A stretch of DNA of 64,000 nt from assembly GCA_963815115.1 (NCBI GenBank), contig CAWFFN010000008.1:512001-576000 (forward strand), written 5' to 3'. Every line of letters starts with the position of its first letter. Within the stretch, counting starts at the first letter, position 1. Shown here piece after piece: positions 1 through 64,000 of the stretch. Position numbers and translations under genes: made by a program. Below the pieces are notes generated by a model. It saw only the letters and a program-made list of their open reading frames with translations. It had not been told where the DNA came from and did not search any database. Source of the stretch: an uncultured delta proteobacterium. Its GTDB lineage: Bacteria; Desulfobacterota; Binatia; DP-6.

Positions 1-892
1 AAGGGAAGTGGAGCTCCGGCATGGTGTCGAAGTTCATGCCCCAGATGCCGACCAGGAGGGTCGGCACGGCGAGGATGCCGGCCCACGAGGCCAGCTGCTT
101 CATGATGTCGTTCTGGCGGATGGAGATGAGCGACAGGTTGGCCTCGAGGGCGCTGGAGAGCAGCTCGCGCTGCGCGTCCACCGTCTCGTTGATGCGCACG
201 ACGTGGTCGTAGACGTCGCGCAGGTACGGCCGCACCTCGTCCGGGATGAGCTGGTGCCCGTCCCACCGGGTCAGGCGGTTGCAGATCTCGACCAGCGGCG
301 AGACGGCGCGCTTCACCATGATCAGCCGCCGCTTGATGTCGTAGATGCGCCGGGTCGTGTCGCGGTGCACCCGGTCCCCGAAGATGTGCTTCTCGAGGGT
401 CTCGATGCGGTCCTCCATGGCGTCGACGACCGGGAAGTAGTTGTCCACCACGAAGTCGAGGATGGCGTACAGCACGAACCCGGGGCCGAGGCCGAGGTGC
501 TGCGGCGTCGCCTGGCAGCGGGTGCGCACCGCCGCGTACGAGGCCGTGTCGCCGTGCCGGATCGACACCACGTAGCGCGGGCCCAGGAAGACGTGCGTCT
601 CGCCGCGCTCGACTCTGCGCTTCTCGTGGTCCCAGCGCGCCGTCCGCAGCACCATGAAGAGGCCGTCGCCATACTCCTCGACCTTCGGACGCTGGTGCGC
701 CTGATGGGCGTCCTCGATTGCCAGGTCGTGCAGGCCGAGCTGGGCCTGCACGGTGCGCAGCTCGTCCTCCGTGGGCTCGAAGAGGCCCATCCAGACGAAG
801 GCGCCGTTCCGCTTCGACCACTCGCCCACCTGATCGAGCGCCACGTCGGCGATGCGGCACCCGCCCTCGTACGCCGCGCAGTCGACGACCAT
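1..892 (-). CDS. corA: Magnesium/cobalt transporter CorA (3' end cut by the window edge)
   Basis: Own translation from ATG at 892: MVVDCAAYEGG...LHDLAIEDA...HQRPKVEEY...QNDIMKQL...GIWGMNF, with the CorA GMN signature. Absent from the ORF track because it has no stop in the window. Confidence 0.93.
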   Translation of the reverse strand, partial: MVVDCAAYEGGCRIADVALDQVGEWSKRNGAFVWMGLFEPTEDELRTVQAQLGLHDLAIEDAHQAHQRPKVEEYGDGLFMVLRTARWDHEKRRVERGETHVFLGPRYVVSIRHGDTASYAAVRTRCQATPQHLGLGPGFVLYAILDFVVDNYFPVVDAMEDRIETLEKHIFGDRVHRDTTRRIYDIKRRLIMVKRAVSPLVEICNRLTRWDGHQLIPDEVRPYLRDVYDHVVRINETVDAQRELLSSALEANLSLISIRQNDIMKQLASWAGILAVPTLLVGIWGMNFDTMPELHFP

Positions 893-922
893 CGACCCTT
901 CCAGCCCCACCGCTTCGCCGCG

Positions 923-1390
923 TCAGCCGGCGCAGCCGTTCAGGCAGCCGTTCAATGCCTCGCCGCAGCGCTGCTTCGCCGGCTGCGCCGTCCCGCTGCA
1001 GCGCTGCTTGCAGGCGGTTGCCCTGGAGGCGGCGTCCTTCCGGCAGCTCTCCATGTCTGCCTGTCCCTTGCACTTGATCGCGGCCGTCCTCTCGTCCGAC
1101 GCGCACGAGACCCGGCAGTCCTTCTGGTTGGTCTGCGGATTCTCCAGGCAGCGGTCGTGGTCGGCGATGCAGCCGCGGACGCAGGTGTTGCCCGGACCGA
1201 AGCAGGTCTGCAGGCTGGTCTCGAAGTTCTTCGTGCAGCGAGCGACCGCGTCCTGCATGCAGGTGCTGCGATCGGTCCGGGCGGCTCGCAGGCACCTCGC
1301 GGCGTCCGCGCCGCCGGCCTCGCCGCGCAGCGCCAGCATCGCGGTGAGCGCGAGCGGCAGCGCGGCGAGGACGGCGCGGCGGAGCGGCAC
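923..1390 (-). CDS. Secreted cysteine-rich protein (16 Cys, helical spacing)
   Basis: GTG at 1390, just after the upstream stop, gives a signal-peptide-like N-terminus (PLRRAVLAALPLALTAMLAL) followed by 16 regularly spaced Cys. Confidence 0.7.
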   Translation of the reverse strand: MPLRRAVLAALPLALTAMLALRGEAGGADAARCLRAARTDRSTCMQDAVARCTKNFETSLQTCFGPGNTCVRGCIADHDRCLENPQTNQKDCRVSCASDERTAAIKCKGQADMESCRKDAASRATACKQRCSGTAQPAKQRCGEALNGCLNGCAG

Positions 1391-1392
1391 GA

Positions 1393-2124
1393 TCAGGACT
1401 TGCTCATCGTCCAGTCGACCTTGGTGTCTTCCTTGGGCTTGATGCTGACCTTCTCGGTCTTCTTGCCGAGCTGGCTCTGCCACACCTCGACCTCGTAGTC
1501 GCCGGCGGGCAGGTCGCCGATCTTGAAGGTGCCGTTCGCGTCCGTCACGGCGTAGTACGGGGTGTCCATCGACATCCAGTACGCGTGCATCCAGGGATGC
1601 GCGTCACACTTGACCGAGATCGGCCACTCGGGCTTCTCCACCTTCCACTCGATCTTCTTCTGGAACTTCGGCTGGGCGCGGTTGGCCTCGGGGTTCTCCT
1701 TCCCCATCACGTGCACGTTGTGGAGGATGCCGTCCGAGTTCAGGATCTCGATCGTGCTGCCGGCCGGGAAGGCGAGGACGTGCGGCGTGTACTCGCACCC
1801 CTTCTGGTCGAACGTGATGGGCTGGGCCGGGACCTCGAGTGCCTTCCCCTTGGCCGCCTTCACGACCACCATGACGTCCCGGATGCCGCCGCCGGAGCCC
1901 ACGACCAGGTCGTCCTTGGTCTTGTTCTGCCCGCACACCTCGTTGTCCTTCGTGACGTCGAACTTCTCCGGCTCCGGCGCCGTGCCCGAGTACTTGACGG
2001 TCCCGGACAGCGTGCCGCCGTCCGTGACGGCGGTGGCCTCGTAGGCCCACAGCTCGGGGGCGAGGGCCCCCGCGCCGATCAGCACGGCGAGCCCGAGACC
2101 GGTGACCAGAATGCTGCTCCTCAT
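1393..2124 (-). CDS. Periplasmic carboxypeptidase-regulatory-like/cupredoxin-like protein
   Basis: GGAGG RBS before ATG 2124; signal peptide; DQKGCEYTPHV, NSDGILHNVH, KCDAHPWM, then a beta-sandwich (GTFKIGDLPAGDYEVEVW). Confidence 0.8.
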   Translation of the reverse strand: MRSSILVTGLGLAVLIGAGALAPELWAYEATAVTDGGTLSGTVKYSGTAPEPEKFDVTKDNEVCGQNKTKDDLVVGSGGGIRDVMVVVKAAKGKALEVPAQPITFDQKGCEYTPHVLAFPAGSTIEILNSDGILHNVHVMGKENPEANRAQPKFQKKIEWKVEKPEWPISVKCDAHPWMHAYWMSMDTPYYAVTDANGTFKIGDLPAGDYEVEVWQSQLGKKTEKVSIKPKEDTKVDWTMSKS

Positions 2125-2170
2125 CGCGGATCCTCCTTCGGTTGAGCGGGTGGTTGGACGTCGATCGATG

Positions 2171-4993
2171 CTACTGCGTGCCATGGGGGCCGGCCGCCAC
2201 GACGTCGGCCGCCCGCGCCGACGGGGCGGCAGCCGTCCCGTCGGCCGGCTTGGCGGCGGGCGGAGTGGCTGCCTCCGGCACGCCGAGCGAGATCACGAAG
2301 TCGCGCAGGGCCAGGATCTGCTCGTCGTCGTTCCCGCCCAGGATGTCGGGCGGCCCATCGGGATTGTCGGGATCGGCGTAGAATGTCGGCATCCTCGTGC
2401 CGGGCAGCAGCTTCTGCGGATCATGGATCCACTTGACGATCCAGTCGGGATAGAGCCGGCTCGCCGCCATGGCGAGGTTCGGCGCCCAGCTGTCGGGCGA
2501 TCCCTCGGGGTTCTGCGACCCGTGCACGTGGCACGAGAAGCACGAGAGGTAGTCCTTCGACGCGAGCTGCTTGCCGGCCTCGACGTACTCGGGCCGGAGC
2601 ATCGCCTTGTCGATGTGGACGAAGGGCACCGAGACGTGATCCATCGCCGCGAAGTAGCGCACCAGCGTCGTCGCGCTCTCGCCGTCGAGCGGGAACGTGG
2701 GCATGCGCACCTCGAGCCAGGGGCGAATCGGGGTCGGGCCCTTCAGGAAGTTGAACAGCCACGTCTCCTGGACCTTCTGTCCCTCCCCGATGAGGTTCGG
2801 GGGCGCCAGGGTGAGCCGGTCCTCGTACAGGCGGCGGATGTCTCCGCCCCGACCGTCGATGATGTGGCACCCCGTGCAGTTGAAGCGGGCGACCCTGCGC
2901 TCCCCTTCGACGATGCGCTTCAGGTCCTCGCCGCTCTGCACGTACTGCTGCGGCACCTTGCGCTCCGTCCGGCTGGTGAGGAAGACGCGGAGCGCGATGA
3001 CGTCCTCGTCGGCCAGATCGAACTGCGGCATGACCTGCTCGATCCACTTCGTCGCGTAGCCGCGCGGCTCCTTGATCTTGTGGAACGTGAAGACGTCCCA
3101 GCTCTCGTCCAGGTCGGTCCGGTCGCCGAAGAAGAGCTCCTCCCTCGACTTCGAGCCGTAGGTCGACAGCTCCGCGCCGATGCGTGACTCGCTCTCCATG
3201 CCGGGGATGTCGTGGCAGCCCGGGCAGCCGTACTTGCGCACCAGCTTCTCGCCGTCCGCGATGTTCACCGGATCGGCGAGCCGCGTCTCCAGGCCGTCGG
3301 GAGCCGGCGCGCGCTGGCCGAGGGTCATCAAGTAGGCGGTGATGGCGCGGGCCTCGTCGTCGGACAGGCGCAGGCTCGGCATGCGCGCCACCTCGGAGAA
3401 GCCGTGCGGGTTCTTGATCCAGTGGTAGATCCAGCGACCGTCGGTCTTGGCGGCGATCTCCGACAGGTTCGGCGCGATGTCCTTGTTGGCGCCGAGCTGC
3501 CCCGCGATCTCGTCGGGCGCGAGCGCATGGCAGGCACGGCAGCCAAGGTTGTCCATCAGCTGGCGTCCGTGGGTGACGAGGTCGGCGCTGCTGACGATGC
3601 CCGGGTCGGGATTGCTCTCGAGCCACTGCGCGCTCGGGCCCTTCGTCGTGGAGAGCAGGTAGGCGGTGACCTTCTCCGCTTGCTCCGGGGAGAACATGAA
3701 GTTCGGCATGCGCGTCCGCGGTCGGACCTCGTGCGGGTTGGTGATCCAGCGAACCATCCAGCCATGGTCGTCCTTGGCGCCGATGCGGCGCAGCGACGGC
3801 CCGATGGCGGTCACGCCGTTCTCCTTGAAGAGGTCCTCGTAGCCGTCGGAGAGATGGCATCCGTGACAGCCGAGGTCGACGAAGAGCTTCTCGCCCCGCG
3901 CCAGGACCGGCGCACCCTCGAGGGTCTGGACGCTCGGGTGACACTTGATGCAGTTCGCCTGCATCTTCGGTCCGCGGAAGAGCGCCCACTCCTCGCGCAG
4001 GTGTACCTCGTGGAGCTTGCCGTCGGCGTCGTAGTAGTCGCAGTGAGCGGCCTTCTCGCTGTTCACCGCCGTGCCGTCTCCGTTGTGACACGCCGTGCAG
4101 CCGAACTTGTCCGGATCGTGCTTGCCGAGGAAGAGCTCCCGCTTGGGGTGGGTCTTCCAGGGATTGGGCTGGTCCTCGAAGCCCGGCTTGTTGATGCCGC
4201 TGTGGCAGCTCGGACACCGGTCGACGCGCGCGACGGGCTGGTTGTAGGCGTTGCGATCGAACCCCTCCAGCACCACCTGCTGGATCTTGGGAATCTTGGG
4301 CTGCCACTGGGTCTTCACGAACGGCGGCGACAGGCTGGGACCCGGGAAGCGCCCCAGCGAGATGTTCTCGAGCTTCTGCTCCAGCTCGTCGCGCTTGGTG
4401 CGGAGCTTGGCCAGCGTGTCGTCGGCGGTCTTGATCGCGCTCTCCTTGGCCTTGAGCTGGTTGCGCAGGTCCTCGATGTGTCCCTGCGAGTCGGCGTAGA
4501 TCTTCTGGCGGTCGACCTGCAGCGCGCTCTTCTGCTGGATCCGTTCCAGGATCGCGTCGGTCGGCCGCCCGTGGTGCTTGGCGTCGTCGAAGAGAAAGCG
4601 CAGCTCCTCGAGCTCGCTCTTGATGAAGCGCAGGTTCAGGTCCTTGCTCTGGTCGGCGCGGACGGCGTCGTCGAGCTCGCGCTGGAGCGCGGCGATCTGC
4701 TTGGCCGTCTCGCCGGTCGACACCTCGCTGCGCGCGGCGGCGAGCTGCTTCTCCGCCTCCTGGTAGGCCGGGTCGGCGGCCAGGCGCTGGTCCTCGGCCC
4801 CGACGGCGTCCTCGACCCGGCTGATCTCGAGCCGGCTGAAACCCGCTTGCCACTTCTTCCACGGCCGCCGGAAGATGTTGTCGTCCGCGACCGCCCACAG
4901 GGCGCCCACGAAGAGGAGCAGCGAGAGCACGAGCCAGAGCGCGCCGTAGGAGCGCTTCTCGTCATCCTGGGGGGTGGTGTCGCGGCGCGGCAT
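2171..4993 (-). CDS. Membrane-anchored octaheme cytochrome c subunit of the Rieske/cytochrome b complex
   Basis: N-terminal TM helix, a long coiled-coil, then 8 CxxCH motifs (CPSCH, CTACH, CIKCH, CHGCH, CRACH, CPGCH, CTGCH, CFSCH); the later domains have MP axial motifs. Confidence 0.9.
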   Translation of the reverse strand: MPRRDTTPQDDEKRSYGALWLVLSLLLFVGALWAVADDNIFRRPWKKWQAGFSRLEISRVEDAVGAEDQRLAADPAYQEAEKQLAAARSEVSTGETAKQIAALQRELDDAVRADQSKDLNLRFIKSELEELRFLFDDAKHHGRPTDAILERIQQKSALQVDRQKIYADSQGHIEDLRNQLKAKESAIKTADDTLAKLRTKRDELEQKLENISLGRFPGPSLSPPFVKTQWQPKIPKIQQVVLEGFDRNAYNQPVARVDRCPSCHSGINKPGFEDQPNPWKTHPKRELFLGKHDPDKFGCTACHNGDGTAVNSEKAAHCDYYDADGKLHEVHLREEWALFRGPKMQANCIKCHPSVQTLEGAPVLARGEKLFVDLGCHGCHLSDGYEDLFKENGVTAIGPSLRRIGAKDDHGWMVRWITNPHEVRPRTRMPNFMFSPEQAEKVTAYLLSTTKGPSAQWLESNPDPGIVSSADLVTHGRQLMDNLGCRACHALAPDEIAGQLGANKDIAPNLSEIAAKTDGRWIYHWIKNPHGFSEVARMPSLRLSDDEARAITAYLMTLGQRAPAPDGLETRLADPVNIADGEKLVRKYGCPGCHDIPGMESESRIGAELSTYGSKSREELFFGDRTDLDESWDVFTFHKIKEPRGYATKWIEQVMPQFDLADEDVIALRVFLTSRTERKVPQQYVQSGEDLKRIVEGERRVARFNCTGCHIIDGRGGDIRRLYEDRLTLAPPNLIGEGQKVQETWLFNFLKGPTPIRPWLEVRMPTFPLDGESATTLVRYFAAMDHVSVPFVHIDKAMLRPEYVEAGKQLASKDYLSCFSCHVHGSQNPEGSPDSWAPNLAMAASRLYPDWIVKWIHDPQKLLPGTRMPTFYADPDNPDGPPDILGGNDDEQILALRDFVISLGVPEAATPPAAKPADGTAAAPSARAADVVAAGPHGTQ

Positions 4994-5003
4994 GTCGATC
5001 AGC

Positions 5004-5165
5004 TCAGACCTTCCGTTCGAGCAGGCGGCCGGCGGCGAACACCGCCATCCCGGCGAGCGTCATGTAGAGCTCGTTCCACATGTCGTCCCGCGCGATCCCG
5101 CTGTAGAGGGCATAGCCCACGTACGTGAAGCCGGCAGCCTGGAGTATCTTCGAGAAGAGCCACAT
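5004..5165 (-). CDS. Small membrane protein (53 aa)
   Basis: Own translation: MWLFSKILQAAGFTYVGYALYSGIARDDMWNELYMTLAGMAVFAAGRLLERKV*. It fills the operon gap and has GC-rich third positions. Below the ORF-track cutoff. Confidence 0.7.
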   Translation of the reverse strand: MWLFSKILQAAGFTYVGYALYSGIARDDMWNELYMTLAGMAVFAAGRLLERKV

Positions 5166-5205
5166 CTCGCATCGCCGTGGTCAGCCTCGCGCGCGAGCCC
5201 CCTCC

Positions 5206-6045
5206 TCAGATGTTGATGCTGAAGTACTGCGTCTTCAGCACCATGATGTACTTGATGTTGAAGAGGTGCCGGAAGGTCATCTTCGTGATCACGGCGACCA
5301 TGTTGGCGAGCAGGAACCAGGTGAGCGTGAAGCGGGCCCAGCCCCACCGGGCCATGAAGTCGTCGAACTCCGCTCCCTTCACACGCCGGCACAACCAGTA
5401 GAAACCGACGAAGGTCAGCACGAAGAAGAGGATCACGAGCCCGAGGCCGACCAGGAAGGCGGTCGTCTCGCTGCGCACGCCGAGCAGGAACGGCAGGTCG
5501 ACGTTGGTGAGCGACTCGACCTTGTGCGGGTCCCACTTCTCCCAGAACCAGAACCAGTTCCAGCCCGGGCCGCGCAGGAAGGTCCCGATCACGATCAGCG
5601 ACACCCAGAGGATGTGGAATCCCAGGATGAACGTCAGCAGCTCCCACTTGCGGTCCTGCCAGCAGTAGTAGCCGTTGCCCTTCGGGTTGATGTCGATGAA
5701 CGGGATCACCATGAGCCCGATGATGATGAACGTCGGGAGCACGACGCCTGCGTGCCACGGGTCGAAGAAGACGAGCATCTCCTGCAAGCCGAGGAAGTAC
5801 CACGGCGCCTTCGACGGGTTCGGCGTGCGCGTCGGGTTGGCCGGCTCCTCGAGCGGGGCGTCGACCAGGAGCGCCCAGACGAGCAGCAGGAGCACGATGA
5901 CGAGCGAGCACAGGAACTCGCTGCGCACGAGGAACGGCCAGGTGTGCACCTTGTCGTCGCCGGGCCCCGTCGCCTTCTTGATCGGGACCTCGATCCGCTT
6001 ACCCGCCAGCGCGCTGAGCGGGGCCTTCGCCTCGGGCGTCGCCAT
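5206..6045 (-). CDS. petD: Cytochrome b6f subunit IV-like (C-terminal half of a split cytochrome b) with extra TM helices
   Basis: HTWPFLV...APLEEPANPTRTPNPSKAPWYFLGLQEML...VIPFIDINP; follows the cytochrome b6 gene. Confidence 0.85.
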   Translation of the reverse strand: MATPEAKAPLSALAGKRIEVPIKKATGPGDDKVHTWPFLVRSEFLCSLVIVLLLLVWALLVDAPLEEPANPTRTPNPSKAPWYFLGLQEMLVFFDPWHAGVVLPTFIIIGLMVIPFIDINPKGNGYYCWQDRKWELLTFILGFHILWVSLIVIGTFLRGPGWNWFWFWEKWDPHKVESLTNVDLPFLLGVRSETTAFLVGLGLVILFFVLTFVGFYWLCRRVKGAEFDDFMARWGWARFTLTWFLLANMVAVITKMTFRHLFNIKYIMVLKTQYFSINI

Positions 6046-6047
6046 CG

Positions 6048-6215
6048 TCAGCTCTCCTCCTCCTCGCGCTCGGCCGAGCGTCGCGCGGACCAGAAGATCA
6101 GGACCAGCACGAGCACGAAGAAGAACGGCAAGGTCATCACGCGGCCCCCGGGCACGAGAAACGACAGCACCATCAGGACCAGCGCGGCGATCGTGTACTT
6201 CAGCTCGGAAGGCAT
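6048..6215 (-). CDS. Small membrane protein (55 aa)
   Basis: Own translation: MPSELKYTIAALVLMVLSFLVPGGRVMTLPFFFVLVLVLIFWSARRSAEREEEES*. Its 3' end contains the GAGGAG RBS of the next gene. Confidence 0.7.
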   Translation of the reverse strand: MPSELKYTIAALVLMVLSFLVPGGRVMTLPFFFVLVLVLIFWSARRSAEREEEES

Positions 6216-6225
6216 CGGCCCGGTC

Positions 6226-6999
6226 CTAGAGCGCGGGGCCGGAGAAGCCGTCGCGCCGGATGCGCCAGAAGTGGACGGCCAGAAAGAGACTGGTGACGAG
6301 GGGGATGAAGATGCAGTGCAGGATGTAGAAGCGCAGCAGCGTGTGCGGCCCGATCTCGCCGCCGCCGAAGAGGAAGGCGCGGGCGTCGTAGACGTTGTTC
6401 AGGCCCGGGATGAGCTCGTGTCCGGGCCCCTCGTGGCCGAGGATGGGCGTCGCCCGGCCCATGTTGGAGCCCACGGTCACGGCCCAGATCGAGAGCTGGT
6501 CCCAGGGGAGGAGGTAGCCGGTGAAGGAGAGGAGCAGCGTGAGCACCAGGAGGAGCACGCCGACCACCCAGTTGAACTCGCGCGGAGGCTTGTACGATCC
6601 CGTCAAGAAGACGCGGAACATGTGCAGCCAGACCGCGATCACCATGCCGTGCGCCGCCCAGCGGTGCATGTTCCGCATGAGCATGCCGAAGGGCATGTCG
6701 TACTCGAGGTACTTCATGTCGGCATACGCGTACTCGGCCGTCGGCCGGTAGTAGAACATGAGATAGACGCCGGTGACGACCGTGACCAGGAACATGAGGA
6801 ACGTGATGCCTCCCATGCACCAGGTGAAGCGGAGCCGCGTGGCGTGCCGCCGGACCTTGGAGGGATGGAGATGGAGGAACACGTTGCCCGACACCATGAG
6901 CACGCGGTTGCGCGGAGTGTCGTCGTAGCCGTGGCGGAAGATCGATTTCCAGACCGGCGACTCGGTGATCTGCAGCTTCAGCTCTTCCCACTTGGACAT
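6226..6999 (-). CDS. petB: Cytochrome b6-type N-terminal cytochrome b
   Basis: WCMGGITF (heme ci Cys), RNMHRWAAH, WLHMFRVF, TGYLLPWDQ, RFYILH...AVH heme-ligand His pattern. Confidence 0.93.
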   Translation of the reverse strand: MSKWEELKLQITESPVWKSIFRHGYDDTPRNRVLMVSGNVFLHLHPSKVRRHATRLRFTWCMGGITFLMFLVTVVTGVYLMFYYRPTAEYAYADMKYLEYDMPFGMLMRNMHRWAAHGMVIAVWLHMFRVFLTGSYKPPREFNWVVGVLLLVLTLLLSFTGYLLPWDQLSIWAVTVGSNMGRATPILGHEGPGHELIPGLNNVYDARAFLFGGGEIGPHTLLRFYILHCIFIPLVTSLFLAVHFWRIRRDGFSGPAL

Positions 7000-7003
7000 C
7001 GCA

Positions 7004-7594
7004 TCACACCTTCAGGAACGCGCCGGGCTTGGACCACTCGCCCTTCTCGTAGAGGTACTTGACGCCCTTGTCGACGATGAGCTGGCCGTCCTCGGCCCTG
7101 GCGACCTTGACCCGCTCGAGCGGCCGCGGCGCCGGCCCCTCGAAGTTGATGCCGCTCTTGTAGAAGCCGCTGCCGTGACAGGGGCACTTGAACTTGTTCT
7201 CCGCCACCAGCCAGCGCGGCGTGCAGCCGAGATGGGTGCACTTGGCAAAGATCGCGTAGATGCCCTCGGCCTCGCGCACGATCCACACCCGCTGGTCCTT
7301 CTGGAACTTCGTGCTCACCTCCCCGACCGTGAAGTCGGTGGGGAGGCCGGCCTTGAAGGAGGTCGGAGGCTGAAAGAGGACGCGAGGAAATGCGGAGCGA
7401 ACGGCGGCGAGAAGCGAGATGCCCGAGAACGCGCCGAAGATCGCCCAGCCGAAGCGTCCGAAGACGTCGCGGCGCGACCACAGGCCGGCGAGGTTCGCCT
7501 TGGCCCGCGCGGCCTTCTCGCGCTCGAGCGTCTGCTCGATGCGGCGCTGGTCCGCTGTCGCCGCCTTCTGCTCGGCGGATGCTGGCTTAGCCAT
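7004..7594 (-). CDS. petC: Rieske 2Fe-2S subunit
   Basis: Tat-like SRRDVF plus TM helix; CTHLGC and CPCHGSGF boxes; GPAPRPL. Confidence 0.95.
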   Translation of the reverse strand: MAKPASAEQKAATADQRRIEQTLEREKAARAKANLAGLWSRRDVFGRFGWAIFGAFSGISLLAAVRSAFPRVLFQPPTSFKAGLPTDFTVGEVSTKFQKDQRVWIVREAEGIYAIFAKCTHLGCTPRWLVAENKFKCPCHGSGFYKSGINFEGPAPRPLERVKVARAEDGQLIVDKGVKYLYEKGEWSKPGAFLKV

Positions 7595-7650
7595 CGGAAC
7601 CGGTTCCTTTCAGCCTCGAATCATGCCTCGGGGTGGCGCTTGGGTGTTCG

Positions 7651-8022
7651 TCACGAGCGCCGGAGCAGCGTGGCGAGCACGCCCCACACCCCGAGCACCA
7701 GCGCGATGGCGAGGAGCACCAGCCCCACGGGGGGAAAGAGTAGCAGCGCCGGGAGCGCCAGCACTCCGAGCAGGAGACCGAGGCCGAGTGGGTTCGTGGC
7801 GGCTGCGTTGGCGTTCGGGTTCGTCGGGGGCGCGGCGGACGTTTCGGTGGCCTCGGTGCCGTCCCGCAAGAGCTCCATGGCGTACTCGCGGAGATCCTGG
7901 CGCTGCTGCGGGCTCGCCGTGTTGACCACCTGGACGATGCGCTGTGCGAGATCTTCAACCTTGTCGTCGAGCTCCCGTTCGGGGTTCGCAGGAGGCTGCG
8001 GCATGCGCCTATCGTCCGTCAA
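7651..8022 (-). CDS. Hypothetical membrane protein
   Basis: Helical N-terminus and two C-terminal TM segments; first gene of the operon. Start is TTG 8022 or ATG 8004. Confidence 0.65.
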   Translation of the reverse strand: MTDDRRMPQPPANPERELDDKVEDLAQRIVQVVNTASPQQRQDLREYAMELLRDGTEATETSAAPPTNPNANAAATNPLGLGLLLGVLALPALLLFPPVGLVLLAIALVLGVWGVLATLLRRS

Positions 8023-8031
8023 ATGCGCGGG

Positions 8032-8061
8032 TTTTTAAGATGCGCGCCACCGGCTTGTCAA
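8032..8061 (-). promoter_or_regulatory. Putative sigma70 promoter of the Rieske/cytochrome b operon
   Basis: Minus strand TTGACA-N17-TTAAAA; an AT-rich patch in very GC-rich DNA. Confidence 0.5.
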
Positions 8062-8828
8062 CGAGCGGCGCCGCGCGCCGGCGACACGCGCAGGCGCACC
8101 ACGACCGGCTGGCCCTGGCGGCGCACGCTCACCTGCATCGCCTGTCCCGCCGTGCGTCGCTCCAGCAGTGCCATCAGATCGCCGGCGGACGACACCCGTT
8201 CGCCGTCGACGCCGGTGACGACGTCCTCCCGATGCAGCTTGCGGGCGGGCGAGGCGCGATCGACGTCGGTGACGACCGCGCCGTGCTCGTCGGGGACCGC
8301 GAGCACCTCGGCCAGCTCGGGCGTCAGGTCCTGCGCCGTGATGCCGAACGCCCGCACCGGAGCACCCGGCGCCGCATCGACCCGGGAGAAGACGGCCGGC
8401 TCGACCAGGATCGGACGACGGAAGCGCAGGGCGAGCGCGATGGCGTCACTCGGTCGGGCATCGAGCGTCACGCGCTCGCCGCCGGAGCGTTCGAGGTCGA
8501 GGCGCGCGCGGTAGGTCTGCTCGACGACCTCGGTGACCACGACGCGATCGAGCCGGGCGCCGAGCGCCTCCACGAGCCGCTTCATCAGATCGTGGGTGAG
8601 CGGCCGCGGTGCGACGACGCCGTCGAGCTCGAGCAGGATCGCCTCGGCTTCGAGCGGTCCGATCCAGATCGGCAGGCTCCGTCCGCTACCCGCCTTCTCG
8701 TTCAGCAGCACCACCGGACTGCCCGATGCGGGATCCACCCGCACCCCCTTCACCTCGACCTCCACCGGCGCCGCGGCCTGCGCCAGCCCGACCAGGGCGA
8801 GGAACAGAGCCGGAACGCGGAGCCGCAT
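8058..8828 (-). CDS. Bifunctional nuclease family (DUF151) protein with signal peptide and C-terminal PDZ domain
   Basis: MRLRVPALFLALVGLAQA; LPIWIG..EA, PRPLTHDL, DARPSDAIALA (DUF151); FGITAQDLTPELA...SPA...DVVTGVDG (DegP-like PDZ). Confidence 0.85.
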   Translation of the reverse strand: MRLRVPALFLALVGLAQAAAPVEVEVKGVRVDPASGSPVVLLNEKAGSGRSLPIWIGPLEAEAILLELDGVVAPRPLTHDLMKRLVEALGARLDRVVVTEVVEQTYRARLDLERSGGERVTLDARPSDAIALALRFRRPILVEPAVFSRVDAAPGAPVRAFGITAQDLTPELAEVLAVPDEHGAVVTDVDRASPARKLHREDVVTGVDGERVSSAGDLMALLERRTAGQAMQVSVRRQGQPVVVRLRVSPARGAAR

Positions 8829-8835
8829 GAACGAA

Positions 8836-8863
8836 ATTGTACGCCGCGCTCGCGGGCCGGCAA
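8836..8863 (-). promoter_or_regulatory. Putative sigma70 promoter giving a leaderless transcript
   Basis: TTGCCG-N16-TACAAT-N7-ATG(8828), with no SD sequence. Confidence 0.5.
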
Positions 8864-8997
8864 CTCCCCGTCCGGCGCGGCGCCATCCTCCGGGCACCCA
8901 CGTCCCTGCGCCGCCGGCCGGCCCGGCCGGGCATCTCGCATGTATATTGACGCAGCACGGTCGTGCGCGGACCATGCTCCCCACCCGCGAGCGCATC

Positions 8998-9459
8998 ATG
9001 AGGCGATGGGCGACAGCGACGGCGGCAGGCCTGCTTGCCGTGAGCCTCCTCGGCGGATGTGCGACGCACCGCCACGGCGTGGCGCGTACGCGCGGGCGCT
9101 CCGGGGCTCCGCCGCCGATGACGAGGGTCGATGCGCTGTCCGGGCCGCACTTCGCCTACGCCAAGGCCGAGCTGACGCCCGAGGGCCAGGCGAAGGTGCG
9201 GAACGTCGCCCAGGCCCTCAACCAGTATCCGAACCGACGCATCCAGGTGAACGGCTACACCGACTCCACCGGCGACGACGCCCGCAACCAGCGCCTCGCC
9301 GAACGGCGAGCAGACACGGTGAAGCAGACGCTGATCGAGAGCGGCGTCAACCCGAGCCGCATCACCGCGACGGGCTACGGCTCGGCCAACCCGGTCGCGA
9401 GCGACGCGACGGCCGAGGGTCGGGCGCAGAACCGCCGCGTCGAGATCATCCTCGAGTAG
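8998..9459 (+). CDS. OmpA-family peptidoglycan-binding lipoprotein
   Basis: Lipobox LGGC; F..AKAEL, GYTDSTG, NQRLAERRA, GYG...PVA, NRRVEI. Confidence 0.9.
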   Translation: MRRWATATAAGLLAVSLLGGCATHRHGVARTRGRSGAPPPMTRVDALSGPHFAYAKAELTPEGQAKVRNVAQALNQYPNRRIQVNGYTDSTGDDARNQRLAERRADTVKQTLIESGVNPSRITATGYGSANPVASDATAEGRAQNRRVEIILE

Positions 9460-9529
9460 CTCCTCCGCCTTCGTTCCGCCCGACCTCTAGCCAAGTGCGG
9501 GCGTGTGCAGTATGAGCCGGGAGCGTTCC

Positions 9530-10384
9530 ATGCTCGCCCCGCGCCGTCTTCGGCTCGCGCTCGAGATCGGCCTCGCTGCGCTCGCCGTCGCCCTGGCCGC
9601 GTACGGCGTGGGCCTCGGTCTCGCAGCCGCCGCCGGCGGCACCCTGCCGCCCGAGCTCCTCGCCTCGACGCCGGCCGCCGAGGCGGGACGCCGCCTCGGG
9701 CCGCTCGAGACCTACGCCGTCATCGCCGCGCGCGACGTCTTCAATCCGGCGGCGGCGCGGGACGAGCGCGGGGCCGCCGATGGCCTGCGGCTGTGGGGCG
9801 TCGGGCTGCACGGCAAGCAGGCGCGTGCCGTGATCGAGGACCGGGAGACGCATCGCCAGCAGCTCTACCGGGTCGGAGAGGAGATCCACGGCGCGCGCAT
9901 CGTCGCCATCAGCTGGGACCGCGTCACCCTCGAGCGCGGCGGGGTCGAGTCGACGCTGGAGCTTGCACCCCCCGGCGAGCGGCGGACGGATGGGGCGCAG
10001 ACCGCGAGCGGCGAGCAGGCCACCGAGCCCGCCGCCCCGGCGGCGCGCATCCGCCGCACCGGCGCCGACGCCTTCATCGTCGACCGCCGCGAGCTCGAGG
10101 GGGTGGCCGGCAACATGAGCGCCCTGATGACCCAGCTGCGCGCGGTGGCCGAGGTCGCCGAGGGCCGCCCGTCGGGATTTCGCCTCTTCCAGATCAAGGA
10201 GGACAGCATCTTCCGGCGTCTCGGCCTCCAGGACGGCGACGTCGTGCAGCGGGTGAACGGAACGGTGGTGAGCGATCCGGCATCGCTCCTCGCCTTCCTC
10301 GAGCGGTTGCGGAGCGAGCCCCGCGTCGCGGTCGACATCGTCCGGGACGGCGGGACGCGGACCCTGGTATACGACCTCCGATGA
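9530..10384 (+). CDS. gspC: Type II secretion protein C (with PDZ domain)
   Basis: TM helix, HR domain (AVIED...YRVGEEIHG) and C-terminal PDZ (LGLQDGDVVQRVNG); first gene of the gsp cluster. Confidence 0.85.
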   Translation: MLAPRRLRLALEIGLAALAVALAAYGVGLGLAAAAGGTLPPELLASTPAAEAGRRLGPLETYAVIAARDVFNPAAARDERGAADGLRLWGVGLHGKQARAVIEDRETHRQQLYRVGEEIHGARIVAISWDRVTLERGGVESTLELAPPGERRTDGAQTASGEQATEPAAPAARIRRTGADAFIVDRRELEGVAGNMSALMTQLRAVAEVAEGRPSGFRLFQIKEDSIFRRLGLQDGDVVQRVNGTVVSDPASLLAFLERLRSEPRVAVDIVRDGGTRTLVYDLR

Positions 10385-12389
10385 GGCTGCTCGCCGCCGC
10401 GCTCCTCGTGGGCGCCCTCGCCACCTCCGGCCGGGCGGGCTCCGAGGCCACCGTCGCGCTCAACTTCCAGGACGTCGATCTGCCGGTGCTCGCCCGCTTC
10501 GTGAGCGAGGTGACGGGGCGGAACTTCATCCTCGACGATCGCGTGCGCGGCAACGTCACCATCATCTCCCCGACCCGTATCACCCCCGAGGAAGCGTACC
10601 TCGTCTTCCAGTCGGTGCTGCAGGTGAAGGGCTTCACCACGGTCCCGAGCGGCAACTTCGTGAAGATCGTTCCGGTGCGCGAGGGACGCGAGTCCGCCAT
10701 CCCGACCAACGCCCGGGGCGGTGACGAGCTCGTCACGCGCATCCTGCCGCTGCGCTACGCCGCGGCCGCGGACGTGGTGCCGGTGGTGCAACCGCTGGTC
10801 TCGAAGGACGGCGTGCTCACCGCGTATCCGGCGACGAACCGTCTCGTGGTGGTGGATTCGGGGCCCAACGTCGAGCGGCTCGCGGCCCTGCTACGCGACC
10901 TCGACGTACCGCACAGCGAGCGCGCCACGGAGACCGTCGCGCTGCGCTTCGCCCCCGCCGACGAGCTCGCCGCCCGGCTGCGCCAGACGCTCGCGGCCGA
11001 TGGACCGGGGGGATCCGGCCTGCGCGTCGTGCCGGAGACGCGCACCAACAGCCTGCTGCTGGCCGGCGCTCCCGCCGACGTCGCGCGCGCGCGAGCGCTG
11101 GTCGCGCGCCTCGACGTCTCCATGCCGGGAGCGTCGCAGCTCCACGCGTATCGGCTGCGATACGCCCAGGCCGAGAGCCTGGTACGCGTCCTCTCGCAGC
11201 TCCTCGGGCTTCCACCGCCTCCCCCCGAGCCGGAGAAGCCGCGTGGCAGCTTGATCATGCGCGAGCGTTCCGGGACACAAGGACCGTCGCTCGGCTACGA
11301 CGGCTCCATGGGCGAGCCGCCGCCCCAGGCGCCTCCGCCACCGTCCCAGCCCCAGCCGGTCAGCACCGGGACCGGGGCCGCGATCCCCCTCGAAGCGCCG
11401 GTCCGCGTCACCGCCGACCCGTCGACCAACACGCTGATCGTGAGCGCCACATCGGCCGACTGGGAGACGCTGCGCAGGGTGATCGGCGACCTCGATCTCC
11501 GCCGCCGCCAGGTGTTCGTCGAGGCCATCATCCTCGAGGCCACCACCGACAAGCTCCGCCAGCTCGGCATCGAGCTCCAGGGCGTCGCCAACCTCGGCGG
11601 CTCGACCGTGGGATTCGGCCAGGTGAACCTCTCGTCGCTCGGCACCGCGGTCACGAATCCCACCTCGCTCCCCGGGCTCATCCTCGCGGCGGCGAGCAAC
11701 AAGCTCGTCACGCTGCCGTCCGGGCAGCAGGTCCCCGCCTACACGGTCCTGCTCACCGCCCTCCAGACCGAGAGCGACGTCGACGTGCTGTCGGCGCCGA
11801 ACATGGTCACCACCGACAACGAGGAGGCGGAGATCGTGGTCGGGCGCAACGTGCCCTTCGTCGCCAGCCGCGCCACCAGCTCCTCGAATCTCTCGAACCT
11901 CTTCACCACGATCGAGCGCCACGACGTCGGCATCACGCTCCGGCTCACCCCGCGCATCACCGCCGACGACTTCGTGCACCTGTCGCTCTTCGAGGAGGTG
12001 TCCGACATCGACCCCATCCCGAACCCGGCGGTGGGCGATCCGAACCTGGTCGGACCGACCACGACGATCCGCTCCGCCAGCACGGTGGTGGGCGCGCGCG
12101 ACCGCCAGACGGTCGTGATCGGCGGCCTCCTGGCAGACACGGTCCGCCAGGACGAGCGGGGGGTACCGTTCCTGAAGGACGTCCCCGTGCTCGGCAACCT
12201 CTTCAAGCGCGACGACAACCATCGCGTGAAGACGAACCTGCTCGTCTTCCTCACTCCGCACGTGATCGCCACCGACGAGCAGATGGCGGAGAACTCGCTT
12301 CGCGAGCGCGAGCACATGCCCGCGCGGGTGCGGCGCAGCCCGGCACTGCGGGGCCGCTCGTGGCAGGGATCGCGGGAGGCGCCCGACGG

Positions 12390-12393
<4 letters not shown>
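10381..12393 (+). CDS. gspD: Type II secretion secretin D
   Basis: LNFQDVDL, NFILDDRVRG, QVFVEAIILE, DNEEAEIVVG, VPFLKDVPVLGNLF, NLLVFLTPHVI. ATGA overlap with gspC. Confidence 0.95.
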
Positions 12394-13916
<1,523 letters not shown>

Positions 13917-14020
13917 AGCGTGATGAAAAGTGCGGACGTCGGGCGCTCGCCCCACCCATCGAACGCTACACGCTCGCCTCCGCTCGCGATCCGAGACGGA
14001 GTCTCGGGTCGCATTTTTAG

Positions 14021-15214
14021 ATGCCGGTGTACGCGTATCGCGCGCTCACGCCGACCGGTCGCTCCTGTGCCGGCGTCGTCGACGCCGACAGCCAGCAAGC
14101 CGCGTGGCAGGCGCTGCGCGCTCGCGGCGTCTATCCCACCACGCTCGGCGAGGACGTCGAACCGGCGCGCGGACGCCGCGTGCCCGCCGCCGAGCTGGCG
14201 GCCGTCACCCGCCAGCTCGCACTCCTCGTCGCCGCCGGCGTCCCGGTGTCCGAGGCACTCGAGGACGCCGCCGAGGCCACCGAGCACCCCCGGCTGGTGC
14301 GCGCGCTCACCCGCGTTCGCGCCGCGGTGCGGGAGGGGCGGCCCCTGGCGGACGCGCTCGCTGCGTGCCCCGACGAGTTCCCGGTGCTCTACCGCGAGCT
14401 GGTGCGGGCGAGCGAAGCCGCCGGAGCGCTCGCGACCGTGCTCGGCCGCCTCGCCGCCTACCTCGAGCGCACCGCCGCGATCCGCGCGCGCTTGCGCGCG
14501 GCGCTCGCCTACCCGGCGGTGATGGCGCTCGCCGTCACGGCGGTCCTGGTCTTCCTGCTCACCTGGGTCCTGCCGCAGATGGCGCAGCTCTTCGCCGAGA
14601 CCGGGGCGCCCCTCCCGCTGCCGACGCGCGCACTGCTGCTGGCCGGAACGGTGGCGGCGCATACCTGGGCCGCGTGGCTGCTGGCGCTGGCAGTGGCTGC
14701 GGTCGGCCTCCGGAGCTGGCTCGCCTCGCACGCCGGCCGCACCCGCTTCGACGGCTGGGTCCTCGGGCTGCCGGCGATCGGGCGCCTCGTCGGCGCGGCC
14801 GCGCTCGCCCGCGCCGCGCACACGCTCGCCACCCTGCTCGCCGGCGGCGTGCGCCTCGAGGTCGCCCTCGACCTCGCCGCGGCCACCGCGGGAAACGCCC
14901 GCGTCGCCGACGCGCTGGCGACGGCACGCGAAGCCGTCCGGCAAGGGCAACCGCTCGCGCCGGCGCTGCGCGCGAGCGGCGTGGTGCCCGCGTCGGTGCT
15001 GCGCCTGGTCGCCACCGGCGAGCGCAGCGGCGGTCTCACCGATGCCCTCACCCACGCGGCGGAGAGCCTCGACGCCGAGGTGGAGCGCGACATCACCGCG
15101 GCGACCGCGCTCGTCGAGCCGGCCCTGGTCCTCGCCATGGCAGCCGCGGTGCTGATCCTCGTGCTCTCGGTCCTCGTGCCGCTCCTGCGCTTCGACCCGC
15201 TGGCGGCCTCATGA
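14021..15214 (+). CDS. gspF: Type II secretion inner-membrane platform protein F
   Basis: MPVYAYRA, TRQLALLVAAGVP, ALAYP, GERSGGL, LVEP. Confidence 0.93.
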   Translation: MPVYAYRALTPTGRSCAGVVDADSQQAAWQALRARGVYPTTLGEDVEPARGRRVPAAELAAVTRQLALLVAAGVPVSEALEDAAEATEHPRLVRALTRVRAAVREGRPLADALAACPDEFPVLYRELVRASEAAGALATVLGRLAAYLERTAAIRARLRAALAYPAVMALAVTAVLVFLLTWVLPQMAQLFAETGAPLPLPTRALLLAGTVAAHTWAAWLLALAVAAVGLRSWLASHAGRTRFDGWVLGLPAIGRLVGAAALARAAHTLATLLAGGVRLEVALDLAAATAGNARVADALATAREAVRQGQPLAPALRASGVVPASVLRLVATGERSGGLTDALTHAAESLDAEVERDITAATALVEPALVLAMAAAVLILVLSVLVPLLRFDPLAAS

Positions 15215-15639
15215 CCCGCCGCGAGCCGGACGCGGGCTTCACGCTCCTCGAGATGACGCTCGTGCTGCTCATCGTCGGCCTGCTGGCCACCCTCGTCGTG
15301 CCGCGCGTGCTCGGCCGGACCACCGCGGCGCGCCAGGCACGCGCGACGGCCGAGCTCGAGATCATCGCGCAGGCACTCGAGGGCTACCGCCTCGACGCCG
15401 GCGTCTATCCGACGACCGCCCAGGGGCTCGACGCCCTCGTACACGCCCCGGTCCTGCCACCGCGCCCGGCGCGCTGGCGGCCCGACGGGTATCTGCCACG
15501 CCTTCCGAGCGATCCCTGGGGCCACACGTACGACTACACCTGCAGCGACGGCAGGCACTTCGTCCTGCGCTCCTTCGGAGCGGACCACGCGGCGGGCGGC
15601 GAGGGCGAGGATGCGGACGTGGACCGCGATGCGTCCTGA
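15211..15639 (+). CDS. gspG: Major pseudopilin G
   Basis: G|FTLLE prepilin site; ALEGYRLDAGVYPTTAQGLDAL, DPWG, GADH..GGEGEDADV. Confidence 0.93.
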   Translation: MTRREPDAGFTLLEMTLVLLIVGLLATLVVPRVLGRTTAARQARATAELEIIAQALEGYRLDAGVYPTTAQGLDALVHAPVLPPRPARWRPDGYLPRLPSDPWGHTYDYTCSDGRHFVLRSFGADHAAGGEGEDADVDRDAS

Positions 15640-16147
15640 GCGCGGCTTCACGCTCCTCGAGACGCTCCTCGCGCTCGCCATCGGAGGCCTGGTCCTCGGG
15701 GCTGCCTACGCCGCCGTCGTGCGCGCCGCAGCGGCCCGCGACCAGGCGGTGGGCCGCGGCCGCGAGGTGGCCGATGGCCGCCGGGCGCTCCTCGCGCTGG
15801 CGCACGAGCTGGAGGCCGCCGCGCCGCGGCGCCTCGCGGCGGACGCCCACGGCCTGCGCTTCCTGCAAGCGGAGCCCGAGCCGGTGACGATGTCCTACGC
15901 GATGGACGGAACCCGGCTCGTGCGCCGGCGCGCGTCGACGTTCGCCGCGGCACGCGACGAGCACGGCGACGCGAGCGTCGTGCTCGACGGTGTGAAGAGC
16001 TTCGGCGTGCGCTGCTTCGATCGGGGCGAGTGGGTGACCGGCTGGTCTCGCGATTCGTCGCCGCGCGCGCTCGAGCTCGCGCTCGGGCTGGCGAGCGGCG
16101 AGGAGCTGCGCACGCGGGTCGTGCTGCCGCTCGGTGGGGGAGAGTAG
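15629..16147 (+). CDS. gspJ: Minor pseudopilin, J-like
   Basis: ERG|FTLLE; C-terminal W...W...PRALELAL. Confidence 0.75.
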   Translation: MRPERGFTLLETLLALAIGGLVLGAAYAAVVRAAAARDQAVGRGREVADGRRALLALAHELEAAAPRRLAADAHGLRFLQAEPEPVTMSYAMDGTRLVRRRASTFAAARDEHGDASVVLDGVKSFGVRCFDRGEWVTGWSRDSSPRALELALGLASGEELRTRVVLPLGGGE

Positions 16148-16149
16148 CG

Positions 16150-17499
16150 GTGCGCCTGATCGCTCTCGAGATCACCGCGGACGAGCTGCGCATCGCGCAC
16201 GGCGAGCGCAATCTCGGGCTGGTGCGCGTGCACGCACTGGAGCGGGTCCCGCTCGACGGCGATCCGGAGTCGCTCCGGCGCGCCCTCGGCGCGGTCGCGG
16301 CGCACCGCCCCGCGGCGGTCCTCAGCGTGCTGCCAGCCGCCGCGAGCACGCATCGCGTCCTCACCCTGCCCTTTCGCGATCGCTCGCGCATCGCGCGCAC
16401 GGCGCCGCTGGAGCTGCTCGGCCAGCTCCCCCTCGGCCCGGAGGAGGCCGTGGTCGCGGTGCGACCGATCGCCCGCGTTCCGGGGGGGACGACCGTCCTC
16501 GCCGCCGCCGTCCGCCGCGCGGATCTCGACGCCCATCTCGCGCTGCTCGCCGGAGCAGGCCTGCCGGCGAAGCGGATCGACCTCGCGCCGCTGCCGGCGC
16601 TCGACCTGGTTCCGGACGGCACCGGAACGGTGGCGCTCCTGATCGCGGACCGCACGCGCAGCGCGATCGTCGTTCGTCGCGACGGCCACCCGGCCGGGCT
16701 GCGCGCGCTCGGCAGCGATGCCCGCGAACCGGTCGCGCTGGCCACCGAGACGCGCTGGGCGCTGGATGCGCTCGGCTGCGCGGGCGAGGTGCTGGTGACG
16801 GGTCCGGACGCTGCCGGCGTGCAGGCAGCGCTGGCGACCGTCCTGGACATGCCGGTGTCGCTCCTCGCGCCGCCGGCGGCGGTCGCTGCGGCGGGCGCGG
16901 CAGCGGACGTCGCCGCGTGCGCGCTGGCCGCCGGGCTCCTGGTGGGCGAGGGCCGGCACCCACGCTCCGGACTCGTGCTCTCCGGCGGCGCCGACGAGCC
17001 GGCGGGGAGCTGGCGCCGGGCGGGCGCGCTGGCAGCGGTGGCGCTGCTTCTCGGGGTGGTCGACGTGACGCTGGTGCGCGCGACGCTGATGCGCCGCGAT
17101 GCCGCCCTCGCCCGTGTCGCCAGCGAGGTGGCGGCCGCCGCCCTGCCGGGCACCCCGGTCACCGCCGCGCGCGCCCAGCTCGAGGAGGCGGTGGCCGCGC
17201 GCCGACGGCTGCGGCCGGCCGGCGACGTGCCGGTCCTCGAGATGCTTCGCGAGGTGAGCGCCCGCGTGCCCGAGACGCTCCGCCTCGACCTCGACGAGCT
17301 CGTGGTCGAGCCCGACGTCGTGCGCCTGCACGGCCGCTGCGAGAGCTTCGACGCGGTCGAGTTGCTGCGCAAGGCGCTGGCGGCGTCGCCGCTGGTGCGC
17401 GACGTCGAGACGGACGAGACGCGCACCACCGTCGATGGAACGGGCGTCGAGTTCCGGCTGCGTCTGCTGCGCCGCGAGGCGATGGGAGCCCCGTCGTGA
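16150..17499 (+). CDS. gspL: Type II secretion protein L (PilM/PilN-like)
   Basis: Actin-like cytoplasmic domain (RVLTLPFRD), TM helix and PilN-like periplasmic domain; position in the cluster. Confidence 0.8.
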   Translation: MRLIALEITADELRIAHGERNLGLVRVHALERVPLDGDPESLRRALGAVAAHRPAAVLSVLPAAASTHRVLTLPFRDRSRIARTAPLELLGQLPLGPEEAVVAVRPIARVPGGTTVLAAAVRRADLDAHLALLAGAGLPAKRIDLAPLPALDLVPDGTGTVALLIADRTRSAIVVRRDGHPAGLRALGSDAREPVALATETRWALDALGCAGEVLVTGPDAAGVQAALATVLDMPVSLLAPPAAVAAAGAAADVAACALAAGLLVGEGRHPRSGLVLSGGADEPAGSWRRAGALAAVALLLGVVDVTLVRATLMRRDAALARVASEVAAAALPGTPVTAARAQLEEAVAARRRLRPAGDVPVLEMLREVSARVPETLRLDLDELVVEPDVVRLHGRCESFDAVELLRKALAASPLVRDVETDETRTTVDGTGVEFRLRLLRREAMGAPS

Positions 17500-18026
17500 G
17501 CCCGTGGCTCACCGGCTGGATCGCAACCCGCTCGGGCCGCGAGCGGGCGTTGCTCATCGTCGCCGCCGCGACGACGGCCGTCGTGCTCGTCGTCGGCGTC
17601 GCGCTCGCGCTGCGCGCCGACCTGGTCGCCCTGCAAGCGCGCGTCGGTGCGCGGGAACGCGAGCTCGCCACCCTGCGACGGCTGGCGGCGGATCTCGGTC
17701 CCGTCCCCGTCGCGACCGCCCGTGCAGACGCCCGCTCCCTCGTGACCCGCCTCGAGACCGCCGCCGCCGCCGTCGTCGGTCGTCCGCGGATCGCCGCCAT
17801 GACGCCGACCACGGCGCCGCTGCCCGAGGGCCTGCGCGAGGAGCGCGTCGCCGTGCGCCTGAGCGATACCTCGCTCGGCGAGGTCGTCCGTCTGCTGCAC
17901 GGCCTCGAGAGCGCCGACCCGCCGCTGCCGGTCGCCCGCCTCGAGATGCGCAAGCACGCCGACGACCCGCGCCATTTCGAGGCCACGGTCGAGGTCGCAC
18001 GGGTCGTGCCCGGCGCGAAGCCGTGA
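17496..18026 (+). CDS. gspM: Type II secretion protein M
   Basis: SGRERALL plus TM helix and coiled-coil; GTGA overlap with gspL. Confidence 0.8.
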   Translation: MSPWLTGWIATRSGRERALLIVAAATTAVVLVVGVALALRADLVALQARVGARERELATLRRLAADLGPVPVATARADARSLVTRLETAAAAVVGRPRIAAMTPTTAPLPEGLREERVAVRLSDTSLGEVVRLLHGLESADPPLPVARLEMRKHADDPRHFEATVEVARVVPGAKP

Positions 18027-18859
18027 TGCGCACCGCGCTCCTGGGCGCCGCCGCCGCGGCACTGTTCGCGATCGTGCTCGGGCTGAGCTTCCCGACCGAT
18101 CAGCTGGTCCGGTGGGGTCTGGCCAGGGCCCCCGTGCCCGAGGCGCGCCTCATCACCTTCCGGCGTGCCCACCTGCGACCGTGGGGACTCGTGCTCGAAG
18201 GCGCGAGCCTGCGGGATCCCGGCGGCGGACCGCTCTACGAGGCCGACTGGCTGCGCTTCCGTCCCTCGTGGACCGCGCTCGCCGGCGATCCGCTGGGACG
18301 CCCCTGGCGGGTCGCGGCCAGCGCGCTCGGCGGCACGATCGATGCCAGCCTCGGCCTCGACGGCGGCGCCCAGATCGTCGAGCTCGCCTGGGCCGATCTC
18401 GACGTCGGTCGCCTGCTGGCAGCGCTGCGCCGCCGGGACCAGCTCTCCGGCCGTGCGAGCGGCAGCAGCGGGCTGCGGGTACCGGGGACTGATGCGGCCA
18501 CCGGCTCCGGTGAGGTGGTCCTGCAGGACGCCGTGTGGCAGCCAGCGCTCGGCGCGCTCGAGGACCTCCCGCTGCATGCCGAGCGTGCCACGCTGCGCTG
18601 GACGCTCGCCGGTGGTCGCCTCGAGGTGGCGGCCTTCGACGTGCACGGACAGGAGATGAACGTGGCGGCCAGCGGCCAGGTCCGCCTCGCCGACGTTGCG
18701 GACGCGAGCACGCTCGATCTCCGGGTGACCCTCACGCCGCTCCCCGGCATGCCCGGCAAGCTGCGCCCGCTGCTCGACGGCTTGCCGCGCGGCGCCAACG
18801 GTACGCGCGACTTCGTCCTCACGGGAACTCTGGATGCGCCTCGCATCACGCCGCCGTAG
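18026..18859 (+). CDS. gspN: Type II secretion protein N
   Basis: N-terminal TM ending in SFP, beta-rich body, C-terminal LTGTLDAPR. Confidence 0.75.
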   Translation: MRTALLGAAAAALFAIVLGLSFPTDQLVRWGLARAPVPEARLITFRRAHLRPWGLVLEGASLRDPGGGPLYEADWLRFRPSWTALAGDPLGRPWRVAASALGGTIDASLGLDGGAQIVELAWADLDVGRLLAALRRRDQLSGRASGSSGLRVPGTDAATGSGEVVLQDAVWQPALGALEDLPLHAERATLRWTLAGGRLEVAAFDVHGQEMNVAASGQVRLADVADASTLDLRVTLTPLPGMPGKLRPLLDGLPRGANGTRDFVLTGTLDAPRITPP

Positions 18860-19202
18860 CAGCCGGGGCCTCGGGCTCCTGGAAGTCCTCGTGGCGCTCG
18901 TCGTCCTCGCGGTCGGCGTGACGGCCATGCAGCGCCTCGTGACCCGGAGCGTGGGCACGCTCGGAGAGGACCTGCGCCTGACGCGCGCGATGCTGGCGGC
19001 GCAGGCGCTGCTGGCGGAGGCGGCCCTCGCGCCACCCGAGCCGGGCGAGACGAACGGCAGCACCCCCGAGGGGCTGCGCTTCGAGCGCGCCGTCGCCCGC
19101 ACCCCCCATCCCGCCCTGCGCGAGATCCGCGTCCGGGTGTGGCCCGACGCCGGCGCCGCACCGTGCGAGCTCCTGGAGGTGGTTCATGTACCGCCGGCGT
19201 GA
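18834..19202 (+). CDS. gspI: Minor pseudopilin, I-like
   Basis: SRG|LGLLEVLVALVVLA; LREIRVRVW. Confidence 0.75.
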   Translation: MRLASRRRSSRGLGLLEVLVALVVLAVGVTAMQRLVTRSVGTLGEDLRLTRAMLAAQALLAEAALAPPEPGETNGSTPEGLRFERAVARTPHPALREIRVRVWPDAGAAPCELLEVVHVPPA

Positions 19203-20082
19203 GCGCGGATTCGCGCTCCTCGGCGCCGTCATGGCCCTCTCCGCCCTCTCGCTGGTCGCGATGGGCCTGGCAACCGCTGCCGCCGTGGACCGGCGGCGGA
19301 CGGCCGATGCCATGGAGGGGCTGCAGGCGGACGCGCTGGTGCGCTCGGCGATCGCCACGGCGTCGGTCCTGCTCGCCGAGCAGGCTCGCGTGGGGGAGCC
19401 CGACACGCTGCGCGCTCCCTGGGCACATCGGTTCGGCCGCCAGGCGGTCGGCCCCGGCTGGGTGGAGGTCACCGTGGAGGACGAGACGCGCCGGCTCGAC
19501 CTGAATGCACCCGGAAGCGCGGTCGCCCTTCCCCGGCTGCTGCGCCGCCTCGGCCTCGACCCCGCGCTCGCCGACGCCGTCGCCGACTGGACCGACGCCG
19601 ACGACGAGGCGCGGCCTCACGGGGCCGAGCGGGCATGGTACCGGCGGCAGAAGCCGCCGGTCGAGCCGCCCAACGCGCCGCTCGCGAGCGTCGGCGAGCT
19701 CGCGCTGCTGCGCGGCGCGGAGCCCGCGATGGTCGAGCGCCTGCGCCCGTTCGTCAGCGTCGCGGGCGAGGCACGCATCAACCCCAACACCGCCTCGCCC
19801 GAGGTCCTGGAGGCGTGGCTGGGCGATCCGCAGCGCGCCCAGGACATCCTCGCCCAGCGGGCCGCCGACGTCCTGGTGCCATGTGACGATCTGCCGCCGT
19901 GCACGCTGCACGCGCAGCACTACCTGGTGCGGGCGCTCGCGGGCGCGGGCCGCACGCGGCGTCGGGTCGAGGCGCTGGTGTGGGTCGCCGGGGGCGAGCC
20001 GCGCACGACGGCCTGGCGCCAGATTACGGCGCCCCGAGACTCCGTCTCGGGGCGGACGGAGAGCGAGAGTGGAACACGGTGA
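19186..20082 (+). CDS. gspK: Minor pseudopilin K
   Basis: ERG|FALL (no Glu5), DETRRLDLN, DWTDADD, GAE..WY, INPNTAS. The C-terminus runs into the repeat element. Confidence 0.9.
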   Translation: MYRRRERGFALLGAVMALSALSLVAMGLATAAAVDRRRTADAMEGLQADALVRSAIATASVLLAEQARVGEPDTLRAPWAHRFGRQAVGPGWVEVTVEDETRRLDLNAPGSAVALPRLLRRLGLDPALADAVADWTDADDEARPHGAERAWYRRQKPPVEPPNAPLASVGELALLRGAEPAMVERLRPFVSVAGEARINPNTASPEVLEAWLGDPQRAQDILAQRAADVLVPCDDLPPCTLHAQHYLVRALAGAGRTRRRVEALVWVAGGEPRTTAWRQITAPRDSVSGRTESESGTR

Positions 20083-20306
20083 AGAGTGCAGGCGTCGTGC
20101 CGCGGCCGGCAGAGCCGGCGCGGCAAACGTGCCGGAGGGCAAAGCTCTCACCGAGGTCCGCGCTCGCACGCGGCCGACGACGATTCGAGCCGCGCGCGTG
20201 CCATGTTTTGCCGCGCCGGCTTCGCCGGCCGCGGCACGGCGTTCGCACGATCCACGAGCGCCCCACACCGCTCTCGCCCCGAGACGAAGTCTCGGGGCGA
20301 TGTTAG
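20024..20306. repeat. Nested-palindrome element, copy 2
   Basis: Outer hairpins at 20030-20054 and 20274-20300; inner inverted arms GTGCCGCGGCCGGCAGAGCCGGCGCGGCAAAC (from 20097) and GTTTTGCCGCGCCGGCTTCGCCGGCCGCGGCAC (to 20237). Confidence 0.9.
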
Positions 20307-21583
20307 GCGCCTCGCAGCGCCGGCAGCCCGAAGCGCTCGCGCAGGACGCGCAGCAGGGCCGCGTTGTCGGAGTGTCCCGTCTTGCGCGCCACGACCCGAC
20401 CCCGGATGGGACGTCCGAGGAGGTAGAAGTCGCCCAGCACGTCGAGGATCTTGTGGCGCACGAACTCGTCCGGGAAGCGCAGGGGGGCGTTCACCACCCC
20501 TTCGTCGCCGACCAGGATGAAGTTGTTCAGGCGACCCCCGTTCGCCAGCCCCATCTCCTCCAGGGTCTCGATCTCCTTGACGAACCCGAAGGTCCGGGCG
20601 GGCGCGATCTCGCGCCGGAAGGTGGCCGCGTCGGAGAGCCGGAAATCGTACTCCTGATGGCCGATCGGCGGCGGATATTCGAGCGTGTAGTGGACCTCGA
20701 AGCGATCCGCGGGCTCGATGCTGATGCCCTTCTCCTGCTGATCGTCGCCCACCGCGTAGCGCCGGTCGATCACGAGCTCGTCGACCGTCTCGGGCTGCTC
20801 GACCACGCCGCCTTCCTCCAGGAGCGCGCACAGCTCGGCGGCCGACCCGTCGAGCGCCGGCACCTCCGCGTGCATCTTCACCAGCAGGTTGGTGATGCCG
20901 TGCGCGTGGAGCGCCGCCATCAGATGCTCGACGGTCTTGGCGACCATGCCGCCGCGGACCAGCGTGGTGGCGTACCCGGTCGAGGCGACGTGATCGATCA
21001 AGGCGGGGACGATCTCGCCGCTCGCGATGCTCTCGAAGACGATGCCGCTCCCGGGGGGCAGCGGCTGCAGGATGATGCCCGTCCGCACTCCGGAGTGGAG
21101 GCCCTGGCCGTTCACCACCACGCCCCGCCGGATGGTCCGCTGCGGCAGCCGCCGCGGCAGAGCGAGGCTGGGCATGGAGCCGGTGGCACCAGCCGCCACC
21201 GATGCACTCGGGGGCGAGAGGCGCTCGTCGAGCGCACGGCCCACGACGCGCAGGAGCGCGTCGAGCTGGAAGGGCTTCTCGAGGAAATCGAAGGCGCCGT
21301 CGCGGATCACTCGCACGGCGGTCTCGATGGTGCCGTGTCCCGAGATCACGATGATGGGCACGCCGGGCGCCTGCGTCCGCATCTGCTGGACCAGCTCGAT
21401 GCCGTCCATCTCGGGCATCCAGATGTCCACGATGGCGAGCCGGGGCTCCTGCTGCGCGAGCACGTCGAGCGCGATACGGCCGTTCTCGGCCTCGACGACG
21501 TCGAAGCCCTCGTCGGAGAGCACCCCGCGCAGCGTGTTCCGGATCTGTGCCTCGTCGTCCACCACCAAGATCGTCTCCGCCAT
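20303..21583 (-). CDS. lpxC: Response-regulator receiver domain fused to UDP-3-O-acyl-GlcNAc deacetylase LpxC
   Basis: REC: VVDD, IVDIWMP, ISGHG, LEKP. LpxC: QRTI, GLHSG, TVEHLMAAL, VPALDGS, PARTFGF, HKILD, KTGH. One uninterrupted ORF with a GAGGAGG RBS. Confidence 0.93.
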   Translation of the reverse strand: MAETILVVDDEAQIRNTLRGVLSDEGFDVVEAENGRIALDVLAQQEPRLAIVDIWMPEMDGIELVQQMRTQAPGVPIIVISGHGTIETAVRVIRDGAFDFLEKPFQLDALLRVVGRALDERLSPPSASVAAGATGSMPSLALPRRLPQRTIRRGVVVNGQGLHSGVRTGIILQPLPPGSGIVFESIASGEIVPALIDHVASTGYATTLVRGGMVAKTVEHLMAALHAHGITNLLVKMHAEVPALDGSAAELCALLEEGGVVEQPETVDELVIDRRYAVGDDQQEKGISIEPADRFEVHYTLEYPPPIGHQEYDFRLSDAATFRREIAPARTFGFVKEIETLEEMGLANGGRLNNFILVGDEGVVNAPLRFPDEFVRHKILDVLGDFYLLGRPIRGRVVARKTGHSDNAALLRVLRERFGLPALRGA

Positions 21584-21592
21584 AACCCCTCC

Positions 21593-23868
21593 TCAGGATC
21601 CGTACGCGCCGAGGCGCGCGCGCGCCACCAGCTGAGCCGGCTGGCTCCGGACCGGGAACTCGAGAATGAATCGCGTGCCGCGCGGCAGGTTGTCGCGGAC
21701 GCGGATGAAGCCCTTGTGATCGGCGACGATCGTCGAGACGATCGACAGCCCCAGTCCCGTTCCGTCCGGCTTGGTCGAGAAATACGGCTCGAAGAGCCGC
21801 GTGCGTGCTTCCGCCGTCATGCCGATGCCGTCGTCGGCGATCTCGAGCCGCACGACGCCGAGCCGCGCGTCGTGCGCCGTCCGCAGCTCCACGCGTCGGC
21901 GCTCGTCGGGTCTGCTCCTCGGACGGGCCGCACAGGCGGCGACCGCGTTGTCGAGGATGTTGATGACCGCGCGCTTCATGCCCTCGCGATCGAGCTCGAG
22001 CAGCGGCAGCTCCGCTTCCGCCTCGAGGACGAAGTCGATGGTGGGATGCCCCTCCCGGAAGAGCACCAGGGCCTCCTCGACGACGCGGTTCAGGTCGTGC
22101 GGCCGGTGCTCCGCCTGCGGCATCCGCGCGAAGGTCGAGAACTCGTTCACCAGCGCCTTCAGCTCCTCGACCTGCTGGATGATGGTGCGGGTGCACTCGT
22201 CGAACACGGCCCCGTCCTGGCGGAGCTGGCCGCCGTAGCGGCGGCGCAGGCGTTGGGCCGCGAGCTGGATCGGCGTGAGCGGATTCTTGATCTCGTGAGC
22301 GATGCGGCGCGCGACCTCGCGCCAGGCTTCCATGCGCTCGACGCGCAGCAGGTAGGTGACGTCCTCGAGGAACAGGACGACGCCCTGCGCCTGTCCGGCC
22401 TCGTCCTGGAGACCGGTGCCCGCGAGCAAGGCCGCCACCTCGGCGCCGTCCCCGCGCACCAGCGTGAGCTGGCGCTCGAGCGTCCCCCGCTGGCCAGCAG
22501 CTCGGCCAGCGCCGGCCGGAGCTCCGCGTGCGCCTCGCCCGCGAACAGGTCACCCAGCGGGCGGCCCACGGCCGCGGTGGCATCAAGACCGAGCAGCTCT
22601 GCCGCCCCGCGGTTGAGCGTGGTCACGCGACCGCGCGGGTCGGCGGAGATGACGCCGGCGGTGATGTTGGCGAGCACGATCTCCAGGTCGCGGCGGCGCG
22701 CATCGAGCTCCGTGCGGCTGGTCTTCAGGTCCGCCGTCATGTGGTTGAACGCCGTCACCAGCGTCCCGATCTCGTCGTCCCCCTGGCCGGGGATGTACTG
22801 GTCGAGGTCGCCCTGGGCGACGGCCCGCGTGCCCTCCGCGAGCTTCTGGATCGGCACCGTGATGCCGCGGGCGACGTAGAATCCCACCCAGGTGGCGGAG
22901 AAGAGGATGACGACCGTGACCAGGACGAGCGTGATCGTGTAGGCGGTGCGGATCGGACGGCGCTGCACCTTGAGCCGCAGGTACTCGCCGAAGGAGCGGT
23001 CGATCTCCTCGCGGCGCTTGACCACGCTCCGCGGCACGTAGTCGTCGACCACGACCACCCCGGTGACGTGACCGTCGTGCTGGATCGGGGCGGCCGCGCG
23101 GATGACGTCGGCCTCGCCCACCGCGTCGACGCCGGTGGCTTCCTCACCGGTGGACGCGCGCCGGACCACGTCGGACCACGCTTCCACGCCGACCTTGCCG
23201 GAGAGATCCGGACGACGGGCGCGAGCAAGGGTCTGCCCGTCGGCGAACACCTCCATCAGGTCGATCTGGTACTCCGTCCGGCGCTGGGCGAGAAACCCCT
23301 TGAGCGCGGGGCGGCGCTCGGGCTCGAGAAGCCGGTTCTGCTCGAGCTGGGCCGCGGTCTCGCGGGCGAACCCGAGCGAGGTGTCCGCGAGATCCTCGTA
23401 GTAGGCGTGCGCGACGTCGAGCGATCCCTCGAGGGCACGCTCCACCTGCCCGTTGAACCAGTCCTCGATCGAGTTGCTCAGGAACACCTGCGCCACCAGG
23501 AAGAGCAGCGTCGCTGGCAGGATGGCGATGCCGACGAAGGCGACCACCAGCCGGGTGCGCAGGTGCGAGCCCATGATGCGCCGCCGGCGGTCGAGGATGA
23601 GCTTCACGATGTTGCGGCCCACCAGGAAGACCAGGAGGACGAGCAGGATGAGGTTCAGGTTGATGAGCAGGACGAGGACCGCGTCCGTGCCGAGGGAGCC
23701 GCGGCCCGCGAACTGCGGAAGGCGCGTCTCGACGAGCGCGAAGGCGACCACCGCGAGCGCCGTCGCCAGGATGATGAAACCCTCGCGCCGTCGCCTGCGG
23801 ACGTCGGCCTGCTGCGCCGTGTTGGACGCTGGCGCCATCACGGGCGCCTGGTCGGGCCGGTCCGGCAT
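21593..23868 (-). CDS. NtrY-like membrane histidine kinase (HAMP, PAS, HisKA, HATPase); one frameshift at ~22486
   Basis: LRTRLV...SIEDWF, HAMP (DEIGTLVTAFNHMT), AWREVARRIAHEIKNPLTPIQL, FEPYFSTKPDGTGLGL. The two ORFs join if the C5 run at 22484-22488 is C6. Confidence 0.88.
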
Positions 23869-23952
23869 GAACGCGCCGATGATAGGGGCGTCCGGATGCG
23901 AAGGCAAGGCGCCTTCGTTCGGCTAAGTGCCTGAAATGGCTGTGTTCTGCTT

Positions 23953-24168
23953 CTAGCGCCGAAAGAAGAGATTCAACAGGATGGTCAGCACGATGCTCAC
24001 CACCAGCGAGGTGGCGATCGGCACGTAGAAGGTGAAGCGCTCGCGCTCCACGACGATGTCGCCGGGGAGCCGCCCGAGCCAGGGAATGCGCGGCAGAAGC
24101 AGCAGGACGGCGCCGGCGACGATCGCGGCGACGCCGAAGAGGACGAGGAGCCGTCCGACGCCGGCCAT
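23953..24168 (-). CDS. DUF2905-like small membrane protein
   Basis: WLGRLPGDI...FTFYVPIATSLVVS. Confidence 0.85.
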   Translation of the reverse strand: MAGVGRLLVLFGVAAIVAGAVLLLLPRIPWLGRLPGDIVVERERFTFYVPIATSLVVSIVLTILLNLFFRR

Positions 24169-24285
24169 GGCTCCGCCTTGCCATCGGCCGGGGACTGCGG
24201 CAAGCCCGGCGGGAGCCCATCGTAACCTTTCGCCCCCGCCGGACGTGGTCGGGATGAACGCTCCAGCCCGAGGAGGGGACCTGCG

Positions 24286-25596
24286 ATGCAGCGAACGACC
24301 GGTGACGACACGATCGTGGTGGTGGGCGGCGGCCTGTGCGGGCTCACCGCGGCCGCCTTTCTCGCCCGCTCCGGATGCGCCGTGACGGTGCTCGAGCGCG
24401 CCGCCTCCGCCGGCGGCCGGGCCGTCACCAGGCGAAGCGCCGGGTTTGCCCTGAACCTGGGACCGCACGCGCTCTACCGCGGCGGCCACGGTATTCGCGT
24501 GCTCGACGAGCTCGGCGTGGCACATCCGGGCGGCACGCCGAAGGCGTCCGGCGCCTGCGCCATCGACCGCGGCGCGATGCACGGCCTCCCGGGCGGGTTC
24601 GTCTCCCTCCTGACGACAGGACTCTTCGGTCTCTCCGCCAAGCTCGAGACCGGGCGGTTGCTCGGCGGCATCGCCCGCATCGACGCCGGCGCCCTGAATC
24701 ACACCTCGGTTCGCGACTGGGTCGATGCACGCGTGCGCCATCCCGACGTCCGCCGTCTCGTGCACGCGCTCGTCCGTCTCGCCACCTACGCCGACGCGCC
24801 CGACACCATGAGCGCCGGGCTCGCGATTGGGCAGCTCCAGATGGCGCTGGCGAGCAACGTCAGCTACCTCGACGGCGGCTGGCAAACGCTGGTCGACGGG
24901 ATGCGCGCGCGCGCCGAGGAAGCCGGCGCCCGGGTCCGGACCGCGGCGGCCGTGACCGCCGTCGAGCGCAGCGCCGACGGTACCGCCATCGGCGTGCGCC
25001 TGCGCGACGGCGAGCTCGTCGGGGCAGGCGCCGTCGTGCTCGCGCTCGACGCTCCGGCGGCCGCCGAGGTGCTACCCGACGGTCCCGCACGCCGGCGTGC
25101 CGCGACGGCGGTCCCGGTGCTCGCCGGTTGCCTGGACGTGGCGCTGTCACGCCTGCCGCGGCCGCAGGCGACCTTCGCGCTCGGCATCGACCGGCCGCTC
25201 TACTTCTCCGTGCACTCGGCGGTGGCACGGCTCGCGCCCGAGGGCGGGGCGCTCATCCACGTCGGGCAGTACCTGGGGGACGGCGCGCAGGAGCCCGAGA
25301 TGGTCGAGCGCCAGCTCGAGGACGCGCTCGACCGCATGCAGCCGGGGTGGCGCGCGCACGTCGTGGAGCGGCGCTTCCTGCCGCGCATGGTCGCGGTGAG
25401 CGCGCTCGCGACCGCCGCCGAGGGCGGCCTCGCCGGACGCCCCGGCGCCGAAGTCCCCGAGGCACCCGGCCTCTACCTGGCCGGCGACTGGGTGGGGCCG
25501 GACGGCTGGCTGGTGGATGCCAGCCTGGCGAGCGCCCGCCACGCCGCGGCGCTCGCCGCCCGACGCGTGGGCCGACGGGCCGCTGCGGCCGCGTGA
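24286..25596 (+). CDS. FAD-dependent oxidoreductase (phytoene desaturase/amine oxidase-like)
   Basis: VVGGGLCGL...LER....GGRA, NLGPHAL, YLDGGWQ, LAGDW. Confidence 0.85.
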   Translation: MQRTTGDDTIVVVGGGLCGLTAAAFLARSGCAVTVLERAASAGGRAVTRRSAGFALNLGPHALYRGGHGIRVLDELGVAHPGGTPKASGACAIDRGAMHGLPGGFVSLLTTGLFGLSAKLETGRLLGGIARIDAGALNHTSVRDWVDARVRHPDVRRLVHALVRLATYADAPDTMSAGLAIGQLQMALASNVSYLDGGWQTLVDGMRARAEEAGARVRTAAAVTAVERSADGTAIGVRLRDGELVGAGAVVLALDAPAAAEVLPDGPARRRAATAVPVLAGCLDVALSRLPRPQATFALGIDRPLYFSVHSAVARLAPEGGALIHVGQYLGDGAQEPEMVERQLEDALDRMQPGWRAHVVERRFLPRMVAVSALATAAEGGLAGRPGAEVPEAPGLYLAGDWVGPDGWLVDASLASARHAAALAARRVGRRAAAAA

Positions 25597-25603
25597 GAGC
25601 GCG

Positions 25604-26530
25604 GTGAGCGCGAGCCCCGTCGTCCTCGGCACCGCATTCCGGGCCCACGAGCGCCCGCTCTGGAACCTCTGCTACCGCATGACGGGCGTTGCCGCCGACG
25701 CCGACGATCTCGTGCAGGAGACCTTCCTGCGCGCCATCGAGCGGCCTCCCGCTCGAACCGACACCGATCTGCGACCCTGGCTCGTGCACGTCGCCATGAA
25801 CCTCGCCCGCGATCTCCTGCGGCGGCGGCGCCGGCACGCGCAGCCGGGACCGTGGCTGCCCTCGCCGATCGAGACCGGCGAGGACGCGTCGCCCGCCTAC
25901 GAGCCGTCGCGGACCGAGGGGCGCTACGACCTCCTCGAGAGCTGCACCTTCGCCTTCCTGCTCGCCCTCGAAGCGCTCACGCCGCAGCAGCGCGCCGTGC
26001 TCCTCCTGCGCGACGTGTTCGACTACTCCGTCGAGCAGACCGCGACGGCGCTCGATCTCTCCGCCGCCAACGTCAAGACGACGCATCACCGCGCGCGCCG
26101 CTCCATGGCGGCATACGACACGAGCCGGCGGCCGCCGACGAAGGACCTGCAGGCCGAGACGCTCCGCGTGCTCGGCGAGTTCCTGCGTGCCCTGGCGCAG
26201 GGCGACGCGGCCGCCGTCGAGGCGACCCTCGCGAGCGACGTCCGCACCCTCACCGACGGCGGCGCCTTCCATGCGGCGCGCAAGCCGATCGTCGGGCGCG
26301 AGCGCGTTGCCCATTTCTACTGCCGTCTGTTCGAGCTCGGGGGCCGCGGCGCGCAGGTGTCGGTGCGGATGCTGAACGGCCTGCCCGCACTCGTCTTCGA
26401 CGCCGGACATGCGAGGCCCGGCTACCCGCCGCGCGGAATCATCCGCATCGACCTGGGCGACGACGGCGAGGTCCGCACGATCCACAGCGTGCTCGCCACG
26501 CCCAAGTTGACCGCCGTCCGCTTCCCCTGA
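25604..26530 (+). CDS. ECF sigma factor, SigJ/ECF41 type with SnoaL-like C-terminal domain
   Basis: YRMTG...DADDLVQETF, GPWLPSP, LLLRDVFDYS, TDGG, NGLPAL. Confidence 0.85.
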   Translation: MSASPVVLGTAFRAHERPLWNLCYRMTGVAADADDLVQETFLRAIERPPARTDTDLRPWLVHVAMNLARDLLRRRRRHAQPGPWLPSPIETGEDASPAYEPSRTEGRYDLLESCTFAFLLALEALTPQQRAVLLLRDVFDYSVEQTATALDLSAANVKTTHHRARRSMAAYDTSRRPPTKDLQAETLRVLGEFLRALAQGDAAAVEATLASDVRTLTDGGAFHAARKPIVGRERVAHFYCRLFELGGRGAQVSVRMLNGLPALVFDAGHARPGYPPRGIIRIDLGDDGEVRTIHSVLATPKLTAVRFP

Positions 26531-27246
26531 TGCACCCGGCTCCCGCGCCCGGCGGACCGCGCGTCGTCGCGCTCGTCGCGGCGGCCGTGGTGGCGGGATG
26601 TGTGGCGACCCGGTCTCCTCCGGCGAACACCCCGGGTGCGCTGTGGGAGATCGTGTCCCGCTGCGTCGACCGGGAGCACGCCGGCTACTGCACCTGCCCG
26701 GCCTTCGCGCTGTCGTGCTGCGGCGAGCCGGACACGCCCGACGCCGACGTGGTGTGGGCGCGGACGGCGGACTTCGTCGCCATCCGCGATCTCAAGATGT
26801 GCCACTGCCCGCCCGACTTCGCCGCCGGCCTCGCCCTCCCGCGCGTCCGTGTCTCCGGCATCGAGGACCCGCGCCGGCCCGACGGCATCTGGCCGTTCGC
26901 CTGGGACGCCGCGCGGACGCGCATCGCCGACGAGCGCGAGATCGGACTCGTCATCAACCCCGCCGATGCGCGGTCGCAGAACCAGATGCACGTGCACCTG
27001 CTGCGGCTGCGGCCGGAGGCGCGCCAGTGGCTCGACGGCAGGGCGCCGAGGCCGCCCGGGGTGCAGGTCGTCGCGCTGGCGAGTCTCGACGCGGTCTTCG
27101 CCGCCACCCTGGCGCGGGTCGGCGAGGCGCACATGCGAGACACCGGCGTGCTGGTCTCGCGCGGACGGGACGGCGGATGGCGAGCGGCGATCACCGACCG
27201 GGCGTCGCCACAGGCCTTCACGGTCAACCGCTGCGGGCCGCCGTAG
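26530..27246 (+). CDS. CDP-diacylglycerol pyrophosphatase (Cdh)-like lipoprotein
   Basis: Lipobox VAGC; ALWEIVSRC, RVSGIEDP, IN...RSQNQMHVH (Cdh/HIT-like motif). TGATG overlap with the sigma factor gene. Confidence 0.7.
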   Translation: MHPAPAPGGPRVVALVAAAVVAGCVATRSPPANTPGALWEIVSRCVDREHAGYCTCPAFALSCCGEPDTPDADVVWARTADFVAIRDLKMCHCPPDFAAGLALPRVRVSGIEDPRRPDGIWPFAWDAARTRIADEREIGLVINPADARSQNQMHVHLLRLRPEARQWLDGRAPRPPGVQVVALASLDAVFAATLARVGEAHMRDTGVLVSRGRDGGWRAAITDRASPQAFTVNRCGPP

Positions 27247-27304
27247 CCACGCGCTGTCTCCCGGGACCCGACTCTGCTACCCCGGACGGCGGAGGGAGAG
27301 GCCC

Positions 27305-28138
27305 ATGTACCAGGAGATCATCTACGAGGTCGCCGATCCGGTCGCGACCGTGACGCTCAATCGCCCGCACGCGCTGAACGCGTGGACGACGCGCATGGGC
27401 GCCGAGGTGAAGCATGCGCTCGCGGCCGCCGAGGACGATCGACGCGTCGTGGCCATCGTCATCACCGGCGCGGGCCGAGGCTTCTGCTCCGGTGCCGATC
27501 TGAACGATCTGCGTGCGATCAGCCAGGGCGAGTCCCGTGCGGACGCGCCGGCCGAGCTCGCCGCCGACCCGGGCGATCCCACCATGGGCGAATCGTTCCG
27601 CGGCACCTACACCTACCCGCTCTCCATCCGGAAGCCGGTCGTCGCCGCCGTCAACGGTCCCACCGCCGGCATGGCGATCCCGATCGTCCTCGCCTGCGAC
27701 CTCCGCTTCGCTTCCGACCAGGCGAGCTTCACCACCGCCTTCTCGCGACGCGGGCTGGTCGCCGAGTGGGGGGTGAGCTGGCTGCTGCCGCGCGTCGTCG
27801 GCACGGCGCACGCGCTCGACCTCCTCTTCTCGGCGCGCAAGGTCGACGCCGCCGAGGCCGAGCGCATCGGGCTGGTGAATCGCGTCCTGCCGCACGCCGA
27901 GCTCCTGCCGTTCGTGCGGGCGTACGTGGAAGACATGGCGACCAACTGCTCGCCCGCATCGCTGGCGGCGATGAAGCGTCAGGTGTGGCGGGACTGGAGC
28001 CGCGAGCTGGGTCCGGTCGAGCGCGAGGCGATCCAGCTCATGGTGGAGAGCTTCCGGCGGCCGGACTTCGGCGAAGGCGTGCGCTCGTTCCTCGAGAAGC
28101 GCCCGCCACGTTTCGCGCGTCTGGGAAAAGGTGCCTAG
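27305..28138 (+). CDS. Enoyl-CoA hydratase/isomerase family protein
   Basis: TLNRPHALNA, GRGFCSGADL, KPVVAAVNG, EGVRSFLEKRPP. Confidence 0.92.
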   Translation: MYQEIIYEVADPVATVTLNRPHALNAWTTRMGAEVKHALAAAEDDRRVVAIVITGAGRGFCSGADLNDLRAISQGESRADAPAELAADPGDPTMGESFRGTYTYPLSIRKPVVAAVNGPTAGMAIPIVLACDLRFASDQASFTTAFSRRGLVAEWGVSWLLPRVVGTAHALDLLFSARKVDAAEAERIGLVNRVLPHAELLPFVRAYVEDMATNCSPASLAAMKRQVWRDWSRELGPVEREAIQLMVESFRRPDFGEGVRSFLEKRPPRFARLGKGA

Positions 28139-28180
28139 CCACCGCCGGAGCGCACGCAAAGCGATGCGGTCCCACGGCTG

Positions 28181-29209
28181 CTAGAGCAGCCGGACCTGCC
28201 CGCCCGGACTCGTATCTCGACGGCCGAAGTGGGCGCAGGCGCGCGCCGTCGCCACCCGACCCTTCGGCGTGCGAGCCAGGTAGCCCTCCTGGATCAGGTA
28301 GGGCTCGTAGACCTCCTCGATGGTGTCGCGCTCCTCGCCGACGGCGGCGGCGAGCGTGTCGAGGCCGACCGGCCCGCCCGCGAACTTGTCGATCACCGCA
28401 AGCAGCAACGCGCGATCCATGCGGTCGAAGCCCGCCTGGTCGACCTCGAGGAGGGCCAGCGCGTCGCACGCGACCGCCTGCGTGATGCGGCCGTCGGCGC
28501 GGACCTGGGCGAAGTCACGCACCCGGCGTAGCAGGCGGTTCGCCACCCGCGGCGTGCCACGCGATCGGCGCGCGATCTCCGATCCGCCCTGCGCGTCGAG
28601 CGGCACCTGGAGGATCGCCGCCGAGCGCGCGAGGATGCGCTCCAGCTCGGCCGTCGAGTAGAAGTCGAGGCGGAAGCTCGCGCCGAAGCGGTCGCGCAGC
28701 GCCGAGGTGAGGAGTCCGGAGCGCGTGGTCGCGCCGACGAGGCAGAACGGCGGCAGCGGCAGCTTGATGGAGCGCGCCGTCGGCCCCTGCCCCACGACCA
28801 GGTCGAGCTGGAAGTCTTCCATGGCCGGGTAGAGGGTCTCCTCGACGACGTGCGGCAGGCGGTGGATCTCGTCGATGAAGAACACCTGGCCGCGCTCGAG
28901 GTTGGTCAGCAGCGCGGCAAGGTCGCCGGGACGCTCGAGGACCGGGCCGGAGGTGCCGCGCACCGCGACACCGAGCTCGGTCGCGATCACGTGCGCGAGC
29001 GACGTCTTGCCGAGGCCCGGCGGACCCGAGAGCAGGATGTGGTCGAGGACGTCACCGCGCGCATGCGCGGCGGCGATCTGCACGCGCAGGTTGTCGCGCA
29101 CGTGATCCTGGCCGACGTACTCCGCGAGGGTGCGCGGACGCAGCGGCACCTCGACGAGGAGGTCGTCCTCGAGCGGCTCGGCGACGATCGGGCCGGTGGG
29201 CCGCGACAT
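28181..29209 (-). CDS. ruvB: Holliday junction helicase RuvB
   Basis: [37 protein letters not shown]...RTPKGR. Confidence 0.97.
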
Positions 29210-29212
29210 CGG

Positions 29213-29806
29213 CTACCCCGCGAGCCCCTGCAACGCGGCCCGGATCACGTCCTCAAGCGGGGCGCCGTTGCCGGCGTGACGCTCGACGGCTCGCTCCGCT
29301 TCGGGCCGGCGGTAGCCGAGGTTGACGAGAGCCGATACCGCCTCCTCGAGCGGACCGGGCAGCGGGACCTGCGCCTTGTGCGGTGCACCGCCGTTGGCGC
29401 CGAGGGCGGCGGCGGCCTCGCGGCACTCGACGACGATGCGCTCCGCGAAACGCTTGCCGACGCCCTGGATCGTCTGCAGCCGCGAGGCGTCGCCCGATGC
29501 GATGGCGGCGAGCAGGTCTCCCACCCGCATGCCCGAGAGCACGGCGAGGCTGGTCCGGGGTCCGAGGCCCTTCACCTTGCGGAGCAGCTGGAAGAGCGCC
29601 CGCTCGCGGCCCTCGGCGAACCCGAAGAGCTCGATGGCGTCCTCCCGCACCTCGGTGTGGACCAGCATGCGCACGCTGGCGCCGGCCGGGGGCAGGTCGA
29701 TGAAGGTCTGCAGGGACACGTGGACGAGATAGCCCACCCCTCCGACGTCGACGACGAGACGCTCGGGCGTCTTCTCGGCGAGCGTGCCGGCGAGGCTGGC
29801 GATCAA
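29213..29806 (-). CDS. ruvA: Holliday junction branch migration protein RuvA
   Basis: TTG start overlapping the ruvC stop; DVGGVGY, VREDA..LFGF, GVGKR, ALVNLGY. Confidence 0.95.
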   Translation of the reverse strand: MIASLAGTLAEKTPERLVVDVGGVGYLVHVSLQTFIDLPPAGASVRMLVHTEVREDAIELFGFAEGRERALFQLLRKVKGLGPRTSLAVLSGMRVGDLLAAIASGDASRLQTIQGVGKRFAERIVVECREAAAALGANGGAPHKAQVPLPGPLEEAVSALVNLGYRRPEAERAVERHAGNGAPLEDVIRAALQGLAG

Positions 29807-30306
29807 CGCAGATCCCCGGCGCGTGCCAGAGCCGTGCGCAGCGGCAGGTCCTGGAGATGGCAGAGGGCCAGCGCGAGGGCGTCGGCGGCATCCGCCGGAG
29901 GCCGGCGTGCGAGCCCGAGGCGCAGGGTGACGCCTCGTCCGACCGCGTCCTTGTTGGCGGTGCCGTGCCCGATGGCGGCCAGCTTCACCGCCGCCGGCGT
30001 GTATTGCTCGAGAGCGATCCCCGCCGAGGCGACCGCCGCCAGGACGGCTCCCCGCGCCTCGCCGATGCGGAGCGCGCTCTGCACGTTGCGGGCGACGAAG
30101 GCACGCTCGAGCACCACCACCGATGGCGCCCAGGTCTCGATCAGCCGCAGGCACTCGGCATGGAGCCGGGCCAGGCGCATGGCCAGCGAGGTGCCGACGC
30201 CGAGCGTGAGGGTGCCGCTCGCGAGATGCCGCAGCAGCGGCCCCGAGCTCTCCACCACACCCCAGCCGCTCAGTCGTGACCCCGGATCGATCCCGAGCGC
30301 CCGCAC
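29803..30306 (-). CDS. ruvC: Crossover junction endodeoxyribonuclease RuvC
   Basis: LGIDPG, LE..F, GEARG, G.G.A.K, DAADALALA. Confidence 0.95.
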   Translation of the reverse strand: MRALGIDPGSRLSGWGVVESSGPLLRHLASGTLTLGVGTSLAMRLARLHAECLRLIETWAPSVVVLERAFVARNVQSALRIGEARGAVLAAVASAGIALEQYTPAAVKLAAIGHGTANKDAVGRGVTLRLGLARRPPADAADALALALCHLQDLPLRTALARAGDLR

Positions 30307-30363
30307 CTCACCTCCACTCTCACTCCCCTGGCTCCCCCCACGCCCGCGTTCGGGACGCGCGCG

Positions 30364-31113
30364 TCACGCCGACAGCTTGTCGAGCTCCTCCGCGGCGATG
30401 TCCATGTTCGAGGATACGTGCTGCACGTCGTCGTGATCCTCGAGCGCTTCCAGGAGGCGCACCATCTGCTCCGCCTGCTTCCCGCTGATCGCGGTGCTCG
30501 ACGACGGCATCATCGTCACCTCCGCCGACGCCGTCGCGATCTTCGCCTGCTCGAGCGTTTCCTTCACCGCCTCGAAGCGCTCGGGCGCGGTGAGCACCTC
30601 GAGCAGGTCCCCCGCCTCGGTCACGTCGTCCGCTCCCGCTTCGAGGGCCGCTTCCATCACCGTGTCCTCGTCGACCCCGGCGCGCTCCACCGTGATCAGG
30701 CCGCGCTTCGCGAACATCCACGCGACGCTGCCCGCCGAGCCCAGGTTGCCGCCGTGCTTGTCGAAGATGCTGCGCACGTCGGCCACGGTGCGATTGCGGT
30801 TGTCGGTGAGCGCCTCGACCATGATGGCCACGCCACCGGGCCCGTAGCCCTCGTAGGTGACCTCCTCGTAGTTGACGCCCTCCAGCTCGCCCGTGCCTTT
30901 CTTGATGGCGCGGTCGATGGTGTCGCCCGGCATGCTCTGGGCGCGCGCCGCCAGGACTGCCGTCCGCAAGCGCGGGTTGGCCTTGACGTCACCGCCTCCG
31001 AGGCGCGCCGCGACGGTGATCTCCTTGATGAGCTTGGTGAAGATCTTCCCGCGCTTGGCGTCCTTGGCGGCCTTCTTGTGCTTGATGGTGCTCCACTTGG
31101 AATGGCCCGACAT
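30364..31113 (-). CDS. yebC: YebC/PmpR family protein
   Basis: [29 protein letters not shown]. Confidence 0.96.
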
Positions 31114-31253
31114 CGAACGCCTCCGACGCGCCGGCGGCGCGGGCGCGCCGTCATCCGGGTCGTGCCCGCGAGTTATCACATGGTCCCCTGGCGGACAACC
31201 GTAACGAGCACACGCCTTGACCCGGGCGCGCATTCGGCGCTATGGGTCCCGCG

Positions 31254-31700
31254 ATGCGGCGGGGCTGGGTTGTGCTGCTGGGACTGGGGTCGCTCCTGGC
31301 AGCCGGCTGCTCTACCGTCCGCCGCCCGGGCGCGGCGGCTCCATCGCCCGTGGAAGCGGGCGCGGTGCAGGAGGGGGTCGCCTCCTGGTACGGTCCCGGG
31401 TTCCATGGCCGGCGGACCTCGAGCGGGGAGCGCTACGATCAGTACGACTTCACCGCCGCGCACCGCACGCTCCCGCTCGGCACCTGGGTCAAGGTCACCA
31501 ACGTGGACAACGGCCGCACCATCAACGTGTACGTCAACGACCGGGGACCGTACGTCGACGGTCGCGTGATCGATCTGTCCTACGGTGCGGCGCGCGCCAT
31601 CGGCATGCTGGAGCCGGGGACGATTCCGGTCCGGATCGTCGTCCTCGGGACGGAGCCGCCGGAGCCGCGCTCGGTTCTGGTCGGGGAGCGCGGGGACTGA
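31254..31700 (+). CDS. rlpA: Septal lytic transglycosylase RlpA-family lipoprotein
   Basis: Lipobox AAGC; GVASWYG, TAAHRTLP, VNDRGP, RVIDLS. Confidence 0.93.
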   Translation: MRRGWVVLLGLGSLLAAGCSTVRRPGAAAPSPVEAGAVQEGVASWYGPGFHGRRTSSGERYDQYDFTAAHRTLPLGTWVKVTNVDNGRTINVYVNDRGPYVDGRVIDLSYGAARAIGMLEPGTIPVRIVVLGTEPPEPRSVLVGERGD

Positions 31701-32992
31701 GCCTCAGGCTGGCCGCCCTCGCGGCGGGGCTGGCGTTGGCGAGCGCCTGCGGCACCGGGCGGCTGGTGCGCGGCGGGCAGGTGAACGAGAGCCTGCTGAC
31801 GGCGCTGGAGGCACGGCTGTCCGCCGTCCGCGGCCTCGCGTTTCTCCACCCGGTGACGGTGCGCGCGGTGGGACCCGCCGAGATCGCCGCGACCATCGAC
31901 AAGGAGATCGCGCACGACCTCCCGCCCGCGGACCTCGCGCGGCTCGAGGGCGTGTACACGACGCTGCATCTGATCCCGCCGGGGACCGCGCTCGGGTCCG
32001 CCATGCGGCGGCTCCTCACGACCCAGCTCGCGGCGTTCTACGACCCCAGGAGCAAGGTGCTCGCCGTCTCCACCGAGGCGGTGCGGGCCGAGGAGGGAGT
32101 CGGGCTTCGCATCCTCGGCGCCGTCAGCGGACGCGATCCGGTGGGCGAGCTGGTGCTCGCGCACGAGCTCACCCACGCGCTCCAGGATCAGCACTGGGGC
32201 ATTCCCAGCGAGGCGGAGGCGGCGACCGAATCACACGGCGACCGCATCCTCGCACGCCGCGCGCTCTTCGAGGGCGACGCGACCTGGGCGTCGTTCGCCT
32301 GCGTTGCGGGTGCGACCCCGAATGCCGAGACGCGAGCCCGCGTGCTGTCGCAGCTGCGCCTGCTCTCCGAGAAGCTGAACGCCGCCTACCCGGACGCGCC
32401 GGCGCTCCTGCGAGACGCGCTCGTCTTCCAGTACGAGGAAGGCGCGGCCTTCGTCGACCGGCTGCTCGCCCATGGGGGGTGGGCCGCCGTCGATCGCGCC
32501 CAGGCCGATCCGCCGCAGTCGACCGAGCAGGTCCTGCATCCGGAGCGCTATCTCAACGCCCGCGACACGCCGGTCGACGTGGCGCTGAGCCCGACGCTCC
32601 TCGAACGCGACGGCTTCACGCTGGTGATGTCCGATACGCTCGGCGAGCTGGGGGTGCGCACCCTCGCCGGCCGCTTCCTGCCGCCCCGGGATGCGGAACG
32701 CATCGCCGCCGGCTGGGACGGCGACCGGCTCGCCGCGTTCGCTCGCGGACAGGACACGGTCATCGTGTGGCTGACGGCGTGGGACGGCGAAGCGGACGCG
32801 GCCGAGTTCGCCGGCGCGTTCGCGGTGATCCAGCCCGAGGCGACCGTCCAGCGTCGCGGCGCGCGCGTGCTCGTGCTGCTCGGACCCGCCGCACCCGATC
32901 TGGCGGATCGGATATGGCGCCAGCCGATCGGCGGTGGGAAACGCGCTCAGTCGCCTCCGATCGAGCCGCGACTGCACGGGACGTGCGGGTGA
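31697..32992 (+). CDS. Putative zinc metallopeptidase-like lipoprotein
   Basis: Lipobox LASAC; AFYDP, HELTHALQDQH, EGDA, PQSTEQVLHP, GWDGD. Start inferred as CTG overlapping the rlpA stop. Confidence 0.72.
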   Translation: MSLRLAALAAGLALASACGTGRLVRGGQVNESLLTALEARLSAVRGLAFLHPVTVRAVGPAEIAATIDKEIAHDLPPADLARLEGVYTTLHLIPPGTALGSAMRRLLTTQLAAFYDPRSKVLAVSTEAVRAEEGVGLRILGAVSGRDPVGELVLAHELTHALQDQHWGIPSEAEAATESHGDRILARRALFEGDATWASFACVAGATPNAETRARVLSQLRLLSEKLNAAYPDAPALLRDALVFQYEEGAAFVDRLLAHGGWAAVDRAQADPPQSTEQVLHPERYLNARDTPVDVALSPTLLERDGFTLVMSDTLGELGVRTLAGRFLPPRDAERIAAGWDGDRLAAFARGQDTVIVWLTAWDGEADAAEFAGAFAVIQPEATVQRRGARVLVLLGPAAPDLADRIWRQPIGGGKRAQSPPIEPRLHGTCG

Positions 32993-34017
32993 TGGTCTGG
33001 CACCGGGTCTGCGCCGTCGTCCTGCTGGGCCTCGTCATCGGCGCAGGAACGGTCCGCGCGGCACCGCAGGAGTCGGCATACCGTCTCGTGAACACGATCC
33101 GTCTCGAGGGCACCGGAGGATCGGGCCAGATGGCGCTCGACACGGCGACGCGACGGCTCTTCGTGGTGCGCTCGACCCGCGTGACGGTCGTCGACCTCGA
33201 GCGGGGCCGCGAGGCCGGAAAGGTCACCGGGACGGCCGGTGCCAGCGACGTCGTCCTGGTTCCGGGGCTCGGCCGCGGCTTCACCAGCAACGGTGCCGCG
33301 AACACGGTCAGCATCTTCAGCCTCCGGACTCTCCGGGGCACTTCCGATCACCCCGCGACCGGTGCTCGACCCGCGGCCATCGTCTACGACCAGGCATCCG
33401 GGCGTGTCTTCACCATGAACGCCGACAGCAACAACGCCACGGCGATCAACGCGGCCGACGCCGCGGCGATCGGGACGGTTCCCCTCGGCGGAAGGCCGGG
33501 CGTCGCCGTGGCCGACGCTGCCGGCCGCGTGTATGTCGATCTCGAGGATCGCAACGAGATCGCCGTTGTCGATGCTCACGTGCTCCGCGTCGTTCGCCGG
33601 TGGCCGCTGGCGCCCTGCACGGCATCCACCGGCCTCGCCCTCGACCCGACGCACGACCGCCTGTTCTCCGCCTGTCGCGACGGCACGATGACGGTGCTCG
33701 ATACGGGGAGCGGGCGCGTGGTGGCGCGGATCCCGATCGGGCAATGCGTGAACGTGATGGGGTACGATCCCGGAACGGGGCTGATCTTCGCCGCGTGTAG
33801 CGACGGGACGTTGACGACGATCCGTCAGGAGTCGGCCGACGCCTACCGCGTCGCGGACGTGATCCGGACCGCCCCGGGCGTGCACGCCCTGGAGGTCGAC
33901 GCGCCGACGCACCGCCTCTACCTGACCGCGCGCGACGGGACCGCGCCGGGCGACGCGCAGCGCCGCGGGCCGCCGGCCGATCGCGGCCCGATGGCGCTCC
34001 TGGTCTACGAGCGGTAG
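32992..34017 (+). CDS. YncE/YVTN-type secreted beta-propeller protein
   Basis: Signal peptide; repeated blades (GRGFTSNG, YDQASGRVF, GLALD...RLFSAC). Confidence 0.82.
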   Translation: MVWHRVCAVVLLGLVIGAGTVRAAPQESAYRLVNTIRLEGTGGSGQMALDTATRRLFVVRSTRVTVVDLERGREAGKVTGTAGASDVVLVPGLGRGFTSNGAANTVSIFSLRTLRGTSDHPATGARPAAIVYDQASGRVFTMNADSNNATAINAADAAAIGTVPLGGRPGVAVADAAGRVYVDLEDRNEIAVVDAHVLRVVRRWPLAPCTASTGLALDPTHDRLFSACRDGTMTVLDTGSGRVVARIPIGQCVNVMGYDPGTGLIFAACSDGTLTTIRQESADAYRVADVIRTAPGVHALEVDAPTHRLYLTARDGTAPGDAQRRGPPADRGPMALLVYER

Positions 34018-34047
34018 GGGCGCGCAGCATCGGCGTCTCGGTGTGGG

Positions 34048-34351
34048 CTAGGAGCGCGACCCGAGACTTCGTCTCGGGTCGAGACGGAGGGCGAGAATGG
34101 ACTGCATGAACAATGCGAACGTCGTGCCGCGGCCGGCGTAGCCGGCGCGGCAAACGTTCCGGAGTGCGACTCTGGAGCTGAGAACGGCATGCGTGTGGGC
34201 CGGTCAGCACGGATTGGGGACGGAGCCTTGGGCATGCCACGTTTTGCCGCGCCGGCTTTGCCGGCCGCGGCACGGCGTCCGCTCGATTCGCCGAACGCCA
34301 CACGCTCGCCCCGCTTTCGACCCGAGACGGAGGCTCGGGTCGCTCTCCTAG
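34048..34351. repeat. Nested-palindrome element, copy 3 (CTAG at both ends)
   Basis: CTAG-GAGCGC-GACCCGAGAC-TTC-GTCTCGGGTC, inner arms, GACCCGAGAC-GGA-GGCTCGGGTC-GCTCTC-CTAG. Confidence 0.9.
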
Positions 34352-35139
34352 GCGAACCGGAAGCGGCCGTCGGGCTCCGCGACGACCGCACCCTCGTGCT
34401 CGAGCTTGGTGAGGTGTGCCCGGACGGTGAGCGCTGCGGCCCACGCGAGGCCCGGATGGAGGTCCACGTAGATGCGCCGCACCAGGTCCGCGATCTCCGA
34501 GGGCTCGTCGCGCAGCGCCTCGACGATCTGACGCTCGCGCAGCAGCCGGTGCGCCACGTACTCGTCGAGCAGCTCGTGCGGCCGCTCCACGGGTGGACCG
34601 TGGCCGGGAAAGATGCTTGCGACGTCGAGGGCACGCAGACGGCGCAGCGACTCGAGATAGGCCGCCATGTCCCCGTCCGGGGGCGCGATGATGGTCGTGC
34701 CGGTCGAGAGCACGGTATCCCCGGTGAACAGCCAGCGCCGCTCCGGCTCGTAGAGGCAGCAGTGGCCGGACTCGTGTCCTGGCGTGTGCACGACGCGCAG
34801 CCGGCCGCCCGGGTACGCGATCTCCTCGCCGTCGTCCAGGAGACGCGCCGGCGCGAGCGGGCGCCCGCCGACGGTGAAGTCGGCGCGGCCGTGATGAACG
34901 GCGATCGGAACGCCGAGGTCGAGCGCACCGCCGACGTGATCCGGGTGGATGTGCGTCAGGACGAGGCCGGCGATCCCGACACCGCTGGCCGACAGCCGGC
35001 GACGGTTCTCGTCGTCGAGCGGTGCGGCGTCGAGCTGCACGGCATCGTGCTCCCCCAGCAGGTACTGATTCGTTCCCGGACCGGTCATCAGGCCGGGGTT
35101 CGGCGCCAGCACGACGCGGAGGCCGGAAGCGAGCTCCAT
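34348..35139 (-). CDS. MBL-fold metallo-hydrolase (LACTB2-like, C-terminal winged helix)
   Basis: APNPGLMTGPGTN, THIHPDH, TPGH, FTGD, PGHG. Confidence 0.9.
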   Translation of the reverse strand: MELASGLRVVLAPNPGLMTGPGTNQYLLGEHDAVQLDAAPLDDENRRRLSASGVGIAGLVLTHIHPDHVGGALDLGVPIAVHHGRADFTVGGRPLAPARLLDDGEEIAYPGGRLRVVHTPGHESGHCCLYEPERRWLFTGDTVLSTGTTIIAPPDGDMAAYLESLRRLRALDVASIFPGHGPPVERPHELLDEYVAHRLLRERQIVEALRDEPSEIADLVRRIYVDLHPGLAWAAALTVRAHLTKLEHEGAVVAEPDGRFRFA

Positions 35140-35141
35140 GC

Positions 35142-35651
35142 TCAGCGCTCGTCCATCCGCTCGAGGCGCGCGCGCGCCCGCCGGACGAGCGCCTGCTCGT
35201 CGGCATAGGGGATGTTCGCTTCCGCTTCCGCGAGCGAGAACCAGCGCACGGCGTCCATCTCGTCGTCGCGTTCGGCGAAGCGGCCGCCGCGATGGCGCAT
35301 CAGGAAGAAGCGGACGCGCTTCAGCACCCGCACCGCCGAGCCGCCGTCGTCGCGGCGCGCATACCAGTAGGTCACGTCGCCGAGCGTGTCCTCGACCTCG
35401 CCGAGGAGGCCGGTCTCCTCGCGCACCTCGCGCAGCGCGGCTTCCATCATGCTCTCGCCCTTCTCCACGTGCCCCTTGGGGATGCTCCACACCAGCGCTC
35501 CCTCACCGCCACGCCGGCGACCGCCGAGGCACACCTTCCAGCTCCCGCTCGCTCGCCGGTAGACGAGCCCGCCCGAGGACAGCTCGCGGACCAGCGGCAG
35601 CCGGTCCGCCGCGCTCCTCAGCCGTTGCGGTCGGTCACTGCCGCGAGCCAT
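35142..35651 (-). CDS. NUDIX hydrolase
   Basis: PKGHVEKGESMMEAALREVREETG Nudix box. Confidence 0.9.
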   Translation of the reverse strand: MARGSDRPQRLRSAADRLPLVRELSSGGLVYRRASGSWKVCLGGRRRGGEGALVWSIPKGHVEKGESMMEAALREVREETGLLGEVEDTLGDVTYWYARRDDGGSAVRVLKRVRFFLMRHRGGRFAERDDEMDAVRWFSLAEAEANIPYADEQALVRRARARLERMDER

Positions 35652-35956
35652 GTCAGGTAGGCTTCCGATCCCCCGGTCAGCGGCAGCGCCACGACCTCGG
35701 GCACCTCGTAGGAATGCAACCCACGCACGCGCTCGGCGAGCGCCTCCACATCGGCTGCTCGTGCCTTCATCACCAGGAGGTGCTCGTCGGCCTCCTCGAC
35801 GGCGTCCTGCCAGCGGTAGATCGAGCGGATCGGCCCGACGACGTTGACGCAAGCGATGAGGCGCTCCTCGACCAGCGCGCGGCCGATGCGCCGCCCCTCC
35901 TCGGCACTCGGAGCCGTCACCAGCACCACCACGAACTCGGCGGGCTCGGGGCTCAT
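35618..35956 (-). CDS. cutA: Divalent-cation tolerance protein CutA
   Basis: LVEERLIACVN, SIYRW, LHSYEVPE, YLTW. Confidence 0.93.
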   Translation of the reverse strand: MSPEPAEFVVVLVTAPSAEEGRRIGRALVEERLIACVNVVGPIRSIYRWQDAVEEADEHLLVMKARAADVEALAERVRGLHSYEVPEVVALPLTGGSEAYLTWLAAVTDRNG

Positions 35957-37011
35957 CGCGCGCGGGCCTCTCGCGCGGGCGGCCGCACGCGCGCCAGGAT
36001 CTCCTCGTAGTCGAGCACGCCGGGGGGCAGCCGTCGCGCGGGCGCCGGGAGACGGCGGCCGAGACGCGCCCGCAGGCGCCTCAACCACGCCCGGCGCGGG
36101 AGCGCCGGCAGCTGGCCGGCGGCGCGCATCGGTGCCGTCAGCGCGTGCGTCGCCTGTGCCGGGATCAGCCGGCGTCGCACGAGATCGGCCAGCGAGTTCT
36201 CCAGGCGACGGGGCGTGTACCCGGAGCCCCCGGCGAGGCCGGCAGCCACGCTGGCGACGTCCTCGGGGTCGAGCCAGCCGTCGGCCGCGAGCACGAGCGC
36301 CGTCTGGAAGTAGTTGAACGTCGGCACCAGGCGCGCACCGAAGCGGGTGAAGAATGCGGGCGCCGTGCGCCGCTCCAGGTTGATGAAGATGCGCTCGACG
36401 CCGGCGAGCCCCGCCACCGCCGCGGCCAGGCCGCGCAGCGCGGGGACGATCTCGGGGTCGACGCCGATCCGCGCCAGGAGCGGCTCGAGCGCGCTCACCG
36501 CAAGCGTGCCCTCGACCACGTCGGCGTACAGCGAGTAGGTGAGCGGGTCGGATTCCCAGTCGTCCCCGAAGAGCAGCTCTCGGGTTCCGGCGGGACGCTC
36601 GGCACGCCCGCGAAAGAGCTCCGCGAGCTTGAAGCCGACGTGCTCGCGCAGGTTGCGAAACTTTCCGCGCCGCAGGAGCTGGAGCTGATCCTTGAAGACG
36701 ATGCCATCGTACGGCACGCCGTCGAGCCTCAGCTTGTCACGGATGGCGTGCCCGATCTGCGGCGGGCTCGCCGAGATGAAGTAGATGGCGAGCGGACGCG
36801 TGTGCCGGTCGGCCGCCGCCCGCAGTCCCTTCAGCAGATCGGTGACGCCCGGCACCACGACCTTGTCCTCGCCGCGCTCGCGCGCGGTTCGCCACATCTG
36901 GCGGAGGGTGTCGAACTCGCTGCGCAGGTAGGTCTTGTCGAGATCCCAGCGGCAGAGCAGCGGCGACGCCGCCGTCGCCCGCTCACGAGGTCTTCGGGAA
37001 AACAGGCTCAG
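35953..37011 (-). CDS. HAD-superfamily phosphatase (App1/LNS2-like, putative phosphatidate phosphatase)
   Basis: WDLDKT (DxDxT), FISASP, K, FGDDWESD. Start inferred as CTG overlapping the plsX stop, with GGAGG 6 nt upstream. Confidence 0.7.
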   Translation of the reverse strand: MSLFSRRPRERATAASPLLCRWDLDKTYLRSEFDTLRQMWRTARERGEDKVVVPGVTDLLKGLRAAADRHTRPLAIYFISASPPQIGHAIRDKLRLDGVPYDGIVFKDQLQLLRRGKFRNLREHVGFKLAELFRGRAERPAGTRELLFGDDWESDPLTYSLYADVVEGTLAVSALEPLLARIGVDPEIVPALRGLAAAVAGLAGVERIFINLERRTAPAFFTRFGARLVPTFNYFQTALVLAADGWLDPEDVASVAAGLAGGSGYTPRRLENSLADLVRRRLIPAQATHALTAPMRAAGQLPALPRRAWLRRLRARLGRRLPAPARRLPPGVLDYEEILARVRPPAREARAR

Positions 37012-38024
37012 CGCAGGCCTCCGATCGCATCCGCGATCTCGGCCGGCACGCGGTCGCGCACCGCCTTGGCCGCGACCTTGACCGCGTTCGCCACCGCCCG
37101 GGCGCTGGAGCGACCATGGCATTTGATGAAGAGCCGATCGAAGCCGAGGATCGGCGAGCCACCGTAGCGGCTGAAATCGGTGAGCGCGTGCACGCGCTCG
37201 ATGCCCTGAGAGAGCAGGCGCAAGCCCACGCGCCAGACGAGGCGGCGCTCGGCCGCCGCCTGCGCGATGTCGATCAGCACCTCGGAGACGCCCTCGAGCA
37301 GCTTGAGCGCGACGTTGCCGACGAAGCCCTCGCAGACGATGACGTCGGCCCGGCCGCGTACCAGGTCGTTGCCCTCGACGTTGCCGACGAAGTCGATCAT
37401 CGGCAGCGCGCGCAGGCGGCGGTTCGCCTCCACCAGCGCGGCTCCGCCCTTGGTGTCCTCGGTTCCCATGTTGAGCAGCCCGACGCGCGGATTCGGGACC
37501 TTCGAGATGCGCCGGGCATAGGCGCTGCCCATGAGCGCGAAGTGGACCAGCTCGTTGGCTTCGCAATGCACCGTCGCCCCGACGTCGAGCAGCAGCGCCA
37601 GCGGGTCCTGGCCCGGGTACTCCGTGTGCCGCGGGTACACGCAGGCGAGCGCCCCGCGCCGGATGCCCGGCAGGAGCTGGAAAACGCGCGCGGCGCCGAG
37701 GATGCACGCGCCCGTGTTGCCCGCCGACACGATGGCCTCGGCCCGCCCGTCGGCCACCGCGCGCAGCGCGACCAGGAGCGAGGCGTCCTTGCGCACGCGA
37801 ACGGCCTCGTGTGCGTCCTCGTCCATCCCGATCGCGTCACGGGCGTGCAGGATGGCGATGCGCTCGGGGTTGTAGGGCGCCGCCTCGAGGATGGCCTGGA
37901 GGCGGGCCTCGTCACCGACCAGCAGGCAGTCGATGTCGGTGCCGAGCGAGACCTCGGCGACGCCGCGCACGATCTCCTCGGGCGCATGATCGCCTCCCAT
38001 GGCGTCGACCGCGATGACCGGCAT
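37008..38024 (-). CDS. plsX: Phosphate acyltransferase PlsX
   Basis: IAVDAMGGDHAP, SAGNTGA, LDVGA, GNVEG, CEGFVGN, KCHGRS. Confidence 0.95.
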   Translation of the reverse strand: MPVIAVDAMGGDHAPEEIVRGVAEVSLGTDIDCLLVGDEARLQAILEAAPYNPERIAILHARDAIGMDEDAHEAVRVRKDASLLVALRAVADGRAEAIVSAGNTGACILGAARVFQLLPGIRRGALACVYPRHTEYPGQDPLALLLDVGATVHCEANELVHFALMGSAYARRISKVPNPRVGLLNMGTEDTKGGAALVEANRRLRALPMIDFVGNVEGNDLVRGRADVIVCEGFVGNVALKLLEGVSEVLIDIAQAAAERRLVWRVGLRLLSQGIERVHALTDFSRYGGSPILGFDRLFIKCHGRSSARAVANAVKVAAKAVRDRVPAEIADAIGGLR

Positions 38025-38031
38025 CGCCGGC

Positions 38032-38274
38032 CTACTCCGGCTCGCGCGCCAGCCGGGCGCGCAGCGCGGCGGGCGTCACCCGGTACTTGAATGCCTTGCG
38101 CCCGTTCACGAGGAGCACGGGAATCTCCTCGCCGTACGCCGCGACCAGGGCGGGATCGCCGTCGATGTCCACCTCCTCGAGCTCGAACGGCACGTCGGCG
38201 CGAAGCGCAACGACGACGGCGCGCATGTCGTGGCAGAGGTGGCACTCGGGCCGGCCATAGAGCGTGAGGCGCAT
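38032..38274 (-). CDS. Glutaredoxin-like protein (DUF836)
   Basis: LYGRPECHLC, EVDID, IPVLLVNG. Confidence 0.88.
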   Translation of the reverse strand: MRLTLYGRPECHLCHDMRAVVVALRADVPFELEEVDIDGDPALVAAYGEEIPVLLVNGRKAFKYRVTPAALRARLAREPE

Positions 38275-38291
38275 CGTGTGGTTGACGGCGG

Positions 38292-38320
38292 TTGACACCC
38301 CGAGACACCTCAAGTACAGA
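38292..38320 (+). promoter_or_regulatory. Putative sigma70 promoter of rplU-rpmA
   Basis: TTGACA-N17-TACAGA. Confidence 0.5.
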
Positions 38321-38361
38321 GCGTCGCTCGGCGCGGCAAGCCCGTCGTGCCGGTCCAGCCC

Positions 38362-38682
38362 ATGACCTACGCCGTCATCCGCACCGGAGGGAAGCAGTAC
38401 CGCGTCACGCCGGGAAGCGTGCTGCGCGTCGAGCGCCTGGCAGGCGACGTCGGTGCGAGCGTCGAGTTCCCCGAGGTCCTGCTCGCCGGAAGCGCCGAAG
38501 CGGACGCGCCGGTGCGCATCGGCCGGCCGCTGGTCGAGGGCGCGATCGTGCGCGGCGAGATCGTCGCCCAGGGTCGCGACCGCAAGATTCTCGTCTTCAA
38601 GAAGAAGCGCCGGAAGAACTACCGACGCCGCCGCGGACACCGCCAGAGCATCACGACCGTCCGCGTGACCGAGATCGCCTAG
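38362..38682 (+). CDS. rplU: 50S ribosomal protein L21
   Basis: YAVIRTGGKQYRV, FKKKRRKNYRRRRGHRQ. Confidence 0.97.
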   Translation: MTYAVIRTGGKQYRVTPGSVLRVERLAGDVGASVEFPEVLLAGSAEADAPVRIGRPLVEGAIVRGEIVAQGRDRKILVFKKKRRKNYRRRRGHRQSITTVRVTEIA

Positions 38683-38703
38683 GAGACGCGTAGGAGTCGA
38701 TCG

Positions 38704-38973
38704 ATGGCCCACAAGAAGGGACAGGGCAGCAGCCGGAACGGCCGCGACAGCCAGGGGCAGCGCCGGGGCGTCAAGATGTACGCGGGTCAGCAGGCCCGCG
38801 CCGGCAACATCCTCGTGCGGCAGGTCGGGACCCGCGTCCATGCCGGGCAGAACGTCGGCGTCGGTCGCGACTGGACGCTCTTCGCGCTGGTCGACGGCAC
38901 CATCAAGTACGAGCGCTGGGGCAAGGACCGCACCCGGGTGCGGATCGAGCCCGCGCCCAAGCCGCAGGCGTAG
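38704..38973 (+). CDS. rpmA: 50S ribosomal protein L27
   Basis: [25 protein letters not shown]. Confidence 0.97.
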
Positions 38974-39087
38974 GGTCACTTCGCGGACGCGACGGGTGAT
39001 CCGCTCCAGCTCGCGGCGGGCGTCCGCCAGCCGAGCCGGATCCGCGGCGGCGAGGTCGAGTCGACATCCGGGAACCAGGCGGTTGCG

Positions 39088-39126
39088 CGGCCGGCTGCCC
39101 TCGGGGCAGCCGGCCGTTTCCATTTT
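39088..39126 (+). terminator. Intrinsic terminator after rpmA
   Basis: 13-bp stem CGGCCGGCTGCCC-TCG-GGGCAGCCGGCCG followed by TTTCCATTTT. Confidence 0.7.
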
Positions 39127-39225
39127 GGCTTGCGAGCGGGGTCGTGTGCCATCCTCGGGGGAGGCGGTTTTCAGGTCTGGAAACCGCTCGCCCACGTGAG
39201 AAAAAAGGACGTGCTCCCCGTGCGA

Positions 39226-39519
39226 ATGATCAGAACCAGAACCCCGCTGGCCCTGCTGGCTCTCGGCCTCGTGCTCATCGGCTGTCCGAGGAAGGCGTCC
39301 TGGATCGCCAACGAGCAGGGAGGCTACGCGCTGTTCGCGAACGTGGAGTCCATCGATCAGGCCGTGATCCGCTTCCAGCGAACCGCCCGGGATCTGTGCG
39401 GCACGTTGCCGTACAGCCTGAGCGAGCCCAGGATCATCGCGCAGGGGTTCCAGGGAGGTGCGTGGTCGCCGCCGACCAGCACGGTGACGGTGCGCGCCGA
39501 GCTGACCTGCAATCGCTAG
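39226..39519 (+). CDS. Small hypothetical lipoprotein
   Basis: MIRTRTPLALLALGLVLIGC lipobox; two further Cys. Confidence 0.6.
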   Translation: MIRTRTPLALLALGLVLIGCPRKASWIANEQGGYALFANVESIDQAVIRFQRTARDLCGTLPYSLSEPRIIAQGFQGGAWSPPTSTVTVRAELTCNR

Positions 39520-39576
39520 TGTCTGCGGCGCGAGGCAGCCCCTTCCTCCGTGCGCGCTCCGCCGCTCGGGCCGGCG

Positions 39577-40689
39577 CTACTTCACCCGGATGCCGACGTA
39601 CGTGGCGTTGTTGGCCGCGGTGGCCTCGGTGAACTTGTTGTCGTAGTTCACGATGGCCCCGATGTAGCGTGTCGAGCCCGACGGGAGGGTCTTCGGGATC
39701 GTCACGTACGTGTTGTTCGTGGTCACGATCGACGATCCCAGCGCTCCGATGTTGCCCTGGGACAGGAACGTGTCGAGCGTCGTGATCAGGTCGTTGGTCG
39801 ACAGGTAGTATCCGATGTCCACGTTCTTCGCATTCCTGCCGAGGTTCTCGTACGTGAACTCGACCTTGACCGTCTGACCCTTCGAGACCTGGTAGCACCG
39901 CTCGGCGTTGTTGGTGCCACATGCGACCCAGGACAGCGGGTTGTCCGACGTGTCGTAGACCACGGTCCGGACGTGCGTGCTGTACTCCCCGCTCTTGCCG
40001 CCGTACTTCCAGTGCACCACGGAGACGTCCTCGTACTTGGAGGGCGGCCAGACGCCGTAGAGGCTGACCTCGCCGGCGATCCCCGATCGGCCCGCGTAGG
40101 GGCGCAGCGTGCTCCCGTTCGCGTTGATGAACGTCGAGTCGTCACCCATGATGTTGTACGAGGAATTGTTGTGGCAGAGCCCCAGGGCGTGCCCGAGCTC
40201 GTGGTTCGCCACCGTCCGGAACGTGCGCGACGGCCCACCATAGGCGCTCGATGACGACTTGCTCGTGCCGGACGTGTAGTTCCAGTTGGCGTCGAAGACG
40301 ACGTCGGTCTCCTCGATCTCCTCGCAGTCGTTCCAGCGCAGCGTGACCGCCGGAGCGCCCTTCAGGATGCTCTGGTCCGTCGAGAACCAGATCTCGTTCC
40401 TTCCATTGTCACGGCCGACGGAGTTCGTGGGATAGGTCATGTAGATCGTGAAGAAGCCGGGGCTCTGGTTCCACGCATCGCCGCCCGCGTGGATCGCATC
40501 CAGGAAGTTCGGGTCCTGGAAGCTCTTCTTGCCGAGCCAGAACGTGGCCTCGTTCACGGGCCATCGCATCTTGGCTCCATCGCACGTCGAGATGCAGAAG
40601 GCGGCGACGCTGGTGCAGTATCCGAGAGCGGCAAGGGCCGCGGCAGCCAGGAGCATGCTCCGGCAATGACTTCGGCTCGGGGTGTTCAT
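39577..40689 (-). CDS. Secreted metzincin (matrixin-like) metalloprotease with C-terminal Ig/CARDB-like domain
   Basis: Signal peptide; HELGHALGLCH zinc motif and Met-turn (NIMG); C-terminal YYLSTND...E....NN. Confidence 0.82.
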   Translation of the reverse strand: MNTPSRSHCRSMLLAAAALAALGYCTSVAAFCISTCDGAKMRWPVNEATFWLGKKSFQDPNFLDAIHAGGDAWNQSPGFFTIYMTYPTNSVGRDNGRNEIWFSTDQSILKGAPAVTLRWNDCEEIEETDVVFDANWNYTSGTSKSSSSAYGGPSRTFRTVANHELGHALGLCHNNSSYNIMGDDSTFINANGSTLRPYAGRSGIAGEVSLYGVWPPSKYEDVSVVHWKYGGKSGEYSTHVRTVVYDTSDNPLSWVACGTNNAERCYQVSKGQTVKVEFTYENLGRNAKNVDIGYYLSTNDLITTLDTFLSQGNIGALGSSIVTTNNTYVTIPKTLPSGSTRYIGAIVNYDNKFTEATAANNATYVGIRVK

Positions 40690-40726
40690 CGCAATTCTCC
40701 AATCGGGTTGTGGGTTTGGTGACACG

Positions 40727-41611
40727 CTAGAGGCGGGGGTCGCCGCCGTTCGCCAGGTACAGCTCGAGCTCCCTCGCCTCCTCGGCCGACGTGGCGGGCG
40801 CGGGGTCGACGGGCTCGGGAGACCTGGAAGCACGGGAGGCGGGTGCGTGCTCGGGCACCAGGGCGAAGCTGAAATCGTCGTGGATGTCGGCCGAGACCAG
40901 GGGACGCTGCCGCTTGAGCTCCCGGCGGGAGAGGGTGGATCGGATCATCCGCTCGAGGAAGGAATCGAAGTCCTCGCCGCGCATGTGACGCCACCCGGGC
41001 GGGGTCTCGAGCTGCGCGGGCGGGCCATAGTTCCCGCTCGCGTCCGGCTCCAGGATCTGGGCCTCGAATCGATGGCCACCGATCACGTCGGAATCGACGT
41101 CGGGCAGCCGGTGCTCCGGCCCGAAGGCCAGAGCGCCATCGGCATCCAGGTCGACCTCGTTGCCGAGCGCCGTGTAGGTCATGCCGTCGATGATCCGGAA
41201 TCGCCCCTGCGCGCATCCGATCAGAGGGCACGACGACTCGCCGTTCCCCTCCACCATGAGGATGTCCCGGTCACCGACGTCGAAGAGCGGGTAGCCAGAG
41301 ACTTGCAGGGAACGTCCCCCTGGCGTCGCACCTCCGAGGAACCGCAGCGTGACGGTCTGAAGCCCGCCCGGATCGCCCTTGTAGACCTTCCGGATCTCGA
41401 ACGTGACGAACGTGTGGGGCATCGCGCCCTCGGTCTTCGAGGGCCGCGAGGACTTGTAGTCCACCGCCCTGACGACTCCTTCGAAGATGAAATCCGACCC
41501 GTGCAGTGAATCGACGAATCTCGCGCTCGAGAGCTCGGGATGTGCCAGGGCGAGCCCGGGACCGACCTGCACGAGCAGCGCTCCCAGCAGCATCGTGGTG
41601 AATCCGCGCAT
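40727..41611 (-). CDS. Secreted hypothetical protein, upstream partner of the protease
   Basis: GGAGG RBS; signal peptide; SDFIFEGVV...TFEIRKVYKG...FLGG...PLFDVGD. Confidence 0.7.
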   Translation of the reverse strand: MRGFTTMLLGALLVQVGPGLALAHPELSSARFVDSLHGSDFIFEGVVRAVDYKSSRPSKTEGAMPHTFVTFEIRKVYKGDPGGLQTVTLRFLGGATPGGRSLQVSGYPLFDVGDRDILMVEGNGESSCPLIGCAQGRFRIIDGMTYTALGNEVDLDADGALAFGPEHRLPDVDSDVIGGHRFEAQILEPDASGNYGPPAQLETPPGWRHMRGEDFDSFLERMIRSTLSRRELKRQRPLVSADIHDDFSFALVPEHAPASRASRSPEPVDPAPATSAEEARELELYLANGGDPRL

Positions 41612-41760
41612 GATGACCTCCTCGGGACCGGGGTAGTTTCGGCTGCTCTCGCCGACTCGTCCGCCCGCCGCACGTTGTCGTGCTCCGGAGGCGGATGGAG
41701 CCGGGATCGAAGCCGCACACCCGTGGCGTTACACGCCGTGGAACATCGTGTCGGACCGCG

Positions 41761-42332
41761 TTACCGGGCGGCCCGAGCCGAGGACCACGCAGGTCGCACC
41801 GGCGCGGCCGGGCGGAAGCGCGTCAGCGACGCCCACCATGGGCCCTGCTTCCGCTCGACCACCAAGCCCGCGTCCGCGGCGAGCTGGGTCAGCTTCCGCT
41901 CGGCCACGTAGTCGGGATCGAGCACGGTCTCGCCGATCACGAGGCGTCCCGCGGGCGTCAGGACCCGTCTGAGCTCGCGGAGCGCGCGGGCCGGGTCGGC
42001 AGCTCGCCCAGGACGCCGATCAGATAGGCGGCGTCGAAGCTCGCATCGGCGAACGGGAGGGTGCACGCGTCGCCGTGGCGAACGTCGACGTTGCCGATCC
42101 CCGCCCGTGCGGCGCGCGCGGCGAGCGCGTCGAGCATCGCCTGCTGGGCGTCGAGGACCTGGAGCCGACCGTCGGGCGCGAGCGCCGCCGCCACCGGCAG
42201 CGCGTGGACGCCGATCCCCCGGCCGATCTCGAGCATCCGCTCGCCGGAGCGGGGTGCGAGGATGCCGAGGACGTGGCGCGGCGCGTGCGGCCCGCGCGGG
42301 AGGAGCAGGACCCAGCGGATTGCGTACGGCAT
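41761..42332 (-). CDS. Class I SAM-dependent methyltransferase (frameshift at ~41998; may be 5'-truncated)
   Basis: LEIGRGIG, GDACTLPFADASFD, then ALRELRRVLTPAGRL in another frame. Confidence 0.75.
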
Positions 42333-42349
42333 GGGGCCGGGATGCGTCC

Positions 42350-42940
42350 GTGCCGAAACAGGATCGCGGTCGGGCGACCGTGGACGCCATCCTCGCTGCA
42401 ACCGCTCAGGTTCTCGTGCGCCACGGCTTCGAGGGCGCGAGCACGAACCGGATCGCTGCCCGCGCCGGGGTGAGCATCGGCTCGCTGTATCAGTACTACC
42501 CGAGCAAGGAGGCGCTCGTTTCGGCGGTGCAGGAGCGGCACGTGGCCGACATGCTGGGCACGATGGAGCGCGCCCTCGGCCGCCTCCTGACGCGCCCGAT
42601 CCGCAGCGCGGCGCGGGAGATGGTCCGCGCGATGATCGCCGCGCACGCCGTCGACCCCGCCCTTCACCGCGTGCTGATGGAGCAGGCCCCGCGGGTGGTG
42701 CCGACCGACCGAGCCGCCGAGCTCGAGCGGCGCTTCGAGGCGCTCGTGCTGACATACCTGGGAGCCCATCGCGGTGCGGTCCGGCCGCGGAACCTCCCGC
42801 TGGCGGCGTTCGTCGTCGTGCACGTCACCGAGGCGCTGGCGCACGCGGCCGTGCTCGACCGGCCCGATGTGTTCGCGTCCGATGCCTTCGTCGACGAGGT
42901 GACCGAGCTCCTCGTGCGCTACGTCGCCGCCGACCATTAG
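42350..42940 (+). CDS. TetR/AcrR family regulator (start uncertain)
   Basis: PKQDRGRATVDAIL...STNRIAARAGVSIGSLYQYYPSKEAL. Confidence 0.85.
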   Translation: MPKQDRGRATVDAILAATAQVLVRHGFEGASTNRIAARAGVSIGSLYQYYPSKEALVSAVQERHVADMLGTMERALGRLLTRPIRSAAREMVRAMIAAHAVDPALHRVLMEQAPRVVPTDRAAELERRFEALVLTYLGAHRGAVRPRNLPLAAFVVVHVTEALAHAAVLDRPDVFASDAFVDEVTELLVRYVAADH

Positions 42941-43022
42941 GGGAGGAGCCGGTCCGCCAGCCGCCTCGGGCGTTGCGTCTGCGGTGGGCACGTAGCATGG
43001 TCCGCACACATTGGGAGAACCC

Positions 43023-43124
43023 ATGACGCCCCCCCCCGCAGACGACGTGCTGACGCCCGCCGACGCGGCCGAGGGTGTCGCCGCCTTCCTCGAACGCCGC
43101 GCACCGGTTCTCCGGGGCGTGTGA
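43023..43124 (+). pseudogene. Mini-ORF encoding only a crotonase C-terminal helix
   Basis: MTPPPADDVLTPADAAEGVAAFLERRAPVLRGV*; resembles DFGEGVRSFLEKRPP at the end of 27305..28138. Confidence 0.6.
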
Positions 43125-43138
43125 GACAGGAGCGATCC

Positions 43139-44152
43139 GTGGCCGAACCCCAGGTATCGGCGCTCGCCTCTTCGGGCACGAGCGCCGTCTTCTTGGTCTT
43201 GACCGTGAGCCCGGGCGAGGACGCGGCCGCACGCGTCCGCGACGTGTGCGCGAACATGCCGGCGTTCGTGCGCAGCGTCGGGCGTCGCGACTCGGGTGGC
43301 GGACTGAGCTGCGTGGTGGCCATCGGTGCCGATGCCTGGGAACGCCTCGCGCCCGGGAGGACCCGGCCCGCACAGCTGCACGCGTTCCGGGCGCTCGCCG
43401 ATGGCCCGCGCACGGCGCCCGCGACGCCCGGCGACCTGCTGTTCCACATTCGCGCCAATCGTCGCGACTTCTGCCACGAGCTGTCGCGCATCGTCATCGA
43501 CAAGCTCGGCGACGCGGTGCAGGTCGTCGACGAGACACACGGCTTCGCGTACATGGACAACCGCGACCTCATCGGCTTCGTGGACGGCACCGAGAATCCG
43601 GCGGGCGGCGCGCGGAACCTCTGGACGGTCGTCGGCGATGAAGAGCCCGACAACGCCGGCGGCAGCTACGTCACCGTCCAGCGCTACGTGACCGACTTCG
43701 CGACGTGGGGCGCGCTGCCCACCGAGGAGCAGGAGAAGGCGATCGGTCGCACGAAGGCCGACGACATCGAGCTCGACGATACCGTGTCTCCCCCGAGCGC
43801 GCACAAGGAACGCACCACGATCGTACGTGACGGCGAAGAGCACAAGATCTTGCGCCACAACATGGCGTGGGGATCGACGGCCGAATCCGGCACCTACTTC
43901 ATCGGCTACGCACGTGATCTTTCGGTCACCGAGGACATGCTCCACCGCATGTTCGTCGCCGATGCCGACGGCGTCTACGACCGCCTCGTCGACTTCAGCA
44001 CTCCGGTGACCGGAACGAACTTCTTCGCGCCGTCGCTCGAGGTGCTCGAGGCGCTGGCCGACCAGCCGGTGCAGGCCGCCGCCGATGCGCCGACGGCGGC
44101 AACGCCGTGCGATGGAGCGCTCGGGATCGGAAGCCTGCGGTCGGTGCGCTGA
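43139..44152 (+). CDS. Dye-decolorizing peroxidase with C-terminal encapsulin cargo-loading peptide
   Basis: AGGAG RBS before GTG; GFVDGTENP, IGRTK, AH (proximal His), ILR; tail DGALGIGSLRS. Confidence 0.92.
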   Translation: MAEPQVSALASSGTSAVFLVLTVSPGEDAAARVRDVCANMPAFVRSVGRRDSGGGLSCVVAIGADAWERLAPGRTRPAQLHAFRALADGPRTAPATPGDLLFHIRANRRDFCHELSRIVIDKLGDAVQVVDETHGFAYMDNRDLIGFVDGTENPAGGARNLWTVVGDEEPDNAGGSYVTVQRYVTDFATWGALPTEEQEKAIGRTKADDIELDDTVSPPSAHKERTTIVRDGEEHKILRHNMAWGSTAESGTYFIGYARDLSVTEDMLHRMFVADADGVYDRLVDFSTPVTGTNFFAPSLEVLEALADQPVQAAADAPTAATPCDGALGIGSLRSVR

Positions 44153-44501
44153 CGACGCACCTGCGCAGCCAGTAGCACGCAGTTCTGCGTACGTAGTATT
44201 CCGGCTTCCTCGGGTGTCTGCGTACCCGCTATACGAGTGCGGCTCGGGCTGTAACGAACACCGGGGAGGGCGTCACGTCAGCTCACGGGAGTGCGGTCTT
44301 TCGGAGTGTCGACGTCGTCCGTGATGCCGGCACGGCGTTCCACTGCTTGGTGGGAGACGAGCGGGTATGGATCCCGCTCACCGAGATCCACCGTGGCACC
44401 GATCTGACCAAGACCGGCGATCACGGTACGCTCATCATCCCGGGGTGGCTCGCGCGGATGCGGGGTCTTCGCCGCGCGCCATAGGGCTCGGGCTGCAACC
44501 G

Positions 44502-45527
44502 ATGTCCAGCACCACGGCTCGCAGTGAAGTTCACCGTGCGCGTGCCGGTGGAGAGGACACTGGCCTTTGCACGCGTGCCCACCGTGGCACGCGCGGGCAC
44601 GCATCGGGCCGTCGGCACGGGAGTCCTCGGTGCGCGACCACGGCGAGCGAGGTCTGGGGACTGATCCTGGCGGGAGGCGACGGCACGCGGCTCCAGGGGC
44701 TCACCCGGGCGCTCACCGGGGCCCCGATACCCAAGCAGTACTGCCGCATCGGCGGGGATCGCTCGATGCTCGAGACGACCCTGGCACGCCTGGAGCCGCT
44801 CCTGCCCCCGTCACGCACGCTCGCGATCGTAAACCGGGACCACCTCTCGCTGGCCGCTGACCAGCTTCGCGGCCTGCCCGTGCCGAACGTGCTCGTGCAG
44901 CCGAGGAACTACGACACCGGCCCCGGACTGCTCTTTAGCCTGCTGCGCCTCGAGCGACGCGACCCATGGGCCACGGTGGCCGTCTTCCCGAGCGACCACT
45001 ACATCCGGGAGCATCGCGCCTTTCTCTCCCACGTCGCCCGCGCGATCGCGCTCGTCCACCGTTTCCCGACCGAGATCGTCCTGCTCGGCATGACGCCGGA
45101 CCGGCTGGAGGCCGGGTTCGGCTACCTCGAGCCCGGACCGCCGCTGCCCGGGGACGCCGCGGCGTTTCGCGTCGTCTCGTTCGTCGAGAAGCCGACCCCC
45201 GAGATGGCTGCGGACATCATTCGCCGGGGCGGCCTCTGGAACTCGTTCGTGATGGTGTTTCGCCTCGACAGGATGCTAACGCTCCTACGCCGTCGGCGCC
45301 CGTGGGACTGCGCCGTGCTGCGCCAGCTCGACGAGGATGCCTATCCAGCGCTCACCCCGTGGAATGCCTCGCGCGACTTCCTGGCGCACATCCCGGCCGC
45401 GCTCACCGTGTTGCAGGTCGATGACGTCGGCTGGAGCGACTGGGGGACCCCCGAGGCGATCGAGCGGACGTTCCGCGACCTCGACCTCGCCCCGCCATGG
45501 GCCCTCGCCGGTTCATGCGGGCGATGA
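44502..45527 (+). CDS. Mannose-1-phosphate guanylyltransferase-like nucleotidyltransferase (start uncertain)
   Basis: ILAGGDGTRL, PKQY, QPRN.DTGP, FPSDH, FVEKP, WNS, GWSDWG. Confidence 0.82.
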   Translation: MSSTTARSEVHRARAGGEDTGLCTRAHRGTRGHASGRRHGSPRCATTASEVWGLILAGGDGTRLQGLTRALTGAPIPKQYCRIGGDRSMLETTLARLEPLLPPSRTLAIVNRDHLSLAADQLRGLPVPNVLVQPRNYDTGPGLLFSLLRLERRDPWATVAVFPSDHYIREHRAFLSHVARAIALVHRFPTEIVLLGMTPDRLEAGFGYLEPGPPLPGDAAAFRVVSFVEKPTPEMAADIIRRGGLWNSFVMVFRLDRMLTLLRRRRPWDCAVLRQLDEDAYPALTPWNASRDFLAHIPAALTVLQVDDVGWSDWGTPEAIERTFRDLDLAPPWALAGSCGR

Positions 45528-45528
45528 C

Positions 45529-46710
45529 ATGAGCACGCCGATCTTGCCTGGCAGGAGGGAAAAACCCGCCATGCCTTCGCGGGACTCGGACGCGCTGCGC
45601 ACTCTCGGGCTAACGGCCGCGCGCTGGCACGCCATCCTCGACACGGCGCAGGATGCCATCATCTGCATCTCGACGGGCGGCGAGATCACGCTCTTCAACG
45701 CCTGCGCGGAGCGCATGTTCGGGTACGCTGCGGATGAGGTGCTGGGCCAGAACGTCGGGCTGCTGATGCCGGCGCCATACCGTGACGAGCACGAGGGGTA
45801 CGTCAGCAGCTACCTCGCCACGGGGGTCCCCAAGGCGATCGGTCGCGTCCGCCAGGTGCAGGCGCAACGGAAGAGCGGCGAGGTCTTCCCCATCGAGCTC
45901 ACGGTGTCGGAAGCCGTGGTGGGCGACGAGACCTTGTTCAACGCCATCATCCGCGACGTGAGCGAGCGCGATCAGGCCCAGGTCGAACGGATCCGGCTGA
46001 ACATGCTGCTGCACCAGCACGAACGCCTCGCCGACATCGGGGCGGTGACCGCGCGCATCGTCCATGACTTCGGGAACCCTCTCGCGGGCCTCTCCATGAC
46101 CGCGCAGCACATGCTCCGTCGCATCGATCGCGGGCCCACGTCCCCCGCGGAGGAGTTGCGGGGCCCCCTCGAGCGCCTCATCGCGACCACGCGACACCTC
46201 GACGCGCTGCTCCACGACTTCAAGGACTTTGCCCGTGAATACCGGTTGAGTCTGGAGCCGGTCGCGCTCGCCCCGTTCCTCGAAGACGTCATGCGGACGT
46301 GGCAACCGGAAGCCGAAGACCGCGACGTGAGGCTGACGCTGGAGGCTACGGTCGAGCTGGCGGTCCGCATCGACCGTCACCAATGCCGGCGGGTGTTCGA
46401 CAACCTCTTGAAGAATGCGCTGGAGGCCATCGACCGCGGACCGGGTCGGGTGAACGTACGCGCCGCCATGCTCACGCCCGAGACGGTCCGCGTGTCGGTG
46501 CTCGACAGCGGGCCCGGCATCCCGGAGGGCCTCGACGTCTTCGCCCTCTTCGAGACGACGAAGCCCTACGGCACCGGTCTCGGGCTCCCCATCTGCAAGC
46601 AGATCCTCACGGCGCACGGCGGTGGCCTCAACTTTGCACCGATGACCCCTCATGGAGCGGCCTTCCATGTGGATCTGCTCATCAAGGGCCCCCGGCTCGC
46701 GGTGGGGTAG
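45529..46710 (+). CDS. Cytoplasmic PAS-domain histidine kinase (FixL-like heme PAS)
   Basis: FNACAERMFGY, LMPAPYRDEHEGY, IGRVR; H-box HDFGNP; NLLKNA, DSGPG, GTGLGL. Confidence 0.85.
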   Translation: MSTPILPGRREKPAMPSRDSDALRTLGLTAARWHAILDTAQDAIICISTGGEITLFNACAERMFGYAADEVLGQNVGLLMPAPYRDEHEGYVSSYLATGVPKAIGRVRQVQAQRKSGEVFPIELTVSEAVVGDETLFNAIIRDVSERDQAQVERIRLNMLLHQHERLADIGAVTARIVHDFGNPLAGLSMTAQHMLRRIDRGPTSPAEELRGPLERLIATTRHLDALLHDFKDFAREYRLSLEPVALAPFLEDVMRTWQPEAEDRDVRLTLEATVELAVRIDRHQCRRVFDNLLKNALEAIDRGPGRVNVRAAMLTPETVRVSVLDSGPGIPEGLDVFALFETTKPYGTGLGLPICKQILTAHGGGLNFAPMTPHGAAFHVDLLIKGPRLAVG

Positions 46711-46737
46711 GAATTACCGTGGCCGTCGTTCGCGAGG

Positions 46738-47130
46738 ATGGGAAATACGACCTTGACCGCGATGTCCGTCGCCTGTGCCGGGTGCCCGATCATCCTGGTG
46801 GACGACGAGACGATCTTTCGCTTGGCGCTCGCGGAGACGCTCCGCGACGACGGCCACGAGGTGTTCGACTATCCGTCGGCGACGGCGGTCCCGGCATTCG
46901 TCACGTTGCCGGCCGCGGCGATCCTCGTCACCGACTTCGAGATGCCCGGGCCCAACGGTGTGGCGCTCGCCGATGCGTTCCGGCGCGCGCGCCCGTCAGC
47001 GCAGGCGATCCTGCTGAGCGCCTACACCATCCCGGCCGTGGACGGCGCGGTGGCCACGAGGCCATGGCTCCGCTTCATGTCGAAACCGCTCGACTACGAC
47101 GTCCTGCACGCGCTCATTCACGACCTCTGA
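46738..47130 (+). CDS. Single-domain response regulator
   Basis: LVDDE, VTDFEMPG, LSAY, SKP. Confidence 0.82.
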   Translation: MGNTTLTAMSVACAGCPIILVDDETIFRLALAETLRDDGHEVFDYPSATAVPAFVTLPAAAILVTDFEMPGPNGVALADAFRRARPSAQAILLSAYTIPAVDGAVATRPWLRFMSKPLDYDVLHALIHDL

Positions 47131-47224
47131 GGGCGCACCGGGTGCATCAGCCGAGAAGGCGCTGAACTGCCAGGCAGCGGGGGGTTGCTTCGCGACGCGC
47201 CGAACTGGTTGTTGATGAACGCCT

Positions 47225-47332
47225 GGGTCGTGTTGGTGACCAGGACGTCGGGCTCTGGACATGCCGCGACCGGCCGATCGCGTCCCTCCTCGGTGCAGAG
47301 ATCCGCGACGACCGGCGTGACCCGGGCGCCCC
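47225..47332 (-). pseudogene. Fragment of an SDR oxidoreductase
   Basis: GARVTPVVADLCTEEGRDRPVAACPEPDVLVTN resembles an SDR segment around the D.LVNN motif; no GxxxGxG or YxxxK. Confidence 0.5.
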
Positions 47333-47472
47333 TGCAGAAGGGGAAGGGACGGTGAGCGCCCGAGATCAGGACTTCTGTCAGCCTTCCCGAAAGGGTCTTC
47401 ACCCCCGCTATCTACTCGCGATCGCGTCGGGACGGGAAGGCGGAGATGCGGGAGCGCTCGAGTGTGCCGTCG

Positions 47473-47868
47473 TCAGCGAGGCAACTGGAACTGGCAGGAG
47501 GGACCAGACGCTCGGCTCAGCCGTCGATCAAGAGTCGCGAGCGGAAGGTCGAACGCCTCGGCGACGGCGACATACCAGGCATCGTAGCTGGTGACGTTCC
47601 GGCGAAGATCCCACACGCGTTCGGCGAAGGGCTCGAATGGAACCAGCACCATGTGGAGGCCGAGTAGATCTCTCTGCGCAGCAGTGGCCTCGAGGCGGCT
47701 CAGCTGCTTCGCGCTCTCGAGACGACGCAAGATATTGGTGGCCTCCACCAGGACGAGGTGCGGTGCCACGATACCGCCTTCTGCCAGCACCTGTTCGGCC
47801 CAAACCCCTTCGGGGCCCGCGTCCGTCGTCGCGGCCACGAGCACCGACCCGTCGACGACGGCGCTCAC
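47473..47868 (-). CDS. vapC: VapC-family PIN toxin
   Basis: VVDGSVL, E..N.LRR, TSYDAWYVAVAE, LATLDRRL. Confidence 0.9.
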   Translation of the reverse strand: MSAVVDGSVLVAATTDAGPEGVWAEQVLAEGGIVAPHLVLVEATNILRRLESAKQLSRLEATAAQRDLLGLHMVLVPFEPFAERVWDLRRNVTSYDAWYVAVAEAFDLPLATLDRRLSRASGPSCQFQLPR

Positions 47869-48101
47869 CGCCGGTCGGCGTCCCGATGCCCGAGAATCTG
47901 CTTCGCAGACACCCGCGCGCCGGCCGCATGCTTCCGATCGCGCACCCGCTCGAGCCAGGTGTGGATGGAGGGACGGGCGACGAGGCGCTCCAGCTCCTCC
48001 TTGAGATATTCCTGCATGGACTTGCGGTCGCGAGCTGCGCGGGCGGCGAGCTCGTCACGGACGTCCTCCGGCACATCCCGAATCGTGATCTGAACTCCCA
48101 T
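47865..48101 (-). CDS. FitA-like ribbon-helix-helix antitoxin
   Basis: QITIRDVPEDVRDELAARAA...SMQEYL; GTGA overlap with the toxin gene. Confidence 0.88.
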   Translation of the reverse strand: MGVQITIRDVPEDVRDELAARAARDRKSMQEYLKEELERLVARPSIHTWLERVRDRKHAAGARVSAKQILGHRDADRR

Positions 48102-48458
48102 GGCAGCGATATGCCATCACTGAAGGCAGTTTGCAATCGGGCGGAGAGTGAGACTCGGGACGCCCGGCCGCAACCCGTTCCTTCGTACGTGGCCAGGATC
48201 GCCCGCGTCTCGGACGCTTCCGGCGTGAGCCCGATGTGGACGATTCCGTCCCCGGGAAGGGTGAAGGGATGGTGAAGCGTCCGAGATCGGGTTACGTCAA
48301 CGTTCGGGCCTGTATGGGCGCTATCTCCTGAAGACCGCGGGCGGCGGCGCGCCGCTCGCCGCCAGCTTCCCGGCCGAGGCCGCGCGGCAGTCGGCACGGG
48401 CGCCGGGGGATACTCGACGCCCGTGTCGACGAGCCGCGAACCGGTGACGGCCCAAAGC

Positions 48459-48872
48459 CTACTGCAGTGGGGCGGATCGGATCGGGCGCAGGTTCGAGAC
48501 GTTGAACTGGTCCAGCTCGTGCTTGTAGAGGACCAGCGTTCCCCGGAGATTCGTGGTCGACGCTGCCGTCGCGACGCACGCGAAGGCCTGGAGGTTGTTG
48601 TTGTTGATGACCGCGGAAACGGAGCAGAACTGGCCTGCGCCCAGCGGTCCGCTGCAGTCCGTCGTCGTTCTCGTCACTCCGCTGTCGTCGAGGATCTTGA
48701 CCGTCACCCCCGAAAGGGGCCTCGTCCCGCTGTTCAGGACCACGCATTCGGCGAAATCCTGGAGGAAGTTTCCGTGGATGTCCGGCGTGGCGATCATCCG
48801 GGCAGCCCGCGCGAGACCTCCCGTAGCCACCATGCCGGCGAAGGCCATCGCAACGATGAGAGTCTTCTTCAT
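48459..48872 (-). CDS. Small secreted 4-Cys beta protein (paralog B)
   Basis: AAGGAG RBS; MKKTLIVAMAFAG signal; C.V.N.GT.P...C...L..G..C...AC......NLRGTL. Confidence 0.72.
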   Translation of the reverse strand: MKKTLIVAMAFAGMVATGGLARAARMIATPDIHGNFLQDFAECVVLNSGTRPLSGVTVKILDDSGVTRTTTDCSGPLGAGQFCSVSAVINNNNLQAFACVATAASTTNLRGTLVLYKHELDQFNVSNLRPIRSAPLQ

Positions 48873-48904
48873 GGCACACTCCTTGTGTTGGGAATGAACG
48901 ACCG

Positions 48905-64000: not shown

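Follow-up and report, generated by a model that had tools for sequence, protein, structure and literature searches.

Receiver-LpxC fusion gene and the adjacent kinase

The window, that is, the whole 64,000-nucleotide stretch of DNA that was analysed, carries a gene in which a response regulator receiver and the deacetylase LpxC, the enzyme committing the cell to lipid A synthesis, are joined in one polypeptide (Table 1). An earlier note on this DNA had described a single 426-residue frame with an intact receiver, a linker and a complete LpxC, and every motif named there is present. Specifically, Pfam places Response_reg (PF00072) at residues 5–113 (E 1.8e-31, 109 bits) and LpxC (PF03331) at residues 148–414 (E 1.9e-81, 274 bits, model positions 1–266 of 268), while the TIGR00325 lpxC model scores 228.3 bits (cut-off 187.25). 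The receiver contains the acidic pair D9/D10, the phospho-acceptor D53 in IVDIWMP (codon 21425–21427), S81 and K103-P104. We take the Zn ligands of LpxC to be the His of TVEH together with the His and Asp of HKxxD, and the catalytic residues to be Glu, His and Thr. The LpxC domain holds E219/H220 in TVEH (217–220), T331 in ARTFGF, H377/K378/D381 in HKILD (377–381), D385, and H404 in KTGH (401–404), all of which align with the same residues of Pseudomonas aeruginosa LpxC 7phn (170 bits). Judged by sequence, the fusion keeps every residue for phospho-acceptance and Zn-dependent deacetylation.

Table 1 Features of the receiver-LpxC locus in the window
Feature	Position	Strand	Basis or remark
REC-LpxC fusion gene	20303..21583	(-)	426 aa + stop, one uninterrupted ORF
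NtrX-type receiver, residues 1–120	21224..21583	(-)	Pfam, NCBIfam, PDB match, alignment
Ser/Ala/Pro-rich linker, residues 121–143	21155..21223	(-)	Alignment, model pLDDT
LpxC deacetylase domain, residues 144–426	20306..21154	(-)	Pfam, TIGR00325, PDB alignment
Spacer, 9 nt, GGAGGGGTT	21584..21592	(-)	Between kinase stop (21593–21595) and fusion ATG (21583)
NtrY-like kinase, C-terminal part	ORF 21593..22459	(-)	End of PAS, HisKA, HATPase_c; coding truly begins near 22486
NtrY-like kinase, N-terminal part	22487..23907 (ORF 22159–23907)	(-)	NtrY_N membrane region, HAMP, PAS; 23907 is the first possible start
G5 homopolymer, kinase frame shifts by one base	22484..22488	(-)	Frames read by hand; X5 contig
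Small DUF2905 membrane protein gene	23953..24171	(-)	Pfam; 45 nt upstream of kinase ORF

The receiver is of the NtrX type, its top REC match in NCBIfam being NtrX (137.6 bits) and its top PDB match Brucella NtrX (4d6x/5m7n). The protein as a whole was rejected as an NtrX, given that the NtrX model NF051870 falls short of its 600-bit cut-off with those 137.6 bits, covers residues 3–120 only, and Pfam finds neither AAA+ nor HTH in the window's fusion protein. An LpxC-FabZ bifunctional protein (NF009667) was likewise rejected (200.9 bits, cut-off 465, LpxC part only, without FabZ), and the fusion protein showed no homology to the catalytic domain of CheB. In the AF2 model the receiver shows the (beta-alpha)5 pattern, and residues 121–138 of the 23-residue linker have pLDDT below 50. 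The pTM of 0.87 despite the disordered linker is a weak hint that the receiver and LpxC domains may adopt a defined arrangement.

The stop-to-ATG spacer of 9 nt, which includes a Shine-Dalgarno GGAGG, confirms the earlier reading that the fusion begins directly behind an NtrY-type kinase gene, and the NtrX-type receiver agrees with the accompanying view that the fusion occupies the position of NtrX. The DUF2905 gene and the kinase stand in the same order in a Binatia locus (L003), and the DUF2905 gene may belong to one operon with the kinase and the fusion. The domain layout of NtrY is complete across the two kinase ORF pieces (NtrY_N, HAMP, PAS, HisKA and HATPase_c in Pfam), but the gene is split by a 1-nt indel that the earlier note had missed: in this assembly the kinase has no single intact frame and is read in two overlapping frames that switch at the G5 run. 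No contig of the best-matching run X1 lies over 22360–22722, which includes the frameshift site. Run X5 yields one contig of depth 3.7 over 22313–22518, from a relative about 94% identical, in which a base inserted behind 22486 gives an open frame, and L002, L003 and G043 each encode the kinase in a single frame. Apart from the 1-nt difference no damage was seen in the kinase, both halves of which keep full domain matches. Additionally, at least four NtrC-family loci elsewhere in the same genome are broken into neighbouring pieces that lie in different frames, the pattern expected from indel errors in the assembly. Since the frame is open in the related strain, which carries the extra base, the frameshift is most likely a homopolymer or assembly error. 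If the indel were real, the wire from kinase to LpxC would be cut in this strain.

The receiver-LpxC junction itself could in principle be an assembly or gene-calling artefact joining ntrX and lpxC, and the genome is indeed a metagenome-type assembly with indel errors; nothing further favours this, and we regard it as practically negligible. The reading frame is uninterrupted, and a 537-nt contig from the public soil run X1 matches 20799–21335 with 0 differences, spanning the linker and thereby the stretch 21140–21240 for which the earlier note had sought covering reads. A contig of run X5, again from a relative about 94% identical, covers 20450–21290. None of the runs listed as carrying the sequence was an RNA run. 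Nor is the junction unique to this assembly: PF00072 and PF03331 occur together in all of the best 120 protein clusters (120/120; 75–97% identity, many sources), in 12 of the 60 sampled genomes of the same phylum, and in genomes of several phyla including the isolate Desulfopila sp. IMCC35006. Since the best 120 clusters share the architecture and an independent contig without mismatch spans the linker, misassembly of the junction was ruled out.

Conservation, distribution and origin of the fusion family

The fusion is the only LpxC match in the genome (6.89 Mb, scored 100% complete), so that the second lpxC considered in the earlier note was not found; LpxB is present. Lipid A synthesis would consequently pass through the fusion, which by this gene content probably acts as the cell's LpxC. 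The upstream kinase is also the genome's single NtrY_N match, and no full NtrX was found in the genome, the best match reaching 409 of the required 600 bits. No LapB equivalog exceeds the cut-off there (NF008757, best 44.8 bits against 363), which says little because, of 14 control genomes, E. coli alone gives a match above that cut-off. A 465-aa ORF with an N-terminal Zn_ribbon_LapB match was dismissed as not LapB-like.

We aligned 45 short fusions with identities as low as 31%, spanning at least three phyla as recorded. D10, D53 and K103 of the receiver are invariant (45/45), with D9 and S81 at 90% or more, and in the LpxC domain E219, H220, H377, K378, D381, D385 and H404 are invariant as well (45/45); T331 is replaced by Ser in a Desulfopila-type group. 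The invariant phospho-site led us to reject a pseudo-receiver. The linker varies in length and sequence among relatives, and its lack of conservation together with its disorder argues against rigid helical coupling. The tail following the LpxC domain is short and variable across the family. The fused LpxC is the sole LpxC in genomes of Binatia, Holophagales and other Acidobacteriota. Desulfopila and one Nitrospirota genome also encode a standard LpxC, so that the fusion need not be the housekeeping enzyme there.

The conserved ntrY neighbour suggested for related genomes was found in part. A kinase lies directly upstream of the fusion in L002, L003, L023, L005, G043, G011 and G040, three of which (L005, G011 and G040) are long-form fusions with an NtrY kinase, but within the phylum just 3 of the 12 fused genes sampled have an NtrY-like kinase directly upstream, and the fusions of Acidobacteriota, Desulfopila and Nitrospirota are orphans with no adjacent kinase. 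The neighbourhoods of the orphans L007, L014 and L039 contain no kinase and share no genes; amidohydrolase, transposase, DUF2071, PilZ and NlpC/P60 genes were seen there. Among five other fusion-bearing genomes NtrY_N exceeds the cut-off in two, with one more weak match, and none of these lies near the fusion. Unfused genes in the order lpxC-ntrY-ntrX occur in five Methylomirabilota-type loci, and among 45 genomes sampled from the same phylum with a free-standing lpxC, 10 have an NtrX-sized REC ORF about 3–6 kb downstream of it.

Long forms of the fusion consist of a whole NtrX joined to LpxC (REC-AAA+-lid-HTH_8-LpxC, about 700–745 aa) and come from Thermodesulfobacteriota MAGs. All three long-form loci comprise REC, Sigma54_activat, AAA_lid and LpxC; among the best 120 long-form clusters 117 list all four domains, and P0153, P0156 and P0158 are without a REC entry. 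HTH_8, mostly undetectable in long forms, exceeds the cut-off in P0171, P0250 and P0245, the last being an example of REC-HTH_8-LpxC intermediates. Of 131 long-form sequences, 128 retain Walker A in the AAA+ module and none (0/131) retains GAFTGA, while the glutamate of the Walker-B DE is lost in all 12 sequences read. The best NCBIfam match of the receiver is NtrX in each of the five subfamilies tested. The source records label long forms 'NtrX' or 'LpxC', and we found no name for these fusions in the literature searched.

In phylogenetic trees all fused LpxC domains form one clade, separated from unfused LpxC with a support of 99 (FastTree, 204 rows) and an SH-aLRT of 100 (IQ-TREE, 102 rows). 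The window's clade sits among long forms in the LpxC trees, and the intermediate P0245 groups as sister of P0250, a long form (support 100). Sequence comparison thus shows the window protein to have the shortest architecture in a large family of single origin. These data support a scenario in which a whole NtrX would have fused to LpxC, after which the AAA+/HTH middle would have been deleted repeatedly with REC kept every time; the intermediates and the single fused clade bear out the earlier proposal of an origin by loss of the AAA+/HTH part of NtrX. That long forms preceded short ones is argued mainly from the NtrX-like architecture and the intermediates, because the deepest fused branches in the IQ-TREE analysis (102 rows) are short forms on a weakly supported backbone.

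Proposed regulation of LpxC by the fused receiver

We infer phospho-control of LpxC from these sequence features. In the reading that we consider probable, the locus would be a two-gene signalling unit of a soil bacterium resembling Binatia, made up of an NtrY-type membrane kinase followed, at translational-coupling spacing, by its response regulator, whose output domain is LpxC. Upon some signal from the envelope or of redox origin, the kinase would phosphorylate D53, and LpxC output would be set post-translationally by whether the receiver is phosphorylated. In CheB the receiver autoinhibits the catalytic domain; by analogy, the most likely mode would have the tethered receiver pack on the enzyme in one state, with phosphorylation releasing or re-orienting it. 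A change in oligomeric state would be a second possible mode, and phosphorylation could either activate or inhibit LpxC.

Three other readings were weighed against phospho-control of LpxC output. The receiver might instead control the amount of LpxC, with phosphorylation exposing or hiding a degron or adaptor face in the manner of RssB or CpdR and a protease adjusting the level, which would make it the functional counterpart of E. coli FtsH/LapB control. LpxC of E. coli is under proteolytic control according to the parts of the sources consulted (PMC3333781; PMC6339880), the short variable C-terminal tail and the flexible linker would suit such a scheme, and the missing LapB equivalog leaves room for another route, though the narrow reach of the LapB model weakens this last point. 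Set against it, nothing in the sequence suggests a protease or adaptor and the receiver is NtrX-type, not RssB-type, so we hold control of LpxC amount to be unlikely. We are similarly disinclined to believe that the system is decaying in this strain, with the kinase a true pseudogene and REC-LpxC a constitutive enzyme that stays unphosphorylated or receives its phosphate from acetyl phosphate or another kinase. The two frames of the kinase, the lack of X1 cover at the frameshift and the many orphan fusions of relatives would fit such decay, but the lone 1-nt difference in a G5 run, the full domain matches of both halves, the open frame of the close relative (one contig, depth 3.7), the one-frame kinases of three related loci and the similar splitting of at least four other NtrC-family loci point to an intact gene.

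Least probable, and in our estimate quite doubtful, is a receiver that plays no role in LpxC regulation, being a leftover phosphate sink or trans signal, or fused merely to ensure co-expression with the NtrY pathway. The unconserved linker is compatible with this, and the loss of the Walker-B glutamate in the 12 long forms read, together with the mostly undetectable HTH_8, indicates that parts of the protein can decay. A useless receiver, on the other hand, would be expected to lose its phospho-site, which is invariant across all 45 short fusions; REC was kept beside LpxC each time the AAA+/HTH part was deleted, and the fused LpxC clade is old and supplies the sole LpxC of the Binatia, Holophagales and other Acidobacteriota genomes.

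The preferred reading, direct phospho-control, has partial counterparts in known systems. NtrY/NtrX of Brucella, Rhodobacter sphaeroides and Caulobacter have the same kinase layout and the receiver type seen here, but NtrX is a REC-AAA+-HTH protein acting on DNA, whereas in the window AAA+ and HTH are gone and LpxC stands in their place. The portion of PMC7240162 consulted reports that NtrYX of R. sphaeroides touches the cell envelope and lpxC mRNA, with 8.8-fold more lpxC mRNA and more LPS in the absence of ntrYX; that effect is indirect and transcriptional, in contrast to the fusion of regulator and LpxC in the window. In Desulfovibrio vulgaris, the kinase DVU2931 and the sigma54-type regulator DVU2934 form an NtrC/NtrX-class system dedicated to lpxC, a likeness that does not imply orthology to the window genes; an extract of PMC3333781 gives lpxC as the single mapped target of DVU2934. 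There the regulator binds DNA upstream of a separate lpxC, whereas in the window regulator and target are one polypeptide. The same extract notes that in S. fumaroxidans lpxC is a neighbour of the orthologous operon (PMC3333781), an arrangement like the lpxC-ntrY-ntrX neighbourhood of relatives in our analysis.

Within the family, the long NtrX-LpxC fusions share the LpxC clade and the NtrX-type receiver with the window protein but keep the AAA+ module and in some cases HTH_8, where the window protein has its 23-aa linker only. By architecture alone, the window protein can be likened to CheB, the REC-GGDEF proteins PleD/WspR and the REC-HD-GYP protein RpfG, which follow the same plan of receiver, flexible linker and catalytic domain; their outputs are signalling enzymes, whereas LpxC, the output here, catalyses a step of an essential biosynthetic pathway. 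E. coli solves the same problem of setting lipid A flux through FtsH/LapB control of the same enzyme; no LapB equivalog was found in this genome. LpxC-FabZ/FabA is a known kind of LpxC fusion, as the consulted part of a preprint (bioRxiv 10.1101/2025.10.16.682753) and the NF009667 model indicate; the window protein differs in having no FabZ and an N-terminal signalling domain instead. No description of a REC-LpxC fusion or of phospho-control of LpxC was found in the openly accessible papers searched, supplements apart.

A further-reaching proposal, to which we give slightly less than even chances and which is likewise drawn from sequence, is that NtrY-dependent phosphorylation of D53 directly switches the cell's only LpxC, taking over from FtsH/LapB proteolysis the master control of lipid A synthesis, and that the family records a transcription factor capturing its own target gene: lpxC beside ntrYX would have given rise to NtrX-LpxC, which through AAA+/HTH decay would have become REC-LpxC. 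If this is true, gene regulation has been converted into post-translational regulation, and an essential biosynthetic enzyme now serves a two-component response regulator as its output domain. LpxC control is understood mainly in enterobacteria, through FtsH/LapB proteolysis; a receiver-LpxC protein as the sole LpxC of Binatia and many Acidobacteriota would be a different solution, namely direct phospho-control by a membrane sensor. The fusion would also hint at what NtrY-type kinases sense, the output here being lipid A flux, and the family would be a clear natural example of a regulator that fuses to its target and then sheds its DNA-binding machinery.

Receiver and LpxC in a single protein

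The REC-LpxC gene of the window encodes 426 residues without interruption. The receiver matches Pfam Response_reg over residues 5–113 (E 1.8e-31), and residues 148–414 cover positions 1–266 of the 268 in the Pfam LpxC profile (E 1.9e-81). In NCBIfam, the protein scores 228 bits with the lpxC equivalog TIGR00325 (cut-off 187), and its top receiver-containing family is NtrX (NF051870), with 137.6 bits against a cut-off of 600 and over residues 3–120 only. The receiver motifs read in the earlier note (D9-D10, D53 in IVDIWMP, S81 and K103-P104) were all found, as were its LpxC motifs TVEH (217–220), HKILD (377–381) and KTGH (401–404). Among solved structures, the LpxC part aligns along its entire length with P. 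aeruginosa LpxC (7phn, 170 bits), with identical residues at TVEH, ARTFGF, HKILD, GD and the final His, which we take to be the zinc ligands and catalytic residues of LpxC; the closest solved relatives of the receiver are the Brucella NtrX receiver 4d6x (107 bits) and the full-length NtrX 5m7n. Across 45 short fusions (REC-LpxC), down to 31% identity, D10, D53 and K103 of the receiver and E219, H220, H377, K378, D381, D385 and H404 of the LpxC part are invariant in every sequence. In the AlphaFold2 model (mean pLDDT 88.3), only the Ser/Ala/Pro linker at residues 121–138 and the final three residues fall below a pLDDT of 50, and a pTM of 0.87 is a hint that receiver and LpxC take up a defined mutual arrangement.

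The genome of the window (6.89 Mb in 12 contigs, completeness score 100%) contains LpxB and a single LpxC match, the fusion gene itself, which settles the matter of a second lpxC raised in the earlier note. Its sole NtrY_N kinase is the one upstream of the fusion, and no NtrX above cut-off was found in it despite about 60 NtrC-like matches. We rejected an artefactual origin of the fusion, since a 537-nt contig from the public sequencing run X1 (20799–21335) spans the linker with 0 differences, and since both domains (PF00072 and PF03331) occur together in all of the best 120 protein clusters, which are 75–97% identical and about 426 aa long. The named ones among these clusters are "Candidatus Binatia bacterium".

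The upstream kinase and neighboring genes

The NtrY-type kinase described upstream of the fusion does carry its domains, but the earlier reading overlooked a 1-nt frame break that leaves two overlapping ORFs in different frames. Read by hand, the N-terminal frame is sensible as far as ...LAELLASGG and the C-terminal frame starting at ...TLERQLTLVRGDG. In a relative about 94% identical (one contig of run X5, 22313–22518, depth 3.7), one extra base behind 22486 keeps the kinase in a single frame, and the kinases of the related loci L002 and L003 have one frame each. Additionally, the genome has at least four further NtrC-family loci that are broken into adjacent pieces with differing frames, the outcome expected of assembly indel errors; these split loci suggest that the assembly carries such errors. 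On this evidence we consider it quite probable that the kinase frame break is an assembly error. The X1 contigs are at least 99% identical to the window, and none lies over the frame-switch site.

Features of the window and split NtrC-family loci elsewhere in its genome (C5 and C9, contigs of the same assembly)
Feature	Position	Strand	Remark
REC-LpxC fusion ORF	20303–21583	-	uninterrupted, 426 aa
Kinase ORF, NtrY_N + HAMP + PAS	22159–23907	-	Pfam
Kinase ORF, HisKA + HATPase_c	21593–22459	-	Pfam
Kinase frame switch	22484–22488	-	run of five G
GspL-like	16030–17499	+	type II secretion run
GspI-like pseudopilin	18834–19202	+	type II secretion run
GspK	19186–20082	+	type II secretion run
Split NtrC-family locus	C5:1055336–1056338		
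Split NtrC-family locus	C9:1694099–1694974		
Split NtrC-family locus	C5:13373–14071		
Split NtrC-family locus	C9:1863713–1864291		

The kinase stop and the fusion ATG are separated by 9 nt, and this spacer, GGAGGGGTT, is a strong predicted ribosome-binding site. The kinase ORF is preceded, at a distance of 45 nt, by a DUF2905 gene, and L003 shows the same gene order. On the opposite strand, a type II secretion run (16030–20082) is oriented towards the 3' end of the fusion gene, in a convergent arrangement. Farther away lies an ECF-type sigma factor (25517–26530, +; Sigma70_r2, r4_2) whose C-terminal extension weakly resembles SnoaL_2; it adjoins an amine-oxidase-type flavoprotein (24286–25596) and an enoyl-CoA hydratase.

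Spread and forms of the fusion family

Contigs representing one genome per species contain full-length REC-LpxC genes under record titles from Binatia, "Deltaproteobacteria", Thermoanaerobaculia, Holophagae/Holophagales, Syntrophorhabdus, Desulfocapsaceae, Nitrospirota and Myxococcota, and the carriers include an isolate, Desulfopila sp. IMCC35006. We also sampled 60 other genomes from the phylum of the window. A fused gene was found in 12 (7 short, 2 short/middle, 3 long), only unfused LpxC in 45, receiver matches only (at E <= 1e-30) in two, and no match in one with a completeness score of 66%. The fused gene is the sole LpxC in the tested Holophagales, Acidobacteriota and "bin116" genomes, and Desulfopila and one Nitrospirota genome encode a standard LpxC in addition. 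A conserved ntrY neighbor, which the earlier note proposed to look for, holds in part: the kinase adjoins 3 of the 12 fused genes sampled in the phylum, and fusions of the Acidobacteriota and of the Desulfopila type are orphans with no kinase next to them. The kinase neighbor is frequent in the class of the window and not across the fusion family at large. A Holophagales fusion (L016) and a Desulfomonile long fusion (L018) have other histidine-kinase and receiver pieces upstream (L016 3796–4838, L018 1498–3981); these do not resemble NtrY (20–35% identity) and could be alternative partner kinases.

Several loci showed further peculiarities. L010 (Thermoanaerobaculia) has a partial second LpxC-like stretch (4380–4697) 1 kb downstream of its fusion, and L078 (Hydrogenedentota) has tandem LpxC genes (4476–5285 and 6001–6822). 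The record titles of L004, L011 and L056 appear at odds with their content, probably through binning or labelling errors: a "Promethearchaeota archaeon" MAG has a bacterial NtrX-LpxC fusion on a contig of 3.2 kb, an "Enterobacteriaceae" bin contains a REC-LpxC, and a "Bifidobacteriaceae" bin contains an LpxC of Acidobacteria-like type.

Longer relatives retain more of NtrX. Single ORFs of 734 (L005), 728 (L004) and 704 aa (L018) each combine Response_reg, Sigma54_activat, AAA_lid_14 and LpxC, and an NtrY kinase lies directly upstream of the L005 fusion. The best 120 clusters to the L005 protein (51–99% identity, mostly 720–745 aa, named "NtrX" or "LpxC" at source) all contain Sigma54_activat, AAA_lid_14 and LpxC, and 117 also contain the receiver, the shorter P0153, P0156 and P0158 being without it. 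HTH_8, the NtrX-type DNA-binding domain, scores above cut-off between lid and LpxC in P0171 and P0250, and also in P0245, a REC-HTH_8-LpxC protein of 491 aa from which the AAA+ module alone has been lost. Among the top matches of an exhaustive search of 1.84 billion representatives, short forms measure 412–461 aa, middle forms 448–505 aa and long forms 681–736 aa. Walker A is found in 128 of 131 long forms and GAFTGA in none of the 131. In the 12 long-form sequences read, the Walker-B "DE" has given way to DS, EG, KA, DG, DD, DR and others, so their ATPase looks inactive, and sigma-54 contact is not expected of them.

Origin of the fusion and putative control of LpxC

A FastTree of the LpxC domain (204 rows) contains a branch with support 99 that places 45 short, 29 long, 9 middle, 6 N-terminally incomplete and 8 rows labelled unfused on one side, and 107 unfused rows on the other. 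Inside the fused clade lie four LpxC-size proteins (P0270, P0281, P0300 and P0348; 283–292 aa), which may be shortened gene calls or true secondary fissions. For an IQ-TREE analysis (LG+C20 PMSF, 102 rows), the 8 suspect rows and 17 near-duplicates were removed and the unfused rows were cut to one third; here 66 fused rows part from the 36 unfused ones with an SH-aLRT of 100. P0245 and the long form P0250 are sisters (support 100), further middle forms also group with long ones, and the sister of the Binatia clade of the window is the long form P0243 (90), within a group made up mainly of long forms (89, 91). On this tree the "short" label requires eight changes, of which starred branches force at least two. 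Short forms occupy the deepest fused branches and backbone support is weak, so the order of events cannot be read from the tree alone. NtrX is the top NCBIfam match of the receiver in all five subfamilies tested (Holophagales orphan, Desulfopila type, long form, deep short form, and unfused NtrX adjoining ntrY). Together with the intermediates, this supports a single ancient NtrX-LpxC fusion from which the middle part would later have been lost repeatedly, in agreement with the origin by such a loss guessed in the earlier note.

The link between NtrYX and lpxC appears in unfused loci as well. The order lpxC, ntrY, ntrX-type receiver occurs in five Methylomirabilota/Rokubacteria-type loci, and in 10 of 45 sampled genomes an NtrX-sized ORF with an NtrX-type receiver lies about 3–6 kb downstream of unfused lpxC on the same strand. 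According to Rajeev et al. (2011; PMC3333781), lpxC is the single target of DVU2934, a sigma54-type regulator of D. vulgaris, and adjoins the orthologous operon in S. fumaroxidans. Lemmer et al. (2020; PMC7240162) report, for R. sphaeroides without ntrYX, an 8.8-fold higher lpxC mRNA and increased LPS, as an indirect effect. Control of lpxC by a two-component system of this class thus appears to predate the fusion.

Response regulators that act through an enzymatic output domain are already known, and the fusion belongs with them by architecture. In the papers searched, outside subscription journals and supplements, we found no description of LpxC in that role; the single paper pairing LpxC with Response_reg concerns LpxC-FabA. 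Databases name proteins of the family "LpxC" or "NtrX".

As read from the sequences, a receiver with an intact and strongly conserved phospho-site is covalently joined to the sole LpxC of this organism, behind an NtrY-type kinase. The main rival to direct control of the enzyme is that the receiver controls LpxC stability, which is weakly favored by the LapB equivalog not being found in this genome. For direct control, the short, disordered and unconserved linker favors a tethered-domain mechanism as in CheB, or an altered oligomeric state, over rigid helical transmission. The kinase would phosphorylate D53 of the receiver, and this phosphorylation would set LpxC output with no transcription step.
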